NCBI GenBank assembly: GCA_900313615.1
Contig: OMRP01000016.1
Span: 7,505 to 71,504, forward strand
Direction of reading: 5' to 3'
DNA length: 64,000 nucleotides
Origin: an uncultured Prevotellaceae bacterium
GTDB lineage: Bacteria > Bacteroidota > Bacteroidia > Bacteroidales > Bacteroidaceae
This document shows, piece after piece, positions 1 through 64,000 of this stretch (position 1 is the stretch's first letter; each line of letters begins with the position of its first letter). The position numbers and the translations under genes are program-made. The notes under the pieces are model-generated. The model saw only the letters and a list, made by a program, of their open reading frames with translations. It had not been told where the DNA came from and made no database searches.

Positions 1-1164
1 CTGTTTGAGCGTATATCCTCTCTAATAGACCTTGCCCACAAAAGGGTTAAGACTACCATTGATACGACAATGGTTTATACCTATTATGGTGTTGGGCAAT
101 ATATTGTTGAGGATGAGCAACAAGGTGAACGACGGGCTCAATATGGTCAGGCTGTTTTGAAGAATCTATCAGCCAGGTTGACTAATAAGTACGGAGAAGG
201 TTGGTCTGTTGATACTCTGGAAAATTGCCGGAAGTTCTATCGAGTATATTCAGGGTATGAAATCTCGTCCGCAGTGCAGACGAAATCCGAAACACTGTCT
301 CGGAAATCCGATATTCAACCTCTGGAGATTTCCGAAACGCTGTCTCGGAAATATGGGAACAATCTGTCTTTCACACTCTCCTGGTCTCATTATCTGGTAC
401 TCATGCGTATCAAGAATGAAGAGGAACGTCGTTTCTATGAGATTGAATGTCAGAAACAAGACTGGAGTGTGCGACAATTGAAACGAGAATATGGGGCAAG
501 CCTCTATGAGCGTTTGGCTTTGAGTCGTGACCCCAAGGAGGTCCTGCGCTTATCACAAGAGGGACATACAATAGAAAAGCCTAACGATATTATTAAAGAT
601 CCTATTACGTTAGAGTTTCTTGGACTGCAACGTGATAACAGTTTCAGTGAGTCAAACCTCGAATCTGCCATTATCAGCAAACTGCAAAATTTCTTGCTTG
701 AAATGGGAAAGGGCTTCCTGTTTGAGGCAAGGCAGAAAAAATTTACATTCAACGAGAAACACTTCTATGTGGATTTGGTGCTGTATAATCGTCTGCTTCA
801 ATGCTATGTCCTCGTAGATTTAAAGGCAGATGAACTATCACATCAAGACCTCGGTCAGATGCAGATGTATGTCAACTACTACGACCGACATGTTAAAGAG
901 GCTTTTGAAAAGCCCACAATAGGCATCCTCCTATGTAAAGACAAAGACGATGCTCTTGTGGAATTGACTTTGCCAGAAGATGCCAATGTTTACGCTACGT
1001 CATACGAATTATGTATCCCAGATAAAGCCATCCTTCAGTCGAAGGTAAAGCAATGGATTCTGGAATTCGAGGAGCAGCGAGAGCAGAGCCAAGTTGACTC
1101 GGATTCTGCCGAGTCGCGACAAGTTTCGCATGAAATGCAATTTGAGGAAAGCAAGGAGGATTAA
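1..1164 (+). CDS. DUF1016/YhcG PDDEXK nuclease-domain protein (5' end outside window)
   Basis: LSWSHY, WSVRQL, DP..LEFLGL, GQMQMYVNYYD motifs; frame is open from position 1. Confidence 0.9.
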   Translation: MFERISSLIDLAHKRVKTTIDTTMVYTYYGVGQYIVEDEQQGERRAQYGQAVLKNLSARLTNKYGEGWSVDTLENCRKFYRVYSGYEISSAVQTKSETLSRKSDIQPLEISETLSRKYGNNLSFTLSWSHYLVLMRIKNEEERRFYEIECQKQDWSVRQLKREYGASLYERLALSRDPKEVLRLSQEGHTIEKPNDIIKDPITLEFLGLQRDNSFSESNLESAIISKLQNFLLEMGKGFLFEARQKKFTFNEKHFYVDLVLYNRLLQCYVLVDLKADELSHQDLGQMQMYVNYYDRHVKEAFEKPTIGILLCKDKDDALVELTLPEDANVYATSYELCIPDKAILQSKVKQWILEFEEQREQSQVDSDSAESRQVSHEMQFEESKED

Positions 1165-1166
1165 GA

Positions 1167-2525
1167 ATGGACACAAAGAAACTACGCCAAAAGATACTCG
1201 ACCTTGCAATTCGTGGTAAGCTCGTGCCGCAAGATCCAAACGATGAACCAGCATCTGTATTGCTGGAACGCATCCGTGTGGAGAAAGAGAGGCTCATCAA
1301 AGAGGGAAAGATAAAGCGAAGCAAAAAGTCTTCTTCTGATACGCCCCATTATGAGAATGTGCCGTTTGAAGTGCCTGAGAGTTGGGAGTGGACAACAATC
1401 AATGATATATGCTCAAAAATAGGTTCAGGAAGCACTCCTAGAGGTAGTAATTATGCCGAAGAAGGAATTCCATTTTTCCGCTCTCAAAATGTATATAACG
1501 ATGGACTTGTATATGATGATATTAAATACATATCTGAGGAAATTCACGAAAACATGATTGGCACAGAAGTTCGAGCCCAAGATCTACTTCTCAATATAAC
1601 AGGAGGATCTCTTGGTCGATGTGCTATCGTACCTGATGAATTCCGTAAAGGGAATGTCAGTCAGCATGTATGTATTCTGAGAACCATTGTTGTTTTGCCT
1701 GCGTATTTACATCTGTTTATCATTTCTGATTATTTCGCATCTACGATGATTTTATCGGGGAGCGGACGAGAAGGATTACCTAAATATAGTTTGGAAATAA
1801 TGCAGATTCCACTGCCGCCATACGAAGAACAGAAGCGTATTGTGGCAGCCGTTGAGAAATGGTTCACTTTGATTGATACATTGGAAACTGCAAAAGCCGA
1901 TTTACAATCTTCCATAACACAGGCTAAGTCTATGATTCTTGACATCGCCATTCATGGTAAGCTTGTTCCACAAGACCCGAATGATGAGCCAGCCATAGAA
2001 CTGCTGAAGCGCATCAATCCCAAGTTTTCTCCTTGTGATAACGCGCATTATGAGAATATACCTGAAGGATGGACTGTTTGCGTCCTTGAAGAAATCATTG
2101 ATTATGAGCAACCACAAGCATACATAGTACAATCGACAGATTATAAATCACAGAACAAAACCCCAGTATTAACAGCCGGAAAATCTTTTATTATTGGCTA
2201 TACAAATGAAACTGAGGGAGTCTTCACGGATTTACCAGTTATAATATTTGATGATTTTACCACAGATTCTAAATTTGTTGATTTCCCCTTCAAGGTCAAA
2301 TCATCGGCTATGAAGATACTTCATGTTAAGGATGGAATCAACATTCAATATGTCTACCAGTTTATGAGCACAACAAGGCTCATTGGTGACACTCATAAAC
2401 GATACTGGATTTCAGAATACTCCAAGCTCCATATACCTATTCCACCAAGAAAGGAACAGGATAGAATTATAAATAAAGTAAACGAATTATTCCAGAGTCT
2501 TGACAACATCAGTTCCGAACTATAA
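1167..2525 (+). CDS. hsdS: Type I R-M specificity subunit HsdS (expressed locus, two TRDs)
   Basis: LRQKILDLAIRGKLVPQDPNDEPA, PFEVPESWEW, IPLPPYEEQKRIV motifs. Confidence 0.93.
   Translation: MDTKKLRQKILDLAIRGKLVPQDPNDEPASVLLERIRVEKERLIKEGKIKRSKKSSSDTPHYENVPFEVPESWEWTTINDICSKIGSGSTPRGSNYAEEGIPFFRSQNVYNDGLVYDDIKYISEEIHENMIGTEVRAQDLLLNITGGSLGRCAIVPDEFRKGNVSQHVCILRTIVVLPAYLHLFIISDYFASTMILSGSGREGLPKYSLEIMQIPLPPYEEQKRIVAAVEKWFTLIDTLETAKADLQSSITQAKSMILDIAIHGKLVPQDPNDEPAIELLKRINPKFSPCDNAHYENIPEGWTVCVLEEIIDYEQPQAYIVQSTDYKSQNKTPVLTAGKSFIIGYTNETEGVFTDLPVIIFDDFTTDSKFVDFPFKVKSSAMKILHVKDGINIQYVYQFMSTTRLIGDTHKRYWISEYSKLHIPIPPRKEQDRIINKVNELFQSLDNISSEL
1333..1378 (+). repeat. Shufflon inverted repeat, site 1 (partner 7436-7481)
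   Basis: 46-bp inverted pair with 1 mismatch: cttctgatacgccccattatgagaatgtgccgtttgaagtgcctga. Confidence 0.85.
2039..2057 (+). repeat. Shufflon inverted repeat, site 2 (partners 2988-3006 and ~6771-6789)
   Basis: taacgcgcattatgagaat is inverted at 2988-3006; its core taacgcgcat is inverted near 6771-6781. Confidence 0.85.
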
Positions 2526-2987
2526 GTTGGCACTGATGTTGTCTAATATGTGGTAGTATTGATTTATTGCGGCGACTATTCTTTCTTGTTCTTCTTTTGT
2601 TGGAATTGGAATAATCAATTCTCTGAACATCTTTTTATTCAGGTGTGGAATGGCCGAACCGACTTTGTTCTCTCGTAAAGCCTTTTGATAGAGTTTAACG
2701 AAATAGAGAACATATTGAGCATTTATCTCACCGTTAATTTCAAGCACTTTCATTGTACTTCCTTGATAGCCTTCTACTGGTGTGTGGAAAACTTCTCCAG
2801 AGTTTTCACCATCTACGAGGATTAATGTAGTACCTACAGGTACGTACTTTCCCGACTGTTTAGAAGCATAGTTGCCAGTCCTTAGCCCCTTGACATCTAT
2901 GTAGGGATAATCCTTATTGGTAATGGGCTGACCTTCATTCAAACAGCAAATATTGCCAAGCGGAACGACACACCAAGAATCGGGCAC
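2520..2987 (-). CDS. hsdS: Silent hsdS half-gene (single TRD cassette)
   Basis: PDSWCVVPLG...IPIPTKEEQERIV; begins at an inverted repeat with no own N-terminus. Confidence 0.85.
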   Translation of the reverse strand: MPDSWCVVPLGNICCLNEGQPITNKDYPYIDVKGLRTGNYASKQSGKYVPVGTTLILVDGENSGEVFHTPVEGYQGSTMKVLEINGEINAQYVLYFVKLYQKALRENKVGSAIPHLNKKMFRELIIPIPTKEEQERIVAAINQYYHILDNISANL

Positions 2988-3050
2988 ATTCTCATAATGC
3001 GCGTTAGGTTGCGCTTATATTGTTACTGTTTTATTCAAAACAGAAATAAC

Positions 3051-3854
3051 ATGGTAACAAATTTTGAGAATCAACTTAGCAAGTCAGACTTGGCTAAGAA
3101 CACCATCACTTCGTATGTGTGGACGGTGAAGTACTTCAATGCGAAGTACAAAGAGATTAATAGGAAGAACCTATTGGCTTACAAAGGTTATTTAATGGAA
3201 AAATACAAACCACAAACGGTGAATTTAAGGTTACAGGGTATCAACAAGTATCTGGAGTTTATCAAAAAGGATAAACTAAAGATGAAGTTCGTTAAGGTTC
3301 AGCAGAAGAATTTCCTGGAAAATGTCATCAGTAATGAGGACTACAAGTTTCTGAAGACACGCCTAAAGGCTGACGGCTACGACGAATGGTGTTTCGTGGT
3401 GTGGTTTATGGCGGCCACGGGTGCCCGTGTGAGTGAGTTGCTGCAGATTAAGGCTGAACATGTGGTTGTGGGACATCTTGATATCTATAGCAAGGGTGGT
3501 AAGCTTCGTCGTCTCTATATCCCTAAGAACCTACAGAGAGAAGCTAAGCAATGGCTGGCTGATAAAGGCGTTTCGAGTGGCTATATCTTCCTCAACCGCT
3601 ATGGAAAGCGCATAACCACACGAGGTATCGCTATTCAGTTAAAGCATTTTGCAGACAAGTATGGCTTGAATTGTGAAGTAGTCTATCCACACTCTTTCCG
3701 TCATCGCTTCGCCAAAAACTTCCTCGACAAGTTCAATGACATCGCCCTGCTTGCCGACCTCATGGGGCACGAAAGCATTGAAACCACACGTATCTATCTC
3801 CGCCGCACCGCTACCGAGCAGCGTGCCATCGTAGATAAGGTGGTGAACTGGTAA
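3051..3854 (+). CDS. Tyrosine recombinase/invertase of the hsdS shufflon
   Basis: TGARVSE, HSFRH, LMGH, TTRIY catalytic R-H-R-H-Y set. Confidence 0.92.
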   Translation: MVTNFENQLSKSDLAKNTITSYVWTVKYFNAKYKEINRKNLLAYKGYLMEKYKPQTVNLRLQGINKYLEFIKKDKLKMKFVKVQQKNFLENVISNEDYKFLKTRLKADGYDEWCFVVWFMAATGARVSELLQIKAEHVVVGHLDIYSKGGKLRRLYIPKNLQREAKQWLADKGVSSGYIFLNRYGKRITTRGIAIQLKHFADKYGLNCEVVYPHSFRHRFAKNFLDKFNDIALLADLMGHESIETTRIYLRRTATEQRAIVDKVVNW

Positions 3855-3931
3855 ACACAAAAAGACCTATGCATTGGGCGATTCACATTAGTGAAAAGCC
3901 GAAAGCATAGGTCTATTGAGCATTGTACGTA

Positions 3932-4276
3932 TTACATGGGCTCTGCATCCTCTATAACACTTATCAAGTCAAAGAGTCTGTTACCTTCAATCAAGAAGTT
4001 TTCCAGAACATCATTTCCGTCTTTGAATCGTGTTATTTCTTTGGAGAATGTCTCATCGCACAAAGCCGCATGGTCCTCGCAAGAGAGAAAATGATATGCT
4101 TTGCCTTTATAGGAGAAACGCAAATCATATCTCTGAACTGCAAAGTCATAGAGGAACGTTTCCTCCGTGCTATTGCGATAACCATGATAAAGCCCTCCGT
4201 TTTTGTCGTAGTTAGGTGGGTATTTACTATTAAACGGATAGCCCATAAGGTCGTCCTTTACATATTCGTATGCCAT
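3932..4276 (-). CDS. Hypothetical protein, possible immunity protein
   Basis: Small acidic ORF directly downstream of a toxin-like ORF. Confidence 0.5.
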   Translation of the reverse strand: MAYEYVKDDLMGYPFNSKYPPNYDKNGGLYHGYRNSTEETFLYDFAVQRYDLRFSYKGKAYHFLSCEDHAALCDETFSKEITRFKDGNDVLENFLIEGNRLFDLISVIEDAEPM

Positions 4277-4277
4277 A

Positions 4278-4652
4278 TTATAAACTTTCTAAGGTTTCAC
4301 TTAACAACTTCTCCCACTTGGGATTGTCTGAAATTGGATGATTTGATATTGGTTTTCCTCCTTTCCAGTCGTGATAATGTATGCCCAATCCATCATGATC
4401 TGTTGTGTGTATCTCCACCACTTTCAGACAATTCTCATCATAAACAGCTATGGACTTGATGCCTTCTCCATTCTTATTCATCATCGCATAGATCGAATTA
4501 GGTGAATGGCTTTCTTCTGGCATCTTCCCTGGGGTCTTGGGGTCTTTAAATTCAATAATCTTAACCCCATTGCTCAGAGTTTCCACCGTTTTCCAACGAC
4601 GTCCTTCCTCAGTCTCAGTCGTTCCTTTGGCTTTACTTCCGTTTGCACCCAT
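4278..4652 (-). CDS. Hypothetical protein, possible polymorphic-toxin RNase domain (Ntox24-like)
   Basis: MGANG start typical of genes after DUF4417; YD...EIH..DH....HYH motif. Confidence 0.45.
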   Translation of the reverse strand: MGANGSKAKGTTETEEGRRWKTVETLSNGVKIIEFKDPKTPGKMPEESHSPNSIYAMMNKNGEGIKSIAVYDENCLKVVEIHTTDHDGLGIHYHDWKGGKPISNHPISDNPKWEKLLSETLESL

Positions 4653-5373
4653 TTCTCAACATATTTAAGCGTTTGTTAATGTGATAGGTACTAATCATGG
4701 TGTTTTCGCCATCGACAACCTGCCCATACCGAATAATCTGTTGGGGGGATAATCGTATCAACGCCATATTATACCCTTGTCTCCATCGATAAAGTGCCAA
4801 TCCGTTCTTGTGAACTCCGTTGCTGTTTATCGCAATAACGGAATTCTGGAAGTTCTCGGGATAACTATACCAATAACTGTCACTTTTAGACCAAGTAATA
4901 TTGGGATAGAGATTACCACCTTCTTTTTGAATGAGCATGCTCATGTATGCATTGCAATAGGCATGGCGGTATCTCATTTCAGCAGGCATGTCTGTGTATT
5001 GTGACATGTCTGGACCAATAACTCCTTCACATTGGCATAGAAATGGGATGTACTTCTCGGGATTTCGAAAGACTCGCAGAAATAGTTCATCGTCTATATA
5101 GAAATGAACAATGCATTCTGTCGCTTTGTAGCTCCACGCTTCGTTGAATGGAAGTAGTGAGGTTGTTGTTGTCTTAAAATTAGGTTCCAGCACTGGCCAT
5201 TTCATCTCACCCGCTGTAGGTAAGTAGCCGTAAATATCAGTCAAAAAAATATTCATAGCATTTTCAATGTTCTTCATGCGTTTGGCATGTTTTCCACTGA
5301 AAGATGATATATAATCTTCGACTTGCTTGTTGTATTCTTTTATTGATGAAAATAATATGTATTTTGAAGACAT
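4633..5373 (-). CDS. DUF4417 domain protein
   Basis: VHFYIDD, PDMSQYTDMP, PNITWS motifs. Confidence 0.8.
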   Translation of the reverse strand: MSSKYILFSSIKEYNKQVEDYISSFSGKHAKRMKNIENAMNIFLTDIYGYLPTAGEMKWPVLEPNFKTTTTSLLPFNEAWSYKATECIVHFYIDDELFLRVFRNPEKYIPFLCQCEGVIGPDMSQYTDMPAEMRYRHAYCNAYMSMLIQKEGGNLYPNITWSKSDSYWYSYPENFQNSVIAINSNGVHKNGLALYRWRQGYNMALIRLSPQQIIRYGQVVDGENTMISTYHINKRLNMLRNGCKRK

Positions 5374-5412
5374 ATCTAAAATTAATTTAGTTATGTCCCC
5401 ATGGAAATCGCT

Positions 5413-6153
5413 TTACGCAACTTCTTTGGGGGCACGAAAATAATGTTTCATATCTCTCGTGTCGTAAAGAAGTGCGTCATTGTCATCGGAGAAAATATGA
5501 TACCTTGCAGACACCGTTACACGTCGGACTTCATCACGCTGATCTTTGTCTGGAGAGGAGTATACAACTGATTGGATGTACAACCATCTGCTACAAATGA
5601 CTCGCTCAATGATTGCGTCCCTCTGCCTTTCTTGCAAGAATGTATCAAGGTCAAACTGTTTGTGGTTTGGGAGTTCCAATGGAATCTCCTCAAATGAAAT
5701 GCCTCCGAGTATTTCATCAAATACACTAGAGGCAGGTGTGAGTTTTTTTACTTTCTGGATAAACTGCTCTCGGATAGCATTCGTATCGATGTCATCCCAA
5801 GATAATGCAGCGTGGTCATTGGATAGGTGCTTTTTGAATGTTTTACAAAAATCGACAAACGTCGAGAGTTCTGCACCACTGAGCTCTGCAATGTGACGTT
5901 TGGAGTTGTTGAAGTATGACTTCAATCGGCGGACGTGAGCGTCAGCCAATAGAGATAGCAGATTTTCATCTATACATCTGCTCTCAACGTTTTCAATCTC
6001 TATCCCCTGCTCACGGGCAATAGCACGTATGGCTTCGATACGCAAGCCACTGGCTTTTATTACGACATCAGCTGATGTCGCAAAACGAGAAACGCTTTCG
6101 AAGATAGCCTCCAAGTGTTCCTTCAACGTACTATCTGATAGAGAAAAACTCAT
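5413..6153 (-). CDS. Hypothetical protein
   Basis: 246-aa ORF preceded by a TATCTTTG -7 promoter element. Confidence 0.6.
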   Translation of the reverse strand: MSFSLSDSTLKEHLEAIFESVSRFATSADVVIKASGLRIEAIRAIAREQGIEIENVESRCIDENLLSLLADAHVRRLKSYFNNSKRHIAELSGAELSTFVDFCKTFKKHLSNDHAALSWDDIDTNAIREQFIQKVKKLTPASSVFDEILGGISFEEIPLELPNHKQFDLDTFLQERQRDAIIERVICSRWLYIQSVVYSSPDKDQRDEVRRVTVSARYHIFSDDNDALLYDTRDMKHYFRAPKEVA

Positions 6154-6234
6154 TCTTTCTTATTTATATGTGCAAAGATACGGCATTTTTCTGAGATTTG
6201 GTTATTTCTACAACAGATAAGTGCAGAGTTTCCT

Positions 6235-7455
6235 TCATTTTATTGATTTTTGTATTTCATCAAGAACAGCAAAGAGTTCTTCAATCTTGGTTACGATACG
6301 GAGTTGCTCTTTGTATGGTGGTAACGGGACTACAAGTTTATCTAACAATCCAGAAGATAGACCTTGAAGTCCTATTCCTTTTCCATGTATCTTATCTGTC
6401 CATTTGTAGAGCATAAGAACATATAAATAAAGAATCTGGCAAACATCCCCTTTAGCTCTTAACCTATGAATATGATTTTGAATACAAATGTCATAATCGT
6501 AATTCCAAATAGAAGCTCGCCCAATGTCACCTCCTTCACATACTAACAAGTCTCCTTTGATAACGGTACACTTCTCCAACTCAGAATCCTTAAAATACAT
6601 CTCTTTTACTTCGGTAAAATCAAAGCAATTCCAATACACATTGGAAGTTGTAAGATAGGGTTTCAACAGACCTTCCTGAGAATCAGACTTGTTCAATGCC
6701 TTACCAGTATTATGCTGAAATAGGCTTCCTAATGTCGTCCAACACCAGCTATTGGGCAACTGGTTGGTATCATGCGCGTTATCAGAAGGAGTAAATTTGG
6801 GATTGATACGCTTCAAAAGCTCAATAGCAGGCTCTTCATTCGGGTCTTGCGGAACGAGCTTACCGTGAATGGCGAGGTTGAGAATCTTGGACTTGGCCAG
6901 AGTAATGGACATCTGCAAATCCACTTTTGCTGTTTCCAAAGTGTCAATCAAATTGAACCATTGTTCAATAGCATCTACAATTCTCTTTTGCTCATGTAAT
7001 GGTGGTATTGGGATAAAGCTATCTACAATTTTTTCTTTTGATATATTGGGTTGCGCTCCACCGCCACCAAGCATAATAAAATCGTCCTTATGTGAGAGTA
7101 AATAGTAGAAAAGATACTTTTGTTCTATTCCTTGATAGTCCACACATGCACAGCAAGCTTGATTAGTAGTGGCGGGGAAAGTTAGTATTCCAACTTTTCC
7201 TATAGTTGCGCCATACATGGCTATTAGGACACTTCCTGCAGGATTCAATTTGACGGAAGTCTCCTCTAATGCTTTTTGAGTGATTGTCTCTGGGATTTCA
7301 GAAATATAGCCATCATTTAAATCTCCTGTTTTTAACCATGGAATATCTCCTCCGTAGTAATCTTTGTTAAGACGACTTGGCGTTGCTCCAGATTGCCATT
7401 CTCCTATATCACCAAGTTTCTGCCATTTCCATCCTTCAGGCACTTCAAACGGCAC
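6235..7455 (-). CDS. hsdS: Silent hsdS copy (two TRDs, no N-terminus)
   Basis: PFEVPEGWKW...KLVPQDPNEEPA; starts at the inverted repeat. Confidence 0.88.
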   Translation of the reverse strand: MPFEVPEGWKWQKLGDIGEWQSGATPSRLNKDYYGGDIPWLKTGDLNDGYISEIPETITQKALEETSVKLNPAGSVLIAMYGATIGKVGILTFPATTNQACCACVDYQGIEQKYLFYYLLSHKDDFIMLGGGGAQPNISKEKIVDSFIPIPPLHEQKRIVDAIEQWFNLIDTLETAKVDLQMSITLAKSKILNLAIHGKLVPQDPNEEPAIELLKRINPKFTPSDNAHDTNQLPNSWCWTTLGSLFQHNTGKALNKSDSQEGLLKPYLTTSNVYWNCFDFTEVKEMYFKDSELEKCTVIKGDLLVCEGGDIGRASIWNYDYDICIQNHIHRLRAKGDVCQILYLYVLMLYKWTDKIHGKGIGLQGLSSGLLDKLVVPLPPYKEQLRIVTKIEELFAVLDEIQKSIK

Positions 7456-7513
7456 ATTCTCATATTGGGGCGTATCAGAAGTTTACTTTCTGTTTCTTTC
7501 TTGAGAGCTTGAT

Positions 7514-7579
7514 TTTGCCTTTCGCTTTTTTTTCATTACTTTTGCACCAACAATCTTTTGTTTTTGAAATTTCTAACAA
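7514..7579 (+). repeat. ~65-bp direct repeat containing a promoter (second copy 9748-9811)
   Basis: tttgcctttcg..ttttcattacttttgcaccaacaatcttttgtttttgaaat..c.aacaa present twice. Confidence 0.85.
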
Positions 7580-7643
7580 TAAACGAATAAATACCTTGAC
7601 GTTAATGCAGCATTTTTTATCTTACATAGTAGAATTGTATAAT

Positions 7644-9716
7644 ATGAAACGACTATTATATCTAGACTATCTGAAAGTGCTCCTGACGGTGATGGCGCTA
7701 TTCTATCATGCTGGTCAGGCATACGCCGGTGGTAGTTGGGCATATGCTACCAGCAATTCAACCGAGGACATTCACCTGTCGGTCAGCGACATCGTCTTCG
7801 ACTGGGGCGGCTGGGGCGGCCAGGCCAACGCCAGCGAGAACAGCATCACTTTCCCCAACTGGGCCAATAACTATTGGGCCATCGACAACCTCAGCACCGA
7901 CGAGTATACCCGTTTGGACATGGTGTTTGCCCAGCCCGTGAACTACTACCGCATAGTGGTGAAGGCGGTCTATAGCGATGAGAGCGAGACAGAGAGCGTG
8001 GTGCGCTACGGTGCTACGAACCATAGCCTGAAGTTTGAAAAAGGAAAGACGCTTGTCAAGATAGTGATGTTTCAAGGCGACTGGGAGGGACTCAACAACG
8101 ATGAAAACGGCGAGGGCGTGACGGCGAAGATTTATTTCGAGAGCATCACCATCCTCACCAAGGAGTCTGCCGACGCATCCATTATCAAGACAGTGGTGAC
8201 CTCGCCCAAACTTGGCACGGGCATGGCCAACCCGTTGTTGGACTTCCAGTTCTGTGCAGATCCCACGGCTGTGGAGTACAATGGCCGCCTCTATGTCTAC
8301 GGCACCAACGACCACCAACAGTATGACGAGGGAGCGGAAAGCAACACCTACGAGCGCATCAAGTCGCTGGTGATGATGTCGACCGACGACATGGTGAACT
8401 GGACCTACCACGGACAGATTCCGGTGGGCACGGTGGCTCCGTGGATCATGGCCTCGTGGGCACCCAGCATCATCAGTCAGCAGCAAGCCGACGGCAGCAC
8501 CCTCTTCTCTCTCTACTTCTCCAACAGCGGATGGGGCACAGGTGTCATTCAGGCCAAGTCGCCCGTTGGCCCATGGACATCGCCTCTCAACACCAGCCTC
8601 ATCGATGGCAACAACGAGACGGTGAAAGGCAGCGGTGCCATATTCGACCCGGGAGCCGTCATAGACGACAATGGCGACGCATGGCTCTCCTTCGGCAACT
8701 CGCAGGGCTGGATAGCTAAACTCAACCCCGACCTGCACTCCTTCGCCGAAGGACCAGTGAAACTGTTGTCTCCTTATCATTTCGAGGCGAATGAACTGAA
8801 TTATATCAACGGCACATACGTCTATACCTACAACAACGATTGGAGCGAACACTCTCCTTGGACATGGGGTGGCGAAAAGCCGACACAGTGCAGCATGAAC
8901 TATTTCACGAGCAAGACACCACTCGATACCGACTCGTGGGTCTATGGGGGCAACTACTTCAAGAACCCCGGCGATAACGGCATGGGCTACACCAACAACC
9001 ATAGCCACCTGCACAAGTACCAGGGACACTGGTATCTGTTCTACCAGACCAACCTGCTTGAGCCTTCATTAGGCTCCAATGGCGGTTTCCGCAGCATCTA
9101 CGTAGATGAGATGGAAGTGGACGAAGAGAACGTTGTCCTCCACGAGTGCATCCCCACGAAAAAAGGTGTTGGCTCCATCAAGGATCTCGACCCATATACC
9201 GTACAGTACGCCGCCACTAGTGCTGCCACGCTCGGTATTCTCTACCAACCGACGGATGACGTGGGCCACATGGTAGCCACAGTGGGTACCACTTGCATTA
9301 CCGCCGATACACCCACCGAGGGCGTCATAGAGGTGCGCAATGCCGATTTTCAGACAGATGCCAGCACGATGAAGTGTTTGGTGAAGGGCAGTGGCACCAT
9401 CACCCTGCGCCTCGACGACAAGAATGGGGACGACATCGCCACCATCAGTAGTACGGGCGACAGTTGGAATACGCTCACCGCTCAGCTCTCTCCTCTCATC
9501 TCAGGCACTCACACCATATACTTGATTCTCAAGGGCAACGTGCAGTTCGATAAATGGCAGTTTGTCAGTGGCTCGACAGATGCTATTGGAATCAAATTAG
9601 ATGACGGTGCACAACATAAGGGTGCCTATGACTTGCTGGGCCGTATGCTCATCTCTATTCCTCAAGGTACACCCGGTCTTTACATAGTGGATGGTAAGAA
9701 ATACCTTTCCAAGTAA
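7644..9716 (+). CDS. GH43 glycoside hydrolase with CBM6-like and T9SS-like C-terminus; N-terminus resembles an acyltransferase_3 remnant
   Basis: ADPTAVEYNGRLYVYGTND, WAPS, FDPG, NNH motifs; YDLLGR...GLYIVDGKK tail. Confidence 0.82.
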   Translation: MKRLLYLDYLKVLLTVMALFYHAGQAYAGGSWAYATSNSTEDIHLSVSDIVFDWGGWGGQANASENSITFPNWANNYWAIDNLSTDEYTRLDMVFAQPVNYYRIVVKAVYSDESETESVVRYGATNHSLKFEKGKTLVKIVMFQGDWEGLNNDENGEGVTAKIYFESITILTKESADASIIKTVVTSPKLGTGMANPLLDFQFCADPTAVEYNGRLYVYGTNDHQQYDEGAESNTYERIKSLVMMSTDDMVNWTYHGQIPVGTVAPWIMASWAPSIISQQQADGSTLFSLYFSNSGWGTGVIQAKSPVGPWTSPLNTSLIDGNNETVKGSGAIFDPGAVIDDNGDAWLSFGNSQGWIAKLNPDLHSFAEGPVKLLSPYHFEANELNYINGTYVYTYNNDWSEHSPWTWGGEKPTQCSMNYFTSKTPLDTDSWVYGGNYFKNPGDNGMGYTNNHSHLHKYQGHWYLFYQTNLLEPSLGSNGGFRSIYVDEMEVDEENVVLHECIPTKKGVGSIKDLDPYTVQYAATSAATLGILYQPTDDVGHMVATVGTTCITADTPTEGVIEVRNADFQTDASTMKCLVKGSGTITLRLDDKNGDDIATISSTGDSWNTLTAQLSPLISGTHTIYLILKGNVQFDKWQFVSGSTDAIGIKLDDGAQHKGAYDLLGRMLISIPQGTPGLYIVDGKKYLSK

Positions 9717-9818
9717 AAAAAGAAGTGGCTTAACTTATTGAGGCGCCTTTGCCTTTCGTTTTTTTCATTACTTTTGCACCAACAATCTTTTGTTTTTGAA
9801 ATATCCAACAAGAAAAGT

Positions 9819-10739
9819 ATGAAAGTCATCGACAACCAACTGATAGACAGCGTGGTGGAACAGGCGAGAAAATCACCGCGCCTGAGGATGAACCACAACT
9901 TCCACCAAAGCCTGGACGATAAATGTCACCGTTTCCTCAACGCCTTGGAAGTGGGTACGGCGATTCCCATACACCACCATCCCACGAAAGATGAGACCAT
10001 CGTCATCCTGAAAGGAAAAGTGCGTGTAAGCACATACCATGATGATGGCCAGGTGAAGGAGAGCGTGGTGCTCTCGACGGCGTCGGGTGTCTACGGTGTT
10101 GACATCCCCAAAAACACATGGCACGATGTGGAGTGCCTGGAGACGGGAAGCGTGTTGTTCGAAACGAAGGAAGGTCCCTTCGTGGAGCATGAGAAAGATG
10201 GGATATTGGTACGCACGAAAGACATCTACTTGGCTGGGGGCTGTTTCTGGGGAACGGAGCATTACTTCAAGCAGATAGAGGGTGTGGTGGAGACGGAAGT
10301 GGGCTTTGCCAACGGACACACGGAAAACCCGACGTATAAGGAGGTGTATACCGACCAGACGGGGTTTGCGGAGACGGTGCACGTGAAGTACAACCCACAG
10401 GTGGTGAGCTTGGCATTTCTCTTAAGGATGTTCTTCAAGGCCATCGACCCGACGAGCCTGAACAAACAGGGCCATGATGAGGGAACACGCTATCGCACAG
10501 GTGTTTACTATACGGAACTGGAGGACCTGCCCATCATCAAACAGGTGTTTGCTGATGAACAACGGAACTACGACCAGCCTCTGGTGGTGGAGAAACAACC
10601 TTTGGCGAACTTCTACACCGCCGAAGAGTATCACCAGGACTACCTCGACAAGAACCCCACGGGCTACTGCCATCTGCCTCAGTCGTTGTTCGAATTTGCC
10701 AGACAAGCAAAGGAGAAAAAAGGGGGTAACTTTGAATAA
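9819..10739 (+). CDS. msrA: WbuC-like cupin fused to peptide-methionine (S)-S-oxide reductase MsrA
   Basis: SPRLRMNHNFH/IHHH cupin N-terminus; GGCFWG and AEEYHQDYL in the MsrA domain. Confidence 0.88.
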   Translation: MKVIDNQLIDSVVEQARKSPRLRMNHNFHQSLDDKCHRFLNALEVGTAIPIHHHPTKDETIVILKGKVRVSTYHDDGQVKESVVLSTASGVYGVDIPKNTWHDVECLETGSVLFETKEGPFVEHEKDGILVRTKDIYLAGGCFWGTEHYFKQIEGVVETEVGFANGHTENPTYKEVYTDQTGFAETVHVKYNPQVVSLAFLLRMFFKAIDPTSLNKQGHDEGTRYRTGVYYTELEDLPIIKQVFADEQRNYDQPLVVEKQPLANFYTAEEYHQDYLDKNPTGYCHLPQSLFEFARQAKEKKGGNFE

Positions 10740-10901
10740 GTTACTCCATCTCGGGATAAAAAAAGAAAAGTTCTTTTTGTTCTCCCCTCGATTTTTCGAA
10801 ATTTTGCACCCGATTTTTGAATGGTATACCCTTGGGTAACAATTCTCCCCCCTCAGGGGAGTTATAGGGGTTACCAGTGGAAGACAGCCTAACTACCAAT
10901 A

Positions 10902-11909
10902 TTGGAGAACAACTTGTATTATGGAAACAGTGTGGAAGGCACCCAGGCGGGAGCCATCGTTGGACTTGTCTTCAAAGCAACCTATTGCTCGGTGACGCTC
11001 ACGAACAACTATTATTGCACAACGGCCGACATTACTGGCACCTCTGAAGGCGACATCGTCGCCAACCACGGTGTCGTGATGGCTTACGACGATATCGCCG
11101 ACTACGATATGGGCGAATTGAAGGCTGAATATGAATACGATGGTCCCAAGGCGTATGCCAACGGTATCAGCTTCGGGGAGAAGGACTACACCTGCTCGTT
11201 GCTGCTCTCCGACGAGGGCAACGTCAGTGACATCCTCAGCGCCAATGCCGGCCGTACGCTCGATGTGACGCTCAAGGGACGCACGTTATACAGGGATGGC
11301 TCGTGGAACACCCTCTGTCTGCCGTTTAGCCTGACAACTATCGGTAAGACTCCTCTGGTAGGCTCAACCGTCAAGACTCTATCCCAGACTTCGTTCAGCG
11401 AGGGAACGCTGTCGCTTGATTTCGGTACCCGCAGTTATGAGGTAGAGGCGGGTAAGCCGTATGTGGTGAAATGGGATGACGAGGATACGGACATCGTTGA
11501 GCCGGTGTTTGCCAATGTCACCATCAGTGGCGATGCTCCGGGAAACGTCTCCTCCAATGCGGTGACCTTCCAGTCCATCTACGACCCCGTGACGTTCGAG
11601 GGTGAGGACAGAAGCGTACTCTATATGGGTGCAGACAACACGCTCTACTATCCCAGCGCTTCCATGACCATCAAGGGCTTCCGCGCCTACTTCGTGCTCG
11701 ACGGCCTGGTATGCGGTGACCCCGCATCAACGGGCAACATCAACAACTTCGTGCTCAACTTCGATGACGAAACTACGGGTATATCCCTCACCTCTCACCC
11801 CTCATCCCTCACCTCCGACTACTTCACAATCGATGGTCAAAAACTCAACGGCAACCCCGTCAAGAAAGGCGTTTATATCCACAATGGCAAGAAAATCGTG
11901 GTGAAATGA
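10902..11909 (+). pseudogene. C-terminal fragment of a T9SS-type surface protein
   Basis: WNTLCLPF, AGKPY, FRAYF, KKGVYIHNGKK; no ATG start or signal peptide. Confidence 0.6.
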
Positions 11910-11962
11910 TGTTCCGCATGGTCGGGTTCAATCCAACCTACTGCTAAATAGAATATTGGGGG

Positions 11963-12001
11963 CGTGTCAATTCGACATGCCCCCAAATTGTTGGCTTATC
12001 C
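11963..12001 (+). repeat. 39-bp direct repeat flanking the ATPase gene (second copy 13295-13333)
   Basis: cgtgtcaattcgacatgcccccaaattgttggcttatcc, exact in both places. Confidence 0.9.
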
Positions 12002-12135
12002 TGAAAGAGTTAGTGTTAATGGATTTTATAATTTGCAAGAATTTTCGGATAATTTGATAGTCGACTATATAATTTGCAAGAAAAATTTGCAAATTATAAA
12101 AAAGATTGTTATTTTTGCATCAAAATTATGAAATT

Positions 12136-13287
12136 ATGATTGAAAGAACCCTGAAAGGTAAACTCATAGAGTTGACGACAAAATATCCTATTGTCACATT
12201 AACCGGTCCGCGTCAGTCGGGTAAATCAACGTTGATGAAAGCTACGTTCCCTACCTACAAATATGTCTCGCTTGAAGACATGGACATGAGGCAGTTTGCC
12301 CAAAACGATCCACGCGGATTTTTGTCCACTTATTCACGAAATGTCATCATTGATGAAGCCCAGCGTGTACCGTCATTGTTTTCATATATCCAAACGCATG
12401 TGGACCGATTGAACGAGACAGGAATGTTCCTGTTGGCGGGTTCCCATAATTTCCTCTTGATGGAGCATGTCAACCAGTCCTTGTCAGGGAGGACGGCAAT
12501 ATTGAAATTGCTTCCGTTTTCTCATGAAGAAATGGTCAACGGTCAGATATTACCAGCAACCATTGACGAGGAGATTTTCCAAGGAGGCTACCCCAGACTT
12601 TATGACAAGCATATTGCTGCAGAGGATTTTTACCCACACTATATAGAAACATACGTAGAGCGTGACGTACGCCAACTCAAGAATATCGGTAACCTGGGCA
12701 AGTTTACCCGATTCATCAAGCTCTGTGCAGGACGCATAGGGCAGTTGCTGAATATCTCTTCCCTGGCTAATGAATGTGGTATCACCTTACCTACAGCTAA
12801 TGCCTGGCTCTCAGTTTTGGAAGCGAGCTACATTTGCTATCAGCTGAAGCCGGATTGGAACAACTACGCCAAACGTCTTGTGAAAACACCTAAGTTGTAT
12901 TTTTATGATACGGGAATTGCATGTTCTCTCCTTGACATCAAATCTGCCAGTCAGGTTGCCAACCATTTTCTCCGTGGCGGACTGTTTGAAAACATGGTGA
13001 TTAACGCCTTCATCAAGCGAGGATGGAATGCGGGTAAAACTCCAGATCTACGCTTTTGGCGAGATAGCCAAGGCAACGAGATAGACCTCTTGGAATATGG
13101 TGGGAACGCACCTATGGCTTATGAGATAAAGTCGGGTGCCACTTTCTCGTCGGACTTTTTCAAGGGGCTTTCCAAATGGTCACAACTATCCGATATTCCT
13201 TCCGACAACCTTCACGTTATCTACGCAGGTGACCAAAACCTCAGTACTACAAAAGGTAAACTGGTGGCATGGGGAAATACATTGTGA
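12136..13287 (+). CDS. AAA_14 + DUF4143 ATPase
   Basis: GPRQSGKST, IDEAQ, GGYP, KTPKLYFYDTG, EID..YEIK. Confidence 0.9.
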   Translation: MIERTLKGKLIELTTKYPIVTLTGPRQSGKSTLMKATFPTYKYVSLEDMDMRQFAQNDPRGFLSTYSRNVIIDEAQRVPSLFSYIQTHVDRLNETGMFLLAGSHNFLLMEHVNQSLSGRTAILKLLPFSHEEMVNGQILPATIDEEIFQGGYPRLYDKHIAAEDFYPHYIETYVERDVRQLKNIGNLGKFTRFIKLCAGRIGQLLNISSLANECGITLPTANAWLSVLEASYICYQLKPDWNNYAKRLVKTPKLYFYDTGIACSLLDIKSASQVANHFLRGGLFENMVINAFIKRGWNAGKTPDLRFWRDSQGNEIDLLEYGGNAPMAYEIKSGATFSSDFFKGLSKWSQLSDIPSDNLHVIYAGDQNLSTTKGKLVAWGNTL

Positions 13288-13340
13288 CTTAAAACGTGTC
13301 AATTCGACATGCCCCCAAATTGTTGGCTTATCCGGAAGAC

Positions 13341-13850
13341 TTAGTGATTAGGACAAATATGTATTGTCCTTGTTAATAATACGTTGACAGGCTTTCCGTT
13401 TTGTCTTCCGGCTTGCCAGTCATTCGTAAAACTTAATGCTTTCAATACAGCCTTTTCAAAATCAGATAATGCATCAGATTTCTTGCCATATATTCTTGCA
13501 CCAATTAAATGTCCTTTTTTGTCAATGACGTACTGCACCTGCACTGTTGATTGAAGACGCTCATTTTCCGGATAATCATAATGGAAATGATTAACAAAAT
13601 CATTTAAGAAACCACCGTCGCCACCTTTGTGTTTGGGCATCTCTTCAACAACTATATAGACATTTCTTCGAGTCATAGCATCATATTGGGTATAATCCTG
13701 CTTATGTTCAACAGATTTGCAGGAATACACACCTGTTATTATTACAAACAACAGACAGAATCTACTGATTTTTGATAGGTATTCCGATATCATGGGGACA
13801 GTGATGTTCGGCCCCGCCATGATGTTCGTATGTATCTTATTCATAGTCAT
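13341..13850 (-). CDS. TonB C-terminal domain lipoprotein
   Basis: VEEMP, YVIDKKG, WQAGRQNGKPVNV. Confidence 0.7.
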   Translation of the reverse strand: MTMNKIHTNIMAGPNITVPMISEYLSKISRFCLLFVIITGVYSCKSVEHKQDYTQYDAMTRRNVYIVVEEMPKHKGGDGGFLNDFVNHFHYDYPENERLQSTVQVQYVIDKKGHLIGARIYGKKSDALSDFEKAVLKALSFTNDWQAGRQNGKPVNVLLTRTIHICPNH

Positions 13851-14108
13851 TTCTTTTAGTACTTATAATTGTTGTTGATAGCGAGAATGAATAGCAGGAA
13901 ATGGTTATTATGGCAAATCAGTCTCATTCAAAATGATTGTTGGTAAGCGTAACAGGGCATTCAACTTACATATTGCAAAGATACGTTTTTTCTATGACAA
14001 TCAATGTGGAAAAACAAAAACTTTGGCATTTTGGCTTGGGTTTCACGGATTTTGTCTATATTTGCAATGTCTTTGCAAAACAGCTTTACGCTGATTTAGT
14101 TTGCGTCT

Positions 14109-17100
14109 ATGAAAAAAGTGCTCAAATGGATTGTTGGCATCATCTTGACGCCCATCCTGCTCTTTTTGCTGCTGCTCATATTGCTTTATATACCACCCAT
14201 ACAAAACTGGGTGGCGCAAAAGGTGGCATCCTATGCCTCGGAGAAAACGGGCATGGACATCAGCGTAGGACACGTATCCTTGAAGTTCCCACTCGACTTG
14301 AGCGTGGAGGATTTCAAGATGATAAAACCCAATGACTCTATCCCCAACCAACGTGACACCATCGCCGACGTGGGCGAGCTGGTGGCTAGCGTGCAGCTGC
14401 TGCCCCTGTTCAAGGGAAAGGTGGAGGTGGATGAGCTGACACTGCGCCGCACGAACATGAATACCAATGGCTTCATCCCCTCGGCGCGTGTGAAAGGACG
14501 CTTCGATGAACTGAGTGTGGTGAGCCACGGCATAGACCTGAAAGAAGAGGGACTGCGGGTGGACAAGGCATCGCTCGACGGTGCCATCCTCGATATCGCA
14601 TTGGCCGACACAGTGCCACCAGACACCACGGAGAGCGACGCCAAATGGCGCATCCTCGTAGATAAACTAAACATCAAGAAGAGTGACGTGACCCTCCACA
14701 TGCCGGGCGACACGATGGTCATCGGCGTGGGCATGGGCACGCTCGAGGCGGAAAATGGACGCTTCGACCTGGGTAAGGGGGAATACGCGTTGGGACGCAT
14801 GGACTGGAACGATGGCTCGCTGCGCTACGACAACCGTTTCGCTCCGAGGGTGAAGGGACTGGACACCAACCACCTGTCGCTCACAGACGTAAACATTGGC
14901 ATCGACTCGCTCCATTACTTAGCACCTGACATCAGCGTGAACCTGCGCGACTGTAACTTCCGAGAACAGAGCGGACTGGCGGTGAACCACCTGAGTGGAC
15001 CGTTGCGCATGGATGGGAAGACGCTCAGCGTGCCGGCACTGGAGATGCAGACGGAACACTCGCGGCTGTCGGCACATTTCGAGATGGATCTCAATGCCTT
15101 CGACGACCAACAGCCGGGAGAGATGTTCGCACAGGTGGACGGATATGTGGGCAAGGAGGACATCATGCGTTTCGCTGGCGGGGCCATGCCACCGGCGATG
15201 GTGAGCCGATGGCCCAACAGGGCGTTGAACGTCAACGGGCAGGTGCGAGGCAACCTGCAACGGCTGACCTTGCGGAACATGAACGTGACGCTGCCCACGG
15301 CGTTTAACATGACGGCTTCGGGCACCATCGACAACGTGACGAACTTCGACAGGATGAATGCCGACGTGACACTCAAAGGTACGACCAATGACCTGGGCTT
15401 CGTGACGGCGGCCCTCGACCCTGCCACGCAGAAAATGATTCGCGTGCCGCAGGGCATAGGCATCGACGGACGGTTCAAGAAAACGGGCAGTCGGCTGGGT
15501 GCAGATTTCACCGCCACACAGGGTGGGGGAAAAATGGTGGCAAAAGCCAATATCGACACGCGACAGATGGCCTACGACGCCGACGTGAAGGCGCAGGCGT
15601 TCCCGCTGCAGAACTTCCTGCCGGGATACCAACTGTCGCCGCTCACGGGTACCATCACGGCACAGGGACAGGGCACTGATATCTTCAATCCCTCGACGAG
15701 ACTGAAGGCAAAGGCCAACCTGACGAAATTCTCGGCTATGGGCTATGACCTCAGTACGGTGAAACTGGATGCCAGTCTCGACAAGGGAAGGATGCTGGCG
15801 GAGGTGGAGGGACACAACTCGCTCTTCGACGGTATGCTCTATGCCGACGGACGCATCAGCCGCAAGGCCATAGATGCCAATATCTCCGCCGACTTCGTCA
15901 AGGCTGACCTCTACAAATTGGGTGTCACCGATGGACCGACAACGCTGGGCATGTGCGCGCACATGAAGGTGAAGACTGACCTGAATAGTTACTACGACGT
16001 GCAGGGTGAGGTGGACGACTTGGTGTTCAGCCAACCGGGAAGCGACCTGGCGGCTGAACTTATCGACATCGACGTGTTGCTCAACAACGACACGACGCAC
16101 GTGAGGGTGAACAGCGGTGATTTCGAACTGTCGTTGGAGGGCAAGGGCGGATACCAGAAGATTCTCAACAAGGGACAGCGGCTGGGCAAGGAAATCAGTA
16201 AGATGATTGCCGATAGAAAGATTGACGATAACGTCATCCGTGAGCACCTGCCAGATGTGGATGTCTATATGAGCGGGGGCAGTGACAACCTGCTCTCGAG
16301 GATGTTCGAGGAACAGGGGATAACCTACAAACAGGTGTATGTAAACATGTATTCGTCGCATGTCAATGGACTGAACGGCGACGTGAAGGTCGACTCGCTG
16401 ACGGTGAACGATATGCTCTTCGACCGCGTGCGTTTCGCCATCAACACCAACTCGACGGGATTCAAATACAATGCCGAGGTGCAGAACTTCGAGGGTAATC
16501 CTACCTATGTGTTCAGGGCCAATGTGGATGGCTCACTCTTCGAAAACGGGTCGGACCTGTCGACGCGGATATACGACGCCAACGACTCGCTGGGCGTGAA
16601 ACTGGGACTGAGGGCGATGGTGCGCAACGACTCGCTGTGCCTGAACTTCTCTGACTTGGAGCCAGTGATAGGATACAAAAAATTCAAGGTCAACGAATAC
16701 AACTACTTGCGGCTGGGCAAGAAACAGCGACTGGCGGCAAACGTATACATGGCGGCCGACGACGGCACGAGCATACACCTATATACCGATGACGAGAATG
16801 TGGCGGCCGACCAAGACCTCACGCTGAGTATGCAGAACCTCAACCTCGGCGACATCACTTCGGCGGTGCCTTTCCTGCCCGACATCACGGGTATTCTCGA
16901 TGGCGACTTCCACGTGGTGAAGACGGATAAACAACTGACGGTGTCGAGCTCGGTGAGTGTCGACGACATGACGTTCGAGAAGAATGTGCTCGGCGACTTG
17001 AGCACGGAATTCGTGTATATGCCGAACGAAGACGGGTCGCATTATATCGACGCTGTCATCTACAGCGACCAACGTGAGGTGGGTACCGTCGTGGGCACAT

Positions 17101-18761
17101 ACTATCCCGAAGGAAAGGGTAGGGTGGATGCTGACTTCAACCTGGCGAGGATGCCTTTGGCATTGCTCAACAGTTTCATGCCCGACCAGATATTGGGATT
17201 CAAGGGCTATGGCGAGGGAACGCTGAAAATCAACGGACCGCTGTCGACGCCCAACATCGACGGGTCGATATTGCTCGACTCGGCATACATCCTGAGCGTG
17301 CCGTATGGCGTGCAACTGCGTGTGGACAACCATCCCGTAAGAATCAATAACAGCCACTTGCTGTTCGAGGATTTCAAACTCTATGCCTATAACGACAAAC
17401 CGCTGACACTCAACGGACAACTCGATTTCTCCAACCTCGACCGCATGATGATTGACCTGCGTATGTCGGCACGCGACTTCGAAATCATCAACGCCAAGGA
17501 GACTCCACGTGCCGAGGCTTACGGCAGGGCTTTCATCAATATGTTCGGTAGAATACAGGGACCGCTCGACGCCTTCCAGATGAAGGGACGCGTGGACGTA
17601 CTGGGAAACACGGACCTCACCTATGTGCTCAAAGACTCGCCACTGGCAGAAGACACTCGTCTCGATGAACTGGTGCAGTTCGTCGACTTCAGCGACTCGA
17701 CGACACAGGTGGTGAACCGACCGCCTATCTCTGGTCTTGACATGGACCTGACACTGAACGTGGACGAGAGTGCTCGCATACGCTGTGACCTCAACGCCGA
17801 CCACAGCAACTATGTGGACATCATGGGCGAAGGTAACCTGCGACTGTTGTACAACGTGACCAACAATTTCAGGATAACGGGACGATACACGGTGAACAGC
17901 GGAGAGATGAAATATTCGCTGCCCATCATACCGCTCAAGACGTTCACCATCAAGGAGGGCGGATACTTGGAGTTCCAGGGCGTGCCCGACAACCCGAAAA
18001 TCAATATCACCGCCACGGAGAAGGTGAAGGCCATGGTGAACGATGATGGTGGGACTGGCAGAAGTGTCGACTTCGAATGTGGCGTGGTCATCACCAAGAC
18101 ACTGCAAGACATGGGACTGCAGTTCATCATCGATGCGCCCGATGACATGTCGGTGAGTGGACAGCTGGGCATGATGTCTGAAGAAGACCGGGGACGTCTG
18201 GCTGTGGCCATGATTTCAACAGGTATGTATATGGCCGATGGCAACGAGTCGGCACTGTCGATGAACAGCGCCCTCAGCTCGTTCCTGCAGGCGGAAATCA
18301 ATAATATCACTGGCAATGCGCTGCGCACGCTCGACGTGAGCATCGGCGTCGACAATGCTACGGATGCCTCGGGTGCCATGCACACCGACTATTCATTCAA
18401 ATTCGCCAAACGGTTCTGGAACAACCGTCTGCGCGTGGTCATCGGCGGAAAGGTGTCGACGGGAAGCGATGCGTACAACAGAAACCAGACATTCTTCGAC
18501 AACGTGACTTTCGAATACCGCCTCAGTCCGACCAGCAACAAATATTTGAAACTGTTCTACGACCGCAGCACCTACGACTGGTTCGAAGGGGAGATAGGCG
18601 AGTTCGGCGCCGGTTTCATGTGGAAACGCAAGCTCGACCGACTGAAGGACATCTTTAACTTCAAGTCTGAAGAGCGGACAACACGCTCGAGAAGTGACTC
18701 ATTGCGACATACGAGAAGAGACACCACACAGATTCATCAACAGTACACACCACGGCCATGA
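14109..18761 (+). CDS. tamB: Translocation/assembly module TamB
   Basis: 1550 aa, N-terminal TM anchor, DUF490-like C-terminus, adjacent to an Omp85 gene. Confidence 0.85.
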   Translation: MKKVLKWIVGIILTPILLFLLLLILLYIPPIQNWVAQKVASYASEKTGMDISVGHVSLKFPLDLSVEDFKMIKPNDSIPNQRDTIADVGELVASVQLLPLFKGKVEVDELTLRRTNMNTNGFIPSARVKGRFDELSVVSHGIDLKEEGLRVDKASLDGAILDIALADTVPPDTTESDAKWRILVDKLNIKKSDVTLHMPGDTMVIGVGMGTLEAENGRFDLGKGEYALGRMDWNDGSLRYDNRFAPRVKGLDTNHLSLTDVNIGIDSLHYLAPDISVNLRDCNFREQSGLAVNHLSGPLRMDGKTLSVPALEMQTEHSRLSAHFEMDLNAFDDQQPGEMFAQVDGYVGKEDIMRFAGGAMPPAMVSRWPNRALNVNGQVRGNLQRLTLRNMNVTLPTAFNMTASGTIDNVTNFDRMNADVTLKGTTNDLGFVTAALDPATQKMIRVPQGIGIDGRFKKTGSRLGADFTATQGGGKMVAKANIDTRQMAYDADVKAQAFPLQNFLPGYQLSPLTGTITAQGQGTDIFNPSTRLKAKANLTKFSAMGYDLSTVKLDASLDKGRMLAEVEGHNSLFDGMLYADGRISRKAIDANISADFVKADLYKLGVTDGPTTLGMCAHMKVKTDLNSYYDVQGEVDDLVFSQPGSDLAAELIDIDVLLNNDTTHVRVNSGDFELSLEGKGGYQKILNKGQRLGKEISKMIADRKIDDNVIREHLPDVDVYMSGGSDNLLSRMFEEQGITYKQVYVNMYSSHVNGLNGDVKVDSLTVNDMLFDRVRFAINTNSTGFKYNAEVQNFEGNPTYVFRANVDGSLFENGSDLSTRIYDANDSLGVKLGLRAMVRNDSLCLNFSDLEPVIGYKKFKVNEYNYLRLGKKQRLAANVYMAADDGTSIHLYTDDENVAADQDLTLSMQNLNLGDITSAVPFLPDITGILDGDFHVVKTDKQLTVSSSVSVDDMTFEKNVLGDLSTEFVYMPNEDGSHYIDAVIYSDQREVGTVVGTYYPEGKGRVDADFNLARMPLALLNSFMPDQILGFKGYGEGTLKINGPLSTPNIDGSILLDSAYILSVPYGVQLRVDNHPVRINNSHLLFEDFKLYAYNDKPLTLNGQLDFSNLDRMMIDLRMSARDFEIINAKETPRAEAYGRAFINMFGRIQGPLDAFQMKGRVDVLGNTDLTYVLKDSPLAEDTRLDELVQFVDFSDSTTQVVNRPPISGLDMDLTLNVDESARIRCDLNADHSNYVDIMGEGNLRLLYNVTNNFRITGRYTVNSGEMKYSLPIIPLKTFTIKEGGYLEFQGVPDNPKINITATEKVKAMVNDDGGTGRSVDFECGVVITKTLQDMGLQFIIDAPDDMSVSGQLGMMSEEDRGRLAVAMISTGMYMADGNESALSMNSALSSFLQAEINNITGNALRTLDVSIGVDNATDASGAMHTDYSFKFAKRFWNNRLRVVIGGKVSTGSDAYNRNQTFFDNVTFEYRLSPTSNKYLKLFYDRSTYDWFEGEIGEFGAGFMWKRKLDRLKDIFNFKSEERTTRSRSDSLRHTRRDTTQIHQQYTPRP

Positions 18762-21103
18762 ACAAGTTGCACAAACATATCGTTTCATATATCACGCTCG
18801 CACTGACCACGGTCGTAGCGTCGTGTTACCCCACAAGTGCTCTGGAGGAGGGGGAGGTGCTTTATACGGGCATCGATGATGTGGTGTATGAGAACTATGA
18901 GAAGAACGACCATGCCGTGTATGTGCAGGAAGAGGTGGCGGCGGCACTCGACTGCCCGCCCAATGGGGCATTCATGGGCAGTTCAACAGTGAGGACGCCT
19001 TTCCCCATTGGTCTATGGGTGTGGAACGCATTCTCGAAGTCGGAAACGGGATTCGGAAAATGGATGACCAAGACATTTGGCAAGGCACCGGTGACCGTGA
19101 CTTCGGTGAACCCGGAGATGCGCAGCGTGGTGGCCACGTCGGTGCTCAAGTCGCACGGCTATTTCCACGGCAACGTGACATCGTACACCAAGCAGGGTAG
19201 CAACCCCAAGAAACAGAAGATAGGTTACCGCGCCGACATGGGACACCTGTTCCTGCTCGACAGCATCGAATATGTGAACTTCCCGCCCGAGGCGCAGGAA
19301 ATCATCGACAGCACATGGGAGGAAAGGGAGATATACAAAGGCGCTCCCTTCGACATCGTGTCGCTCGACGCGGAACGCTCGCGCCTCTCCGACCTGTTCC
19401 GCGACAATGGATATTTCTACTACCAACCGGGATACGCCTCCTACTTGGCCGACACCGTGGCACGACCGGGTTATGTGCAACTGAAACTGCAATGCTCGGA
19501 CAGTTTGCCACCACAGGCCTTGAAAAAATGGTACATCGGAAAGATTGACCTCACGCTTAGAAAATCGTTCATGGAGAAGACAGACAGCGTGCACAAGGGC
19601 AGGAGGTTGACGGTGCATTTCAGTGGAAAGAAAATGCCGGTGAGGAGAAGCGCACTCTACAGACAAATCAAGATAAGACCTGGTAGACTATATAGTTATG
19701 GCGATTATCTGGAGTCGGCCAACAACCTGTCGAACATGGGCATCTTCAGCATGGTCGATTTCAAGTTCACACCACGCGACTCCACTTTCATCAGCGACTC
19801 GCTCGATGTGGCCATCAACTGTATGTTCGAGAAACCTTATGACTTCTACGTGGAAACGAACGTCACGGGAAAAACAACGGGATTCCTCGGACCACAGGTG
19901 GTGGTGGGTCTGACAAAACGCAACACTTTCGGGGGTGGTGAGAAATTGGACATACGACTGCATGGGTCGTATGAGTGGCAACTAGGAAAGAACTACGGCG
20001 ACAACGACGTGAGCATCAACTCGTATGAATATGGTGGCGAGGTGTCGCTGGAATTCCCCAGACTGTTGTTGCCCTTTGAAAGTCTATGGGGACAGAAAAA
20101 TCGGCGTAGGTTGAGACGGTTCTTCATGAACCCGTCGACAACCATCAAGGCCAGTTCGAGCATCATCAACAGAGCGGGCTATTTCACCCGCCATATCGTA
20201 TCGGGTGAGTTGACGTATAACTTCCAGACTTCTCACAACTTCAAACATAGGTTGAGTCCGCTGGTGCTGGAGTACAACTACATGCGACGGATGAGCGACG
20301 AGTTTGCTTATGTAATCTTGGTAAACCCATACCTCTTGATGTCCATGATGGACCAGTTCATTCCTAAACTGCGCTATACGCTGTCGTACACGAACAAAGA
20401 CAAGTCGAGATGTCCCATATCGTGGGAGACAACCATCAGCGAGGCGGGTAACCTGCTGTCGTTGGGGTATATGGCTTTCGGCAAGAAATGGGATGAGAAG
20501 CAGAAAAGCATGTTCAACAACCCCTATGCGCAGTTCTTCAAGTTTGAAACGGATTTCACCAAGACGTGGAAGGTGGGAGACTATTCCCAGCTAGTGGGAC
20601 ACGCTAACCTAGGCATGGTGTATGCCTATGGCAATTCGGAATGGGCTCCGTATACCGAACAATTCTACGTGGGTGGCGCCAACAGCATCAGGGCTTTCAC
20701 GGCGAGGACAATCGGACCGGGTGACTATTACGTGCCGAAAGAAGATCGCGGATATTCATATATGGACCAGATGGGCGATATGAAACTGCTCTTCAATCTG
20801 GAATACCGTGATCGACTGGTGAGCAACCTCTATTGGGCAGTTTTCCTCGACGCTGGCAACGTGTGGACATTGAAATACGATGAAGACAGGCCAAAGTCAC
20901 ACTTCAAATTCAAGAATTTCTTGTCGCAGATGGCTGTGGGAACGGGTGTGGGACTGCGTTATGACCTCGACTTCTTCGTCATACGCCTTGACTGGGGTAT
21001 CGGACTGCATGTGCCGTACGATACGGGACGCTCGGGATTCTATAACATCGACAAGTTCTGGCATGGACAACGCCTGAACCTCGCCATCGGATATCCGTTC
21101 TAA
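18758..21103 (+). CDS. Omp85/BamA-TamA family outer-membrane lipoprotein (TamL-like)
   Basis: Lipobox VASC, GGANSIRAF, C-terminal LAIGYPF. Confidence 0.88.
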   Translation: MNKLHKHIVSYITLALTTVVASCYPTSALEEGEVLYTGIDDVVYENYEKNDHAVYVQEEVAAALDCPPNGAFMGSSTVRTPFPIGLWVWNAFSKSETGFGKWMTKTFGKAPVTVTSVNPEMRSVVATSVLKSHGYFHGNVTSYTKQGSNPKKQKIGYRADMGHLFLLDSIEYVNFPPEAQEIIDSTWEEREIYKGAPFDIVSLDAERSRLSDLFRDNGYFYYQPGYASYLADTVARPGYVQLKLQCSDSLPPQALKKWYIGKIDLTLRKSFMEKTDSVHKGRRLTVHFSGKKMPVRRSALYRQIKIRPGRLYSYGDYLESANNLSNMGIFSMVDFKFTPRDSTFISDSLDVAINCMFEKPYDFYVETNVTGKTTGFLGPQVVVGLTKRNTFGGGEKLDIRLHGSYEWQLGKNYGDNDVSINSYEYGGEVSLEFPRLLLPFESLWGQKNRRRLRRFFMNPSTTIKASSSIINRAGYFTRHIVSGELTYNFQTSHNFKHRLSPLVLEYNYMRRMSDEFAYVILVNPYLLMSMMDQFIPKLRYTLSYTNKDKSRCPISWETTISEAGNLLSLGYMAFGKKWDEKQKSMFNNPYAQFFKFETDFTKTWKVGDYSQLVGHANLGMVYAYGNSEWAPYTEQFYVGGANSIRAFTARTIGPGDYYVPKEDRGYSYMDQMGDMKLLFNLEYRDRLVSNLYWAVFLDAGNVWTLKYDEDRPKSHFKFKNFLSQMAVGTGVGLRYDLDFFVIRLDWGIGLHVPYDTGRSGFYNIDKFWHGQRLNLAIGYPF

Positions 21104-21324
21104 GGGAAACCTCCCCCTCGCCCCCTCCCAAGGAGGGGGAATGCAGAACGCAATGATTTTATTTATTCTGACTGCGAAGATGATGAGCTTGCGAATAATT
21201 TTGAATTGTTAATTGTTAATTGTCAATTGTTAATTGTTAATTCGAAATAGTGTTTTTTCCCCTTTTTTACGTAACTTTGCACATCCATTTGAACACTAAG
21301 ACATTAACATAAAATATCGAAGAT

Positions 21325-22236
21325 ATGAAACCAACATTATTGCTGCTGGCGGCCGGCATGGGTAGCCGCTACGGAGGATTGAAACAACTCGACGGTCTGG
21401 GACCCAATGGCGAGACCATCATGGACTATTCCATCTATGATGCCATCAAGGCTGGGTTCGGAAAAATTGTGTTCGTCATCAGGAAAGACTTTGAACAGGA
21501 TTTCCGCGACAAAATACTCTCGAAATATGAGGGACACATACCCGCTGAGCTGTGCTTCCAAGGCCTCGACGCGCTGCCCGAGGGGTTCAGCGTGCCCGAG
21601 GGAAGGCAAAAACCATGGGGTACCAACCATGCGGTGATGATGGCGGCAAAGGCTATCAAAGAGCCGTTCTGTGTCATCAACTGCGACGACTTCTACAACC
21701 GCGACGCTTTCATGGTCATCGGCAAGTTCCTCAGCGAACTGCCCGAAGGCAGCAAAAATAAATATGCCATGGTGGGATTCCGTGTGGGCAACACGCTGTC
21801 GGAGAACGGCACCGTGGCTCGTGGCATCTGCTCGACCAACGACGAGGGCAACCTCACCACGGTGGTGGAACGTACCGAAATCATGAGGGTTGACGGGCCA
21901 GTGTGCTATAAAGATGAGCAAGGCCAATGGGTGGCTGTCGACGACAATACGCCTGTGTCGATGAACATGTGGGGCTTCACTCCCGACTATTTCGACCATT
22001 CCGATGCCTATTTCCGTGAGTTCCTCAGCGACCCGAAGAACATGGAGAACCTGAAGGCGGAATTCTTCATCCCACTCATGGTGAACAAACTCATCACCGA
22101 TGGCACATCGACGGTGAAAGTGCTCGACACCACATCGAAATGGTTCGGCGTGACCTACGCTGCCGACAGACAGGCTACCGTGGACCGCATACAGCAACTC
22201 ATCAACGAGGGTGTCTATCCGCAGAAACTGTTCTGA
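21325..22236 (+). CDS. Sugar-phosphate nucleotidyltransferase
   Basis: LAAGMGSRYGGLKQ, KPWGT, WFGVTY. Confidence 0.88.
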   Translation: MKPTLLLLAAGMGSRYGGLKQLDGLGPNGETIMDYSIYDAIKAGFGKIVFVIRKDFEQDFRDKILSKYEGHIPAELCFQGLDALPEGFSVPEGRQKPWGTNHAVMMAAKAIKEPFCVINCDDFYNRDAFMVIGKFLSELPEGSKNKYAMVGFRVGNTLSENGTVARGICSTNDEGNLTTVVERTEIMRVDGPVCYKDEQGQWVAVDDNTPVSMNMWGFTPDYFDHSDAYFREFLSDPKNMENLKAEFFIPLMVNKLITDGTSTVKVLDTTSKWFGVTYAADRQATVDRIQQLINEGVYPQKLF

Positions 22237-22239
22237 GAA

Positions 22240-23283
22240 ATGGAGCCTATCCATCTTGATTTACTCAACGAGCAAGATCTCGGAGCACTCTCGGAGATTG
22301 TCAACGAAGCGGGGAAAATTATCATCACCTGCCACAAGAGTCCCGATGGCGATGCCCTCGGGGCATCGTTGGCGTGCGCTGAATGGCTTAGGACAAAAGG
22401 CAAGGAGCCGCTCATCGTGGTGCCTGATATGTTTCCCGATTTCCTCAGGTGGTTGCCGGGCGTGGAGAAGATTCGCCGTTACGACAAGCATAAGGAGGAG
22501 TTGGACAAGGCCTTTGAGGAGGCCGACACCGTCTTCTGTCTCGATTTCAACGCCACCGAAAGGGTGGGACTGATGCAGAAGACGCTGGAGGAGTGCAAGG
22601 CGAAGAAGGTGCTCATCGACCATCACCTCGAACCGACGGTAGAGGCGGAAGTGAGTATCTCGCATCCCGAGATGTCGGCAACGTGCGAACTGCTCTTCCG
22701 CATCATCTGGCAGATGGGTGACTACGACGCCATGAGCAAGCATTGCGCTGTGGCTATCTACTGCGGAATGATGACCGACACAGGTGGCTTCACTTATAAC
22801 TCCACACGGAGCGAGATATTCTATATCATTGGGCAGCTGCTGGCAAAAGGTATCAACAAAGACAAGATATTCAGGAATGTGTACAATGTGTACAGTGACT
22901 GGTGTATCAGACTGAGGGGATATGTGATGTACCAGAAACTCAACGTGCTGCACGATGAACACGCCACCTATTTCGCCATCACCAAAGAAGACATGGCACG
23001 TTTCCATTTCAAGAAAGGTGATGCCGAGGGACTAGTGAACGAGCCGCTGCGCATCAAAGGCATAAGGTTGTCGATATCGCTGCGCGAAGACACCGAGACT
23101 CCTGGATTGGTGTGGGTGAGCATCAGGTCGGTAGACCACTACTATTGCGACGAACTGGCACGAACATTCTTCAACGGCGGTGGACATGCCAATGCTGCCG
23201 GTGGCAAACTCTTCGGAGGTGTTCAGGAGGCGGAACGTATCACCCGTGAGGCCATCAAAGCATTCGCAGAGAAATATAATTAA
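22240..23283 (+). CDS. DHH/DHHA1 phosphoesterase (NrnA-like)
   Basis: HKSPDGDA, IDHH, TDTG, GGGHANAAG. Confidence 0.9.
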   Translation: MEPIHLDLLNEQDLGALSEIVNEAGKIIITCHKSPDGDALGASLACAEWLRTKGKEPLIVVPDMFPDFLRWLPGVEKIRRYDKHKEELDKAFEEADTVFCLDFNATERVGLMQKTLEECKAKKVLIDHHLEPTVEAEVSISHPEMSATCELLFRIIWQMGDYDAMSKHCAVAIYCGMMTDTGGFTYNSTRSEIFYIIGQLLAKGINKDKIFRNVYNVYSDWCIRLRGYVMYQKLNVLHDEHATYFAITKEDMARFHFKKGDAEGLVNEPLRIKGIRLSISLREDTETPGLVWVSIRSVDHYYCDELARTFFNGGGHANAAGGKLFGGVQEAERITREAIKAFAEKYN

Positions 23284-23304
23284 GGAAAAAGTGAATAATC
23301 TATG

Positions 23305-23340
23305 GAGTGAAGGAGTGAAAGGAGTGAAGGAGTGAAGACA
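23305..23340 (+). repeat. GGAGTGAA-type short tandem repeat (related copy inverted at ~31853-31898)
   Basis: ggagtgaa units visible in intergenic DNA. Confidence 0.6.
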
Positions 23341-23486
23341 ATAGAAGTGAAGCGTGAAAAATCAGCGTCGGAGTAATGTCCACTTTAACTCCCACTTTAT
23401 CTTCCATGAGCGAAGCGAATTTACTTCCACTTTAACTCCCAATTAATAAACTCCCCCTTTAACTCCCTATTAATTAACAAAATACA

Positions 23487-24116
23487 ATGTCAAAAACGAA
23501 AATCATCATGTTGGCCCTCGGCGTCTGTTTCTTGTTGTCTGCTTGCAACAAGACGGAGACTTATGCTGAGTTGAAAGACAAGGAGCGGTCAGCCATCAAC
23601 CAATTCATCATCGACAAAGGTATCAAGGTCATCAGCGAGACCGATTTCAAGGCCAATGGCGAAGTGACCAATGTGGCAAACAACGAATTTGTTCTCTTTG
23701 GTTCGAATGGTGTGTATATGCAGATTGTCAGGAAGGGCTGTGGCGAGAAAATCAAGTCTGGTGAGTCGGTAAATGTCATCTGCCGATTCCTCGAACGAAA
23801 CGTCATGGCCGATACATTGCAACTGACGAACAACTCGTTATATTTCGCGTCGATGCCTGACGTGATGCAGGTGAGCAACACCTCCGGCACGTACTCGGCT
23901 TCTTTCGCCAAGGGAGCGATGTACAGCGTGTATGGACCCTCGGTACCCACTGGATGGCTGGTGCCGTTCCCGTATATCAACGTGGGACGTCCGGTGAACG
24001 AGAACGATGAGATAGCGAAGGTGAAACTCATCGTGCCGGCAGAGGCTGGACAGCAAAAGGCCTCGCAATATGTGTATCCGTGTTATTATGAAATTACTTT
24101 TGAAAGAGGAATATAA
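23487..24116 (+). CDS. DUF4827-like lipoprotein (FKBP-like fold)
   Basis: LSAC lipobox, ETYAE.K.KER..I, VPTGWLVP. Confidence 0.75.
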   Translation: MSKTKIIMLALGVCFLLSACNKTETYAELKDKERSAINQFIIDKGIKVISETDFKANGEVTNVANNEFVLFGSNGVYMQIVRKGCGEKIKSGESVNVICRFLERNVMADTLQLTNNSLYFASMPDVMQVSNTSGTYSASFAKGAMYSVYGPSVPTGWLVPFPYINVGRPVNENDEIAKVKLIVPAEAGQQKASQYVYPCYYEITFERGI

Positions 24117-24118
24117 CC

Positions 24119-25522
24119 ATGACACTTATCAAATCCATCTCCGGCATCCGGGGAACCATTGGCGGCAAAAAGGGCGACACGCTCAACCCGCTGGATATCG
24201 TGAAGTTTACTTCGGCCTATGCCACATTCATTCGTGAAAACGGTGGAACAGGACAACATGCTGAGTTCAATGACCACCGTCCCACCATCGTTGTGGGGCG
24301 CGACGCTCGTATCTCGGGTGTCATGGTCGACAGCGTGGTGTCGGGCGCACTCATGGGCATGGGCTATGATGTGGTGAACATCGGACTGGCATCGACGCCG
24401 ACCACTGAGATGGCGGTGAGGCTGCTGGGTGCCGATGGAGGCATCATCATCACGGCCAGCCATAACCCACGGCAATGGAACGCACTCAAACTGCTCAATG
24501 CCGAGGGCGAATTCCTGAATGCCAAGGAGGGCGCCAGGGTGCTCGCCATCGCAGAGGCTGAGGATTTTGAATATGCTGAACTGGAGCAGTTAGGCCATTA
24601 CATCAACTGCGACGAGGCCGACGACTGGCATGTCGACGAGGTGCTAGGACTTGACCTGGTGGATGTGGAGGCTGTCAAAAATGCTCATTTCAAGGTGTGC
24701 GTAGACACCATCAACAGCGTGGGTGGCATCATCCTGCCTAAACTGCTCGAACAGTTGGGCGTGGAGTACAAGGTGCTCAACGGTGAACCGAATGGTGACT
24801 TCGCCCACAACCCCGAACCGCTGGAAAAGAACCTTACGGGTATCATGGACGAGATGAAGAGTGGACAGTATGACCTGGGTATCGTTGTCGATCCCGATGT
24901 CGACCGTTTGGCGTTCATCTGCGAAAATGGAAAAATGTTTGGCGAGGAATATACACTGGTGTCGGTAGCCGATTATGTGCTGAGCCACACGCCGGGCAAT
25001 ACGGTGTCGAACCTGTCGTCGACGCGTGCACTGCGTGATGTCACTGAACGTCATGGTGGCACCTACGCGGCGGCTGCCGTGGGTGAGGTGAATGTCACTA
25101 CCAAGATGAAAGAGGTGGGTGCGGTCATCGGCGGCGAAGGCAACGGTGGTGTCATCTATCCCGAATGTCATTACGGACGTGACGCATTGGTGGGCATAGC
25201 GCTCTTCCTCACAGCCATGGCGAAGAGAGGTGGCAAGGTGAGTGAGTTCAGGGCCACATTGCCTGACTATTTCATCGCGAAGAACCGCATTGACCTGACG
25301 CCGGAAACGGATGTCGACGCCCTGTTGGTCAAGGTGAAGGAAATGTATAAGGACGAACGGGTGAACGATATCGACGGTGTGAAGATTGACTTCGCTGACC
25401 GCTGGGTCCATCTGCGCAAGTCGAACACCGAGCCGATTATCCGCATCTATAGCGAGGCTCCCACCATGGCTGAGGCTGATGAGCTGGGACAGAAAATCAT
25501 GCAGGTAATCGCCGAGATGTAA
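24119..25522 (+). CDS. glmM: Phosphoglucosamine mutase
   Basis: SGIRG, TASHNP, DPDVDR, RKSNTEP. Confidence 0.88.
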   Translation: MTLIKSISGIRGTIGGKKGDTLNPLDIVKFTSAYATFIRENGGTGQHAEFNDHRPTIVVGRDARISGVMVDSVVSGALMGMGYDVVNIGLASTPTTEMAVRLLGADGGIIITASHNPRQWNALKLLNAEGEFLNAKEGARVLAIAEAEDFEYAELEQLGHYINCDEADDWHVDEVLGLDLVDVEAVKNAHFKVCVDTINSVGGIILPKLLEQLGVEYKVLNGEPNGDFAHNPEPLEKNLTGIMDEMKSGQYDLGIVVDPDVDRLAFICENGKMFGEEYTLVSVADYVLSHTPGNTVSNLSSTRALRDVTERHGGTYAAAAVGEVNVTTKMKEVGAVIGGEGNGGVIYPECHYGRDALVGIALFLTAMAKRGGKVSEFRATLPDYFIAKNRIDLTPETDVDALLVKVKEMYKDERVNDIDGVKIDFADRWVHLRKSNTEPIIRIYSEAPTMAEADELGQKIMQVIAEM

Positions 25523-25623
25523 CAACGAATCCCGCGAAAAGCATACTGATACCCACATTCCGAGGAGTGTGGGTATTTTTCATGGACTCTCCCTTCCTTT
25601 GGGAGGGTTGGGGTGGGTTAACC

Positions 25624-25659
25624 AAAAAATCGGGATGTGCTCAATCAGCACATCCCGAT
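25624..25659. terminator. Intrinsic terminator hairpin for rng (between convergent glmM and rng)
   Basis: aatcgggatgtgct-caatc-agcacatcccgatt. Confidence 0.75.
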
Positions 25660-25663
25660 TAAT

Positions 25664-27238
25664 TCATTTCGTTTCTATCTCCTCTTTCATATCAATAAAC
25701 TGCTTTTTCGCATCGTAAAATTCGTACTGCAAGAAAGCCATCTTCTGTGAGGGGATGATATGCACGCCCAAACCGTATTTGAACTGCCAACGCCGCTTCA
25801 GCGACATGATGCCCTTGTTGATATAGGCAGCCACATAAGGATGCACATGCAAGTAGAAACTCTTGACGCCAATCTTGTTGACCAGGTGATCAATCTTACT
25901 CTCCAATTGGTCGGTGAACAATATGCTCGACCGGATAGTTCCTTTACCGAAACAGGTGGGACAAGTCTCTTCTACCATCACGTCCATGGCAGGACGCACG
26001 CGCTGGCGCGTAATCTGCATCAATCCGAATTTGCTCAGTGGCAAGATGTTGTGACGGGCACGGTCTTTCTGCATGTTCTTGCACATACGCTCGTACAACA
26101 TCTGTCGGTCCTCGGCCAGGTTCATGTCAATGAAGTCGATGACGATAATGCCACCCATGTCGCGAAGTCGCAACTGACGGGCTATCTCGTCGGCGGCACC
26201 CAGGTTCACCTGTAGCGCATTGGCCTCCTGACCATTCTCCGAGCGTGTGCGGTTGCCACTGTTCACGTCGACGACGTGCAAGGCTTCGGTATGCTCGATG
26301 ATGAGGTAGGCTCCATGCTTGTAGTTCACCGTCTTGCCGAAACTCGACTTCAACTGTTTTGTGACGTTGTAATTGTCGAAGATGGGCACGTTACCTGTGT
26401 AGCGCTTCACGATGTTTGCCTTGTCGGGCGCTATCAGCGTCACATAGTGCTTCACCTCCTGGCACACGTCATCGTCGTTGATGAAGATGTTCTCGTATGA
26501 GGGATTGAACAGGTCGCGCAGCATGGCTACGGCACGGCCCGTCTCCTCGAACACCAACTGAGGACGGGTCTGCGTCTTCTGAACTTTCGTGATGGCTTCC
26601 TCCCATCGCTTCAACAGCACTTTCAATTCGCTGTCGAGCTCGGCCACACGCTTGCCCTCGGCAACGGTGCGCACAATCACACCGAAGTTCTTCGGACGGA
26701 TGCTCTGGATCAATTGCTTCAGGCGAGCACGCTCCTCGCCGCTCTTGATCTTCGAAGATACGGAAACTTTATCATAGAACGGCATGAGCACCAGGTAACG
26801 CCCTGCAAAACTCAGCTCGCCCGTAAGTCGCGGACCCTTCGTTGAGATGGGTTCCTTCACAATCTGAACCAACACTTCCTGGCCTACTGTCAGCGTAGTG
26901 GCTATGCTGCCGTCTTTCTTCAGATCGGGCAGGTGGCTCGCTTTAGAGATGGGATAAAGTTTCTTCCTGTCGCTCTGTACTTGTTTCAGGTACTTTGCGT
27001 AAGAGTCAAATTGGTTTCCTAAGTCAAGATAATGGAGAAAAGCGTCGCGCTCAAAGCCCACATCCACAAAACAGGCGTTCAAACCGGGCATCAGTTTTCG
27101 GACCTTCGCAATGTAGATGTTGCCGACAGAGAAGGAAGCCGAACGTGTCTCGTTCTGATACTCTACCAGATTCTTGTCTTCCAGCAGGGCAATCGATATT
27201 TCTTTCGGCTTGACATCAATTACTACTTCGCTGGTCAT
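25664..27238 (-). CDS. rng: Ribonuclease E/G family
   Basis: S1 domain, DVNSG, IARQLRLRDMGGIIVIDFIDM. Confidence 0.92.
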   Translation of the reverse strand: MTSEVVIDVKPKEISIALLEDKNLVEYQNETRSASFSVGNIYIAKVRKLMPGLNACFVDVGFERDAFLHYLDLGNQFDSYAKYLKQVQSDRKKLYPISKASHLPDLKKDGSIATTLTVGQEVLVQIVKEPISTKGPRLTGELSFAGRYLVLMPFYDKVSVSSKIKSGEERARLKQLIQSIRPKNFGVIVRTVAEGKRVAELDSELKVLLKRWEEAITKVQKTQTRPQLVFEETGRAVAMLRDLFNPSYENIFINDDDVCQEVKHYVTLIAPDKANIVKRYTGNVPIFDNYNVTKQLKSSFGKTVNYKHGAYLIIEHTEALHVVDVNSGNRTRSENGQEANALQVNLGAADEIARQLRLRDMGGIIVIDFIDMNLAEDRQMLYERMCKNMQKDRARHNILPLSKFGLMQITRQRVRPAMDVMVEETCPTCFGKGTIRSSILFTDQLESKIDHLVNKIGVKSFYLHVHPYVAAYINKGIMSLKRRWQFKYGLGVHIIPSQKMAFLQYEFYDAKKQFIDMKEEIETK

Positions 27239-27337
27239 TGCTCCATAATACTTAGTGTTCCAAAAAAATTGGCATGTCGGACAATTCCACGCTAGGGAGA
27301 GGTCGGACATGCCGTGGCCGGACAGGCTGGCAAGACT

Positions 27338-27427
27338 TTACTTGCTCTTATGCCTGTTCTTTCTCAGTCTCTTCTTTCTTTTGTGAGTAGCCATCTTGTG
27401 GCCCTTCTTCTTCTTTCCGTTTGGCAT
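27338..27427 (-). CDS. Small basic ribosomal protein bS22-like (AURKAIP1/COX24 domain), 29 aa, absent from the ORF track
   Basis: Translates to MPNGKKKKGHKMATHKRKKRLRKNRHKSK. Confidence 0.85.
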   Translation of the reverse strand: MPNGKKKKGHKMATHKRKKRLRKNRHKSK

Positions 27428-27479
27428 AATGATTGAATTGAATGTTTATTTTGATGTTTTTCGATTCAATAAGGTCGGA

Positions 27480-27779
27480 TTAATCCTCGTCGGTCACTTC
27501 TTCGCCTTTCATCTGGGCAACGAAGCTCTTGGCGGGCTTGAAGCTGGGGAAATCGTGGGCGGGGATGACGATGGTAGTGTTCTTGGAGATGTTACGGGCG
27601 GTCTTCTCTGCACGGTGCTTCACGATGAAACTACCGAAACCACGAAGATACACGTTTTCCTTCTGCTCGAGAAGGCTCTGTTTGATCACTTCCATGAAAG
27701 CCTCAACGGTCATGGACACATCTTTCTTGGCAACCCCTGTTTCCGTTGCAATCTTATTGATAATTTCTGCCTTAGTCAT
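27480..27779 (-). CDS. hup: HU/IHF family DNA-binding protein
   Basis: MTKAEII, LRGFGSF, ARNISK, PSFKPAK. Confidence 0.92.
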   Translation of the reverse strand: MTKAEIINKIATETGVAKKDVSMTVEAFMEVIKQSLLEQKENVYLRGFGSFIVKHRAEKTARNISKNTTIVIPAHDFPSFKPAKSFVAQMKGEEVTDED

Positions 27780-27995
27780 TGGATAATAATATATTACGAT
27801 TAAACTTTTTGTTGATTAAACTCATTTTGGGTTGCAAAGATAATGCTTTTTCATGGGATACCGAAATCTTTTTTGTTTTTTTTGCTAAAACATATGGAAA
27901 ATAAAAAAATCCGCGCCAAGTAACTATGCTTGGCGCGGAGATGATGGGTTATTTACGAAGGTGTTAACCCTTCATGTTTCGGTATCCGGCCCTGA

Positions 27996-28403
27996 TTAGT
28001 ATTCCATTACAGTCTCGAGTTCCTTGGCCTGGTCGATCATCTTTTGCACTTCCTTCACGCTGGGAACGCGGTTGCAGAGATTCTTCTGGGCGTTCACTTC
28101 CTCGAGTTTCGGCTGCAGGTTCTCAGCCACGCGATGACGGAACTCCTTCACGGTGTCGACGCCAGCGGCTTCAAGTAATTCGGAGAACTGCGGTCCTACG
28201 CCGTCGATGCGCATCAGGTCGCAATGGTTGGTCCAGGTGAGGATGAGCTTGGGTGAGATGCCCGTCTCCTCTGCCAAAGCCTTGCGGCCGGCGGGCTTGG
28301 CGCATTTTTCCAACAACTTGGCGTCGGTGTCGATGCCGGCGGCCAACAACTTCTCGGCGTAAACGGGGCCGATACCTTCAATGTCGATAATCTTGTAAAT
28401 CAT
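27996..28403 (-). CDS. DUF4332 domain protein
   Basis: IEGIGPVYAEKL, DLMRIDGVGPQFSELLEAAGVDTV. Confidence 0.88.
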   Translation of the reverse strand: MIYKIIDIEGIGPVYAEKLLAAGIDTDAKLLEKCAKPAGRKALAEETGISPKLILTWTNHCDLMRIDGVGPQFSELLEAAGVDTVKEFRHRVAENLQPKLEEVNAQKNLCNRVPSVKEVQKMIDQAKELETVMEY

Positions 28404-28647
28404 GGCAAGTATTATTTAAAAATTAAAAAATTAAAGTATTAGACTTCTTGCTAATTGTCCCTCTTTTCTGCAAATTTACGCATTTCATTACAAAAAAAGT
28501 TATGAATCAGTCTTTTTATAATAAATTTTAACGTATGCGAGATTTTCAAACTCTTTGATAGCTGAATTCTCAAAAAATATCACTAATTTCGTGCCCGAAA
28601 ACTCATAAATTCACAAACTCATCAACTTATAAACTCACAAACTCACT

Positions 28648-29466
28648 ATGGGTATCGTCATTGGCATCGACGTGGGCATCAGCACCACAAAAATTGTTGG
28701 ATTCAACAAAGGCAAGATTATTTCTCCGCTTCGTATCACGGCGGCCGACCCCGTGACATCACTTTATGGGGCGTTTGGTAAATATCTCTATGACAATAAG
28801 GTGGATCTCGCCGACGTGAAGAAGGTGATGCTCACGGGTGTGGGCAGTGCTTATATCGACAAGCCTATCTACGACTTGTCCACGGAGAAGGTGGATGAGT
28901 TCCGCTGCGATGGTCTGGGTGCCCGCTTCGAGTCGGGCCTCGACAAGTTCATTGCAGTGAGCATGGGCACGGGCACCTCGTTGGTGCGCTGCGACGGCGA
29001 CGACATACGTCATATCGGTGGCATCGGCATCGGCGGCGGCACGCTCTCGGGACTCTCGCGCATCTTCTTGCAGACGAGCGACATCCGTCAGGTGCAGGCC
29101 TTGGCCATGCAGGGCAACCTGTCGAAAATCAATCTTCAGATAGGTGACATCAGCGCCCATCCCTTACCGGGACTGCCCATGGACGCCACGGCTTCGCTCT
29201 TCGCCAATGCGCAGGCCGACGCAGCGAAGGAGGATGTGGCCCTCGGACTGATACACATGGTGTTGGAGTCGGTGGGCAGCGCGGCGGTGCTCTCGGCGTT
29301 GAACAGTGGCATCCGCGACTTTGTGATGATAGGACAGCTCACCCTGTTGCCCCAGTGCCGCGAGGTGTTCCCACATCTCGAACGTCTCTACGGCGTGCAT
29401 TTCCGCATACCCAAATATTCGGAATTCTGCACTGCCATCGGCGCGGCACTCTGTTATAAACCATAA
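28648..29466 (+). CDS. coaW: Type II pantothenate kinase
   Basis: GIDVGISTTK, SMGTGTS, GIGGGT, AIGAA. Confidence 0.8.
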   Translation: MGIVIGIDVGISTTKIVGFNKGKIISPLRITAADPVTSLYGAFGKYLYDNKVDLADVKKVMLTGVGSAYIDKPIYDLSTEKVDEFRCDGLGARFESGLDKFIAVSMGTGTSLVRCDGDDIRHIGGIGIGGGTLSGLSRIFLQTSDIRQVQALAMQGNLSKINLQIGDISAHPLPGLPMDATASLFANAQADAAKEDVALGLIHMVLESVGSAAVLSALNSGIRDFVMIGQLTLLPQCREVFPHLERLYGVHFRIPKYSEFCTAIGAALCYKP

Positions 29467-29634
29467 TGTTTTTTGGACGCTAAGGGGGCATCATTCGTTC
29501 TGTTCGATGGAATGTAGTGAGTGATGAGTGATGAGTGACGAGTGCCAAGTGCCGAGTACCGAGTGAAGAATGGTAACCTCTTGCTCCTTGCTTCGCCCCT
29601 TACTCCTTACCTCTTACCACAAATGATAGAAACA

Positions 29635-30912
29635 ATGAAAGAAACACCCGTATTGCTGCTCACGGGTTATCTGGGCAGCGGAAAGACAACATTGCTCAAC
29701 CGTATCCTCGCTAACCAGAAGGGGATACGTTTCGCCGTTATCGTGAACGATATTGGCGAGGTAAATATCGATGCCGACCTCATCCAGAAAGGTGGTATCG
29801 TCAACCAGAAAGACGACAGCTTGGTGGCCCTTCAGAACGGCTGCATCTGCTGCACACTGAAGATGGACCTGGTGCAACAGTTGATAGACATCGAACGCAT
29901 GGACCGCTTCGACTATATCGTCATCGAGGCCAGTGGCATCTGTGAACCCATGCCCATCGCGCAGACCATCTGCTCGATGCCGATGATGGCTCCCGAGGTG
30001 ACCAAGGATGGTGTGCCGCGGCTGAACTGCATCGCCACAGTGGTCGACGCACTGCGTATGCGCGATGAGTTTGGCAACGGTGCCGACTTGCTTCGTCAGA
30101 ACATCGACGAGGAGGATATTGAAAACTTGGTTATCCAACAGATAGAGTTCTGCAACGTCATCCTGCTCAACAAGGCGGCAGAGGTGCTGCCCTCGGAACT
30201 GGAGCGCATACGTCAGATTGTCAAGGCCATTCAGCCAAAGGCAGAGATATTGGAGTGCAACTATGGCGATGTGGATCTCGACAAACTGATAGCTCCGCGT
30301 TATTTCGACTTCAATGCTGTGGCAGGTTCGGCCACTTGGGTGCAGGAAGTGGAGAAACACCATGAAGAGGACGAGGATGAAGATGATGATGACCATGACG
30401 AACATGAACATGACCATCATCACCACCATGAACATGAAGAAGGCCATCATCACCATGAGCATCACCATGAGCATGATGACCACGAGGAACATGGTCACCA
30501 CCATCACCACCACCATCATGACCATGAAGGGGGTGAGGTGGAGGAATATGGCATCGGCACTTACGTCTATTACCGCCGTGCGGCATTCAACCTAGGACTG
30601 TTTGATGAGTTTGTGGCTCGCAAATGGCCGAAGGGCATCATCCGCGCCAAGGGTATATGCTGGTTCCGCGATGAGCCGCAGACCTGTTATGTGTTCGAGC
30701 AGGCGGGGCGACAGGTTTCTATCCGCAATGCTGGACAGTGGTATGCCACGATGCCGAAAGACGAACTGATGCAACTCTTCGAGCGTGAGCCTGGGGTGGT
30801 GCAGGACTGGGATGAACGCTATGGCGATCGCATGCAGAAACTGGTGTTCATCGGTCAGCATCTGGACAAAGACTTCATCAAGCGCGAACTGGACAAGTGC
30901 ATTGACGAATGA
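29635..30912 (+). CDS. COG0523/CobW-family metallochaperone GTPase with long His/Glu tract
   Basis: GYLGSGKTT, GCICC, IEASG, His-rich linker, CobW_C domain. Confidence 0.9.
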   Translation: MKETPVLLLTGYLGSGKTTLLNRILANQKGIRFAVIVNDIGEVNIDADLIQKGGIVNQKDDSLVALQNGCICCTLKMDLVQQLIDIERMDRFDYIVIEASGICEPMPIAQTICSMPMMAPEVTKDGVPRLNCIATVVDALRMRDEFGNGADLLRQNIDEEDIENLVIQQIEFCNVILLNKAAEVLPSELERIRQIVKAIQPKAEILECNYGDVDLDKLIAPRYFDFNAVAGSATWVQEVEKHHEEDEDEDDDDHDEHEHDHHHHHEHEEGHHHHEHHHEHDDHEEHGHHHHHHHHDHEGGEVEEYGIGTYVYYRRAAFNLGLFDEFVARKWPKGIIRAKGICWFRDEPQTCYVFEQAGRQVSIRNAGQWYATMPKDELMQLFEREPGVVQDWDERYGDRMQKLVFIGQHLDKDFIKRELDKCIDE

Positions 30913-31229
30913 GTTGGACGGAACCGAAATTCATTATCACCTTGAAAGGGGATTTTCGCATGGGGATGGTCAGGCTGCACCGTGACCTACTCAAGCCGGG
31001 TGACGTGTGTCTGGGCGGCGGATTCTATGAATTCGACCGCTTAGCCAACCGTCTGCTGCTCGACGAAGAGTCGACGGACTTCGGCGAGCCGCGATGGAAT
31101 ATCCTTGAGGGGAATGGCACGCCATTGCGCCTTCCCGAGGCATTGCGCGGTCTGACCATCGTCTATCAATACGATGACTATTCCCAGGATTACGTCGTCA
31201 CTGACCGCTTGACGGTGGAATATGTGTGA
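30909..31229 (+). CDS. Hypothetical protein
   Basis: Overlaps the upstream stop; codon style like the core genes. Confidence 0.65.
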   Translation: MSWTEPKFIITLKGDFRMGMVRLHRDLLKPGDVCLGGGFYEFDRLANRLLLDEESTDFGEPRWNILEGNGTPLRLPEALRGLTIVYQYDDYSQDYVVTDRLTVEYV

Positions 31230-31251
31230 GTGACTCCGTTTGAATGATGGG

Positions 31252-31680
31252 TCAGGAAGTGCTTGGTGTCGTGCGGATCGTGCGGAAAATGATGGGTATG
31301 TTATATTTCATCCTGCAGCATTCCCCTTTGCGCCTTCCTGGACTCCACTTCGGCATGGCTTTCACTACTCGGAGGGCCTCTTTGTCGAACGAGGGGTGCA
31401 GACTCTTCACCACCTTGATGTCGAAAAGGCTGCCGTCCTTTTCCACAATAAAACCGATGATGACACGTCCCTGAATGCATGACTCCTCTTCCCCTTCCGG
31501 CCAGCGCAGGTTTTCCGCTATGAAGTTATATAGTCCTCTCGTCCCTCCACGGAAAGAAGGCATATATTCGGCATCATCAATGAAGATAAGTACGCTATCC
31601 TTGCGTTCACCCGTTTCCTGTGCCAACGCTGGCAGCATGCTCCATACCGACAGTATGGTAAATAATACGATTCTTTTCAT
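31252..31680 (-). CDS. TonB C-terminal domain protein
   Basis: MPSFRGG, IQGRVIIGFIVEKDG, ALRVVKAMPKWSPG. Confidence 0.85.
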   Translation of the reverse strand: MKRIVLFTILSVWSMLPALAQETGERKDSVLIFIDDAEYMPSFRGGTRGLYNFIAENLRWPEGEEESCIQGRVIIGFIVEKDGSLFDIKVVKSLHPSFDKEALRVVKAMPKWSPGRRKGECCRMKYNIPIIFRTIRTTPSTS

Positions 31681-31988
31681 TTCTTTTTTTGCAAAGATAA
31701 TCATAAAACTCTCTTTTTACAAGACCTCCATGTGTTTTGACACAGTCGAGAATAGTAACTGTTTGAAAAACAACTAATTGAATATTTTATCTTGAGATGT
31801 TTGACACAACACTTCAATCTATTTCCGATGCATTATAATTACCAGGTATTGTCTTCACTCCTTTCACTCCTTTCACTCCTCCCACTCCTCCCACTCCTTA
31901 AAACATCTTCATCTTCTTCGCAAATTATTTGCAGAGATGTGAAGAATGTTGTATTTTTGCAATACGTAAAGACCAAAACAATCGAGTT

Positions 31989-32447
31989 ATGACATTAGCA
32001 GAAGCATTGAGCCAGCGCAAGGACTTGCAGGCGCGTATTGAGCAACTGAAAGAGAGGTTGCTCAATAATATCAAGGTGCAGGAGGGTGAAGAGCCGACCG
32101 AGGACCCAAAAGAACTGATGGCGGAACTAAATGGGTGTCTTGACCAGTTGGAGACGCTTATTTTCCGTATCAATGTCACCAATATGCAAACCCTATCGGA
32201 GGGTAAAACCATCACTCAGATGAATGCCGAGCGTGATGTGCTGAAAATGAAGGTGGAGTTCTTGAGAAACCTCACAAATAGTGCATCACAACTCAATAAT
32301 CGCTACTCACGTTCTGAGATAAAGATGGTGACAACTATTGAGGTGAAGCCCTTGCGCAAGCAGATAGACAAGTTGTCGGAGGCGTTGCGCCTGTTAGACA
32401 TGAAGATTCAGACGCTCAACTTCACCACGGACTTGGTGGAAAAGTAA
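31989..32447 (+). CDS. DIP1984 family protein
   Basis: MTLAEAL..RKDL, VQEGEEPTEDP, RYSRSEIK. Confidence 0.85.
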   Translation: MTLAEALSQRKDLQARIEQLKERLLNNIKVQEGEEPTEDPKELMAELNGCLDQLETLIFRINVTNMQTLSEGKTITQMNAERDVLKMKVEFLRNLTNSASQLNNRYSRSEIKMVTTIEVKPLRKQIDKLSEALRLLDMKIQTLNFTTDLVEK

Positions 32448-32511
32448 CTCACAATTGACGATTACCCTCAATACATGTGCTCCCTCCAGAGGGTGGGGGA
32501 GATCCTCATTG

Positions 32512-32700
32512 CCGGCAGACAGACGTAGGGCGAGTTGGAACCTGCTTGGATAAGCATCTATGGAGCCCCGGGGCGGGCGTTTCGCATGGAGCAAGCCCAT
32601 CATGACTGCATGTAGCAAACGGCTGAAACCTATTTTTGTCTGGGTTTTGCCTGCATGTAGCACTTCGCACTACCGCCCAACTGACTACGACTTCTGCCGG
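32512..32700 (+). ncRNA. Candidate structured ncRNA downstream of the DIP1984 gene
   Basis: Nested pairings ccggcaga/tctgccgg, cgtag/ctacg, agttgg/ccaact and tgctt-ggat-aagca, followed by a U-tract. Confidence 0.5.
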
Positions 32701-32739
32701 TACCTTTTTTGTCGCCGGGCTATTGACCGGCGCTTTTGT

Positions 32740-33819
32740 TTATTCCTTAAATGGTAACCATTGCTCAACCCATTCCAGGATGGGTGCCTCGTGGATGTCG
32801 ATAGGGTTGGACAGGGATAGTCCTATGAGGCGGATGGGTTGTTCGCCCCCGATGTCTTGTGACAGGGCTTTGGCCATGGGAAGAATCTGTTCCTTCGTGG
32901 TCAAAGCATGGTCGGCAGACATGCTCCGTGTGATTTGTGTGAAATCGGCGTATTTCACTTTCAGGGTGAGCGTGCGCCCTTCAAAGGCTACTTTCTCACG
33001 CCTTTCGAGCAGTTGCAAAACCGTGTGATACACCTCTATGGCAATGGCTGATGATGATTTGATATCGGTCTCGAAGGTATGTTCGCAACCCAATGACTTA
33101 CGTTCCCACTCGGTGACTACGGGGCGGTGGTCGATGCCCCGTGCAAAGCCATACAGCACAGGACCCAATTTCCCAAAATGCTCGCACAGGTGTTTCTCGC
33201 TCAATTGGCGGAGGTCGGCACCCGTGAACACTCCAATGTGGTGGAGCCTCTCTGCAGTTTTCGGACCGACACCCCAGAACTGTTCGATGCGCAGTTTGGA
33301 AATGAAATCGAAGGCTCGGTCGGGATGAATCACACAGAGTCCATCGGGTTTGCGGTAGTCTGATGCTATCTTGGCGAGAAACTTGTTGTAACTGACACCT
33401 GCTGAAGCCGTCAGGTGTAGTTCTGAGCGGATACGTTGACGTATCTCAGTGGCGATGTCGACGGCCAGATCCATGCCTTTTTTGTTTTCCGTCACGTCAA
33501 GATAGGCTTCATCCAAGGAGAGGGGCTCTATGAGGTCGGTATAGTCGGAAAAGATGTCCCTCACCTGACGTGAAACTTCTTTGTATCGTTCAAAGTGGCT
33601 GTTCACCACGATGAGGTGGGGACAGAGCCGCTTGGCCTTGCTCATGGCCATGGCGGAGTGAACCCCATAGCGACGGGCTTCGTAGGATGCAGTCGACACC
33701 ACACCGCGTGGCCCGTCATAACCTACGGCAATGGCTTTGCCGCGCAGTTCAGGATTGTCGCGCTGCTCCACAGAAGCGAAGAAGGCATCCATGTCAATAT
33801 GTATGATTTTGCGAACCAT
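32740..33819 (-). CDS. dinB: DNA polymerase IV
   Basis: HIDMDAFFASVEQ, SYEAR, SLDEAYLD, KPDG. Confidence 0.95.
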   Translation of the reverse strand: MVRKIIHIDMDAFFASVEQRDNPELRGKAIAVGYDGPRGVVSTASYEARRYGVHSAMAMSKAKRLCPHLIVVNSHFERYKEVSRQVRDIFSDYTDLIEPLSLDEAYLDVTENKKGMDLAVDIATEIRQRIRSELHLTASAGVSYNKFLAKIASDYRKPDGLCVIHPDRAFDFISKLRIEQFWGVGPKTAERLHHIGVFTGADLRQLSEKHLCEHFGKLGPVLYGFARGIDHRPVVTEWERKSLGCEHTFETDIKSSSAIAIEVYHTVLQLLERREKVAFEGRTLTLKVKYADFTQITRSMSADHALTTKEQILPMAKALSQDIGGEQPIRLIGLSLSNPIDIHEAPILEWVEQWLPFKE

Positions 33820-34097
33820 GGAAAAATGTCTGGGCAAAATTACTGCTTTTTTCCTATATGGTCAATAATATTTGCCTATCATTGTAGAAGGATGAGTGGA
33901 AACAGTCTTTGAGGAAATAAATGCATCATATTATCTTACAGATTTAAAATATTTGTATTATCTTTGTCGGTAGAAGAGTAAACTATTAGGAGTAGATAGT
34001 CGGTTGTTTCCGAGCGCAGTTTTTATTGTATCAATAATCATACAAAAAAGCAACCATGAGTCAACAGGTATATATAATTTCTTCAAAAAATCGAAAA

Positions 34098-34135
34098 CCT
34101 CTGCCACGATATGGCGCCCCATTGCTGTATCTTTG
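34098..34135 (+). promoter_or_regulatory. Putative WYL operator/promoter motif (copies at 42010-42047 and 43264-43301)
   Basis: CCTCTGCC begins exactly 30 bp before the -7 octamer in all three promoters. Confidence 0.65.
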
Positions 34136-34175
34136 CGGAAAATTATATTCTAACGCGTAAACTAATAAGTTGAAG

Positions 34176-35108
34176 ATGGCAAACAACGATAGAGGGCAAA
34201 GCCTGATTACCAAATATGTTTGGGTGATAGAGACCATTTATCGCGCCAAGAAAATCTCGTTCAAGAAATTGAATGAGAAATGGCTTCGTGATGACATTAG
34301 CAGAGGTGTGGATATTCCAAAACGTACTTTTGACAACTGGCGTTATGTCATTTGGGATATGTTCGGTATCAGCATCGTCAACGAGAACCGTGGTGAATAC
34401 CGTTATTATATCGAGAACGAAAAAGACTTCATCAATAATGGGTTTAGCTCATGGTTAATCAACACCATCAGTGTGAGCAATGCCTTAGCAAACAGCCAGA
34501 GCATCAAAGACCGCATCATTCTGGAATACGTGCCGTCTGGCCAGAACTACCTTCAGCCCATCATTGAGGCAATGAAGGAGAACCGTGTACTCAACATGAC
34601 CTATCACAGTTATTGGAAGGACGAGGAAAACAACTTCGATGTGCAGCCGTACTGTGCAAAACTGTTCCGGCAGCGTTGGTACATGGTGGCACGAAGCACT
34701 GATCCATATTATTATAAAAATGGACCGTTCATCTATTCTCTTGACCGAATTAAATATCTTCACGCAACAGATGAGAGATTTGAAATACCAAAGGGTTGGA
34801 CAGCCAAGGATTTCTTTGATGGTTGTTTTGGCATCATAGCCGAACAGTCTGTCAAGATTCAACCTATTAAGTTAAAAGTATCAGCAGGGCAAGCCAACTA
34901 TATCCGCGACCTGAAGATGCACGAGTCGCAGGAAGAGATAGAGCGCAATGAAGAGTATAGCATCTTTACCTTCAATCTCCGTCCAGAGTTCGACTTCCAG
35001 CAGGAATTGCTTTGGAACGGAGAGGATATGGAAGTGCTGGAACCCTACTGGCTTCGCAAAGAGATTGCCGGTAAGATAAATAGAATGTGGAACAAATATA
35101 ATAAGTAA
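34176..35108 (+). CDS. WYL-domain transcriptional regulator
   Basis: N-terminal wHTH, VQPY..KLFRQRWYMV, YSLDRI, EVLEP.WLR. Confidence 0.9.
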   Translation: MANNDRGQSLITKYVWVIETIYRAKKISFKKLNEKWLRDDISRGVDIPKRTFDNWRYVIWDMFGISIVNENRGEYRYYIENEKDFINNGFSSWLINTISVSNALANSQSIKDRIILEYVPSGQNYLQPIIEAMKENRVLNMTYHSYWKDEENNFDVQPYCAKLFRQRWYMVARSTDPYYYKNGPFIYSLDRIKYLHATDERFEIPKGWTAKDFFDGCFGIIAEQSVKIQPIKLKVSAGQANYIRDLKMHESQEEIERNEEYSIFTFNLRPEFDFQQELLWNGEDMEVLEPYWLRKEIAGKINRMWNKYNK

Positions 35109-35119
35109 AAATTTCATTT

Positions 35120-35815
35120 ATGTACATGACAATCAGCGACGTAACCCTAAAATATCTTTGTCAAAAGTATCGCCATGACATTGGATTGGGTACAAACAAA
35201 TTCCTTCCTGGTATAAAAATCCGCTATGTAGCAGCAAACAAACATTTCGGCTATGCCTATTTCGGAGATTTTTTCTTCTTTGGCGATGACTTTTATGTTT
35301 GGGAGAAAGACGACAAATATGCAGCAGACCATAATCAGGACATCGTTGAGGAAGTATTTGGCGATGAATGCAAAGGGCGTGGCTATGCCCGCAGAGTCAT
35401 ATTTGCCGGTGTTTTGACGGATTTTACCGACGACAATGGAGAAGGAATATACACTGGTGATGTTATAAAGGTAGAAATGAAGGACGAATACACAAGATAT
35501 TTTGCTGTTGGAGCCTGGAGTTATGAAGATGGCAAAGGAGAGTATTGCTTCATCCTCGACAACCACAATTGGTCGATGGAAGATTGTCAGAGGCAGCATT
35601 ATCAGATGACACGTGTGGGCACAGTGTTTTATCAGTTGGACGCGAGTGATTCAATTAGGGTCAACCATCGTGTCATGAACTTTAATGGATGGAGAGATAC
35701 AGAAGAAGACAGGCTGCAAAAAGTCTTAATGGCAAAATACACACCCAACTTCGATCAGGAATTCTGGAAATATGGAGGACTTGAAATAATGGGAGTAGAA
35801 TATGATTGGAGATAA
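35120..35815 (+). CDS. Hypothetical protein (YopX-like segment)
   Basis: TDDNGEGIYTGDVI motif; in operon with the WYL gene. Confidence 0.55.
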   Translation: MYMTISDVTLKYLCQKYRHDIGLGTNKFLPGIKIRYVAANKHFGYAYFGDFFFFGDDFYVWEKDDKYAADHNQDIVEEVFGDECKGRGYARRVIFAGVLTDFTDDNGEGIYTGDVIKVEMKDEYTRYFAVGAWSYEDGKGEYCFILDNHNWSMEDCQRQHYQMTRVGTVFYQLDASDSIRVNHRVMNFNGWRDTEEDRLQKVLMAKYTPNFDQEFWKYGGLEIMGVEYDWR

Positions 35816-35830
35816 ATAATAGAAACTAAT

Positions 35831-36415
35831 ATGAAAACGAAACAAAAAATCGATCAAACGCGCAAAGCTCGCGTTGGTGCTATTGGTGAGAATTTGGTTG
35901 TAGCAAAACTAATGCAGCAAGGATGGGACGCTTTTAATGCGAATTGTACCATCAAGAACTATAAGTCTGTTGATATTGTTTGCCTCAACGCAGACTTGAA
36001 GGAAAGTGACGAGTTATGGTGGAAGCCTAGAATATCTCTCGTGCAGGTCAAAACATGTGTACAGAATATTATTCCTGCGGGCTTTAGCATACAAGAAGCA
36101 CTCAACAAAGACTATTTGCAGCAGATGGTGAAAGGCCCGTATGTATTTGTATCTGCAAAGCCGAATGAAGACGGATATGCGTTCCGCTATTTCATCATTT
36201 CTCGCACCCAATTCATAGATTTACTATACGTGGCACACCATTATTATGTGAACGTTCTTCATCAAAACGACAAAATTAAACTTTCTGCACCATCCTGTCT
36301 CGCCATTAGTTGGTTGGAAGGTAAGCCTGAGTTCTCTCCGAGAAATCAGGCAGACTTTGGCAATCCATTATCGGAATCGTGCGAGGATAAGTGGGAGAAT
36401 ATTTGGAAAGACTGA
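35831..36415 (+). CDS. PD-(D/E)XK family nuclease
   Basis: GE.LV..L...G, VDIV...VQVKT. Confidence 0.65.
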   Translation: MKTKQKIDQTRKARVGAIGENLVVAKLMQQGWDAFNANCTIKNYKSVDIVCLNADLKESDELWWKPRISLVQVKTCVQNIIPAGFSIQEALNKDYLQQMVKGPYVFVSAKPNEDGYAFRYFIISRTQFIDLLYVAHHYYVNVLHQNDKIKLSAPSCLAISWLEGKPEFSPRNQADFGNPLSESCEDKWENIWKD

Positions 36416-36416
36416 A

Positions 36417-36908
36417 ATGAAAGATTTTGCAGCAATTGATTTTGAAACCGCCAACAACGAGCGCAGCAGCGTTTGCTCTGTTGGTATCGTTATCGTTAGG
36501 AACGGCGAGATAGTCGATTCGTTCTACTCCCTCATTCAGCCCGAACCGAACTACTACAACTACTGGTGTTCGCAGGTTCATGGCCTTTGCCGGAGAGACA
36601 CAGAAGATGCCCCCATCTTCCCTGAAGTCTGGGCACAGATAGAGCCGCTGATAGAGGGTCTGCCCCTTGTGGCCCACAACAGACCCTTCGATGAAAGCTG
36701 TCTGAAAGCCGTCTTCCGCGTCTATCGGATGGACTATCCCGACTATGAGTTCTACGACACCCTTTGTGTTTCGCGGCGAGTTATGCCAGAATTGGAAAAC
36801 CACCAGCTCCACACCGTCGCTGCAGCTTGTGGCTACGAGTTAGAGAATCATCACCACGCACTTGCTGATGCAGAGGCATGTGCATGGATTGCAAGAAAAA
36901 TTTTATAA
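36417..36908 (+). CDS. DEDDh 3'-5' exonuclease
   Basis: AIDFETAN, AHN..FD, HHALADA. Confidence 0.9.
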   Translation: MKDFAAIDFETANNERSSVCSVGIVIVRNGEIVDSFYSLIQPEPNYYNYWCSQVHGLCRRDTEDAPIFPEVWAQIEPLIEGLPLVAHNRPFDESCLKAVFRVYRMDYPDYEFYDTLCVSRRVMPELENHQLHTVAAACGYELENHHHALADAEACAWIARKIL

Positions 36909-36920
36909 ATATAAACAATT

Positions 36921-37397
36921 ATGAAAATAGAAACAAAAGGTATATTTGAAGCTCTTCCCAATTGTATGTCTCTCCAAGATATAATAGATTATTTAGATTC
37001 GAGGAATTATGACGAAAGGAAAGCGAAAGAAGAATATCACGAAATGTACGAAGAAGGTTCCATCATTCTAAATAATAGAATCAAAGTTTCATGTGAGAGT
37101 AAGAATAGAGTACAAATCGAATATACCGAATTTGAACGTCGTTCTATTGTAAAGGATGACTATATAGTACATCAACCTTCTTGGCTTATTGTGCCTACAA
37201 CATACTCTAATGATGTGTGGGTGCGAGGTTCTGTAGTATGTTATTTTACCAAACGGGAAGAACAGAGTTCCGATCCATTTGTGGGACAATTCAAATGCAA
37301 CCATTCAGTTAAAAGAACATATTCAGGAGTTGTACATTGTCCATACACAGAATTAACTGCACAAAAACTTGAACTGATGTTAAAAGATAGCATATGA
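36921..37397 (+). CDS. Hypothetical protein
   Basis: 158-aa AT-rich ORF in the operon. Confidence 0.55.
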   Translation: MKIETKGIFEALPNCMSLQDIIDYLDSRNYDERKAKEEYHEMYEEGSIILNNRIKVSCESKNRVQIEYTEFERRSIVKDDYIVHQPSWLIVPTTYSNDVWVRGSVVCYFTKREEQSSDPFVGQFKCNHSVKRTYSGVVHCPYTELTAQKLELMLKDSI

Positions 37398-37500
37398 AAT
37401 CTTAAATATAACATAGATGAGGTTCGGTACGATGATGTTGAAGCGGATAAGTTAAGTATTCAAATTCCTATCATTTTAAATGATTAAACTATAATAATAT

Positions 37501-39186
37501 ATGAGTGCCATTATTTCTTTGGGTGATTTAATTGCTCAGAATCCTATAATAACAATTCCTCCTTATCAAAGAGGATATATCTGGGGGAAAAACAGAAAAG
37601 ATACATCAGAGAATTCTGTAGAACATATTTTACGAAGTATCAGAGACAGCATATTAACTCCTTCGATACCCAAACAATTATTTCTTCAAGGTCTTACTGT
37701 GTCTGAAACCTCAGATGGGATTAGTGTCATTGATGGTCAACAGAGAATGACCTTTTTCTTCTTGTTGCTTACATGTTTGCAATATAAGAATAATATGCAG
37801 ATACGTTATAATGTAAGACGTGATAATTGTGTGGGTGGCGCAGGTGAGTTTTTACGCAGTATTATTGGTAAAAGCACAGATGAATTACATGAGATGGCCA
37901 AAGAAGACACGAACGAAAAATTTCAGGATTTGTATTTCTTCAAAAAAACTATCAGAACCATACTGGCAGAGAACATACCTCATGAAAGGATTAACGATAT
38001 ACTTACCAATATCCGGTTCCTATATATTGTAATTCCTGACAGGAAAGCATCGACAGTGTTTACTATGATGAATGGCAACAAAGCAGACATGTCCGAAGAA
38101 GAAATTATAAAAGCAGAATTGCTACGCCTTGTTTCTCTTTCGGATGATAATAGTGAAGACATACGCTGGGAGCAGAATGCCTTAAGAAGCCGTTATGCCA
38201 GAGAGTGGGACAAGTGGTTGTACTGGTGGAATCAAAATAAAGTTAGAGAATTCTACCGCACAGAAGGACATACCATGGGATGGCTATTGAGAACTTACTT
38301 TGTTCGTCGCGCGCAGGGGAAAAAGCAGTTTTCTTTTGAAAATTTCAAAGAAACATGCCTCTTGGGGGAGAATCCTGAACTCTCTGCAAAACAGACTTTC
38401 TATGATTTGAGGCATCTTCAAAAGTCATTTGAAGACATATATAATAGTGCGTATGAAACAGAAAGAAAAAAGAGACTACACAATATCATAGGCGCAATTT
38501 TATTATTGCTTCCCAAAGGGGATAGGAGCAAGTTTATTATAGACTATTTTGCTCATGCAAATTCTTTCGATGTGCGTGACTATTATAAGATTATTTTCCT
38601 TGAAAGCGGTCTTTCACATTCACAAATTATTAAATATCTTTCAAATATAGATGCTGATGAAGAACTGAAAACAAAGAAAATTGAAATGCTACGTTCATTG
38701 TCAAGTGATAATCTCTATAATGAAGATAATAGCTATGCTTTTTTGCAATTACTACGTCGAAATATTGAAGAAGACACAAAACTTGGAAGACCTTTTGATT
38801 TCAAAATCTGGAAAGAACGGTCATTGGAACATATTTTCCCAAAATCAAAAGTCTTTGATTCCGTTAGCAATCAGATTGAAGCAGGAGAAGGCAATAACGA
38901 AGATATGCTTGACCGTTCAAAATTTAATGGGAATGGTAGTGAGCATTGTATTGGTAATTTGGTACTTCTCTACAAAAATGAAAATTCAAAATTCGGCGCA
39001 AAAACTGTTGAAGAAAAAAAGAGTATATATTTCCAAGTTGACGAAGAAGATAAACCCTTCCGTAGTCGACATTTATTGCATTCCATGTCTGTTTTTGCCA
39101 AAAGTTCATGGGGTATAAGAGAGATACAAGAAAATAAGGAGTCAATTCTCAATGAAATAAAAAACTACTATGGCATTGAAATATAA
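37501..39186 (+). CDS. GmrSD-like protein (DUF262 + DUF1524 HNH)
   Basis: IPPYQRGYIW, IDGQQR, SLEHIFPK, IGNLVLL. Confidence 0.88.
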   Translation: MSAIISLGDLIAQNPIITIPPYQRGYIWGKNRKDTSENSVEHILRSIRDSILTPSIPKQLFLQGLTVSETSDGISVIDGQQRMTFFFLLLTCLQYKNNMQIRYNVRRDNCVGGAGEFLRSIIGKSTDELHEMAKEDTNEKFQDLYFFKKTIRTILAENIPHERINDILTNIRFLYIVIPDRKASTVFTMMNGNKADMSEEEIIKAELLRLVSLSDDNSEDIRWEQNALRSRYAREWDKWLYWWNQNKVREFYRTEGHTMGWLLRTYFVRRAQGKKQFSFENFKETCLLGENPELSAKQTFYDLRHLQKSFEDIYNSAYETERKKRLHNIIGAILLLLPKGDRSKFIIDYFAHANSFDVRDYYKIIFLESGLSHSQIIKYLSNIDADEELKTKKIEMLRSLSSDNLYNEDNSYAFLQLLRRNIEEDTKLGRPFDFKIWKERSLEHIFPKSKVFDSVSNQIEAGEGNNEDMLDRSKFNGNGSEHCIGNLVLLYKNENSKFGAKTVEEKKSIYFQVDEEDKPFRSRHLLHSMSVFAKSSWGIREIQENKESILNEIKNYYGIEI

Positions 39187-41509
39187 TAAACTCGTATCGG
39201 GTGAAACATACAAGCTTTCGTATATATTGTCTGACGACAATAGGGTTATTATTCCCGACCTTCAAAGAGACTATTGTTGGGGCGACAAAGTAACGTCTTC
39301 GGATATATCCAAAACTTATGCTTATGCTTTTGTGGAGGGTCTGATTAATAATCTTGCCAATGATTCTCTTAATTTGGGGCTTATTTATGGATACGAGGCA
39401 CCTGCTGGTCATATTCAACTTTGTGATGGACAACAACGCTTCACCACATTGTTTTTACTTATTGGTATGATCAACCGAAAAACGGAGAATAATGGATTTC
39501 AGAGTTACTTGATTTCAGACTTTGAATTGTCTGATGATCACGAACCACGACTTCAATATGCAATAAGGGAATCATCTCTATATTTCCTAAGTGACCTCAC
39601 CATGCATTTTTTCCTTGGTGGACATAACCTGCATGTATCTGACATAGAAAAGCAATCGTGGTTCTTTAATGATTATAAGCTAGATCCCAGCATTCAAAGT
39701 ATGCTAAAATCGTTGGAAGATATAGAAACGATTCTTGATACATCTGGATTAAATCCTGTGGATATAGGAAATAGGATTGTTGATAATCTGACATTCATGT
39801 ACTATGATATGGAAAATCGCCGTACAGGGGAAGAAACTTTCGTCATAATTAACACAACAGGAGAACCTCTATCAACAACGGAGAACTTGAAAGCGATGTT
39901 ATTTAGCCATCAAAGTAATGAACAAAGGAATGAATGTGTTGACAGATGGGAAACTTGGGAACAGTTCTTTTGGAAACAAAGAGATAAAAAGAAAAATGAC
40001 ACCGCAGACAATGGAATGGCGGAATTCTTCAGGTGGATAATGTTATTGAGACATCATGAACTTCAAGAAGAAACGGAATTTGAAAAAATTCAAGAGTCAG
40101 GAAGCTACACATTGGATCTTTCAATTCCTGTATCATTGTTAAACGAATATTTTGAAATCGTAAAATGGTTATTTGATGACCAAAATGGTGTTTTTTTAAA
40201 TAATTTAGCTTGGCTTTCACCTGAAGAAGGAAATCATGAACAGATTGTTTGGTTTAGGTTATTACCAGTTATTGCTTATGTCAAACGTTTTCCTATTAAT
40301 GACTATCTGAGACAACATAATGATGCATCGATTGAAGATTATAAACGTTCCGTAATAAGAATCAAAAACCTTTTTAAGAGCCTTAGTAAAAACAGAAATG
40401 TCCAAAGAGCAATTAAGACTTTGTTACCTAATGCTCTTTCACTAATTCAGCGGATGCCATCAGATGATATCGTTTCCTCAATTTTGATTGAAGATGGTAT
40501 TTCTACTATGATTCTGTCTGAGGAAGTAAAGAAAAAACTATCTATATATCAAGATTCTGATTCCAATCGCAATAAAATTGAAGATGTATTCTGGAAAGCA
40601 GAGGAACATAATGTCTGGAATGGAGAGATTATGCCAATGATAAGATGGTCTATTGATGACGAAAATATTTTTGACTTTAATGCCTTCAAAGAATATTGGC
40701 GAATATTCAACGCACTTTTTTATGGTGAGATGGATTATGCAGAGTTAGATATAACTCGAAGGGCTCTTATCGCTCATGGTCTGGATAATTATCCTAGATA
40801 TTTTAGAGGAAACACTAATTGCAGCTTTGCATATGAGTATAGCGATTGGCATGAATTGATATTCTCAAACGTTTCTTTGTTCAAAACTTTCATGGATCAA
40901 ATAATAGGATTTGCATCAAAAGAAGAATTGATTGAACGTCAAAATGTCATTATAAATCGATTCCCATACCATAAAGAGTACGCAGAATTTGTACATATAC
41001 CTCAATTATTACAGTATTGTGACGAAAAGAATATTCAATTCTGGTGGGGAACATGGTTCTTAATGAAGAAACAAAAATGGTCAGCAGAACATGCAAATAT
41101 AAAAGCATATAAGTACTATCTAAAGCTAAAATTAGAAGCGGAAAGACCTGGATGGAAACTTCAATTCTGGCCTCGTAACGAAACGTGTGTATTTTATGAC
41201 CAAATTGCAGATAGAAAACCATATATCGCAGTTGATATGATATGGAATACAGGTGAAAACCATGACTTAATGGAGATAGATCTATTCCTAAAGCCAACTG
41301 ATATTCCGGAAATCCGCGAATATGCCAAGGCTTTACTGAAATCTGTAGCAGATAGTTTGTCATATGAATGGATAAACGGCCGGTATCGATTGTTTTTAGA
41401 TTTACCAAAAGATGAAAATGAATCGTTTTTAATGATGGACAAGTGCAGACATGCCCTGTTTAATAAACTGTCAGAAAATGAGTCATTGTTGAATTTTGAA
41501 AACAAGTGA
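39170..41509 (+). CDS. DUF262 domain protein
   Basis: IPDLQRDYCW, CDGQQRFTT, INTTGEPL. Confidence 0.85.
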   Translation: MALKYNKLVSGETYKLSYILSDDNRVIIPDLQRDYCWGDKVTSSDISKTYAYAFVEGLINNLANDSLNLGLIYGYEAPAGHIQLCDGQQRFTTLFLLIGMINRKTENNGFQSYLISDFELSDDHEPRLQYAIRESSLYFLSDLTMHFFLGGHNLHVSDIEKQSWFFNDYKLDPSIQSMLKSLEDIETILDTSGLNPVDIGNRIVDNLTFMYYDMENRRTGEETFVIINTTGEPLSTTENLKAMLFSHQSNEQRNECVDRWETWEQFFWKQRDKKKNDTADNGMAEFFRWIMLLRHHELQEETEFEKIQESGSYTLDLSIPVSLLNEYFEIVKWLFDDQNGVFLNNLAWLSPEEGNHEQIVWFRLLPVIAYVKRFPINDYLRQHNDASIEDYKRSVIRIKNLFKSLSKNRNVQRAIKTLLPNALSLIQRMPSDDIVSSILIEDGISTMILSEEVKKKLSIYQDSDSNRNKIEDVFWKAEEHNVWNGEIMPMIRWSIDDENIFDFNAFKEYWRIFNALFYGEMDYAELDITRRALIAHGLDNYPRYFRGNTNCSFAYEYSDWHELIFSNVSLFKTFMDQIIGFASKEELIERQNVIINRFPYHKEYAEFVHIPQLLQYCDEKNIQFWWGTWFLMKKQKWSAEHANIKAYKYYLKLKLEAERPGWKLQFWPRNETCVFYDQIADRKPYIAVDMIWNTGENHDLMEIDLFLKPTDIPEIREYAKALLKSVADSLSYEWINGRYRLFLDLPKDENESFLMMDKCRHALFNKLSENESLLNFENK

Positions 41510-41513
41510 CGAT

Positions 41514-41983
41514 ATGCTAAAGTATATCTCCAATGCCGACCATTTTAAAGAGGTGCTATCACGGGTTCAATCCGTGAAGCACATGCTTTGGATTGGTACT
41601 GCCGACATAAAAGACTTGTATGTAGAGGTGGTCAAAGAGAAGAAGCCTTTTCTTGCTCTTATCGCATGCAAAAGAACCTGGTCTGAACTTTCGTGAAGAT
41701 TTTGACAAGTACCCAGTGCTGTATGACCGCTTGGAACGTGTGCTTTGTCCGCGTGTTCATTTCAAGATGCTTGTGTTCGATGGGAAGGAGGTGTATGTAG
41801 GAAGTGCGAACCGGTGCTGGAATTGGCATGAAGGCTGAAACTACTCGCAACTTAGAGGCAGGCATATTAACTGATAATCAAGAAATCGTAGAAAAGGCCA
41901 TGAACCAGTTCGATGATGTCTGGACAGGAAAGCATTGCAAATCATGTAAGCGTAGAGACTATTGCTCAGGCCCAATCATTTAA
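41514..41983 (+). pseudogene. Frameshifted phospholipase D-like (HKD) nuclease
   Basis: HFKMLVFD...GSAN, RNLEAG and C-terminal CxxC are split across three frames. Confidence 0.75.
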
Positions 41984-42073
41984 TCAAGACAAAATGTACT
42001 TTTCTATAACCTCTGCCGCATGTTTGCGTAAGTTCGAATTTTCTTTGCACAAAAATTTGAATATTGATATAAT

Positions 42074-42448
42074 ATGAAAAGTTATCGATTCGTACATTTG
42101 AATGTTCACTCCCATTATTCAATAAATGATGGGTGTGCCAGCATAAAGGAACTTGTTGATGCTGCCATCAAAGACAAGATGCCTGGCATTGCTATTACTG
42201 ACAATGGTAATATGTTTGGGGTGATGGAGTTTTTCGATTATGTTTCTCGTATCAACAATGAAAGACGGCAGAAGGGGAAGAAACCTTTTAAGCCTATCAT
42301 TGGTTGTGAACTGTATGTTGCGCCAGGAGCAATGGAGGACAAGAAACTTGGCAAGCACTGCAAAGGATATCGCTTAACAGTCTTGGCAAAGAACTATCAA
42401 GGCTACAGAAACCTCATCAAGATTGTCAGTAACTCATGGACTAATTGA
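42074..42448 (+). pseudogene. Truncated DnaE PHP domain
   Basis: FVHLNVHSHYS, AITDNGNMFG, KPIIGCELY; stops after 124 aa. Confidence 0.75.
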
Positions 42449-42474
42449 AAAGTTGGACTTAAATATTTATTATC

Positions 42475-43167
42475 ATGACAAAAGAAGAGTTAATTGCAGC
42501 ACAAGCTAATATCGAGAAAGATATTATGCTATGTGCAGAGATAAATCACTTATCAACACCTGAATTAAAGGCGATTCCAGATGGTATTTATGATGCAGAA
42601 AAATATCTTTCTTCTTCTCCACGTATCTTGTGGATATTGAAAGAACCATATGACGATTTTACTCCTGTAGGAAAGCCATGCGGCGGTGGATGGTCATTGT
42701 ATGAAGCTTATGATAATGAAGATGCATGGAAGAATCGTACATGGCAACCCATGATTTATATATCGTATGGTATCCTTAATCACTTAAAGTGGGAAGACAT
42801 GAGTTATATTAGAGGCGACATATCTATGGTAGATGTCCTTAAGCAAATTGCATATATTAATGTAAGCAAAATGCCGGCATTAAAACAAACTATAGACAGT
42901 GATTTGTACGAATATTACACTATATGGAGATCAATTTTATTAAAACAAATAGAAGTATATGACCCACAAATAATTATTTTTGGCAACACTTTTAAATTCT
43001 TTAAGGATGATTTAATTGGTAATTTTGTGGAGCCTACCAAAAAGATCGATGGGGTTGTTCATATCTATAAAAAGGAAAGAACTATGTTTTTTGATGCATA
43101 TCATCCCAATCAAAAAGCAGTAGGTCGTGGCATTTATGTAAATTCAATTATAGAAAACTGCATATAA
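42475..43167 (+). CDS. Hypothetical protein, possible UDG-superfamily fold
   Basis: ILWILKEP, IAYINVSK, QIEVYDPQIIIFG, AYHP. Confidence 0.5.
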   Translation: MTKEELIAAQANIEKDIMLCAEINHLSTPELKAIPDGIYDAEKYLSSSPRILWILKEPYDDFTPVGKPCGGGWSLYEAYDNEDAWKNRTWQPMIYISYGILNHLKWEDMSYIRGDISMVDVLKQIAYINVSKMPALKQTIDSDLYEYYTIWRSILLKQIEVYDPQIIIFGNTFKFFKDDLIGNFVEPTKKIDGVVHIYKKERTMFFDAYHPNQKAVGRGIYVNSIIENCI

Positions 43168-43340
43168 AAGAACTTTATCTGCATTTCCAATTCTTCCTTG
43201 GATTGGTTCCTGCAAAATTATAAATACTTCAGAAGCAATCATATAATAATAACATTTCCTCGACCTCTGCCACCAACTGGCAGAGGTCTTTGTTTTCTTT
43301 GCACCATAAAACTTCACATGAACTAAAAAAATATAAGAAA

Positions 43341-44987
43341 ATGGCAGCAAGGAAGAAACTTGATTTGCTCACAGCAGTTGAGCAGATTGTGGAAAAAGCA
43401 AAGGGTACGGGGCTTAGTAGTGACTTTTATCGTAAGGCTGACAAATATATTAAATATGTGGCTGAAAAGATGGAACTCACCAAGGAGCAGAGTGTGATGA
43501 TGGCACTGTTTGTAGACAACAGTGATGATACCAGTATAACTATAAGTGACTTCGGCAAGTTCTTGGATTGTCGAACAACAAGAATAATTTGGTATATGCA
43601 GGAGATTGATGTTCTGGAAAAAAGAGAACTAATCAGATGCAGTCGTGATGGTAACCGTATCACTTATAGGGTTCCCTTGGAGGTTATAGAGGCTTTTAAG
43701 AACAATGAGAAGTACATTTCTAAAGACTGCTCTGGCCTTTCATGTCAGGAGCTGTTCGGAGAGATAGAGGATGTTTTTGATTTGCGGAAAGATGGCGAAT
43801 TGACTTATGAAGCTACTGTTGAGAAGATAAGGCATCTGTTCAATTGTAACAGCCAGCTACTTTATGTTCAGAAGGTACGGAGCTACAACATGTCTGAGGT
43901 TGATACAATGATGCTGATTCTCTTCTCTCATCTTTTTGTGAACAACAATGATGACAATATCAGGTACCACGATCTCGATTTCCTTTTTGAGAAACGCTGC
44001 TGGAACAGGATGAGGTCATATCTTAATGATGGAGAACATATACTTCTTACAGAAAAGATGATAGAGTACAACAACGACGACGGATTTGTTGACAGGGAAT
44101 CTTTCCATATGACAATAGAAGCCAAACGTCAATTGTTTGCAGAACTCAACCTTTCCTCCTTGAATCAAAGCAAGGCACGTGGCGATATGATTAAGTCTGA
44201 GGAAATAGTGCCAAAGAGTTTGTTCTATGGCGACAAATTAAGCTCCCAGATTGAAGAATTGGGCGGACTACTGGATGACGTGCAATACAAACAAATCCGT
44301 GCACGCATGAAAGATTCGGGGTTCCGTTGTGGCTTTACTTGCCTCTTCTATGGTTCTGCCGGAACTGGCAAGACCGAAACAGTGTTACAACTGGCAAGAC
44401 AAACGGGTCGTGACATTATGCAAGTCAATATATCCCAAATTAAGAGCATGTGGGTAGGCGAAAGCGAGAAGAATATAAAGCAAGTATTCGACAATTATCG
44501 GGCCAAAGCAAAAGAGTGTCGTATTACCCCCATTCTCTTATTCAACGAGGCTGATGCAATCATTGGTAAACGTCAGGAGGGAGCCGAGAGAGCTGTTGAC
44601 AAGATGGAGAACTCTATCCAAAATATCATCCTTCAGGAAATGGAAACACTTGACGGAATCCTCATTGCCACAACCAATCTGGCACAAAACATGGACAAGG
44701 CTTTTGAACGGCGATTCCTCTATAAAATCAAGTTTGAAAAACCTACCACAGAGGCTCGTATGAGTATGTGGCGTGAAATGATACCAGTTCTGAAGGAAGA
44801 GGAAGTACGAATTTTAGCCACAAAGTATGATTTCAGTGGCGGTCAGATAGAAAATATTGCCAGACATTATACGATTGGAAACATCCTTCATGGTGAGTCC
44901 AAGAACATTGTGGAAGAGTTGAGCGTTTATTGTGACAGCGAAAGACTTGAAACCAAAGGGACAAAGAAAATAGGTTTTTGCATGTAA
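43341..44987 (+). CDS. AAA+ ATPase
   Basis: GSAGTGKT, LLFNEADA, ATTN, AFERRF. Confidence 0.88.
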   Translation: MAARKKLDLLTAVEQIVEKAKGTGLSSDFYRKADKYIKYVAEKMELTKEQSVMMALFVDNSDDTSITISDFGKFLDCRTTRIIWYMQEIDVLEKRELIRCSRDGNRITYRVPLEVIEAFKNNEKYISKDCSGLSCQELFGEIEDVFDLRKDGELTYEATVEKIRHLFNCNSQLLYVQKVRSYNMSEVDTMMLILFSHLFVNNNDDNIRYHDLDFLFEKRCWNRMRSYLNDGEHILLTEKMIEYNNDDGFVDRESFHMTIEAKRQLFAELNLSSLNQSKARGDMIKSEEIVPKSLFYGDKLSSQIEELGGLLDDVQYKQIRARMKDSGFRCGFTCLFYGSAGTGKTETVLQLARQTGRDIMQVNISQIKSMWVGESEKNIKQVFDNYRAKAKECRITPILLFNEADAIIGKRQEGAERAVDKMENSIQNIILQEMETLDGILIATTNLAQNMDKAFERRFLYKIKFEKPTTEARMSMWREMIPVLKEEEVRILATKYDFSGGQIENIARHYTIGNILHGESKNIVEELSVYCDSERLETKGTKKIGFCM

Positions 44988-45127
44988 AAAAGATATTTCA
45001 CATATACTAAATAAAATCGTTAAAATGACATTAAACAGCCTCCGTTATGATTTTTATTGACTAAATATGACAATATTAAGTTTTTTATATATTTTTGCAG
45101 TCGGATAGACTAAAAACCGACACGACT

Positions 45128-45628
45128 ATGAAGAAGTTCTTTCTTTACTTATTGCCACTGGTGATGTTGTGCGTGACATGCGCCACATCCGAGGAGGCGC
45201 GGCAGCGGAAGATGGAGCAGAAAATGCTCGTGGCCCAACGCGTCAAACAACAAATCAATGACATGCGCTTCCGTATTTATGTCGATGTGATGCATCCCAC
45301 GAGATACCCAGCCCGACACCTCACTTCGGCCTACTATCTCGAAGTGAAAGGTGATACCGTCGTCTCATATCTGCCCTATATGGGACGTGCTTTTAATGTT
45401 CCCTACGGTGGAGGAAAAGCGCTTAATTTTGAGGGGAAACTTCTTAATAGTAAAGTGCAACAGGAAAGGTTCGATCGCTATATGATAACTCTCGAGGTGA
45501 GCAACGACGAAGACATCTACCGTTATATCATCGACACTTTCGACAACGGCTCTTCCACTATCTTTGTCTATGCCCGCGAGCGCGAAAGCATCAGTTTCTC
45601 GGGAAGGATGGAAGTGAATGAGAAATGA
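45128..45628 (+). CDS. DUF4251 family protein
   Basis: Signal peptide; SYLPYMGRAF..PYGGG. Confidence 0.8.
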   Translation: MKKFFLYLLPLVMLCVTCATSEEARQRKMEQKMLVAQRVKQQINDMRFRIYVDVMHPTRYPARHLTSAYYLEVKGDTVVSYLPYMGRAFNVPYGGGKALNFEGKLLNSKVQQERFDRYMITLEVSNDEDIYRYIIDTFDNGSSTIFVYARERESISFSGRMEVNEK

Positions 45629-45651
45629 GAATTACGAAATCCACGCAAAAC

Positions 45652-46941
45652 TTATAGCCCGTTGATCCATTGTGCGATGTCGCTGAGTACTTCGGGCGAG
45701 ATGGTTTCTTCTATCTCACTGTATTCGGTGAGTAATCCGGTGGTGCAGTGCTGGAAGAGGTGATTGAGTGTGGGATATTCCTTGACAAGGTTCTTTTTAG
45801 ACTTTGGTAATAGTTGTCTAATAGCTGTTAAGTTCTGCGATGAAATCACCTGACAGTCGCGGTCACCATTGAGTGCAAAGACAGGACAACGTGACTTGCG
45901 TATATCGGCAGACGGGTCGTAGTCGATGAACCATTGCAGCCACCTCATCTGTTGCACCTCTGGCTGTTGTCGAAATTGCTCTACTGTCATAGTCGCGGGC
46001 ATTCCTGATAATTGCTGTATGCAGTTTTCCTGTTTTACTAACAGTGTGTCGCCTTTCACACCAGGACCAGCCAAGGAAACGATGAAGTCGGTTTTCTTGC
46101 GCGAAGCAAGCATGAAAGCGATGGCACCGCCCTCGCTATGGCCGAGGAGACCGACTTTGCCGAATGCTTTTTGATGGCGCAGGAAATCAAGGCCAGCCAA
46201 GGCATCACGCATAAAGTCCTCGGTGGTGGCATTTTTCACCTCGCCTCCCACGGAGGCACCTGTGGCACGGTCGTCATAGCGCAATGTGGCGATGCCATGG
46301 CGAGCTAGGTAGTCGGCGATGACCAGGAATGGGGAGTGGCCCATCAATTCCTCATCACGGTTCTGCTGTCCGCTGCCTGAGACGAGCAATACGACGACAG
46401 GCTTTTCCTTCGATTGTTTGCTATAGCCGACAGGGTATGTCAGTGTGCCTGCTAACGTGGCGCTGTCTTTCTCGTTTCGGAAGGTCACTTCTTCCGTCTC
46501 GTAGGGGTAGGGTGGTTGTGGGCGTTGCGGCCTTTTCATCTCAGGGACACCCCTTGTCAGCACGAGTGGTAGCGATATGCCGTTTTGTGAGAATGTGCCA
46601 TCAAGTTTGTCGTCTTTCAGTCGCGCCCTGTAGGTTACGCCCAACGTCTCTATTTTTATGGCAATCGAATCATCCGACAAGAATTCTTTATAAGCACCAA
46701 TACCCTTGGCTCCTTGGTCGGGGCTATCGAGCGTAACGGTAACATAGCCGTCGGCTTGTTCAAGATGAAGCACCAGCGTTAATGATACAGGCCCTACTTT
46801 GAGTTTACCCGACCACGAGCCAATCAGCGCCGTAGTAGGTTGTACCTGTGCCTGGCTCGCCAAGGACGTGAGGATTATGGTAAGCAAAAGGATGGCTTTC
46901 TTCATTGTCTTATTCATGATGGAATGGTATAGTTGTTGCAA
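45652..46941 (-). CDS. Secreted alpha/beta hydrolase
   Basis: SGSGQQNRDE, GHSEG, LNHLFQ. Confidence 0.88.
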   Translation of the reverse strand: MQQLYHSIMNKTMKKAILLLTIILTSLASQAQVQPTTALIGSWSGKLKVGPVSLTLVLHLEQADGYVTVTLDSPDQGAKGIGAYKEFLSDDSIAIKIETLGVTYRARLKDDKLDGTFSQNGISLPLVLTRGVPEMKRPQRPQPPYPYETEEVTFRNEKDSATLAGTLTYPVGYSKQSKEKPVVVLLVSGSGQQNRDEELMGHSPFLVIADYLARHGIATLRYDDRATGASVGGEVKNATTEDFMRDALAGLDFLRHQKAFGKVGLLGHSEGGAIAFMLASRKKTDFIVSLAGPGVKGDTLLVKQENCIQQLSGMPATMTVEQFRQQPEVQQMRWLQWFIDYDPSADIRKSRCPVFALNGDRDCQVISSQNLTAIRQLLPKSKKNLVKEYPTLNHLFQHCTTGLLTEYSEIEETISPEVLSDIAQWINGL

Positions 46942-47151
46942 ATATAAACATAAACCTCCATTTTATTCATCTGCAAATGGTTTTTTTGGAACATTTAACA
47001 GCCATATTGGGCATTATACCCTTGAAACCCTATCTTTCATCAAAAAAACGTTAGGTTATTTGGCAAGAATCAAAATTAGCCTTAAATTTGCACCGATTTT
47101 TTACTCAACTAATTTAACACTATAATTAAAAACAAAATTTTTAAGAAAACT

Positions 47152-47742
47152 ATGAAAAAATCATTCATGCTGATGATGGTGGCTGTGGCCGCCATGGCAA
47201 CAGTGTCTTGTGGAGACAAGAAAGTACAAACTGAAGGAACTGAGAATGGTGGAGAACAAACCGAACAGAAGGTTGACACTGCCGCCAAGGCTGCGAAGAC
47301 CGAAAAGGTTGAGAAAGCCGACACTGTGAAAGGTCCCACCACATTGGATTTAGGCCGTGCTACAGTGGATGTTCCCGAAGGATGGTTCGTGAAGAACCCG
47401 AGCAAATCATCTTGTCGTATTGAACCATTGGAGAAGCCTGCCATTGAAAAGAAAGGCAATTTCGGTTGGAATGTTTACATCAGTGTATGGGACGGCGATG
47501 TGTTCAAAGCAGAGAAATTCATTGAAGACGACAAAAAGGTATTCAAGGATACGAAGAAGATGCCCGAAGTTACTTTCAATGGCGTGAAATATATGTATAA
47601 TTTCTACGACTATGAATTCGGTAAGCACAGTGTGCTGGCCGCACCCCTGCCTGAAAAGGGAGCCATCAAGGTGGAAGTGGGTGGTTATGCCGTTGAAGAC
47701 GCTGATGTCGACAAAATCCTGAAGACCTTGAAGATTAAATAA
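47152..47742 (+). CDS. Lipoprotein of unknown function
   Basis: TVSC lipobox. Confidence 0.7.
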   Translation: MKKSFMLMMVAVAAMATVSCGDKKVQTEGTENGGEQTEQKVDTAAKAAKTEKVEKADTVKGPTTLDLGRATVDVPEGWFVKNPSKSSCRIEPLEKPAIEKKGNFGWNVYISVWDGDVFKAEKFIEDDKKVFKDTKKMPEVTFNGVKYMYNFYDYEFGKHSVLAAPLPEKGAIKVEVGGYAVEDADVDKILKTLKIK

Positions 47743-47933
47743 ACTTCGAAGGAAGCGTTTGATAAGCGCTATCCATTTGAACAGATATCGTAAATAACTG
47801 CATCTTTCCATAATTGGAAGGGTGCAGTTTGTTGTTATATTCTGCCATCGTTCGAAACTATAATCAAAATCATGCTATTTGGGTATTGCCAGACTAGGAA
47901 AAGATGTGTATCTTTGTCAGCAAAAATGAAGAG

Positions 47934-48713
47934 ATGATAACTGTTGCAATAGGTTTGCTGATACCCCTTTTGGGCACGGTGCTCGGTTCGGCTTTCGTGT
48001 TCTTTATGAAGAAAGATATGCCCGTTCCCTTGCAAAAATCATTGCTCGGCTTTGCCTCGGGAGTGATGGTGGCAGCTTCGGTGTGGTCGTTGCTCATTCC
48101 TGCCATGGAGATGGAGGAGGGAAAGGGGGCGATGGCCGTCGTGCCGGCTGCCGTGGGCTTTTTATTGGGTATGGCTTTTCTGCTGCTTATTGATGAACTG
48201 ACACCCCACTTGCACCTGAGTGCAAAATCTCCAGAAGGCCCTCGGTCACATCTCTCACGCACCGCGATGTTGGCTTTGGCGGTCACCATCCATAACCTAC
48301 CAGAGGGTATGGCCGTGGGTGTCGTCTTCGCTGGAGCAGAAGAGGGTGCGATGGGTGTTTCGGTGGCCAGTGCCGTGGCGGTATCGTTGGGCATCGCCAT
48401 TCAGAATATTCCAGAGGGAGCCATTATCTCCATGCCCATGCGTGCGGCGGGCAATTCACGATGGCGTTCGTTTGCCATAGGCAGTCTAAGTGGCGTGGTG
48501 GAACCTATCGGTGGACTGGCTGTGGTGCTTTTGTCCACATTGCTCATGTCCGTGCTCCCTTATATGTTGGCTTTTGCTGCTGGTGCCATGTTCTACGTGG
48601 TCATTGAAGAATTGATTCCCGAGGCGTCGGAAGGCAAGCACACCAACCTAAGCACCATCGGTTTTGCCATCGGTTTTGTATTGATGATGGTGCTCGATGT
48701 CGTGATGGGATGA
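47934..48713 (+). CDS. ZIP family metal transporter
   Basis: HNLPEGMAVG, QNIPEG, VEP, ELIPE. Confidence 0.92.
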   Translation: MITVAIGLLIPLLGTVLGSAFVFFMKKDMPVPLQKSLLGFASGVMVAASVWSLLIPAMEMEEGKGAMAVVPAAVGFLLGMAFLLLIDELTPHLHLSAKSPEGPRSHLSRTAMLALAVTIHNLPEGMAVGVVFAGAEEGAMGVSVASAVAVSLGIAIQNIPEGAIISMPMRAAGNSRWRSFAIGSLSGVVEPIGGLAVVLLSTLLMSVLPYMLAFAAGAMFYVVIEELIPEASEGKHTNLSTIGFAIGFVLMMVLDVVMG

Positions 48714-48775
48714 TACAACCATCAGTCAATTCAACAAACGATTTGGGTTCAGGTGGTATTCGAATCACAAGACGA

Positions 48776-49078
48776 TTACAGCCATCTGTCAAGGGCATGC
48801 CAGCCGCCACCTTTAGACGGAATCATTAGAAAAATAATAACCGCAACAATAAAGGCAGGGAAAAAAACTTTGACGCTGGCTTCTACGTGGCCTGCTTTGA
48901 ACAGTCGCACTACAGAAATCCATAGAGCAATGTCAAGGCACAGCACAACGAAATCCTGTTCGGACTGAATGGGGAGGCACGCGGCATCATATACCGTTGT
49001 TCGAACTATACGGGGATATACAAGACATAGAGCCACCTGGCGAATTCGCGGATAGGTAACTCCGGCCCGCGATAGCAA
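48776..49078 (-). CDS. Possible small membrane protein (cassette 1)
   Basis: Two hydrophobic segments; start uncertain. Confidence 0.3.
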   Translation of the reverse strand: MLSRAGVTYPRIRQVALCLVYPRIVRTTVYDAACLPIQSEQDFVVLCLDIALWISVVRLFKAGHVEASVKVFFPAFIVAVIIFLMIPSKGGGWHALDRWL

Positions 49079-49253
49079 AAAAGACCCAGAGCCGTGTCGT
49101 GTGGCTTTTACACATCACACCTTGTCAAGAAGAGCCTTATTTTGCCCATAACCTTTAAAAGGTATTAAAAACATTACTTTTGTTTGCGGTTTATTTGGTA
49201 GGTGGTATTATTTTTATTACCTTTGTATCGTCAAGTAATAAAACATCGCAGCT

Positions 49254-49448
49254 ATGAAAAGATACAAAGTTAAAGAGATTATCAAACTTCTTGAAAGCGA
49301 TGGATGGTATCTCTCTGCGACAAAAGGAGACCACAGACAGTTCAAGCACCCGAAGAAGCCAGGGAAAGTGACGGTGAGGGGAAAAGACAGTGAGGTCTTG
49401 AATCAGTTCTTACTGAACAGCATCTGGAAACAAGCGGGGTGGAAATGA
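49254..49448 (+). CDS. hicA: HicA toxin (cassette 1)
   Basis: LESDGWY...KGDHRQFKHP.KPGKVTV. Confidence 0.9.
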   Translation: MKRYKVKEIIKLLESDGWYLSATKGDHRQFKHPKKPGKVTVRGKDSEVLNQFLLNSIWKQAGWK

Positions 49449-49501
49449 CCAGCCTTGCTTATCGACAACAACAAACCAAAACAAAAGACAAAAATACAAC
49501 A

Positions 49502-49915
49502 ATGGAAAAAATCAGAGTAGACGTACAATGGTGCGACAAGAATTTCGGAGCCTCTCTTGGCGAGAATGTGCCCGGTGCCGTAGTGGTAACCGCAAAGACA
49601 TACGAACAATTGCTCAACGATGTGCCTGAATCTCTTCGTTTCCATGTGGAGGGCATGCTTGCCGATGGCGACGACGTGCCCCAGTGGTTGCGCAACGGGG
49701 ACTATGAGCTGGAATACAACCTTGTTGACACAGCCACCATGCTCCATGCCTTTGAGCCTCTTTTGTCGCTTGCCGCCATTAGCAGGGTCACCGGTATCAA
49801 CCAGCATCAGCTATCCCACTACGCCAACGGATTGAAGCAGCCCCGCCCGCAGCAACGGCAGCGCATCGTGGACGGCATCCACAAGATTGGTCGTGAACTA
49901 TTGGCTGTTGTATAA
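49502..49915 (+). CDS. hicB: HicB-like antitoxin with C-terminal HTH (cassette 1)
   Basis: Follows hicA; HVEGMLADGDDVP, TGINQHQLSHYANG. Confidence 0.82.
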   Translation: MEKIRVDVQWCDKNFGASLGENVPGAVVVTAKTYEQLLNDVPESLRFHVEGMLADGDDVPQWLRNGDYELEYNLVDTATMLHAFEPLLSLAAISRVTGINQHQLSHYANGLKQPRPQQRQRIVDGIHKIGRELLAVV

Positions 49916-50161
49916 GTTTTATTGTTTGACGACATTGCTTAGCGTCAGCTTGGCGGGGCATCACTGTCCCGGTCTTTTTCTTACTATCGTTTTCCTTTAT
50001 TGTCCAGCCACCGCAGGAACCAAATGAAGAGACCGACGACAACAATGGTGACAGCCACGTCGACGGCGCGTTTTCACTGCTCCTAAAACGAAGGCTACTT
50101 GACCGCTTCTTTTGTTCAATTTGTCGTTTAAAACGGTTTGGGTTCAGGTGGTAATCGAACC

Positions 50162-50407
50162 TCAATCGCCGCCGTCAGAACTTTCATAGGGGTTATAGTA
50201 AAAACCACCACCCTCAATTACTCCATTATGGCAATATTTCCATACCCACCACTGGATGGGAAATGTAATGATAGGAAGTAAAGCAAAGCTCAGGAGTGTA
50301 AACAGGAAACCACGGAACCAGGTCCTCGGCCACCAACCTCCACAGTAAAAGAGGAAAAGCGCAACCGACACACCTACTATCCATAATATAGTCCAAAGAG
50401 TTTCCAT
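50162..50407 (-). CDS. Small two-TM protein, METLW family copy A (cassette 2)
   Basis: 81 aa; stop codon abuts the repeat. Confidence 0.8.
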   Translation of the reverse strand: METLWTILWIVGVSVALFLFYCGGWWPRTWFRGFLFTLLSFALLPIITFPIQWWVWKYCHNGVIEGGGFYYNPYESSDGGD

Positions 50408-50441
50408 GATTATTAGTTTAATAGAATCTGTCCTAATAGCA

Positions 50442-50678
50442 TCATGGGGCATCACAATAAGCCGAACTTTCACCGAGTCCTTCATCTAACCATCCACCAT
50501 TGCAAAACTTCCATATAACGTATTGGATGGGAAAGGTAACTATAGGAAGGAAAGCGAAACTCAATAGCGTAAAAAGAAATCCACGGAACCACGTCCTCGG
50601 CCACCAACCTCCGCAGTAGAAAAGAATCAGTGCAATAGTTACACCTACAATCCATAATATAGTCCAAAGAGTTTCCAT
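50442..50678 (-). CDS. Small two-TM protein, METLW family copy B (cassette 2)
   Basis: 78 aa; upstream TTTG-N20-TATTTTTG promoter. Confidence 0.8.
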   Translation of the reverse strand: METLWTILWIVGVTIALILFYCGGWWPRTWFRGFLFTLLSFAFLPIVTFPIQYVIWKFCNGGWLDEGLGESSAYCDAP

Positions 50679-50809
50679 AATCTCTATTTTAGGGATTTCT
50701 GCAACAAAAATAACATTATTATTATTATTTTCCAAATTAATTCACCTTTATTTTGGTCTTACGGTTTAAAACATTTTGGGTTCAGGTGGTATTCGAACCT
50801 CAATCTTCC

Positions 50810-51196
50810 ATGTCTCTCGAACTCTGCCAGCAGCACATACAGCGCGGCATACGCGACATCTTCAATGCACAGCTACAGATAGCCGAGCGGCGCATCTACG
50901 GATTCACGCGCCGGCCCGAACTCATCTCGCGCCGAACGAGGCACCTCCGGCGCGAACTCGCAGCTGCACGTCACTCCGTCAGTCATAGCGGGCAGGGGCT
51001 CACCGCCACCGCACAGGTGCCGCTCTACATCCGCTTCCTCGACATGAAGAAACACGGCAACCTCCAAATCTACAACCGGCAGATCTACGGCATACTCTAC
51101 CACCGGGTGCTCAACCGAATACGCTACGGCTACACCGACGAGATAGCACAACAAATAAGAAAAAGATTAATCGAAGCAGGAGCGGTACTAAGGTGA
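50810..51196 (+). CDS. Bacteroidetes prophage tail-region hypothetical protein (cassette 3)
   Basis: IRFLDMK...IYNR.IYGILY...IRYG motif; GC-rich. Confidence 0.6.
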   Translation: MSLELCQQHIQRGIRDIFNAQLQIAERRIYGFTRRPELISRRTRHLRRELAAARHSVSHSGQGLTATAQVPLYIRFLDMKKHGNLQIYNRQIYGILYHRVLNRIRYGYTDEIAQQIRKRLIEAGAVLR

Positions 51197-51200
51197 AAAG

Positions 51201-51437
51201 TCAGTCGTCACTACTGTAATCTGATCCTGGAAAAAGTTCGCCGTCTCCCCATCCGCCGCGATAAATCATCCAAATAACATATTGGATGGGCAATGTGATG
51301 ATGGGAGTGAATATGAGTGTCAACATAACAAAACAAAAACCACGCCACCATGTGCTGGGCCACCATCCTTTGCAATAGAAAAGGAAGAGAGCGACTGCTG
51401 TCACCAAACCGACTAATATAACCCAGAGAGTTTCCAT
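51201..51437 (-). CDS. METLW family copy C (cassette 3)
   Basis: 78 aa, FYCKGWWP.TW motif. Confidence 0.8.
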   Translation of the reverse strand: METLWVILVGLVTAVALFLFYCKGWWPSTWWRGFCFVMLTLIFTPIITLPIQYVIWMIYRGGWGDGELFPGSDYSSDD

Positions 51438-51448
51438 GGAAATAATTG

Positions 51449-51694
51449 CTAATTATAGGCGGCAGTACTTTCATAAGGGTCATAATGCCCACCGCTACCC
51501 TCTATTATACCGTTATGGCAATATTTCCAAACCCACCACTGGATGGGCAATGTGATGATGGGAGTGAATATGAGTGTCAACATAACAAAACAAAAACCAC
51601 GCCACCATGTTCTTGGCCACCATCCTTTGCAATAGAAAAGGAAGAGAGCGACTGCTGTCACCAAACCGACTAATATAACCCAGAGCGTTTCCAT
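51449..51694 (-). CDS. METLW family copy D (cassette 3)
   Basis: 81 aa; 5' ~155 bp nearly identical to copy C. Confidence 0.8.
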   Translation of the reverse strand: METLWVILVGLVTAVALFLFYCKGWWPRTWWRGFCFVMLTLIFTPIITLPIQWWVWKYCHNGIIEGSGGHYDPYESTAAYN

Positions 51695-51828
51695 AACGAC
51701 TTTTGTTTCTTGATGCAAAAATAAACGACGCATAATGCTTTTACAAGGGTTTTTCCCTATTGTTAAGGGGGAAAACCCCAAATTTATGTTAAGTTTAAAA
51801 CGGTTTGGGTTCAGGTGGTATTCGAACC

Positions 51829-52075
51829 AGAGGTTGGAAAGGGATTCGCTGAGCCCGGCAATATATTTTTTCTGCTCCCCGATATGTCTCTTCATGTCGT
51901 CGATGTTCTTCTGCATACTCCTGCCGGCTTCCGCATCACCTTTTTTCTTCGAGTTTAGGAGACGTTTCTGGGAGTCTTCGAGAGTTTTCAGCTCACTCTC
52001 GAGTTTTTTTAGTTCGTTCTGTGCGTTTTTGCTGTTTACGTCGATGACGGCTCTGAATACTTCTTCGTGTCCCAT
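51829..52075 (-). pseudogene. 5' fragment of a probable tape-measure protein, cut by a repeat (cassette 4)
   Basis: IDVNSKNAQNELKKLE coiled coil runs into repeat 4. Confidence 0.55.
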
Positions 52076-52141
52076 AATAATAGGTGGTATGTTTGCTTCT
52101 CTTGCAAATATACCACCTATATCTTTGGAGCGAAAATACCA

Positions 52142-52423
52142 CTAAGCCGGATTCCTCGACTCCTCGTATGTTTGTTGCACGATATCCTCCAGTTCTCTCT
52201 TCGACTTAGCCCTTAATGTGGTAATTTTATTTATAGAAGACAGCCAAAGGACGGCACAATATTCATTATTCTTGAAATCAACATACGCACTAACTACCTT
52301 ATTCTCGCTACCGAGATCATACATGTTCCTTAGCCTGATTTTGGCCTCAGGTCTATCCTTTTTTTGTCTTCCCATCAGCCAGACAATTATCCAGGATGTT
52401 ATTAAAAGTGCGAGAAATTCCAT
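52142..52423 (-). CDS. Small membrane-anchored protein (cassette 4)
   Basis: 93 aa with an N-terminal TM segment. Confidence 0.65.
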   Translation of the reverse strand: MEFLALLITSWIIVWLMGRQKKDRPEAKIRLRNMYDLGSENKVVSAYVDFKNNEYCAVLWLSSINKITTLRAKSKRELEDIVQQTYEESRNPA

Positions 52424-52491
52424 ATATAGTATGTTTAGTGTTCGTTGTAAAAACCCCCTATACTCCCGCACCGGGGGCTGAAGAGTTCTAT

Positions 52492-52935
52492 CTAAAATGA
52501 TTTATTAAGACGCTGCACGGTAGGTTGCTCTAAAGGCAGACCGTGAGCCAAATCACTTGCAAACTTATTGATACCTTCGCGTATCTTCTTGACCTGGGCC
52601 TCGTGAGGTACTCGCAATGACGCGATATATTGTCGAAGCACAGAAGCGTTCATGCCGATGTATTTTGCGAATGCTGTCACATCGATTGGGTAATAGTCAA
52701 AAAACGAACCTATGTCAAGCCTGAAGTCAAATTGTACTTCAGGGAATCTACGTCCCTCTTCTTCCTCCATTTCTTTGTATTCTTTTACAGTGACAATGAT
52801 GTCATCCATCGCTTCGCGGGCGGTCTTGCCATAGCCGGCCAGGCCACACTTACCGACAGGATCGGGAGAAAAGCATGAGAAATTACCTTTTCCTTTTCCG
52901 CGTTCAACGTAAACAATTCTCTTAACGGTTCCCAT
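52492..52935 (-). CDS. hicB: Orphan HicB-like antitoxin (cassette 4)
   Basis: GYGKTAREAMDD, FAKYIGMNASVLRQY HTH. Confidence 0.78.
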   Translation of the reverse strand: MGTVKRIVYVERGKGKGNFSCFSPDPVGKCGLAGYGKTAREAMDDIIVTVKEYKEMEEEEGRRFPEVQFDFRLDIGSFFDYYPIDVTAFAKYIGMNASVLRQYIASLRVPHEAQVKKIREGINKFASDLAHGLPLEQPTVQRLNKSF

Positions 52936-53019
52936 ATATAATGAGTTATAAATATTATCAAAGTAAAGAGTCCTATTATTAATTAGCAAAGTAATTCGGC
53001 ATGGAAAAAGTTGTGGGGG

Positions 53020-53061
53020 TTATTCCCCCAACAACTTTTTTAAGATTTCTCGGAGAGTACC
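53020..53061 (-). pseudogene. Last 13 codons of a hicA-like gene, cut by repeat 5
   Basis: Translates to GTLREILKKLLGE*, upstream of hicB. Confidence 0.6.
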
Positions 53062-53157
53062 GTTTAAAACGGTTTGGGTTCAGGTGGTATTCGAACCGGA
53101 ATTGCTCCAATTCTTTGGACACCTTCAGTTTACTTTGTCTCTCCATCGCCACACCAT

Positions 53158-53343
53158 TTAAAAGCCCATAGCATCCATCATCGCATCGTATTCCATAGGA
53201 TTACTTGGCATGTCACCATACATGCCGTCAGTCAGCGCATCCCAGGAATCCTCTTCTGTCCATTCGTAGCCACCTTCATTGTAGCTTTCGCACTCGTAAT
53301 CATCGTACTCTTCATAAGAGTCATCATAATAATCTCTTGCCAT
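53158..53343 (-). CDS. Very acidic 61-aa protein (cassette 5)
   Basis: D/E/Y-rich with a single basic residue; only gene in a 301-bp cassette. Confidence 0.75.
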   Translation of the reverse strand: MARDYYDDSYEEYDDYECESYNEGGYEWTEEDSWDALTDGMYGDMPSNPMEYDAMMDAMGF

Positions 53344-53562
53344 AATCTTTTGTTTTTAATCGTTATTACTCTTATTTCTTTACCAAAACACTCTGGGCGT
53401 TTAAAACGGTTTGGGTTCAGGTGGTATTCGAACCCAAAAGTACTTTTTTTCTGAATTATTGATTAAAATGGTTATGTTAATATAGTATTTTAACCTCAAT
53501 GCCTGTCGGTGTCTTAGTTGTGGTTTTATTGAATACGCGATGTTGCATATCTTATATCTTTG

Positions 53563-54168
53563 CTATGTGATATAAAGCATTCGGTATTTCAATCGCGCAC
53601 TATGACACTTTGGGCAGTACAGCGGGTCATCATTTCCTTTTAGTATGTCTTCCTCCTTATTTCTGATTATTGAGCCACATTTTGGACAGACGAAATCTTT
53701 ATCAGACTCTCCAAACGTATGATATTGTTTACTCTCGTTGTGTTCTATAACGAATGCATGGCAGTTAGGGCATTGCCTGCCAATATCACATGACACCGCA
53801 CCATGAACGAAACTTATAATATCCTCATGGTAACCACAGTCGCAACATTCAATCTTTCCCGCGCCACCCATTTGGGAAAAACAGAGATAATGTTCATCCG
53901 GTTTCAAACCCAATTTCTTTTTCAACATAATTTCCTCTTTATCTTTTTTCTTTTCTTCTCTTGTTTTCTTGTATTTGCTAACTGCTACATTAATTAAAAT
54001 TACAGGTAGGAACACGGTTGCGAAGGGTGCCGTAATCAGAAGAGTCAACCACTGCTTAAACGTTGTTTTCTCTGAATCCTTGTTCTTCTTGTTATTATAG
54101 ACCCGAATGCTGATGGTTAAAACAAGACTTATAAACCAATAGATGAGTACATAATGAATCCAATTCAT
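53563..54168 (-). CDS. Two-TM protein with four CxxC zinc-ribbon motifs (cassette 6)
   Basis: CCDC, CPNC, CPKC, CPKC; own TATATTTG promoter. Confidence 0.75.
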   Translation of the reverse strand: MNWIHYVLIYWFISLVLTISIRVYNNKKNKDSEKTTFKQWLTLLITAPFATVFLPVILINVAVSKYKKTREEKKKDKEEIMLKKKLGLKPDEHYLCFSQMGGAGKIECCDCGYHEDIISFVHGAVSCDIGRQCPNCHAFVIEHNESKQYHTFGESDKDFVCPKCGSIIRNKEEDILKGNDDPLYCPKCHSARLKYRMLYIT

Positions 54169-54292
54169 AGTTTTCCCTTCTGTATTGTTTAAGATTAAAA
54201 TGGTTCTGTTACTTATAGAAACTTTGCAAATATAAACATAATAATCGACACAAACAAAATAAATGGGCAAAAGCCTAAAATATGGCACGGAT

Positions 54293-54583
54293 TTATAAAA
54301 ACACTTCCATACCATTGAGGTTATCATAGACCAGCCCGGAGCCGTAGCAGACCTCCGCATTGAAGAGCTGGCACGTCGAAAGTGTCTCGTCGCTTTCTAT
54401 GAGGTCGAGGACACGGAAAGGCAGATTGTTGTCGCCTCCCCACGGCATATAGGCGAGGTTTTTGTCAACGATGAAGGGAGCGGTGTCCTCCGATTCACGG
54501 AAGACTTCGGAGGAGTTGACCGTAAAAGCAGCACTTGCTTTGAGGTCGGGGATGAGTTCTACGCTGTTAAAAGAAAAATCCAT
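54293..54583 (-). pseudogene. N-terminal fragment of a phage portal protein (cassette 6)
   Basis: PWGGDNNLP...DETLSTCQLFNAEVCYGSGL; ends after ~90 aa. Confidence 0.65.
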
Positions 54584-54649
54584 AACTTTGTTTTTGATGC
54601 AAAGTTATGGATTGGTATGTGATGGGGAAAAGACAATAACTATAGACTA

Positions 54650-55099
54650 TTAGTCATTGTCGATGTTCTTTAACATGAAAAGGCACCTTCCTTTTCTATA
54701 GTCTTTAGGTGACAATCTCTTTTTACAATCAAACGCATTTTTATAATCGACAACGTCCCATTCCCATGCTTCCTGCATGATATATTTTTTATCGTATAAA
54801 ATCCATATAAGTTTATCCCACTCATAGTTGGTTGCTTTAGGAGCCATTGTCACGAAGCTACCAGGCTTTCCACTGGGACGATTGGCTTTTACTTGGTATC
54901 TTATGCCATTGAAGACAAAATCAGCCCCCTTGCTAACAGCGGTTTTGTCTTGCATATATTCAGAATATTGGTCTTCAGACATTCCTATGAGCATTGCAGC
55001 ATCATACTCTGAAAGAGAACTGGTAATCGATGGTGATACTCCAAATTTACTTTGCCATGCTAAAGCAATTTCAACAAGATTATCTCTAAGCATATACAT
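54650..55099 (-). CDS. PD-(D/E)XK-like nuclease-fold protein (cassette 6)
   Basis: SEYDAA...GADF...YQVK. Confidence 0.55.
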   Translation of the reverse strand: MYMLRDNLVEIALAWQSKFGVSPSITSSLSEYDAAMLIGMSEDQYSEYMQDKTAVSKGADFVFNGIRYQVKANRPSGKPGSFVTMAPKATNYEWDKLIWILYDKKYIMQEAWEWDVVDYKNAFDCKKRLSPKDYRKGRCLFMLKNIDND

Positions 55100-55225
55100 T
55101 ATTTTTAAGTTTAAAACGGTTTGGGTTCAGGTGGTATTCGAACCGACGAGTATTTTTATCTTAAAAGTTACGGGATTTGGCATGTCGTGTCCTTTTTTTT
55201 TATTATATTTGCAAAAAAAACAAGA

Positions 55226-55501
55226 ATGAAGTTAAAGAAACGAGGTAAGAAACTCTTCGCCTACCTTTTAGTGGCACTGCTCTCTTTTCCGGTGGCATTG
55301 ATTTCATGGTGCTCATCTTGGTATGATGTATGTACCGTAAGTCTCATTATTTTCGTTTTTTCTGTAGTCAAAAGTATCTGTATATATTTGGCCAACTTTT
55401 ACGACAAATACGGGCTTTTGAGCAGGCAAGGGCCAGACACACTGTTCGAATACGAGCCGGGCGACAAAGAGTATGAAGAAGAGAAGAAATGGCAGCGATA
55501 G
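55226..55501 (+). CDS. Small two-TM protein (cassette 7)
   Basis: 91 aa, own promoter; TAG stop is completed by the first G of repeat 8. Confidence 0.75.
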   Translation: MKLKKRGKKLFAYLLVALLSFPVALISWCSSWYDVCTVSLIIFVFSVVKSICIYLANFYDKYGLLSRQGPDTLFEYEPGDKEYEEEKKWQR

Positions 55502-55579
55502 TTTAAAACGGTTTGGGTTCAGGTGGTATTCGAACCCTGAATTTTTTTGGAGATTAAAAAAATTTGTTTATCGTTTGCA

Positions 55580-55653
55580 ACGAGGATTCCGTAGCTAATG
55601 ACTACCGATTCTTCGCCAGAATGAGGAATGAGCAATCATTCCTCAAACTTTTT
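55580..55653 (+). ncRNA. Candidate sRNA, two hairpins (cassette 8)
   Basis: Stem with 7-nt CUAAUGA loop; perfect 10-bp tgaggaatga-gcaa-tcattcctca hairpin plus U-tract. Confidence 0.5.
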
Positions 55654-55725
55654 ATAGAACACAAATGATATGGTGGAGTTGAATTTCGTTCATTTTGTTG
55701 TATTTTTGCAGTAAAAAAATCAGTT

Positions 55726-56160
55726 ATGACTATTATATCCAACTCCGAAGACAGCAAAACAACATTTCTCGAGCTAATAAATCAGAGAAGAGCTTTGAAC
55801 AACGAACTGTCAGTTGTGCTTCGCCATTACACAGGCATATCGTCCACTCTACTTGCTCTATTGGCTGTGTTTGGTGATATAGCTTCGTTTTCCCTTCCAG
55901 TAAGGATTCTGATTTCAGCGAGTATGACGTGTTTACTTTCATCTGTTCTGTCGGGAGTGTGGTGCTGTATGGCAGTTTATCTAACACGCGAAAGAGCCAT
56001 GGGAAGAGTTCTCGAACAGCTGAGGACGAAAGCCGGAAATGCTCAAGGGTCAGTATCTCCCCCTTTCGGATTCTCCTTTTTTGTGCGATTCTGCCCCACC
56101 ATGTTGTGCTTGGGCGTTCTATTCTTATGGCTGAGCGCCATGTTTTTGTTGTTTTTTTAA
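55726..56160 (+). CDS. Three-TM membrane protein (cassette 8)
   Basis: 144 aa, hydrophobic segments, TATTTTTG -7 element. Confidence 0.7.
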   Translation: MTIISNSEDSKTTFLELINQRRALNNELSVVLRHYTGISSTLLALLAVFGDIASFSLPVRILISASMTCLLSSVLSGVWCCMAVYLTRERAMGRVLEQLRTKAGNAQGSVSPPFGFSFFVRFCPTMLCLGVLFLWLSAMFLLFF

Positions 56161-56223
56161 TGCTTTCTTCCATTTTTTTTGTGTTTTTTATTTGGAAGTT
56201 AAAATATTTTGTTTATCTTTGCA

Positions 56224-56290
56224 GTTGGAATAGCATCAGGGTTGAGCCTTGGATTGTAACTCCAGGTAGTTCTTCCTTTTTGCTATTTCT
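56224..56290 (+). ncRNA. Candidate sRNA with a tRNA-anticodon-like hairpin, convergent on the MuF gene end (cassette 8)
   Basis: TTTG-N19-TATCTTTG promoter; CTTGGA-TTGTAAC-TCCAGG; closing gaatagca/tgctattt stem. Confidence 0.5.
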
Positions 56291-56954
56291 TTTTTATGTA
56301 TTTCTTTATTTCTTCTGGATTGTCAGAAATGGAATGGAGGACGTATTCTCCCCAGTCCCACTCCCAAACAATTATACATTGTTCATCCCCTTTTACCTTA
56401 GTGGAGAAAATATGACTTTGCTTTAATTTTGGCTTTTGGTTATGAGGCGGAAGTGTCGATGGTCCCAGGTATTCACACTCTTTTTCTTCAAACACTTCAT
56501 TTATACGTAGTAGCATCTTGTTTTTTTCTTGATAGTGTTTGTTGGGTTGGTTGGTCCATTCTGTTATTGATGCTCTTGATATATTTATAGGATGGGGAAA
56601 TTTCGATGTGTTGATAGAAGTCCCCTGTAGTGGTTTGGCTTGTTTCCTTGTCTGCTTGGCATCAGCATTTGCTAATGATCTGACAATCCGGCATGCTGCA
56701 CACAGTTCATTCTCGGGCACGAAAGCGAGGTTGACTTTTCCCTGTGCGATGTCGCAGTCTCGGCAACGTCGTATGGTGTATGGGTTGTAGTCCGGAATAG
56801 TCTTCTGCTCTATGCCTGGATTGAAGTGGAAGATGCCCTTGTTGTCCTTTCCGGTTGCCGCCTCTCCGAGTGCCATTGCCTCGTCGTGCGGGGTCACGGG
56901 ATACTTTGACTTGCGGACCTGGACAACAGTGCATCGGCAGTTCCAGCCGTTTGG
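56283..56954 (-). pseudogene. 3' fragment of phage head morphogenesis protein (MuF) with C-terminal extension, cut by repeat 9
   Basis: Begins PNGWNCRCTVVQVRK directly at the repeat. Confidence 0.8.
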
Positions 56955-56990
56955 GTTTAAAACGGTTTGGGTTCAGGTGGTATTCGAACC

Positions 56991-57151
56991 GTGAGTATGG
57001 CCCTTCCCTGGTTCCTGACAGGCGACTTTCGTCGCTGCCAAGCCTGGGAGAAGAAGGCCTGACGTTCGAAGTTCCGGTCGAACTCGTCGGTGAGTTCTAC
57101 CTGAATGTCGCGGAGGATGTTTTTTATTATTTTCTGAATATTTTCGGGCAT
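56991..57151 (-). pseudogene. 5' fragment of phage virion morphogenesis protein (Mu gpG-like), cut by repeat 9 (cassette 9)
   Basis: DIQVELTDEFDRNFERQAFFSQAWQRRKS. Confidence 0.72.
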
Positions 57152-57188
57152 TTTGTTTGGAGGTTAGGGATTTCTTTGTATCTTTGCA

Positions 57189-57275
57189 GTGTCCTTAGTG
57201 ACTACCCGCTGAGTATGCGTGGGGATTGGGCTTTATCGTACCGTCCCATTTGGCTGTCTTCGGATAGCCTTTTTT
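57189..57275 (+). ncRNA. Candidate sRNA with promoter and terminator (cassette 9)
   Basis: TTTG(57156)-N19-TATCTTTG(57179); ggctgtc-ttcg-gatagcc-T6 terminator; no ORF inside. Confidence 0.55.
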
Positions 57276-57425
57276 ATTGTTCGATACGTTTTCTGAACTC
57301 CTTGTAGAACGTTCTCTTCATAACAAAGTTCCTTTCCACAGACACCATCTTTTTCCCAACTGCTACCAGCACTTCCAGTGCCTCGTTGTTAGCCTCGAAG
57401 TATTGTTTGATTTCTGTGGCCATTC
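57274..57425 (-). pseudogene. 3' end of an upstream phage gene (probably a MuF extension), cut by repeat 10
   Basis: 49-aa tail MATEIKQYF...FRKRIEQ*; upstream of the virion morphogenesis gene. Confidence 0.45.
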
Positions 57426-57483
57426 GTTTAAAACGGTTTGGGTTCAGGTGGTATTCGAACCATTAAAAATGAAATAAGTCATT

Positions 57484-57729
57484 TTAATCGCTACTACTAT
57501 AAAACGCAGCACTCTTTTGTGTGTTGCCATCTCCATCTCCCCATCCACCATGGTAAATCATCCATATAACATACTGAATAGGGAAAGTGATAATCGGAGT
57601 AAACAGACAAGTCAATATGATAAACAAAAAACCACGAAACCATGTACTGGGCCACCATCCTTTACAATAAAAAAGGAAGAGAGCCACCGTCAGCACAACC
57701 CCAACCAATATTGTCCAAAGCGTTTCCAT
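57484..57729 (-). CDS. METLW family copy E (cassette 10)
   Basis: 81 aa; upstream promoter region homologous to cassette 2. Confidence 0.8.
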   Translation of the reverse strand: METLWTILVGVVLTVALFLFYCKGWWPSTWFRGFLFIILTCLFTPIITFPIQYVIWMIYHGGWGDGDGNTQKSAAFYSSSD

Positions 57730-57860
57730 GATTTCTGATTGAAATAACTTCACCACAAAAATAATATTAATAATAATATTTTCCAAATTAATTCACCTTT
57801 ATTGTTTAAAACGGTTTGGGTTCAGGTGGTATTCGAACCTATCGGCATTGCGAACAATTC

Positions 57861-57940
57861 AGGTTGCCTGATTCATAGTTTGGGAACACGCTTTTTATAG
57901 TTGTTTCGGTGGCAGTAGGTTAACCGATTCATAGTTTAGG
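57861..57940 (+). repeat. Iteron-like direct repeats upstream of rep
   Basis: aggttgcctgattcatagtttggg / aggttaaccgattcatagtttagg (20/24 identical, 56-bp period). Confidence 0.5.
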
Positions 57941-57970
57941 CAATTATTATATGTATATACATACGTGCGT

Positions 57971-59239
57971 ATGGAGAAGAAACAAGGAATATCGAAAGAG
58001 GAAATGCGCCAGTTGGTGGAGTCGCATTCGTGGATCAAGTCGCCGTTCGCCTACACCAAACTGGGTGCCAACCTCTCGCTGGTGCAGCAGCAGTCGCTCC
58101 TCATGGTCAGCGACCATCTGCAGACGTATATCAAGGACTTCTACAACCTAAAACTGGATAAGTCGAAGAAGCGCCCCAAGTCGCTGTTCACGGAGCACCT
58201 TTTGAAGAACGGAATACCTCCGTTCCGCATCTATCTGGCCGACCTCGGTGTGCAGGCGGGCAACTACCGCGACGTGCGCAAGGCCATCAACGAAATGGCG
58301 GTGATGGTGGAGCACCCAGTGCTCGACGATGACGGCATCCCCACGGGTGAGACGGCCTTTAACCCGGTCTTCGAGGAGTTCAGGGTGAAAGAGACTGGCG
58401 ACTACTACCACTACGAGCGCGAGAATGAGGAGGGGCTGATGGAAATGGCGGAGTCGGTGCGGCACTATGGCTACATCGACGTGCAGATCAACCCGAAGGT
58501 GGCCGAGTGGGCTTTTGATATGTCGGCGGGATATGTGAACCATTTGAAACTGATAGCGCGTTATAGTACAAAGCGCCCCACGCCGCGCCTCTATCTCATG
58601 CTGATGCGGGCGATAGGGCAGGGGAAGAAACGGGTGCGCTACACGCTTCAGGAATTAAAGGAATACCTCGGTATCGTGCCCTACGTCAACGAGAAGGGCG
58701 AGACAGTGACACCTTACCCCAAGTTCGCCCACTTCCGCATCAAGGTGCTCGACGCGGTGCGCGACGACCTCGACCGCATGGCGAAACTCAACCAGACGGA
58801 CATCCGATTTGAGTATGATCTGATTTATCCCGGCAGCCGTAAGCGTGGCGAACCTGAATATATTGAGTTCAAGATTGAGCGCACTCAGTTGGGCGATGCG
58901 TATAATGTTATCGTCAATCACCAGCCGTCTGAGATAAAGCAGCAACCCCGTCAACAAGAACTTTTTATGGAAGAGTATAAAGAGAAGTTTAAACAGTGCT
59001 TGGCAGAAATGGCTGAAAAGGTTGAAGATGACAGTGTAAAAGCGAAATTGAAAATGATGCAGTTTGAGCATTTCGACACAACCAAGAAGGTGCTTTACAT
59101 TCAACTGCCCGACTCCGACTATTACCAATGGATAGAGAGCGACAACGTAATCCGATTCGTATGGGGACATCTTTCCAAGCATTTCGGGAAAAGCATCCAG
59201 CTCCAATATAGGCTGTTGAAAAATTCACCGAAACCGTGA
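57971..59239 (+). CDS. Rep_3/RepB-like replication initiator (cassette 11)
   Basis: RLYLML, TLQELKEYLGI, YPKFAHFRIKVLD winged-helix pattern. Confidence 0.8.
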   Translation: MEKKQGISKEEMRQLVESHSWIKSPFAYTKLGANLSLVQQQSLLMVSDHLQTYIKDFYNLKLDKSKKRPKSLFTEHLLKNGIPPFRIYLADLGVQAGNYRDVRKAINEMAVMVEHPVLDDDGIPTGETAFNPVFEEFRVKETGDYYHYERENEEGLMEMAESVRHYGYIDVQINPKVAEWAFDMSAGYVNHLKLIARYSTKRPTPRLYLMLMRAIGQGKKRVRYTLQELKEYLGIVPYVNEKGETVTPYPKFAHFRIKVLDAVRDDLDRMAKLNQTDIRFEYDLIYPGSRKRGEPEYIEFKIERTQLGDAYNVIVNHQPSEIKQQPRQQELFMEEYKEKFKQCLAEMAEKVEDDSVKAKLKMMQFEHFDTTKKVLYIQLPDSDYYQWIESDNVIRFVWGHLSKHFGKSIQLQYRLLKNSPKP

Positions 59240-59312
59240 CAACCTGTACCAAATGTTAAAATCGAAAAGGGTATATTTGCATCGTAAACGAATATATCCT
59301 TTTTGATTTTTT

Positions 59313-59594
59313 ATGAGCGAGGAAAACGAAAAGAAATCTCCGACCCTTGATGATTTCATCATCACCGAGAAGGTGGATGCCTTCTGCAAGCAGTATCGCC
59401 CGGTCAAGGAACACACCTTCGCTACCGAGGCTTTCAACGAAGAGCGGCTGCGTGAGTTCTTCAAGGCTTACGAACTGTTCTCGCAGGGCGACCCTTTGAA
59501 GGTGTATATCGACGAGCTGGCCGCACGCGACTATCACATGTCCGTATCGGTATATGGCGAGCCAGCTATTATAGTGGAGGAAAAATTCGACTGA
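59313..59594 (+). CDS. Phage hypothetical protein (cassette 11)
   Basis: 93-aa ORF with TATATTTG promoter. Confidence 0.65.
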   Translation: MSEENEKKSPTLDDFIITEKVDAFCKQYRPVKEHTFATEAFNEERLREFFKAYELFSQGDPLKVYIDELAARDYHMSVSVYGEPAIIVEEKFD

Positions 59595-59628
59595 CATCTA
59601 TCAAACCAATCAAAATAATTGTATCAGC

Positions 59629-60456
59629 ATGGCAAAATATTATTATGAGTTTCCTTTCGACAGCAAGGAGGGCAGGGCACTGGCAAAGTTCCACCACGCC
59701 TGCGTCAACGCCGAGCGCATGGCGGAGAAGTATGCGAAAGGTATGGGGGCGGTGTCTTATTATACAAGCCCGCATTACTTCACCGGCGGCGTGGAATACT
59801 TGGTCTTCGCAGATCCCAAGAAGGTGAACACCGACATCTGGAGGCTGGCCAACAAGACTAAAGACGGCGAACAATGGTGGGAACCTAATGTGGAGAAAGT
59901 GGCGGGGTGCGTGAAGGCGCGTGAGAATTTCACGCCATCAGACGTGGCCGGGCGCACTTATTCCAAACGTCCCAGCACATGGGACGAGGTGCGCAGGACG
60001 TACACTCTGGACGAATGGCTGGCTTTCATAGGATTCAAGACATCCGGCGACAAGGAGATAGACAGCAAGGCCATAGTGGGCTTGTTGGGCGACAAGCAAT
60101 TCTACAAGTACATCGACATCATCCCGAATGCCGCTCCCGTGGCGGGCAGGAAACGAAGTCGTGACGGGTCTAAAGCCGTGACCGCCGAGCAGGAGCGGAT
60201 GAAACTGCCGGTCGTCAGGACAGAAGACTTTTACCAGATAGTTCATGCCCACAACGTAGCCGCCGAAAACGAAAAAGAAGGAAAGCCCCTGAAGGTGGAT
60301 GAGAGCACGCCTGTGTTTTTCGCCCATGCTGGGAAGTGGAACATCGGGCTTGACCGTCTAATAGACTGCGGGGATTATGACGGCTTCGCGGAAATCACCG
60401 CAGGGATGTTCACGGCAAGGAAAAACTTCATGCTGCGAGAATTGAATAGGAAATAG
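59629..60456 (+). CDS. Phage hypothetical protein (cassette 11)
   Basis: 275-aa ORF. Confidence 0.65.
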   Translation: MAKYYYEFPFDSKEGRALAKFHHACVNAERMAEKYAKGMGAVSYYTSPHYFTGGVEYLVFADPKKVNTDIWRLANKTKDGEQWWEPNVEKVAGCVKARENFTPSDVAGRTYSKRPSTWDEVRRTYTLDEWLAFIGFKTSGDKEIDSKAIVGLLGDKQFYKYIDIIPNAAPVAGRKRSRDGSKAVTAEQERMKLPVVRTEDFYQIVHAHNVAAENEKEGKPLKVDESTPVFFAHAGKWNIGLDRLIDCGDYDGFAEITAGMFTARKNFMLRELNRK

Positions 60457-60475
60457 AAAACGGCAATTCTCCCAA

Positions 60476-61126
60476 TTACCGTTTGTTGGGGTTTACGTGT
60501 GGGCGCGGAGCGTCTCCGTAATCTGCCACACCTTCGGGGCTGTAACCGCTATAGGAAGACTGGCGCCCGCCTTGCGTGAGTGCCAGTCTTATTGTTTGCA
60601 TCCCGTCGCTCACCATGTCCTTGTATTCGTCTATCCGAGCTTCATATTGGCTGATGCGCTCTTCGTATTGCCGGCGCATATCATCTTCACGCTCCTGATA
60701 TTCTCTTCTAAGCTGTGCCTCTTTCTTCAGCTGCTCGTCTTTTATCCGTTGAATCTCCTGCATGTGGTCAATTTTCATTTGCAGGATTTCCATCTGCGAT
60801 GTATTATCTTTCTCGTTCTTTTCATTTTTCGTCGCTTCGCTTTGCAGCCGTTCATCCCCTCGCACTGAGGCGCGATGTGCCGTTTTTGGAATGACTGTCG
60901 CCGGACTGTCGCCGTCAAGAAAGAACTCCGAAAGGTCTATGTCATAAAGATTGCAGAGCAGCACCATTTTTTCTACTGGCAGAGGATTGGTCTTGTCCTT
61001 CATCCATCGTTTCAGGCTCACATTATTCACCTCCAGGTCTTTCATAAGTTGGGTGAGTTTTAGCCCCGACTTCTCGAACCACTGTCCAAAGAAATCGGCG
61101 TTGTACGAATACTTTTTCATAATCAT
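60476..61126 (-). CDS. XRE/CI-like HTH repressor with coiled-coil C-terminus (cassette 11)
   Basis: LTQLMKDLEVNNVSLKRWM...LLCNLYDIDLSEFF; divergent overlapping promoters upstream. Confidence 0.72.
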   Translation of the reverse strand: MIMKKYSYNADFFGQWFEKSGLKLTQLMKDLEVNNVSLKRWMKDKTNPLPVEKMVLLCNLYDIDLSEFFLDGDSPATVIPKTAHRASVRGDERLQSEATKNEKNEKDNTSQMEILQMKIDHMQEIQRIKDEQLKKEAQLRREYQEREDDMRRQYEERISQYEARIDEYKDMVSDGMQTIRLALTQGGRQSSYSGYSPEGVADYGDAPRPHVNPNKR

Positions 61127-61251
61127 TCTGGTTTATGTTTGACAAATGCTTTTCTTAAAAAATGTTTATCTAATCAAAATAAATAATCATTATAGATTGA
61201 TATTTATTTTAGTTTCGTACTTTTGCAACAAAGTTACAAAATATCAATGAA

Positions 61252-61322
61252 ATGACAAAAGAAGTATTTTTGAAATTGCACGCCCCTGGCGGTCATCTTG
61301 AAGCAAAAGACCTGACCGCCGA
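61252..61322 (+). pseudogene. Start of the divergent early gene, cut by repeat 12
   Basis: MTKEVFLKLHAPGGHLEAKDLTA runs into the repeat. Confidence 0.5.
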
Positions 61323-61358
61323 GTTTAAAACGGTTTGGGTTCAGGTGGTATTCGAACC

Positions 61359-61476
61359 CTTTAATTGGTAATTTTTTGAGGCAAAGATAGTTGTAATTTT
61401 TATAATTACAAAAAAATGAAAGAAATAATGAGCAATTTATATTATTCCTTCATTTTTTTAGTAATTTAGCCGAAAA
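61359..61476 (-). promoter_or_regulatory. Array leader with a promoter facing into the array
   Basis: AT-rich; minus-strand TTTG(61412-61409)-N19-TATCTTTG(61389-61382); palindrome TTGTAATT-N5-AATTACAA. Confidence 0.78.
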
Positions 61477-62334
61477 ATGGCAAAGCAAACTTTAGTATTC
61501 GAATCATCAAAAGAACTATCCTTAAGAGATGGTATGTTGGTCATTACCAACAGGGAGACTGAAGAGACGACATTGCGCTCGTTGGAGGACATCCAGATGA
61601 TCATGGTGGATAATCATTCCGTCAAGATAACGATTCCTCTCATCGCTAAATTATCGAAATTAAATATCGGTGTTGTGTTCTGCGACGAGAAACATATGCC
61701 TGTGTCGATGTTGTTGGATTTGGAATCTAATACCTTGCAGTCGAAAAGGATAAGATGTCAGTTGGCTGCATCAAAACCAGTCAATAAACAAATATGGAAA
61801 CAAATTGTAGAGGCTAAAATCCGTAACCAGTCTTTATTGCTTGAGAAATTGGGCATTGGCAAATCATTGCTTGCCACCTACTACAACAATGTCAAAAGTG
61901 GCGATTCCACCAATCGGGAAGGGATGGCTGCAAGAGTGTATTGGTTGAAACTCATTGGAAAGAACTTTATTCGTGATAGGTTTGGAGGACCTCCGAATGC
62001 TCTCCTTAATTACGGCTATACCGTGCTCCGTTCTATGGTGGCCAGAAGTCTCATGAATGCAGGACTGCTTCCTCTCGTGGGAATCTTCCATCATAATTGT
62101 CACAATGCTTTTCCTTTGGCCGATGATGTTATGGAACCATATAGACCTTATGTTGACTATCGGGTAATAATAATGCTGAAAGAAGGACTGACGGAAGTGT
62201 GCAGAGAATCGAAGAGACGGCTATTGGAATTATTTTATCAAGATATTTCTGCTGACGCAATGTCATTGACGGCTTCTTCACTGGCTGGTATTTATGAAGA
62301 AGATGGTAGAGTTATTGTTTATCCAACGATTTGA
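61477..62334 (+). CDS. cas1: CRISPR-associated integrase Cas1 (type II-like)
   Basis: FCDEKHMP, KIRNQ, SGDSTNREG, NALLNYGY, GIFHH, LADDVMEPYRP. Confidence 0.95.
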   Translation: MAKQTLVFESSKELSLRDGMLVITNRETEETTLRSLEDIQMIMVDNHSVKITIPLIAKLSKLNIGVVFCDEKHMPVSMLLDLESNTLQSKRIRCQLAASKPVNKQIWKQIVEAKIRNQSLLLEKLGIGKSLLATYYNNVKSGDSTNREGMAARVYWLKLIGKNFIRDRFGGPPNALLNYGYTVLRSMVARSLMNAGLLPLVGIFHHNCHNAFPLADDVMEPYRPYVDYRVIIMLKEGLTEVCRESKRRLLELFYQDISADAMSLTASSLAGIYEEDGRVIVYPTI

Positions 62335-62338
62335 AAAT

Positions 62339-62653
62339 ATGTGGATCTATGTTGTTACAAGTTTCACCCGCTATAACAAGGTGGGACGAAAAGCAAAGGA
62401 TGTTTTTCAAAAGTCAATAGTTAAAGATGGATTCTTCCAACTACATGAGAATCTGTATGTCAGGTATTGCAGCACGGTAGGTAATGCTAATATGCATAAA
62501 GAACGAGTAAAGAACGTCATACCGATAAAGTGTTGCGATGTGAGCATTATTATGACCGCTGATAGTCAGGAAAGCAATATCTATCACAGCCTTAATAGGA
62601 AAAGGTCAAAATGTATTGTTTATGGAAAACATGGCAATGTGGAATTCTTCTAG
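62339..62653 (+). CDS. cas2: Divergent Cas2 (type II-like)
   Basis: Follows cas1; KDGF.QL...YVRYC...A..H.ERVK..IP; usual FD(L)P motif replaced by TSFT. Confidence 0.82.
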   Translation: MWIYVVTSFTRYNKVGRKAKDVFQKSIVKDGFFQLHENLYVRYCSTVGNANMHKERVKNVIPIKCCDVSIIMTADSQESNIYHSLNRKRSKCIVYGKHGNVEFF

Positions 62654-62666
62654 AATTGTTTTACTA

Positions 62667-62712
62667 AACAAAGAGCCATTTCCCTCTTTAAGACAGGAAA
62701 CGGCTCTTTGTT
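62667..62712. terminator. Bidirectional terminator between cas2 and rpiB
   Basis: aacaaagagcc...ggctctttgtt. Confidence 0.7.
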
Positions 62713-62732
62713 ATATTGCTACAAACTGAGCG

Positions 62733-63173
62733 TTACACCGGAATCTTGTCGATGCGACGCTGGTGGCGACCACCTTCGAAGTCGGTGGCGAAATATTCGT
62801 CCATAATCTTGCGAGCCATGTCTTCATCGATGAAACGACCAGGCATGACGAGCACATTGGCATCGTTGTGCTGACGGATGAGATGGGCAATCTCGGGAAT
62901 CCAGCACAGGCCGGCGCGAATGGATTGGTGTTTGTTGAGGGTCATGTTGATGCCTTCGCCGCTACCACAGACAGCGATGCCGGGATAGACCTCGCCAGCT
63001 TCGATGCCGCGTGCCAAGGCATGGCCGAAGTCGCTGTAGTCGCACGAGTCCTCCGTGTAGGTGCCATAGTCCTTGTAAGCGTAACCTTTTTCTTCCAGGT
63101 ATTGCTTGACGAATTGTTTCAAAGCATAGCCAGCATGGTCGCTGGCTATGCCTATGGTTTTGAATTCCATCAT
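62733..63173 (-). CDS. rpiB: Ribose-5-phosphate isomerase B
   Basis: ASDHAG, CGSGEG, HNDANVL, FEGGRHQRRI. Confidence 0.95.
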   Translation of the reverse strand: MMEFKTIGIASDHAGYALKQFVKQYLEEKGYAYKDYGTYTEDSCDYSDFGHALARGIEAGEVYPGIAVCGSGEGINMTLNKHQSIRAGLCWIPEIAHLIRQHNDANVLVMPGRFIDEDMARKIMDEYFATDFEGGRHQRRIDKIPV

Positions 63174-63223
63174 AATTGCTAATCCTAAATTTTGAATTGT
63201 TAATTATGAATTGTGAATTGTAA

Positions 63224-64000
63224 TTATCCTAACAGTTTCTTCACCTGCTCGTAGACGTTCTGGCCGTTGTAGCCCAGTTTCTCATCGAGCACTTTGTAAG
63301 GAGCGGAGAAGCCGAAACTCTGCAGACCCCATACGGTACCGTCGGCACCTACAAGACCTTCGAGAGTGACAGGCAGACCTGCAGTCATACCAAACTTCTT
63401 CTTGCCAGCGGGGAGCACGCTCTGTTGGTATTCCTTCGATTGGTTGCGGAACAAGCCCTCGGAAGGAACGCTCACGATGCGCACTTTCACACCGTCTTCG
63501 CGGAGCAGTTTGGCACCGGCCTCGAGGGTCGACACTTCTGAACCGGAGGCGAGCAGTATCACATCATAGTCTTCATCACTACCAGCCACTACATAAGCAC
63601 CCTTCATGGCCTGCATGTAGTCGTTGCCTTCGGGCAACATGTCGATGTTCTGGCGCGAGAAGATGAGCGCCGTCGGCGTATCGGTGTTCTCCATAGCCAT
63701 GCGCCAGCAGACGGTTGTTTCCTCTGCGTCGGCAGGACGAACAACCAACATGGAGTTCTTGCCGTGGTGGTTCTTCAGTTTCTCCATCAGACGAATCTGT
63801 GCTTCCTGCTCAACAGGTTCATGGGTAGGACCATCCTCACCCACACGGAAGGCATCGTGTGTCCAGATGAACTTCACGGGCAACTCCATCAGGGCAGCCA
63901 TGCGCACTGCTGGTTTCATGTAGTCGGAGAATACGAAGAAGGTACCGCAGGCGGGGATGACACCTCCGTGGAGTGCCATACCGATGCAGCAGCAAGCCAT
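63224..64000 (-). CDS. tkt: Transketolase (C-terminal part)
   Basis: TFFVFSDY, VGEDGPTHEP, ASGSEV, FGFSAP. Confidence 0.95.
   Translation of the reverse strand: MACCCIGMALHGGVIPACGTFFVFSDYMKPAVRMAALMELPVKFIWTHDAFRVGEDGPTHEPVEQEAQIRLMEKLKNHHGKNSMLVVRPADAEETTVCWRMAMENTDTPTALIFSRQNIDMLPEGNDYMQAMKGAYVVAGSDEDYDVILLASGSEVSTLEAGAKLLREDGVKVRIVSVPSEGLFRNQSKEYQQSVLPAGKKKFGMTAGLPVTLEGLVGADGTVWGLQSFGFSAPYKVLDEKLGYNGQNVYEQVKKLLG

Follow-up and report, generated by a model that had tools for sequence, protein, structure and literature searches.

Can a CRISPR adaptation module that has lost its effector store DNA on the scale of whole genes rather than short spacers? The question is raised by a locus in a rumen Prevotella (GCA_900313615.1 OMRP01000016.1:7505-71504; herein the window, meaning the whole 64,000-nt stretch of DNA that was analyzed), in which a CRISPR-style repeat array lies next to cas1-cas2, with no Cas9 found, and in which the "spacers" are 0.3-3.5 kb pieces of phage and plasmid DNA. 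A preliminary description of this locus, made from sequence alone, had proposed that its integrase inserts kilobase phage fragments and thereby builds an integron-like library of expressed genes. We find that the observation on which this proposal rests is confirmed, whereas the proposal itself is only partly supported. For the most recent insert we identified the exact 3,483-base donor in a phage-like contig, which suggests a CRISPR offshoot that writes gene-sized DNA into the genome. We found no published description of such a family in the library searched.

Anatomy of the array

A search of the window for the 36-bp repeat returned 11 copies with at most three mismatches (none expected by chance), and a degenerate 12th copy was recovered at the far end (table 1). 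All of the copies are on the + strand, their start-to-start spacings give the 11 insert lengths originally described, and the repeat occurs nowhere else in the 2.77-Mb genome. The array abuts a leader followed by cas1 and cas2, and the locus is bounded by genes for a ZIP transporter and RpiB. Cas1 scores 276 bits against the type II profile cas1_NMENI (cut-off 120) and matches PADLOC Cas1_II at E 1.4e-98, and Cas2 matches PADLOC Cas2_II at E 2e-12, with an alignment of relatives placing its true start at M16. A profile search for Cas9 (TIGR01865) returned no match in this genome or in genome G401, whereas the same search finds Cas9 in three control genomes of the genus; however, the genome is a metagenome-assembled genome that is 81.6% complete, and a distant cas9 cannot be fully excluded. 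There is no tracrRNA-like anti-repeat (no reverse-strand match to the repeat anywhere in the window when allowing up to 11 of 36 substitutions, or to 20-mers with up to three), no Rfam hit, and no other CRISPR-like array in the genome.

Table 1. Coordinates of features at the locus, counted from the first base of the window. Promoters are sequence-pattern predictions; L and a number designate contigs or loci compared with the window.
Coordinates	Strand	Feature	Supporting observations
47904-48713		ZIP transporter gene	Bounds the locus
48731-48766	+	R1, degenerate trailer-end repeat	7 mismatches
48767-50125		S1 (1359 bp): 274 bp of unknown origin, then hicA (49254-49448, +) and a hicB-like gene (49504-49915, +) with their own promoter (49194-49225)	Pfam HicA_toxin 4.9e-18; bases 49041-50162 are 99.5% identical in Prevotella sp. 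RGIG7570, where the flanks are only 81-89% identical
50126-50161	+	R2	1 mismatch
50162-50763	-	S2 (602 bp): two whole paralogous small membrane-protein genes	Promoter pattern at 50705-50736 (-)
50764-50799	+	R3	2 mismatches
50800-51792		S3 (993 bp): a 131-codon open frame entering from the left edge (+), then two more membrane-protein paralogs (-)	
51793-51828	+	R4	Consensus
51829-53061	-	S4 (1233 bp): a 109-aa ORF, a HicB-like 165-aa ORF (52492-52989), and a 13-codon hicA-like 3' remnant cut by R5	The translation GTLREILKKLLGE (then stop) starts at the repeat edge; the 165-aa ORF shares a C-terminal region with the S1 HicB-like protein (E 6e-6)
53062-53097	+	R5	
53098-53398		S5 (301 bp): open across its full length in one + frame; also a 61-codon - strand ORF	A homolog in a same-genus genome reads through the left cut point
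53399-53434	+	R6	
53435-55108	-	S6 (1674 bp): three ORFs (265, 96 and 149 aa), no clear family	The 149-aa gene has homologs at 72-75% identity in several same-genus genomes
55109-55144	+	R7	
55145-55500	+	S7 (356 bp): an internal gene fragment, open in one frame end to end	82% identical to G435:C4 (L040 9103-9457); that source reads on past both cut points
55501-55536	+	R8	
55537-56954	-	S8 (1418 bp): the C-terminal part of a Mu F-like/LPD3 head-morphogenesis gene, 5'-truncated at R9, plus a 146-aa ORF	From residue 1 matches phrog_23416 at profile positions 165-271 of 459; 93-99% identical to the Mu-like prophage in L040; five source homologs read through the cut
56955-56990	+	R9	
56991-57425	-	S9 (435 bp): the first 54 codons of a Mu gpG-like virion-morphogenesis gene, 3'-truncated at R9, plus an upstream ORF start	
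57426-57461	+	R10	
57462-57803	-	S10 (342 bp): one whole small membrane-protein gene with its own promoter	
57804-57839	+	R11	
57840-61322		S11 (3483 bp, leader-proximal and newest): a Rep3-like initiator (57965-59239, +), 93-aa and 275-aa ORFs (+), an HTH regulator (60476-61126, -), and the first ~24 codons of a donor 152-aa gene	Matches phage-like contig L053 96-3578; the Rep3 assignment is an Atlas lead only; HTH: phrog_2967
61323-61358	+	R12, leader-proximal repeat	
61359-61476		118-bp leader	In five relatives a conserved GCAAAGATAG-type motif lies exactly 22 nt from the repeat
61382-61412	-	Bacteroidetes-type promoter (TTTG, 19 nt, TAnnTTTG) pointing into the array	Conserved in L028 and L032; the pattern occurs 13 times in the window against 1.2 expected
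61477-62334	+	cas1, type II, 285 aa	Glu/His/acidic active-site motifs present
62339-62653	+	cas2, 104 aa, from M16 of the ORF that starts at 62294	Beta-1 Asp replaced (VVTSFT); C-terminal VEFF invariant in the clade
62733-63173		rpiB	Bounds the locus

The contiguity of the array holds. At least ten contigs from different samples, studies and assemblers (several at k=141, longer than repeat plus spacer) carry the same repeat-insert junctions at 99.5-100% identity, for up to nine repeats and inside contigs of 300-540 kb with chromosomal flanks. The locus type found in RGIG7570 is likewise reproduced on 24 contigs.

Origin of the inserts and polarity of the array

An exact donor was found for S11, in which all of the 3,483 bases from the first base after R11 to the last base before R12 match a phage-like contig from another sample (L053) at 99.97% identity, with one mismatch. 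The donor reads on at both ends, holds no repeat-like sequence, and shows no microhomology at either junction. This is the only donor known at near identity; however, flush cuts through genes, at which source homologs read on, are also seen at the right edge of S4, the left edge of S5, both edges of S7, the right edge of S8, and both edges of S9 (at the left edge of S8 the start of homology is only defined to within a few bases), and the sources include a Mu-like prophage. The cuts ignore gene boundaries and truncate hicA, a Mu F-like gene, a gpG-like gene and the donor 152-aa gene, such that an integron-like library of expressed genes is not supported as it was stated. Some whole small genes with their own promoters are nonetheless present (hicAB, five small membrane proteins, an HTH regulator), so expression of retained cargo remains possible.

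The preliminary description had expected shared trailer-end and variable leader-end cassettes in related genomes, and polar growth from the leader is supported. R1, R2 and R3 carry private mutations while R4-R12 are identical, the newest cassette has the most similar donor, and the window and RGIG7570 share only the trailer-most cassette. Strains with 99% identical flanks differ at the leader-proximal cassette (L020/L021 against the window, L027 against L028, and L065 against L064). Other processes also shape these arrays, however: S1 has a breakpoint at 49041 with no repeat, S8 is a mosaic of two prophage variants, and a leader copy lies inside the array of L031. Strains of the RGIG7570 type also differ by one leader-proximal cassette although cas1-cas2 is deleted in all of them, so repeat-to-repeat deletion can also create leader-end differences.

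A Cas1 clade with a Cas9-less layout

The layout is a trait of a whole Cas1 clade found in rumen and gut Bacteroidales. Cas1 relatives at 76, 71, 64 and 54% identity each have their own 34-36-bp repeat, no cas9-sized gene within 10 kb, and spacers of 187-5,223 bp, and none of about 36 spacers is short. Two further relatives at 55-56% identity show one repeat after cas2, followed by different sequence of more than 75-140 nt. Only cas1-cas2 and the leader are common to all of these loci, which have unrelated flanks, and the leader promoter motif holds its spacing from the repeat in five of them. Cas1 and cas2 are intact and under strong purifying selection (dN/dS about 0.06 against the 76%-identical relative, with saturated synonymous sites), and the Cas1 catalytic motifs align with those of SpyCas1 (PDB 4ZKJ).

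In contrast, the nearest other Cas1 proteins in 80 genomes of the genus (43-50% identity) lie in canonical type II-C cas9-cas1-cas2 loci with array periods of 65-66 or 77 bp. The window shares with these sister loci (L047-L049) a type II Cas1 and Cas2, repeats of 34-36 bp starting with GTTT, an A/T-rich leader beside the first repeat, identical repeats with a decayed terminal copy, and foreign DNA stored between the repeats. Its 12 repeats, nine of them identical and beside a leader, also fall within the 23-50 bp of direct repeats in a canonical array. It differs in the absence of a detected Cas9 and of a tracrRNA or anti-repeat, and in spacers of 0.19-5.2 kb instead of 29-30 bp, well outside the roughly 26-50 bp and uniform length of a canonical array. 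Additionally, the array lies upstream of cas1 in the closest subclade, the Cas2 beta-1 Asp is replaced in the relatives at 57% Cas2 identity or more, and Cas1 is about 10 residues shorter.

Other known systems offer partial parallels. In Sulfolobus islandicus LAL14/1, the SiL-E1 "pseudo-spacer" comprises about 2 kb of conjugative-plasmid DNA, carrying five ORFs, flush between two perfect repeats (Open Biol 2013, PMC3718332), but it is a single insert in an otherwise normal type I/III array of an archaeon that has effectors. Large phage DNA within a type II CRISPR array of Streptococcus pyogenes is reported as prophage integration (bioRxiv 10.1101/2020.10.09.333658); here the inserts are internal phage fragments, the donor has no repeat-like site, and no integrase lies nearby. 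A casposon, which pairs Cas1 with a family B polymerase between terminal inverted repeats, does not fit either, as the locus holds only cas1-cas2 between ZIP and rpiB, the repeats are direct, and no polymerase-sized ORF is present (judged by ORF size rather than by a polymerase profile).

How the array may be built and used

We hypothesize that this is a Cas9-less descendant of a type II-C adaptation module whose Cas1-Cas2 most likely inserts long double-stranded DNA fragments, about 0.2 to 5 kb, at the leader-proximal repeat, a reading to which we assign a probability of roughly 0.55. In this view, the fragments would come from invading phages, prophages and plasmid-like elements and be cut without regard to genes; each insertion would duplicate the 36-bp repeat, as in ordinary spacer acquisition but without the ~30-bp ruler; the array would grow from the leader while old repeats decay at the far end; and the conserved leader promoter would transcribe the array, with several captured small genes bringing their own promoters. 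Our analysis establishes the anatomy, the exact donor and flush junctions of the newest insert, the polarity, the recurrence across a Cas1 clade and the selection on cas1 and cas2, whereas repeat duplication, catalysis of both joins by Cas1-Cas2 and any use of the array are inferred, the catalysis only from the intact motifs, the purifying selection and the exclusive co-occurrence with the arrays. Structures of type II-A Cas1-Cas2 show a fixed ruler for ~30-bp prespacers, so long inserts would need a different geometry that has not been shown.

The alternative that survives best, although we consider it unlikely, is that another enzyme or repair route builds the array, be it an unlinked repeat-specific recombinase or host end-joining of stray DNA into breaks or nicks at the repeats, with cas1-cas2 as a bystander or only a supplier of nicks. 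Nothing directly ties Cas1-Cas2 catalysis to the joins, and the leader-end differences among strains lacking cas1-cas2, the mosaic cassettes and the repeat-less breakpoint show that other recombination acts here. However, only cas1-cas2 and the leader are shared by six loci with unrelated flanks, each Cas1 subclade has its own repeat, the junctions are exact to the base at both repeat edges, the nearest tyrosine recombinase (PF00589) is 45 kb away, and cas1 and cas2 remain under strong purifying selection in the absence of cas9.

A less likely route is homologous recombination between an invading element and two pre-existing short spacers that match it, which would replace part of a normal array with the intervening DNA and give inserts flush with the repeats. 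This is one of two routes proposed for SiL-E1, a single case (PMC3718332). It requires normal short spacers, yet none of about 36 spacers in six related loci is shorter than about 187 bp; it would need to have occurred 11 times out of 11 here; and without Cas9 nothing selects for matching spacers.

An integron-like array, with repeats acting as attC-type sites for a tyrosine recombinase and cassettes moving as circles, is very doubtful. Sedentary chromosomal integrons do resemble the locus in their co-oriented repeats separating gene-sized units, TA modules and small orphan genes, and in a promoter at the growing end that reads into the array, and the hicAB cassette is 99.5% identical in another species. 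However, no IntI-type integrase is called in or near any of the loci, the repeats are 36 bp rather than imperfect palindromes of about 60-140 bp and share no conserved hairpin (fold z-scores of -1.2 to +0.8 in most relatives), the S11 donor has no repeat-like site, and the units are arbitrary fragments with truncated genes. Least likely is an assembly artefact in which assemblers walked from a normal short-spacer array into co-sequenced phage DNA, because, although the genome is a short-read assembly and a phage almost identical to S11 exists in related samples, the independent contigs described above reproduce the junctions and no ~66-bp periodicity appears anywhere.

If the array has a use, it may protect against related elements through captured repressors, antitoxins or exclusion proteins, or through long transcripts. 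It is possible, although at present improbable, that the locus represents a selected, working system, a Cas9-less type II-C derivative whose Cas1-Cas2 has lost its ruler and writes 0.2-5 kb pieces of invading phage and plasmid DNA next to a conserved promoter, giving heritable protection through the captured cargo itself or through long transcripts. In effect, this would be adaptive immunity by gene capture rather than by guide RNAs, and a natural kilobase-scale DNA writer.

The repeat array and its contiguity

The 36-bp repeat occurs 11 times in the window with at most 3 mismatches, where none is expected by chance, and a twelfth, degenerate copy was also found, with all copies lying on the + strand. 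The observation made in the preliminary description therefore stands, including the exact lengths that it gave for the inserts. The repeat is found nowhere else in the 2.77-Mb, 33-contig genome (81.6% complete). Searches with the repeat core returned no hits in JGI metagenome contigs or IMG/VR, none in 400 genomes of the family, and one other genome in the species collection (Prevotella sp. RGIG7570). A 118-bp leader lies downstream of the last repeat and is followed by cas1 (type II cas1_NMENI, 276 bits against a cut-off of 120) and cas2 (PADLOC Cas2_II, 2e-12), whose true start was placed at M16 by alignment with relatives; a ZIP transporter gene and rpiB bound the locus. No Cas9 profile match was found in this genome or in the one other genome that has the repeat, whereas the same search recovered Cas9 in three control genomes of the genus. 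Searches likewise returned no anti-repeat, no Rfam family, and no other CRISPR-like array.

The identical Cas1 protein is recorded on more than 22 contigs, of which ten, from several studies and assemblers, were retrieved. These carry the same repeat-insert junctions at 99.5-100% identity, some of them inside contigs of 300-540 kb.

Coordinates of features discussed in the text (L-numbers are retrieved contigs or loci; L014 is Prevotella sp. RGIG7570, JAFYZT010000055.1)
Sequence	Position	Strand	Feature
Window	48731	+	Twelfth, degenerate repeat copy (R1)
Window	49041		First base of the hicAB unit shared with RGIG7570 (CGAATTCGCGG)
Window	50162-51709 and 57484-57786		Five whole paralogs of a ~78-aa two-helix membrane protein
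Window	57840-61322		S11, leader-proximal insert, from the first base after R11 to the last base before R12
Window	60476-61126	-	HTH regulator gene of the newest cassette (S11)
Window	61229-61259	-	Consensus promoter of the HTH regulator gene
Window	61382-61412		Leader copy of the Bacteroidetes-type promoter pattern, pointing into the array
Window	62339-62653		cas2, from M16
L014	8779-9268		Trailer end of the RGIG7570 array
L014	9260		First base of the shared hicAB unit in RGIG7570
L031 (71%-identical relative)	318-431, 6519-6609 and 433-508, 2277-2352, 6610-6685		Copy of cas1 nt 37-150, copy of repeat plus leader, and 76-bp palindromic MITE-like elements
L040 (same-genus genome)	G435:C4 82-88 kb		Mu-like prophage region
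L046 (54%-identical relative)	8828-12134		Array whose repeats each contain TAnnTTTG on the reverse strand
L065 (RGIG7570-type contig)	4941-5284		Extra 344-bp leader-proximal cassette with a whole ~64-aa ORF

Origin and polarity of the inserts

The decisive result concerns the leader-proximal insert, S11. An identical-protein search with its 275-aa ORF recovered a 9.7-kb phage-like contig from another sample that carries an exonuclease, a DnaC-like loader, DUF3310, an HTH regulator and a Rep3-like initiator (the Rep3 assignment being only an Atlas lead). Every base of S11 aligns to this contig, at 99.97% identity with one mismatch and no gap. The donor reads on at both ends, shares no microhomology with the repeat and contains nothing resembling it, and one of its genes (152 aa) is cut by the right junction. 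Comparable look-ups for S10, S6 and cassette X of RGIG7570 returned only array contexts and no donors.

Older inserts tell the same story at lower identity. Indeed, S7, S8 and S9 all have homologs within about 6 kb of a Mu-like prophage in a same-genus genome, which carries Portal_Mu, Mu F-like with LPD3, and a gpG-like gene; the Mu-like prophage region of L040 has duplicated or rearranged Mu F / gpG modules, and homologs occur in one to three copies in many genomes of the genus. S8 starts, at the repeat edge, at position 165 of a 459-position phage family profile, S9 holds only the first 54 codons of the gpG-like gene, S4 ends in a 13-codon hicA-like remnant, and S5 and S7 are open end to end in one frame. 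At the left edge of S5, both edges of S7, the right edge of S8 and both edges of S9 the source sequences run on past the cut points, although at the left edge of S8 the start of homology is defined only to within a few bases. A DNA search of the array against GenBank phages gave only three weak hits, two of which first showed homology stopping at repeat edges. No PAM-like motif is visible at eight donor or source cut sites. We also considered whether the 140 bp upstream of the repeat in L020 (a contig with 99% identical cas1-rpiB) overlapped the S9 cut site in a gpG-like gene; however, BLAST and translation do not support this, and the reading was withdrawn.

The inserts are thus arbitrary fragments of foreign DNA joined exactly to the repeats rather than tidy cassettes. 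Whole small genes are nevertheless present, namely hicAB with its own promoter, five paralogs (52-74% identical) of the membrane protein starting METLW, spread over three separate cassettes and some with their own promoter (the nearest Atlas cluster is a viral transmembrane protein, at lead-level score only), and the HTH regulator of the newest cassette. The last keeps its own consensus promoter and faces the leader, so it is probably expressed; any action as a phage repressor that gives immunity would be hypothetical. Searches against Pfam, NCBIfam, PHROGs and PADLOC left most cassette ORFs unnamed. A sigma-70 promoter scan is not informative for Bacteroidetes, and a Bacteroidetes-type pattern was used instead: seven of its 13 occurrences in the window lie inside the cassettes of the array, and an eighth is the leader promoter. 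The orientation of cassette genes relative to the leader promoter is mixed (about 7 cassettes sense, 2-3 antisense or mixed), which is not significant. No insert has a second copy in the host genome, so the inserts are not self-derived, and most are lower in G+C than the genome (34-49% against 48.7%).

The array is polar. R1, R2 and R3 carry 7, 1 and 2 private changes, whereas R4-R12 are identical. RGIG7570, the only other genome with this repeat, shares just the trailer-most hicAB insert, at 99.5% identity, while its flanks are 81-89% identical; it has a different insert next to the leader, and its cas1-cas2 has been deleted, leaving a 5' stub. The shared hicAB unit begins at the same base in both species, but the sequence to its left differs (274 bp of unknown origin in the window, an rpiB fragment in RGIG7570) and no repeat sits at the breakpoint. 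Contigs with 99% identical cas1-rpiB (L020 and L021) have a different sequence upstream of the leader-proximal repeat, and in a relative two contigs with the same Cas1 protein have entirely different arrays. Within the RGIG7570 type, one contig (L065) has an extra leader-proximal insert; however, because all contigs of that type lack cas1-cas2, this difference may be a repeat-to-repeat deletion, and we count it as a caveat.

At the trailer end in RGIG7570, a degenerate repeat is fused to an old cas1 5' fragment (about codons 6-50, 87% identity) and joins directly to the post-cas2 terminator and a 357-bp copy of the 3' end of rpiB, which is 94% identical to the real rpiB 2.7 kb downstream. A second, different cas1-cas2 deletion lies at the leader end, and the result looks like two successive decayed cas-rpiB junctions, or a Campbell-type insertion. 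The 3' part of the repeat (GTATTCGAA) also occurs in cas1 codons 6-9; it does not co-vary with the repeat in relatives and is hence a coincidence of this repeat, although it may have served as microhomology for the repeat::cas1 fusion in RGIG7570. In L031, a copy of cas1 nt 37-150 and a copy of repeat plus leader lie inside or beyond the array, each abutting a MITE-like element, with an ISL3 transposase fragment nearby.

Related loci and the leader

Cas1 relatives at 76, 71, 64 and 54% identity each sit beside their own 34-36-bp repeat, with spacers of about 220-1,395, 200-983, 187-5,223 and 451-1,237 bp and no cas9 within 10 kb. In the 54% relative the array follows cas2 and, because each of its repeats contains the promoter element, each unit could be transcribed from its own repeat, as is reported for type II-C arrays in Neisseria. 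Two relatives at 55-56% have one repeat after cas2, followed by differing sequence that runs to the contig end. Phage pieces occur in the related loci too, such as a tape-measure domain whose reading frame runs on across the repeat at the cassette's end. None of about 36 spacers is short, and the shortest, about 190 bp, is close to the persistence length of DNA, which we infer would fit a need to loop the fragment so that both ends reach one integrase.

Among 80 genomes of the genus, the next-nearest Cas1 proteins (43-50% identity) belong to ordinary cas9-cas1-cas2 loci with array periods of 65-66 or 77 bp. The long-spacer loci therefore look like a Cas9-less offshoot of type II-C, within which cas1 and cas2 are intact and strongly constrained (dN/dS is 0.06 for the closest pair, with synonymous sites saturated in the others). 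The Cas1 Glu/His/acidic motifs align with SpyCas1. Cas2 keeps an invariant C-terminal VEFF and, in the relatives at 57% identity or more, has lost the beta-1 Asp that the canonical neighbours have, a residue that is not known to be needed for integration in E. coli.

Five loci with otherwise different leaders share a GCAAAGATAG-type motif exactly 22 nt from the repeat, which reads TAnnTTTG on the opposite strand. In three of these (the window and the related loci L028 and L032), TTTG lies 19-20 nt upstream of it, which is the Bacteroidetes promoter consensus; the pattern is tenfold enriched in the window. The predicted start of the leader promoter lies near 61370 on the - strand.

Proposed integration of long DNA and its alternatives

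Exact junctions with a donor that has no repeat-like site rule out both site-specific and homologous recombination through the repeat. What remains is integration at the leader-proximal repeat with repeat duplication. The only genes that always accompany the arrays are cas1-cas2, and each Cas1 lineage has its own repeat; we consider Cas1-Cas2-dependent integration of long DNA the best reading, with a probability of about 0.55. The layout, the donor and its exact junctions are read directly from the sequences, whereas catalysis of the joins by Cas1-Cas2 and any use of the array are inferred. An unlinked enzyme or repair route is unlikely, but is the strongest of the alternatives. Recombination through pre-existing matching spacers is one of the two routes suggested for the single 2-kb SiL-E1 pseudo-spacer of Sulfolobus islandicus (PMC3718332); this would need ordinary spacers, of which this clade has none, and we regard it as improbable. 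An integron is very unlikely, as no integrase is nearby and the repeats do not form attC-like hairpins. An assembly walk from short spacers into phage DNA would not reproduce eleven junction pairs in this way and is very unlikely.

The interpretation in the preliminary description, of an integrase inserting kilobase phage fragments to build an integron-like library of expressed genes, is only partly supported, since random cutting argues against a designed gene library. However, selection on cas1-cas2, the conserved promoter, and the retention of whole regulator, antitoxin and membrane-protein genes leave room for a protective role. The locus works like CRISPR adaptation, but the Cas9 and tracrRNA of a type II system were not found, and it lacks the spacer length of a canonical array. 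Full-text searches of the literature found, in the library searched, only single-insert precedents and no description of such a family.

If the inserts prove to be by-products of a decaying system, the clade still shows that cas1-cas2 can persist under selection for a long time without an effector, which needs an explanation. If Cas1-Cas2 of this clade really integrates kilobase DNA at a defined site, a question made directly testable by having the integrase genes, the leader-repeat target and a base-exact 3.5-kb donor with its phage context in hand, then the accepted picture of CRISPR adaptation as a strictly ruler-limited process needs revision. It would offer a compact two-protein, homology-independent writer of gene-sized DNA, and it would reveal a route by which gut and rumen Bacteroidales take up phage and plasmid genes.

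Follow-up and report, generated by a model that had tools for sequence, protein, structure and literature searches.

A Cas1-Cas2 locus of a rumen Prevotella with kilobase-sized phage inserts between CRISPR-type repeats and an array polarity pointing to growth at the cas1 end

Introduction

In the usual view, CRISPR adaptation goes with a strict ruler of about 30 bp and with an effector that makes use of the stored spacers. A long piece of DNA between two CRISPR repeats has been described in Sulfolobus islandicus LAL14/1, whose CRISPR_2 array contains SiL-E1, a single 2-kb 'pseudo-spacer' (Open Biol 2013, PMC3718332). Our literature search found no paper describing a Cas1 clade in which such long spacers are the rule. 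In this study we analysed a window of 64,000 nt from a rumen Prevotella (an uncultured Prevotellaceae bacterium; GCA_900313615.1, contig OMRP01000016.1, positions 7,505-71,504 of the forward strand), which contains a repeat array beside cas1 and cas2 genes. The clade to which this locus belongs retains the integrase, the leader, the promoter and apparently the one-way growth, yet it stores gene-sized phage DNA with no detected effector.

Results

Table 1. Features of the array locus, with positions numbered from the first base of the window
Feature	Position	Strand	Remarks
ZIP transporter gene	47904..48713	+	Chromosomal flank at the trailer (far) end; Pfam Zip, E 1.2e-22
Repeat array	48731..61358	+	Twelve 36-nt direct repeats and eleven inserts of 301-3,483 bp
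Terminal degenerate repeat	48731..48766	+	7 mismatches; probable oldest end; same copy in L030 and L031
Cassette 1	48767..50125	+	HicA-type toxin gene and partner gene; probable oldest insert, common to diverged strains
Cassette 4	51829..53061	-	Siphovirus tail module excerpt; tape-measure gene cut about 80 codons in
Cassettes 8 and 9	55537..57425		Related to a Mu-like prophage (portal, MuF, virion-morphogenesis neighbourhood)
Cassette 11	57840..61322		cas1-proximal, probable newest insert; 3,483-bp phage genome excerpt
Leader-proximal repeat	61323..61358	+	Putative integration site
Leader	61359..61476		118 nt; putative divergent promoter region between array and cas1
Bacteroidetes-type promoter TTTG-N19-TATCTTTG	61412-61382	-	Faces array; 23 nt from last repeat
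Palindrome TTGTAATT-N5-AATTACAA	61391..61411		Within promoter spacer and -33 box
cas1 -7-like box TAATTTAG (TAnnTTnG)	61462..61469	+	Ends 8 nt before cas1 ATG
cas1	61477..62334	+	Type II family, 285 aa; Pfam Cas_Cas1, E 1.6e-27
cas2	62339..62653	+	104 aa from MW start; divergent type II Cas2

Array anatomy

The array is flanked by the ZIP gene, cas1, cas2 and rpiB (Table 1). With a degenerate terminal copy its repeats fit the usual description of a CRISPR (direct repeats of 23-50 nt), while its inserts lie far outside the uniform short spacers of about 26-72 nt that belong to that description. Spacers in related arrays measure 189-2,641 bp, apart from one 30-nt spacer in L008, and 47 of the 48 spacers tallied across seven arrays are long. 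All repeats lie on the + strand; their first bases are at 48731, 50126, 50764, 51793, 53062, 53399, 55109, 55501, 56955, 57426, 57804 and 61323, and no copy of the repeat was found outside the locus in the 2.77-Mb assembly. The distance from the end of the last repeat to the start of cas1 is nearly constant (118-120 nt in five related families), and two further families (L004 and L005) have a repeat-like stretch at the equivalent alignment position before cas1.

Cas1, Cas2 and the long-spacer clade

The Cas1 protein scores 276 bits against NCBIfam cas1_NMENI (cut-off 120), and its residues E148, H205, D216, D217 and E220 are invariant in our alignment, the catalytic triad being intact. Cas2 matches the Cas2 of a canonical Cas9-bearing relative (BLASTP E 4e-17) and scores under the NCBIfam cas2 cut-off; its FDLP motif reads TSFT in all six aligned long-spacer loci, so that the conserved Asp of Cas2 is lost. 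An 8-aa deletion in Cas1 is shared by the long-spacer clade. The Cas1 tree places all long-spacer loci in this single clade (100/100 support), which lies within type II-C, and the Cas9-bearing relatives around this clade have array periods of 66 bp. Its members come from several families of Bacteroidales, with Cas1 identities as low as about 55%.

The Cas9 model TIGR01865 had no match in the assembly, which is 81.6% complete, so that the absence of Cas9 is not proven. Beside cas1 in L002, L003, L008, L009, L033 and L038 there is neither an ORF of at least 700 aa nor a Cas9-type domain, while relatives at or below 51% Cas1 identity have an ORF of 1,048-1,550 aa just upstream, one of which was confirmed to carry RuvC_III and HNH. 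A search for a tracrRNA anti-repeat found no exact complement to the repeat of at least 11 nt within the 64-kb window, and Rfam gave no match in 46000-64000.

Inserts and their phage donors

The inserts are phage-derived and have flush edges. Cassette 11 differs from contig L062 by one mismatch in 3,483 nt (99.97% identity), and the match ends exactly at both repeat edges; in L062 phage genes flank both sides of the excerpt, and this contig is syntenic with an IMG/VR viral contig well past both excerpt edges. Cassette 4 is 95.5% identical to L082 and 91.0% to L081, both phage-type contigs, with alignments that end at the cassette edges although the phage tape-measure gene runs on. For cassettes 11 (L062) and 4 (L082) the match extends from the first base after one repeat to the last base before the next, and at the excerpt edges these donor contigs, which both run on past the excerpt in either direction, show no repeat, shared motif, att-like or attC-like site. 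Cassettes 8 and 9 have matches of 86-99% to L070 that end at 56954 and 56991, which are cassette edges, and Pfam LPD3 matches a 197-aa ORF in this region. The 64-aa product of cassette 1 is assigned to PF07927 (HicA_toxin) in the precomputed gene table. Whole small genes, such as this HicA pair or an HTH regulator, are present in several cassettes, and one strain has a 55-bp deletion within a cassette gene. No other cassette matches the neighbours of cassette 11 in its phage, and no ends shared between inserts are visible at the insert edges examined.

Direction of growth

Polarity is evident both within arrays and between strains. From the trailer towards cas1 the repeats of the window have 7, 1 and 2 mismatches to the consensus and then none in the nine copies from repeat 4 to repeat 12, as the first-pass annotation had counted; five of the seven mismatches in repeat 1 fall within its outer five bases. 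In six related arrays repeats likewise decay away from cas1, L002, L009 and L008 having the same direction of decay as the window array, and mismatches run 0,0,1,1,1,2,3,1,2,9 in L033 and 0,0,1,2,2,6,5 in L038. The last two also carry a variant in the first bases of the repeat that is confined to the copies nearest cas1 (GG versus older GT and AG versus older GG, respectively), a nesting that is expected if the leader-proximal repeat templates each new one.

Comparison of strains, which had been proposed as a check for additions at the leader end, points the same way: the far end is common and the cas1 end differs. L030 and L031 (98.5% flank identity) have the trailer, the degenerate repeat and cassette 1 (likewise 98.5% identical) in common and differ from cassette 2 onward. 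L022 and L023 (99.0% identity) have a different insert beside the last repeat, the visible 140 nt of which are 100% identical to contig C20 of the present genome, where genes for a prophage portal and terminase lie 1.7 kb away. In a second family the Cas1 proteins of L037 and L038 are identical, but their cas1-proximal inserts are unrelated.

Because repeat decay, nested variants, strain comparisons and the near-identical cas1-proximal insert all agree, it is strongly indicated that new inserts enter at the cas1 (leader) end with duplication of the repeat, as had been claimed from the decay in the window. The further suggestions that the 3.5-kb cassette is the newest and that the system was recently active gain support from the identity of this cassette to its phage contig and from its flush edges. 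The identical array occurs on eight metagenome contigs from other samples, which suggests that its turnover is slow in comparison with many CRISPR arrays. A copy of the leader inside the L033 array suggests that arrays are also reshaped by duplication or recombination. In L031 one repeat copy is inverted, which growth at the leader end alone would not explain; it may be an assembly chimera.

Leader and promoters

Alignment of eight leaders reveals conserved blocks comprising a TAA, a -7 box, an A-run, a T-run and the cas1 -7-like box. The array-facing promoter had been reported in the first-pass annotation, and we find it in place and conserved. The window contains 13 copies of its full motif where shuffles predict 0.9 (a 14-fold excess), and none of 100 shuffles reaches 13, so that in this genome the motif is a genuine signal. 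In all eight aligned leaders the -7 box TAnCTTTG is invariant and occupies one fixed position, and it is kept in eight of nine related leader families; it is missing from the P0054 family (63% Cas1 identity), which also contains a second type of repeat, oppositely oriented. Five of the eight aligned leaders have the -33 TTTG, at a spacing of N19 in four and N21 in one. We infer from these motifs that the leader promoter fires, with a minus-strand start that the spacing typical of Bacteroides promoters predicts near 61377. On the other side of the leader, the T, A, TT and G positions of the box TAATTTAG are invariant across the eight leaders, and this box is probably the cas1 promoter.

Discussion

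We consider it likely that this locus branched off, without Cas9, from the type II-C CRISPR adaptation modules of Bacteroidales, and that phage DNA is captured here in one direction and without a ruler. As judged from its sequence, Cas1-Cas2 would be the integrating enzyme, most likely inserting DNA at the leader-repeat junction beside cas1, and each integration would duplicate the 36-nt repeat so that the array grows one way. With the length ruler lost, phage genome pieces of some 0.3 to 3.5 kb, cut at arbitrary donor positions, would be pasted in. The 118-nt leader would hold two divergent promoters, a consensus one directed into the array and a weaker box before cas1, the former probably inherited from the pre-crRNA promoter of Cas9-bearing ancestors. 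A broader reading, which we hold tentatively and regard as possible rather than probable, is that the locus is an effector-independent directional recorder: a lineage of rumen and gut Bacteroidales would have dropped Cas9 and the ruler and would write kilobase pieces of phages, infecting or resident, beside a conserved promoter, and the stored DNA would be transcribed and serve, for example, antisense silencing, the expression of captured immunity genes or homology-based interference.

Other readings of the same locus deserve attention. The array could have arisen by the mechanism just described and still be functionless: once Cas9 had gone, a Cas1-Cas2 without a ruler would paste in stray DNA, the array being tolerated junk in the course of decay. 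This would agree with the lack of a detected effector and anti-repeat, the deletion within a cassette gene of one strain, the unbiased orientation of the cassettes and the identity of the array across many samples. However, Cas1 and Cas2 are intact and conserved over several families, the leader is fixed in length and its promoter box is invariant, which points to purifying selection acting both on the module and on transcription of the array; we regard a functionless array as unlikely. Homologous recombination has also to be considered, since a scenario of this kind was offered for the pseudo-spacer of S. islandicus LAL14/1 (PMC3718332): a phage recombining with two neighbouring, matching short spacers would leave a long insert, with no pasting of long DNA by Cas1-Cas2. 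Flush edges between perfect repeats would likewise result (PMC3718332), and the 30-nt spacer of L008 does lie alongside long ones. Such a history, however, requires that every insert was preceded by two short spacers lying side by side, in the same orientation and directed at one phage, whereas nearly every spacer tallied is long and no short-spacer precursors were seen. Nor does it explain the nested repeat variants, or why the trait tracks one Cas9-less Cas1-Cas2 clade with an altered Cas2, and we consider it very improbable.

The first-pass annotation had further suggested that the leader promoter may act like an integron Pc under operator control, and in its full form this reading takes the array as an expressed store of gene cassettes driven by a common promoter, with a repressor on the palindrome. 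A conserved promoter facing the array and whole small genes in several cassettes are in keeping with it. Other observations speak against it. The palindrome does exist, but its proposed role as an operator finds no support, since none of the other seven aligned leaders has it and 9.5% of shuffles of this AT-rich leader produce an inverted repeat whose arms are at least 8 nt long (p about 0.1). Eight of the 13 consensus promoters of the window lie in the array stretch, namely seven inside cassettes and the leader promoter itself, and terminator-like hairpins occur in the array, one of them directly behind the first gene that follows the leader. Cassettes have no significant preference for the direction of the leader promoter (20 co-oriented with it, 12 opposed, 16 ambiguous), and phage genes such as the tape-measure gene are cut at cassette edges. 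There is no tyrosine recombinase gene beside the array, no ORF scanned in or beside it matched an integrase family, and the donors have no attC-like site. The leader promoter also faces the array in canonical type II-C relatives, so that an inherited pre-crRNA promoter is the simpler reading. We regard an integron-like expression store as quite improbable.

With a 3,483-bp insert, a near-identical donor and flush edges, the capture of phage DNA at this locus is a well-defined case for study, and it is suited to testing whether Cas1-Cas2 alone writes kilobases at a defined genomic site. The outcome of such a test would be relevant to how CRISPR evolved from casposons, to the biology of rumen phages and their hosts, and to tools for DNA recording and large-insert integration.

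The locus can be compared with several known systems. Casposons are similar in combining a Cas1-family integrase, as proposed here, with kilobase-sized DNA and a target duplication. The element moved by a casposase, however, is a defined one that has terminal inverted repeats and encodes a polymerase, whereas here the DNA consists of unrelated phage fragments and the Cas1 is a true type II CRISPR Cas1. Integrons (IntI, attI, attC, Pc) resemble it in their ordered gene-sized inserts, in a promoter directed into the array and in growth at one end beside the integrase gene, which is probable here. In contrast to integrons, the integrase here would be Cas1-Cas2 rather than a tyrosine recombinase, donors lack a recombination site, and the inserts are arbitrary fragments in which genes are often truncated, promoters are included and orientation is unbiased. 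SiL-E1 is alike in that a mobile-element piece of kilobase size is enclosed by perfect repeats on both sides, with every edge base accounted for (PMC3718332). It is, however, a lone exception in a normal type I/III archaeal array (PMC3718332), while nearly all spacers are long here, across a whole effector-less Cas1 clade. With the Bacteroidales type II-C adaptation module the locus shares a type II Cas1, a homologous Cas2, a 36-nt repeat, an AT-rich leader with an array-facing promoter, a degenerate repeat at the far end and, probably, growth at the leader end. It differs in that no Cas9 or anti-repeat was found, in that the array precedes cas1 rather than following cas2, and in a Cas2 that has neither the N-terminal extension nor the conserved Asp and a Cas1 with an 8-aa deletion. 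Spacers in the long-spacer clade measure 0.2-3.5 kb, in contrast to about 30 nt in type II-C.

Results

The array consists of twelve direct repeats of 36 nt and eleven inserts of 301-3,483 bp, here called cassettes 1 to 11 from the ZIP transporter end towards cas1. A recount of mismatches to the repeat consensus from the ZIP end gives 7, 1, 2 and then zero in the remaining nine repeats, the same series as in the first-pass annotation; five of the seven changes in repeat 1 fall within its outermost five bases. The repeat has no other copy in the 2.77-Mb, 33-contig assembly of this genome, and an exact-pattern scan of the metagenome contig set gave no match. Both strands of the repeat begin with G(G/T)TT, so that by eye either orientation relative to canonical type II repeats is plausible. 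Cassette 1, the oldest, contains a HicA-type toxin gene and an overlapping gene for a 156-aa partner, preceded by a consensus promoter of its own, and this toxin-antitoxin pair could act as a stabiliser of the far end of the array. A 208-aa ORF, whose N-terminus is the cut-off start of a phage tape-measure protein, runs from cassette 4 across repeat 4 into cassette 3, so reading frames can be fused between cassettes by the repeats.

Features of the array, its leader and the loci compared (window positions unless a contig is named)
Feature	Location	Strand	Remark
Repeats 1-12	48731-61358	+	12.7-kb array, 20% of the window
Outer flanks			ordinary chromosomal genes: ZIP transporter at the far end, rpiB and transketolase beyond cas2
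Eight consensus promoters	49194-61412		
Promoter of cassette 1	49194		for the HicA-type pair
HicA-type toxin and partner genes	49254-49915	+	cassette 1
208-aa ORF	51449-52075	-	
Promoters	56191; 57156	+	ahead of short ORF-free units
Deletion, 55 bp	60149-60203 (L068:1302)		cassette 11
Leader	61359-61476		118 nt
Palindrome	61391-61411		
Leader promoter	61412-61382	-	
Imperfect hairpin	61405-61460		
Spacer of 30 nt	L008:11034-11133		cas-proximal end; the spacers after it measure 190-2,076 bp
Duplicated pieces	L033: 318-508; 2277-2352; 6482-6685		
Reversed repeat	L031:5550-6743		JGI contig, sister strain; cassette-2-like content, unique sequence, perfect repeat in opposite orientation, reversed cassette 8/9-like content
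Prophage region (L027)	G000 C20:174500-194500		own assembly; P22-like portal and large terminase; adjoins FHA-domain, PP2C phosphatase and Sel1-repeat genes

Several cassettes can be traced to phages. The phage contig L062, found through the HTH protein of cassette 11, carries this entire cassette with one mismatch in 3,483 nt, from the first base after repeat 11 to the last base before repeat 12, a near-identity with flush edges that supports the earlier proposal that this cas1-proximal cassette is the newest. L062 has no copy of the repeat; beyond both edges it continues into phage-type genes (a methyltransferase, DUF3310 and an exonuclease-like gene), and over about 8 kb, past both edges, it is syntenic with a 36-kb IMG/VR viral contig. 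Cassette 4 matches a second donor contig, L082, flush at both edges, and its excerpt interrupts a phage tape-measure gene some 80 codons after the start; cassettes 8 and 9 match a Mu-like prophage (L070), the matches ending at the cassette edges. The identities are 99.97% for cassette 11, 93-99% for cassette 8, 86-89% for cassette 9 and 95.5% for cassette 4, and we claim no age gradient from them because the values depend on which phages happen to be sampled. The other cassettes do not match the neighbours of cassette 11 in the phage contigs, the cassettes have no match in the rest of the host assembly, and megablast of the whole array against GenBank phages returned none. On the side of the repeat's GTTT end, the second base past the insert is G (TG, GG, CG, GG) in all four readable donors (L062, L082, L070 and G000 C20:184547), which are too few to call a motif. 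One strain carries a 55-bp deletion in the 275-aa gene of cassette 11, which is therefore not uniformly maintained.

The proposal in the first-pass annotation that the array grows at its cas1 end is well supported by the polarity of repeat decay, by nested repeat variants, and by the strain comparison to which it had looked, where the far end is common and the cas1 end varies. Degenerate repeats always lie at the end away from cas1, both in the window and in the related arrays compared: one changed repeat in L002, three variant repeats in L009 and two in L008, although the L008 array lies downstream of the cas genes. Counted from cas1, mismatches run 0, 0, 1, 1, 1, 2, 3, 1, 2, 9 in L033 and 0, 0, 1, 2, 2, 6, 5 in L038. 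The repeats of L033 start with GG in the four nearest cas1 and GT in the six older ones, and those of L038 with AG in the three nearest and GG in the next two, the last two being degenerate. Copying of every new repeat from the leader-proximal one would give such nesting, and decay by itself would hardly produce it.

In eight metagenome contigs of other samples the same array recurs at 99.5-100% identity, so it is stable over short times. L022 and L023 are 99.0% identical through cas1 and transketolase, but the sequence that immediately precedes their last repeat differs; the 98-140 nt of it that can be seen match contig C20 of the window's own genome at 100% identity. The source site there falls within an FHA-domain gene and is 1.7 kb away from a prophage portal gene. 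The prophage encodes terminase as well, and the newest insert of a sister strain was copied from this region. L030 and L031, with flanks 98.5% identical, have the degenerate repeat and cassette 1 in common with the window and differ from cassette 2 onward, while L037 and L038 (P0006 family) encode the same Cas1 protein and are wholly divergent upstream of the last repeat. A common far end with a variable cas1 end is the classical CRISPR pattern. The reversed repeat in L031 has two readings, an inversion between repeats and a chimeric assembly.

Arrays of this kind also occur in Cas1 relatives at 55-91% identity (L002, L003, L009, L008 and the P0020 (L033-36), P0006 (L037-42) and P0054 families), each with its own repeat sequence and spacings of 225-2,677 bp, and none of them has a Cas9 gene beside cas1. 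In five families with upstream arrays, 118-120 nt separate the end of the last repeat from the cas1 start. Where Cas1 identity is 51% or less, the relatives carry an ORF of Cas9 size upstream, confirmed in one case by RuvC_III and HNH, and their arrays, which lie downstream of cas2, have a period of 65-66 bp. A maximum-likelihood tree of Cas1 places all long-spacer loci in a single clade (100/100 support), which is nested among the canonical Bacteroidales type II-C proteins. The chromosomal neighbourhood of the module is different in each species. L008, an early branch and close relative of L007, has the sole array mixing a 30-nt spacer with long spacers, and its cas1 frame is shortened to 254 aa. 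Within the L033 array, an older repeat is followed directly by a further copy of the array's leader, 98.4% identical over 126 nt; 114 nt of cas1 and a 76-nt element present three times are there too, and an ISL3 transposase lies close by. These features suggest that the module was duplicated or disrupted in the past.

Cas1 of the window (285 aa) matches Pfam Cas_Cas1 (E 1.6e-27) and the type II model cas1_NMENI of NCBIfam (276 bits, cut-off 120), and its hits help to place the genome among rumen Prevotella. The 104-aa protein after it matches no Pfam model and aligns by BLASTP with Cas2 of Cas9-bearing relatives (E 4e-17). A Cas9 model search of the own assembly, which is 81.6% complete, gave no match, the 64-kb window contains no anti-repeat of at least 11 nt, and 46000-64000 gave no Rfam match. 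Cas1 proteins of the clade have a common 8-aa deletion and keep E148, H205, D216, D217 and E220. Their Cas2 proteins have lost the N-terminal extension and carry TSFT in place of the relatives' FDLP, with the Asp retained in L007, on the earliest branch of the clade.

The Bacteroidetes promoter motif (TTTG, 18-20 nt, TAnnTTTG) occurs in full 13 times in the window against 0.9 expected. Its leader copy lies 23 nt from the last repeat, and the -7 box (TAnCTTTG, minus strand) is invariant at one position across eight aligned leaders from different families, whose mean column identity is 70%; these figures support the leader promoter of the first-pass annotation as a real sequence signal. The -33 TTTG is present in five of the eight, and the P0054 family leader is without the -7 box. 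Since a TAnnTTTG box also occurs in the cas-proximal leader of canonical relatives, facing their array, the predicted promoter is best read as a retained pre-crRNA promoter. Another box, TAnnTTnG, is likewise conserved; it stops 8 nt short of the cas1 ATG and is probably used by cas1. The imperfect hairpin between the two promoters is bordered by an A-run and a T-run and could terminate transcription in both directions, which would shield cas1 from read-through out of the array. Only the window (z -3.1) and L002 (z -6.2) have it in strong form, with different arm sequences; it is weak or absent in other leaders, so we do not claim it as a conserved element.

Two further suggestions about this promoter are not supported. 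The palindrome is present as described, but we reject it as an operator, because it is absent from the other seven leaders and arms of this length arise in 9.5% of shuffles. Nor does the evidence favour a role as an integron Pc. Of the 13 consensus promoters, eight fall in the array stretch, namely the leader promoter itself and seven within cassettes. The first gene that the leader promoter would read is followed by a terminator-like hairpin, and another, bidirectional, lies mid-array. A crude coding-strand call on 48 spacers from seven arrays puts 20 in the direction of the leader promoter and 12 against it, with 16 ambiguous, which is not a significant bias.

Discussion

The edges are flush, the donors have no site, the cut points are arbitrary, and every insert is bracketed by a perfect 36-nt duplication; together these form the signature of staggered integration across the repeat. 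This combination argues against site-specific recombination, against insertion of mobile elements into a spacer, and against insertion of repeats into a pre-existing prophage. The reading of the array as one prophage with repeats inserted also fails because only cassette 11 matches those phage contigs and its neighbours in the phage are not the neighbouring cassettes. From their adjacency, their linkage throughout the clade and the signature of staggered integration, we infer that Cas1-Cas2 is the integrating enzyme.

Among known systems the type II-C adaptation module comes nearest: the window locus shares with it Cas1, Cas2, the repeat and the polarity of repeat decay, and departs from it in Cas9, tracrRNA and spacer length. 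The only comparable case that our literature searches for long-spacer Cas1-Cas2 systems returned is one 2-kb pseudo-spacer of Sulfolobus islandicus LAL14/1, for which the authors proposed faulty prespacer processing or recombination with existing spacers (PMC3718332). Whereas LAL14/1 has one long pseudo-spacer, long spacers are here the rule across a whole clade.

Follow-up and report, generated by a model that had tools for sequence, protein, structure and literature searches.

The stretch of DNA analyzed here, referred to below as the window, comprises 64,000 nucleotides of contig OMRP01000016.1 (positions 7,505-71,504) from the assembly of an uncultured Prevotellaceae bacterium, a rumen Prevotella (GCA_900313615.1). 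A 36-nt repeat occurs 12 times on the + strand (chance expectation 0) and delimits the cassettes C0 to C10 (Table 1), which measure 1359, 602, 993, 1233, 301, 1674, 356, 1418, 435, 342 and 3483 bp, respectively. The decayed repeats lie on the trailer side of the array, and at the opposite end the leader carries a promoter-like site (TTTG...TATCTTTG, 61382-61389, - strand) that is directed into the array. C0 represents two old cassettes that have fused, because the strain variant L187 retains an extra decayed repeat inside it.

Table 1. Repeats (R), cassettes (C), leader and cas genes at the locus; coordinates count from the first letter of the window.
Feature	Position	Strand	Content and remarks
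R0	48731-48766	+	Degenerate trailer repeat, 7 mismatches; directly after ZIP transporter gene
C0	48767-50125		Complete hicA (49254-49445) and HicB-like gene (49502-49912); PF07927, E 4.9e-18
R1	50126-50161	+	1 mismatch
C1	50162-50763	-	Tandem pair of two-helix membrane protein genes (78-81 aa) with promoter
R2	50764-50799	+	2 mismatches
C2	50800-51792		Phage tail-region gene (+, 50801-51193) and two membrane protein genes of the C1 family (-)
R3	51793-51828	+	
C3	51829-53061	-	Coiled-coil ORF (51830-52075, 3' end cut), 93-aa membrane protein gene, complete HicB-like gene (52495-52935), hicA remnant at right edge
R4	53062-53097	+	
C4	53098-53398	-	Single complete gene for 61-aa acidic protein (53161-53343)
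R5	53399-53434	+	
C5	53435-55108	-	Complete genes of 201 aa (membrane, zinc ribbons), 96 aa and 149 aa
R6	55109-55144	+	
C6	55145-55500	+	Promoter and single 91-aa membrane protein gene
R7	55501-55536	+	
C7	55537-56954		Complete 144-aa membrane protein gene (+, 55726-56157), hairpin stretch, MuF/LPD3 remnant (-, 56286-56954)
R8	56955-56990	+	
C8	56991-57425	-	Start of virion-morphogenesis gene (56993-57151), hairpin unit, 49-aa ORF
R9	57426-57461	+	
C9	57462-57803	-	Promoter and single 81-aa membrane protein gene of the C1/C2 family
R10	57804-57839	+	
C10	57840-61322		Leader-adjoining; genes of 422, 93 and 275 aa (+), 216-aa HTH regulator (-)
R11	61323-61358	+	Leader-proximal repeat
Leader	61359-61476	-	AT-rich; conserved in L024
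cas1	61477-62334	+	285 aa; PF01867, E 1.6e-27
cas2	62342-62653	+	103 aa, divergent; blastp ~1e-15 to Cas2 from Cas9-bearing loci

The residues E148, H205, D216/D217 and E220 of Cas1 are invariant in 28 relatives. The Cas2 protein falls below the threshold of Pfam model PF09827 (E 0.016) and, relative to the Cas2 proteins of sister type II-C loci, is 12 residues shorter at the N-terminus and has no counterpart of the FFDLP aspartate. No Cas9 model match was found in the host genome (81.6% complete) and no tracrRNA anti-repeat in the window. Wherever long irregular arrays were encountered (14 loci in Bacteroidales and Fibrobacter), the neighbouring Cas1 belonged to a lineage without Cas9. L044 has a 30-nt spacer adjoining kilobase inserts. 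The Cas1 proteins of short-spacer, Cas9-type loci fall in one clade (49 of 49), and in 46 cases a Cas9-size ORF adjoins cas1. Judged by its sequence, the region between 48.7 and 62.7 kb is a CRISPR adaptation module that apparently derived from type II-C and lost Cas9 and tracrRNA.

It could be argued that Cas1 did not build the array, and that a recombinase whose gene lies elsewhere assembled it, in integron fashion or by site-specific integration in tandem, with cas1-cas2 as a bystander relic. The gene-sized cassettes, including toxin-antitoxin units, do resemble those of chromosomal integrons, and one strain variant has kept its array while cas1-cas2 was deleted, an observation that also counts against the explanation we prefer. 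However, the flanking genes on both sides of the array included no recombinase gene, and the repeats are identical 36-mers of CRISPR length, not variable attC hairpins. Furthermore, apart from one or two A positions the cassette ends have no core in common, and the 14 arrays, despite unrelated repeat sequences, all adjoin a cas1-cas2 pair and are decayed at the far end. We consider an origin of this kind very improbable.

The preliminary description of the locus held that nearly every cassette contains an intact small gene or sRNA unit, usually with its own TAnnTTTG promoter, and that the smallest cassettes are essentially one gene each. Indeed, a complete gene is present in 10-11 of the 11 cassettes and the three smallest (301, 342 and 356 bp) contain one gene each, of 61, 81 and 91 aa. 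Most intact genes are preceded by a TAnnTTTG box at a distance of 20-40 nt, and the density of these boxes is 2.6 per kb within the cassettes versus 1.2 per kb elsewhere in the window. The sRNA units were not confirmed as such: each consists of a promoter-like site and a hairpin stretch devoid of ORFs (downstream of the site in C7, together with it on the + strand of C8), and none matched an Rfam family. The genes are oriented both ways (13 versus 8, P 0.38) and, where homologues were found, show dN/dS values of 0.1-0.4 (0.23 for the C6 gene against its L187 homologue); they are evidently real. Most inserts were shown to centre on an AT-rich accessory unit with its own promoter, including small membrane proteins, hicAB or hicB alone, the 61-aa acidic protein, a small nuclease-like gene and a repressor/early region. 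The 61-aa protein has over 614 clusters of homologues of 60-61 aa, and the element in which its gene natively lies also contains CHAT, DUF4407 and PIF1-helicase genes. The resemblance of the 149-aa protein of C5 to PD-(D/E)XK restriction enzymes is a lead only. Terminator-like hairpins occur in several cassettes, and C10 contains two iteron-like repeats.

The genes beside these units are often incomplete, and all five truncations described earlier (at 51829, 53061, 56954, 56991 and 61322) proved real. The open frame of the MuF remnant begins at position 165 of 459 in phrog_23416, so that around 165 N-terminal residues are missing and the C-terminal 223 codons remain; around 40 alignments to viral contigs all stop exactly there. 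Full-length relatives measure 387-425 aa and have PF04233 at residues 86-176. The virion-morphogenesis gene has retained 53 N-terminal codons of around 201 (a 201-aa relative matches PF05069, E 3e-15), and hicA 13 C-terminal codons with the HicA end motif, followed by the complete HicB-like gene. The coiled-coil ORF has its own promoter and no stop codon within the cassette, and its copy in L025 is cut at another codon; its earlier label as tape-measure-like gained no support from homology and family searches. The early gene at 61322 is a 23-codon ORF after a promoter-like site, divergent from the HTH regulator and clipped by the repeat; this reading is plausible only, because no homologue of the ORF was found. 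Structural or toxin genes beside the accessory units are clipped at the repeat, as these cases show. The C1 left edge lies immediately after a stop codon, the C5 right edge 9 nt ahead of an ATG, and the ATG of the 49-aa ORF in C8 is separated from the right edge by 2 nt; in C6 the first G of the repeat completes the stop codon. The C4 left edge includes around 16 codons of the next gene, and the tail-region gene of C2 starts at codon 2 (79% identity to residues 2-130 of a 133-aa gene in prophage locus L186).

Compared with random fragments of the same lengths, intact genes were clearly enriched (at least 10 of 11 versus 4.2 expected, P 6.7e-6; gene calls in the null models came from a simple greedy ORF caller on 83 viral loci, mostly MuF-centred). 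Taken together, the three smallest cassettes gave a joint P of 8.7e-5 under a uniform null, 1.1e-4 under a motif-weighted null and 3.9e-4 under a GC-matched null. Weighting random fragments by the end motif left the chance of a complete gene unchanged, as well as the share of intergenic cuts (10.4% versus 10.2%). These results support an over-representation of complete small accessory genes for which bias in end motif or AT content is no explanation. Among 46 short cassettes pooled from 12 arrays, 8 were of the whole-ORF type versus 2.4 expected (P 0.0018). The 41 short cassettes in other arrays are mostly fragments without a dominant complete ORF and show an enrichment of only around threefold (6 versus 2.1 expected, P 0.014), which speaks against selection for whole genes. 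If the array were a random archive, in which pieces are captured and kept regardless of content and small genes are whole by chance, one would expect pure structural-gene pieces like the TMP_3 fragment in L197. A cruder longest-ORF statistic, which did not reach significance when the window was taken by itself (P 0.24), also fits, but the complete-gene content does not.

The cassette ends bear on the same question. Some do cut genes mid-frame, at codons that differ between arrays, as a random archive would have it, and the preliminary description had proposed that ends cut at random, share no motif and reflect acquisition without sequence specificity. None of this held. Inward position 4 is an A at 15 of the 22 window ends (P 1e-4) and at 83 of 148 ends pooled from 14 arrays (P 1e-12), and AA occupies inward positions 3-4 in 27% versus 7% expected. 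This symmetric NNAA signature was replicated at 14 of 28 ends from another two arrays (P 0.012) and is absent in 766 canonical spacers of Cas9-linked sister arrays. The ends also avoid gene interiors: an open frame of 50 or more codons reaches the edge at only 59% of them versus 92% of random cuts (P 0.003), 8-12 of 22 lie outside genes versus 10% expected (P 1e-3 to 3e-7), and 5 of 22 are no more than 10 nt away from a start or stop codon (P 4e-4). Moreover, in prophage locus L186 (16 kb) all cassette matches fall within a 1.3-kb accessory block (joint P 1.7e-4 for random placement); its three genes have the tail genes on one side and the tape-measure gene on the other. With the end motif and this clustering added to the gene content, the random archive is already disfavoured and can hardly be maintained. 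Because whole genes exceed chance, neighbours are clipped and the ends bear a weak symmetric signature, capture or retention was non-random.

At least 7 independent assemblies with the identical Cas1 have the array of the window letter for letter, so that it provides no evidence of recent activity in this strain type. Differences between strains fall on the leader side: the variants L187 and L188 have the flank and C0 in common at 98-99% identity and differ in the leader-ward cassettes, and L048 and L049 have a common trailer cassette (96%). The same accessory loci recur in the arrays of sister strains and species, where they are cut elsewhere and face either way. The MuF-adjacent block, for instance, is present in C7 and C8 and in L024 and L088, and homologues of C6, C9 and hicAB are found in L187 and L188, inverted or otherwise bounded. 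This supports independent capture of these loci by sister strains and species, and recurrent independent capture of accessory loci is what a filter on content would yield.

A bias during capture, with no selection, would be an alternative to such a filter. Cas1-Cas2 would then favour AT-rich DNA bounded by promoters and terminators, which may be easier to melt, protein-free or released at particular breaks; whole units would be a by-product and the cassettes neutral passengers. The GC content of the cassettes (0.34-0.49) is indeed below that of the host (0.487) and the viral loci (0.507), and that of the L186 block is 0.416 versus 0.53-0.58 for its neighbours. Given the AT-rich cassettes and three independent ends that lie within 11 nt of one another, a capture hot spot fits as well as selection does. 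The A-rich signature, the ends near start and stop codons and the scarcity of whole genes among short cassettes elsewhere point the same way. On the other hand, the motif- and GC-weighted nulls leave the excess of complete genes standing, and homologous loci were cut at differing points and in both orientations. We regard capture bias as a serious but rather unlikely alternative.

The donors were described before as phages, and the cassettes do consist of temperate-phage or mobile-element DNA with clipped neighbours, but not all donors are phages, considering the native element of the 61-aa gene and a ribosomal protein S20 gene in one sister array. None was found closer than around 76-85% nucleotide identity. 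The cassette proteins matched no known defence or superinfection-exclusion family in Pfam, PHROGs and PADLOC, and the proposed immunity function is therefore a guess; neutral passengers would look the same in this respect. Memory at the level of RNA, with leader-driven - strand transcripts acting as antisense RNA or decoys against related phages and gene wholeness being incidental, would suit the promoter-like site in the leader, the origin of the inserts and their unconstrained orientation, as expected without a PAM. Still, no effector or processing partner is known for it (no Cas9, no tracrRNA), the terminator-like hairpins would halt a long transcript, and the enrichment of complete self-promoted genes is left unexplained, which makes it improbable.

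The explanation we prefer, tentatively and with a probability of around 0.45, is that Cas1-Cas2 banks pieces of mobile DNA of 0.3-3.5 kb that then pass a content filter, likeliest the retention of complete useful accessory genes. Long duplex fragments would be inserted at the leader-proximal repeat without orientation control or a strict site, and with a weak preference for 3' ends TTNN that would read NNAA inward at both cassette ends. Fragments with a complete, self-expressed accessory gene of use to the host would subsequently be kept; candidate benefits include the exclusion of related phages, an antitoxin without its toxin and repressor-type immunity. The initial observation was thus partly confirmed and its interpretation, random ends and specificity-free acquisition apart, partly supported: selection for useful genes is plausible, and the sequence alone would fit both selection after capture and bias during capture.

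In comparison with known systems, the intact units resemble phage morons and prophage exclusion genes in that they are small, AT-rich and self-promoted and, in the prophage, lie between structural genes. Unlike morons they are found outside any prophage, between CRISPR-type repeats, and unlike exclusion or immunity genes they match no described exclusion or defence family. Like chromosomal (sedentary) integrons, the array strings together gene-sized cassettes at one recurring site, has many small genes without known function and includes toxin-antitoxin cassettes. By analogy it might be a bank of accessory or defence genes, as integron cassettes are reported to be anti-phage libraries in a preprint (bioRxiv 10.1101/2024.07.02.601686). 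However, there is no IntI tyrosine recombinase and there are no attC hairpins, and the cassettes are self-promoted, occur in both orientations and clip neighbouring genes at their edges. Casposons, the transposons with a Cas1-solo 'casposase' studied by Krupovic, Hickman, Beguin and co-workers, insert kilobase-sized DNA by means of a Cas1-family integrase and duplicate the target site. The array would share these features, whereas terminal inverted repeats and PolB are lacking, Cas2 is present and the inserts are mutually unrelated and accumulated in a single leader-polarised array. The type II-C systems of Bacteroidales are similar in their Cas1 (45-50% identity to Cas1 of Cas9-bearing sister loci), homologous Cas2, 36-nt repeat, AT-rich leader, decay of the repeat at the trailer end and leader-side strain differences. 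The present module differs from them in lacking Cas9, tracrRNA and the N-terminal segment and conserved Asp of Cas2, and its inserts are 301-3483 bp long instead of around 30 bp, have NNAA at both ends, as ordinary spacers do not, and contain genes that look expressed.

The array consists of eleven inserts, or cassettes (C0-C10, numbered from the trailer end towards cas1), separated by twelve copies of a 36-nt repeat, where none would be expected by chance. The copy most distant from cas1 has seven mismatches, the next two have one and two, and the remaining nine are identical. After the last repeat follow a stretch of 118 bp that is AT-rich, cas1 and a 103-aa ORF. As in CRISPR adaptation modules, the direct repeats of around 36 nt are identical, adjoin an AT-rich leader and are decayed at the end opposite to it. 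The inserts of C0 to C10 measure 1359, 602, 993, 1233, 301, 1674, 356, 1418, 435, 342 and 3483 bp, respectively, a range of 301-3483 bp instead of the uniform length of ~26-40 nt of CRISPR spacers. On one side the array adjoins genes for a ZIP transporter and a hydrolase, on the other cas1, cas2, rpiB and a transketolase gene. Tandem integration at a tRNA end or att site was rejected, as the window has no tRNA. The repeat was found nowhere else in its own genome, nor in 400 sampled genomes of the family or in JGI metagenome contigs (searched with exact and degenerate patterns). The same cassette order and lengths were recovered from at least seven independent metagenome assemblies that encode an identical Cas1. 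The locus is a CRISPR-type array without Cas9 and with gene-sized 'spacers'. The last 11 nt of C7 (window 56936-56957, within the P-N-G-W codons of a MuF gene) resemble repeat positions 10-20, which may reflect junction microhomology or coincidence.

Features of the array, its cassette ends and strain variant L188
Feature	Position in the window	Remark
Repeat array	48731-61358	+ strand, 12 copies
cas1	61477-62334	PF01867, E 1.6e-27
C1 left end		immediately after a stop codon
C2 left end		codon 2 of a tail-region gene
C5 right end		9 nt ahead of an ATG
C6 right end		within a stop codon
C8 right end		2 nt ahead of an ATG
Deletion in L188	61573-62667	most of cas1 and all of cas2 gone, array kept
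L188 junction, left part	61323-61572	L188 3012-3261; 3-nt overlap with right part
L188 junction, right part	62668-64000	L188 3259-4591

In Cas1, residues E148, H205, D216/D217 and E220 are invariant in 28 relatives, as in an intact integrase, and these relatives are named 'type II CRISPR-associated endonuclease Cas1' in their source records. The 103-aa ORF beside cas1 is cas2, and its product matches the Cas2 of Cas9-bearing sister loci (blastp ~1e-15), without the first 12 residues of the sister proteins and without the conserved Asp; its match to the Pfam model stays under the cut-off (15.8 versus 23.8 bits). In two loci with identical Cas1 (L015 and L021), the cas2 ORF downstream of cas1 was uncalled or swapped for a different call of 96 aa, which may mean that some strains have a variable or defective cas2. 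A complete type II system, with Cas9 and a tracrRNA anti-repeat, was not recovered: the Cas9 model TIGR01865 gave no match in the genome (81.6% complete, 2.77 Mb, 33 contigs), no ORF of Cas9 size was noticed among the ORF lists of the locus, and no anti-repeat was found within the window.

Arrays of this kind recur. In a sample of 80 loci around Cas1 relatives, taken from one-genome-per-species contigs, 46 have an ORF of Cas9 size directly upstream of cas1 and 44 of these 46 also have an array with a period of 65-66 nt. Kilobase-spaced repeats were observed in these 80 loci solely beside a cas1-cas2 pair that lacks Cas9, namely in Bacteroidales (L024, L025, L028, L033, L034, L038, L044 and L088) and in Fibrobacter (L043, L046, L048 and L049), each with its own repeat of 33-36 nt. 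Two further arrays of the same kind, L196 and L197, were obtained from metagenome contigs. In the Cas1 tree, a single clade (100/100) unites all 49 proteins from the Cas9-type loci with short spacers. Loci without Cas9 contribute a group of 21 from Bacteroidales (96/88) and a clade of 10 from Fibrobacter (100/99); the Cas1 of the window belongs to an eight-row clade (100/100) together with four other long arrays. One further locus (L055), labelled 'long' in the tree by script, was rejected, as its repeat lies inside a large ORF and is not an array. In L044, one ordinary 30-nt spacer next to the cas genes (11034-11133) is followed by inserts of 190-2076 bp, and one locus therefore holds both insert sizes. 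The 35-nt repeat of L197 (2205-9883) has a T as second base in the six cas1-distal copies and a G in the four cas1-near copies, a polymorphism that tracks array position.

Two strain variants of the window array, L187 and L188, differ from it towards the leader. L187 has the flank at 98% and C0 at 99.6% identity and the same decayed first repeat, with an additional decayed repeat inside the stretch that appears as C0 in the window; the cassettes beyond differ. L188 has the repeat and the leader in common with the window, as well as 96 nt from the start of cas1 (100% identity), which continue into DNA just downstream of cas2 (see Table), and its leader-proximal cassettes also differ from those of the window. 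Moreover, two Fibrobacter species have a trailer cassette in common, with 96% identity from the first base. Strain differences at the leader side together with a common trailer cassette constitute the polarity that is expected of leader-end growth.

The claim that nearly every cassette holds an intact small gene was borne out, as such a gene is present in 10 or 11 of the 11 cassettes. C0 carries a HicAB pair: hicA (PF07927, E 4.9e-18) and, behind it, the gene for a partner of 137 aa whose C-terminal part is an HTH. One family of membrane proteins, of 78-81 aa and with two hydrophobic stretches, is represented by five full-length genes in C1, C2 and C9. The family is rare (16 clusters among 5.8 billion). 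It occurs in chromosomal context (L189, L190) and also in a 16-kb prophage locus (L186), where three of its genes form a block that is encoded on the opposite strand and separates tail genes from a gene for a 1375-aa tape-measure protein (PF10145). C4 holds a single gene, for an acidic protein of 61 aa, whose family is large (more than 614 clusters), uniform in length (60-61 aa in nearly all clusters) and tightly conserved (80-93% identity), and has its native home in an element with CHAT, DUF4407 and PIF1-helicase genes. In L191-L193 (5001-5183) a member lies between DUF4407 and a gene for 178-180 aa, with CHAT, SIR2, Schlafen-like and PIF1-helicase genes nearby. A role of the 61-aa protein as an anti-restriction-type DNA mimic is only a guess, made from its composition. 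C6 also holds a single gene, for a 91-aa membrane protein, and C7 carries the gene for a 144-aa membrane protein that adjoins MuF genes in nine viral loci. C5 contains three genes, one of which resembles a small PD-(D/E)XK restriction-type nuclease (a lead only), and C10 contains four. The dN/dS between copies is mostly 0.1-0.4 (8 pairs; one, with few changes, 0.85), and the cassette genes are therefore coding. Since a 525-bp cassette of L187 (7421-7945) carries a complete gene for ribosomal protein S20 (PF01649, E 1e-25), the inserts are not all typical phage genes.

Comparison with Pfam, PHROGs and PADLOC assigned the small cassette proteins to no family apart from HicA and one weak nuclease-type match, the sole match in PADLOC being a weak mREase_II (E 1e-3). 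No described family of anti-phage defence or superinfection exclusion was recovered among the cassette proteins from these three resources, and labels of the 'superinfection exclusion' type are given to these genes by analogy only.

To obtain a null model for the whole genes, a greedy ORF caller that is generous to small ORFs was applied to 83 viral loci (638 kb) and random fragments of each cassette length were drawn. The chance that such a fragment contains a complete gene was 3.2, 4.9, 5.5, 9.2 and 19% at 301, 342, 356, 435 and 602 bp, respectively. Run in this way, the comparison with random fragments that had been suggested as a check came out in favor of enrichment, with 10-11 of 11 cassettes versus 4.2 expected (P 6.7e-6 for at least 10), and the three smallest cassettes, each with a complete gene, have a joint P of 8.7e-5. 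In a stricter test free of annotation, partial and complete ORFs compete inside each fragment. Here a dominant complete ORF was found in 8 of the 46 short cassettes of twelve arrays versus 2.4 expected (P 0.0018), and in 6 versus 2.1 when those of the window are excluded (P 0.014). The enrichment in whole genes is real, and moderate outside the window, the short cassettes of other arrays being mostly fragments. For the window alone, a cruder statistic based on the longest complete ORF did not reach significance; it is low in power because spurious ORFs are common, and was replaced by the gene-call null models.

Several neighboring genes are cut by the repeats. The truncation of MuF at 56954 was confirmed, as the - strand frame is open from the edge and the match to phrog_23416 starts at position 165 of 459; in addition, nucleotide homology ends exactly at this position in around 40 viral contigs. 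The piece in C7 bears an LPD3 domain, and in full-length relatives, of 387-425 aa, residues 86-176 form the Phage_Mu_F domain. The MuF of a related phage (L143:918-2192) has a weak CdiA_C-like C-terminal domain (E 0.0035) where the window copy has LPD3, which fits the variable C-terminal modules of MuF proteins. The virion morphogenesis gene is indeed cut at 56991; its first 53 codons are kept and are present in 29 viral loci, at most 87% identical, where the full-length form encodes 201 aa (PF05069, phage virion morphogenesis, E 3e-15). Likewise, the hicA at 53061 is reduced to 13 codons that end in the C-terminal motif of HicA as it is found in L188. The gene that follows in C3 is a complete homolog of the partner of the L188 HicA, so that a toxin gene was cut and an antitoxin-like gene kept. 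At 51829 a coiled-coil ORF with a promoter box runs into the repeat without a stop, in agreement with the preliminary description, and its identity as a tape-measure gene found no support; in L025 the cut in this gene falls 23 codons earlier. The early gene at 61322 corresponds to an ORF of 23 codons behind a promoter-like box, divergent from the 216-aa HTH regulator of C10 (phrog_2967, E 1e-7), and since no homolog of this ORF was found its truncation is plausible only.

Contrary to what had been assumed, the positions of the cuts are not those of random breakage. An open frame of at least 50 codons is abutted by 59% of the 22 ends versus 92% of random cuts in viral DNA (P 0.003), and 5 of the 22 lie no more than 10 nt from a start or stop codon (P 4e-4; see Table). 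By inspection, four ends cut deep inside genes and a few others keep stubs of 13-23 codons. The ends had also been described as sharing no motif, yet they carry a signature. Counted inward from either cassette edge, position 4 is an A at 15 of the 22 window ends (P 1e-4) and at 83 of 148 ends in 14 arrays (56% versus 28% expected, P 1e-12). An A at inward position 3 occurs at 47% of the pooled ends (P 1e-6), and AA at positions 3-4 at 27% versus 7% expected (P 1e-13). The signal is seen separately in left ends, right ends, Prevotella-type arrays and Fibrobacter arrays, was replicated in L196 and L197 (14 of 28 ends, P 0.012), and is lacking in the 766 unique 30-nt spacers taken from 41 sister arrays with Cas9. 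Inward positions 1-2 are variable, and the A is therefore not part of a copied repeat. At the level of the strands, this corresponds to a tendency of the two 3' ends to read TTNN-3'. Xiao and co-workers reportedly found in 2017 that type II-A Cas1-Cas2 holds prespacers with 4-nt 3' overhangs; if such overhangs apply here, inward position 4 would by analogy mark the junction between duplex and overhang. The symmetry of the signature suggests that some protein selects or trims the two ends.

Cassettes stem repeatedly from the same loci. When six-frame peptides of around 90 cassettes from 14 arrays were compared with the 16-kb prophage locus L186, all matches fell within 7389-8672 (the accessory block and an adjoining 133-aa gene) and none in the other 14 kb of structural genes. 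The block is matched by four independent cassettes, being C1, C2, C9 and one of L187/L188 (joint P 1.7e-4 if fragments were random within L186). A MuF-adjacent block is represented in C7, C8, L024 and L088, where the MuF cut of L024 is 138 nt from the cut point in the window and on the opposite strand. In L187 a homolog of C6 (82% identity) occurs inverted inside an 885-bp cassette, which also keeps a clipped neighbor gene and a second small gene, and a homolog of C9 (95% identity) is likewise inverted, with one end 2 nt from that of C9 and 9 nt from that of C1 and the other 68 nt off. L188 contains the complete hicA and partner of the family that C3 keeps in part, and L025 has parts of C3 distributed over three of its cassettes. 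Exact donors were not recovered: among GenBank phages there were two weak, distant matches and none that was close, the IMG/VR relatives of the MuF piece and of the 422-aa gene of C10 reach at most 76-85% nucleotide identity, and the genome itself holds no second copy of any cassette.

The whole-gene enrichment could in principle stem from capture that follows the end motif or AT content. The cassettes, with a GC content of 0.34-0.49, are richer in AT than the host (0.487) and the viral loci (0.507), and the accessory block of L186 has 0.416 versus 0.53-0.58 for its neighbors. Random fragments weighted by the end motif left the chance of a complete gene at the three smallest lengths near unchanged (3.5, 5.2 and 5.9%), and likewise the intergenic share of the cuts (10.4% versus 10.2%). 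In GC-matched fragments the chance rose to 5.7, 10 and 6.8%, and the joint P for the three smallest cassettes was 3.9e-4. On the basis of these two nulls, end motif and AT content were rejected as the cause of the whole-gene enrichment. A regional hot spot of capture of another kind is possible and would accord with three ends that lie within 11 nt of one another. The content of the cassettes is filtered, by selection or by capture. The preliminary description was largely right on truncations and whole genes, and its interpretation is partly supported; its premises of motif-free and random ends were wrong.

The TAnnTTTG boxes (Bacteroidetes-type -7) that had been described were recovered 20-40 nt upstream of most intact cassette genes, and within the array they reach a density of 2.6 per kb, as against 1.2 per kb elsewhere in the window. 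The leader has a promoter-like site on the - strand that is directed into the array. Terminator-like hairpins inside the cassettes argue against a single long transcript. The cassette genes face both ways (13 versus 8, P 0.38), and the array is therefore not like an integron with one promoter. The proposed sRNA units consist of a promoter-like box and, behind it, a stretch of 55-85 nt that contains a hairpin and a T run, and an assignment to a known RNA is not supported, with no Rfam family matched anywhere in the array. Cassettes of five arrays contain units similar to these, along with a conserved module that combines terminator and promoter. This module of ~60 nt (86-91% identity) consists of a terminator hairpin that leads into a TACCTTTG promoter box and was found in L196 (c1, 6904-7077, and c4), L088 (c0 and c6), L187 (c5) and L024 (c2). 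The 174-bp cassette c1 of L196 consists of the module and a ~55-nt hairpin unit with its own T run, and little else. Upstream of the array, the composition profile has a GC content of 0.33-0.40 across window 37-44 kb.

To our knowledge, Cas1-Cas2 writes only records of ~30 bp, and full-text searching of the literature returned no published description of kilobase-insert arrays beside a Cas1-Cas2 without Cas9. From association, polarity, the form of the repeats and the symmetric end signature, we infer that Cas1-Cas2 itself inserts the fragments. On one reading, a Cas1-Cas2 lineage without Cas9 would act as a gene-capture device instead of a spacer recorder, gene-sized duplexes with TTNN-3' ends would be pasted into a leader-polarized array, and the host would keep inserts with complete, self-expressed accessory genes of phages and mobile elements. 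We give roughly one chance in five to this reading, according to which the retained inserts form a bank, on the chromosome, of functions in exclusion, as antitoxins and as repressors that were 'stolen'. The locus makes the question testable, as its content is non-random, with enrichment in whole small accessory genes and repeated, independent captures of the same loci. The same holds for the symmetric signature of the insert ends, absent from the ordinary spacers of sister systems, and for the natural strain variants, one of which is without cas1-cas2. Capture by Cas1-Cas2, if confirmed, would represent a second natural route, besides integrons, to banks of foreign genes, and a candidate tool to write kilobase DNA at a defined site.

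Three known systems lend themselves to comparison. In type II-C adaptation, the sister arrays linked to Cas9 have a period of 65-66 nt, whereas the inserts of the window reach from 301 to 3483 bp. Casposons encode a family B polymerase with Cas1 and have terminal inverted repeats, whereas no polymerase was found among the 27 window ORFs scanned against Pfam and the cassette ends have only the NNAA positions in common. Integrons have IntI beside attI, attC sites that are imperfect palindromes of variable sequence, and promoterless cassettes that face one way. The window array, in contrast, has no IntI among its flanking genes, its repeats are identical 36-mers with a short hairpin only, and its cassettes contain promoter-like boxes and genes in both directions. 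Should the gene-capture reading be true, the locus would functionally be an integron made of CRISPR parts.
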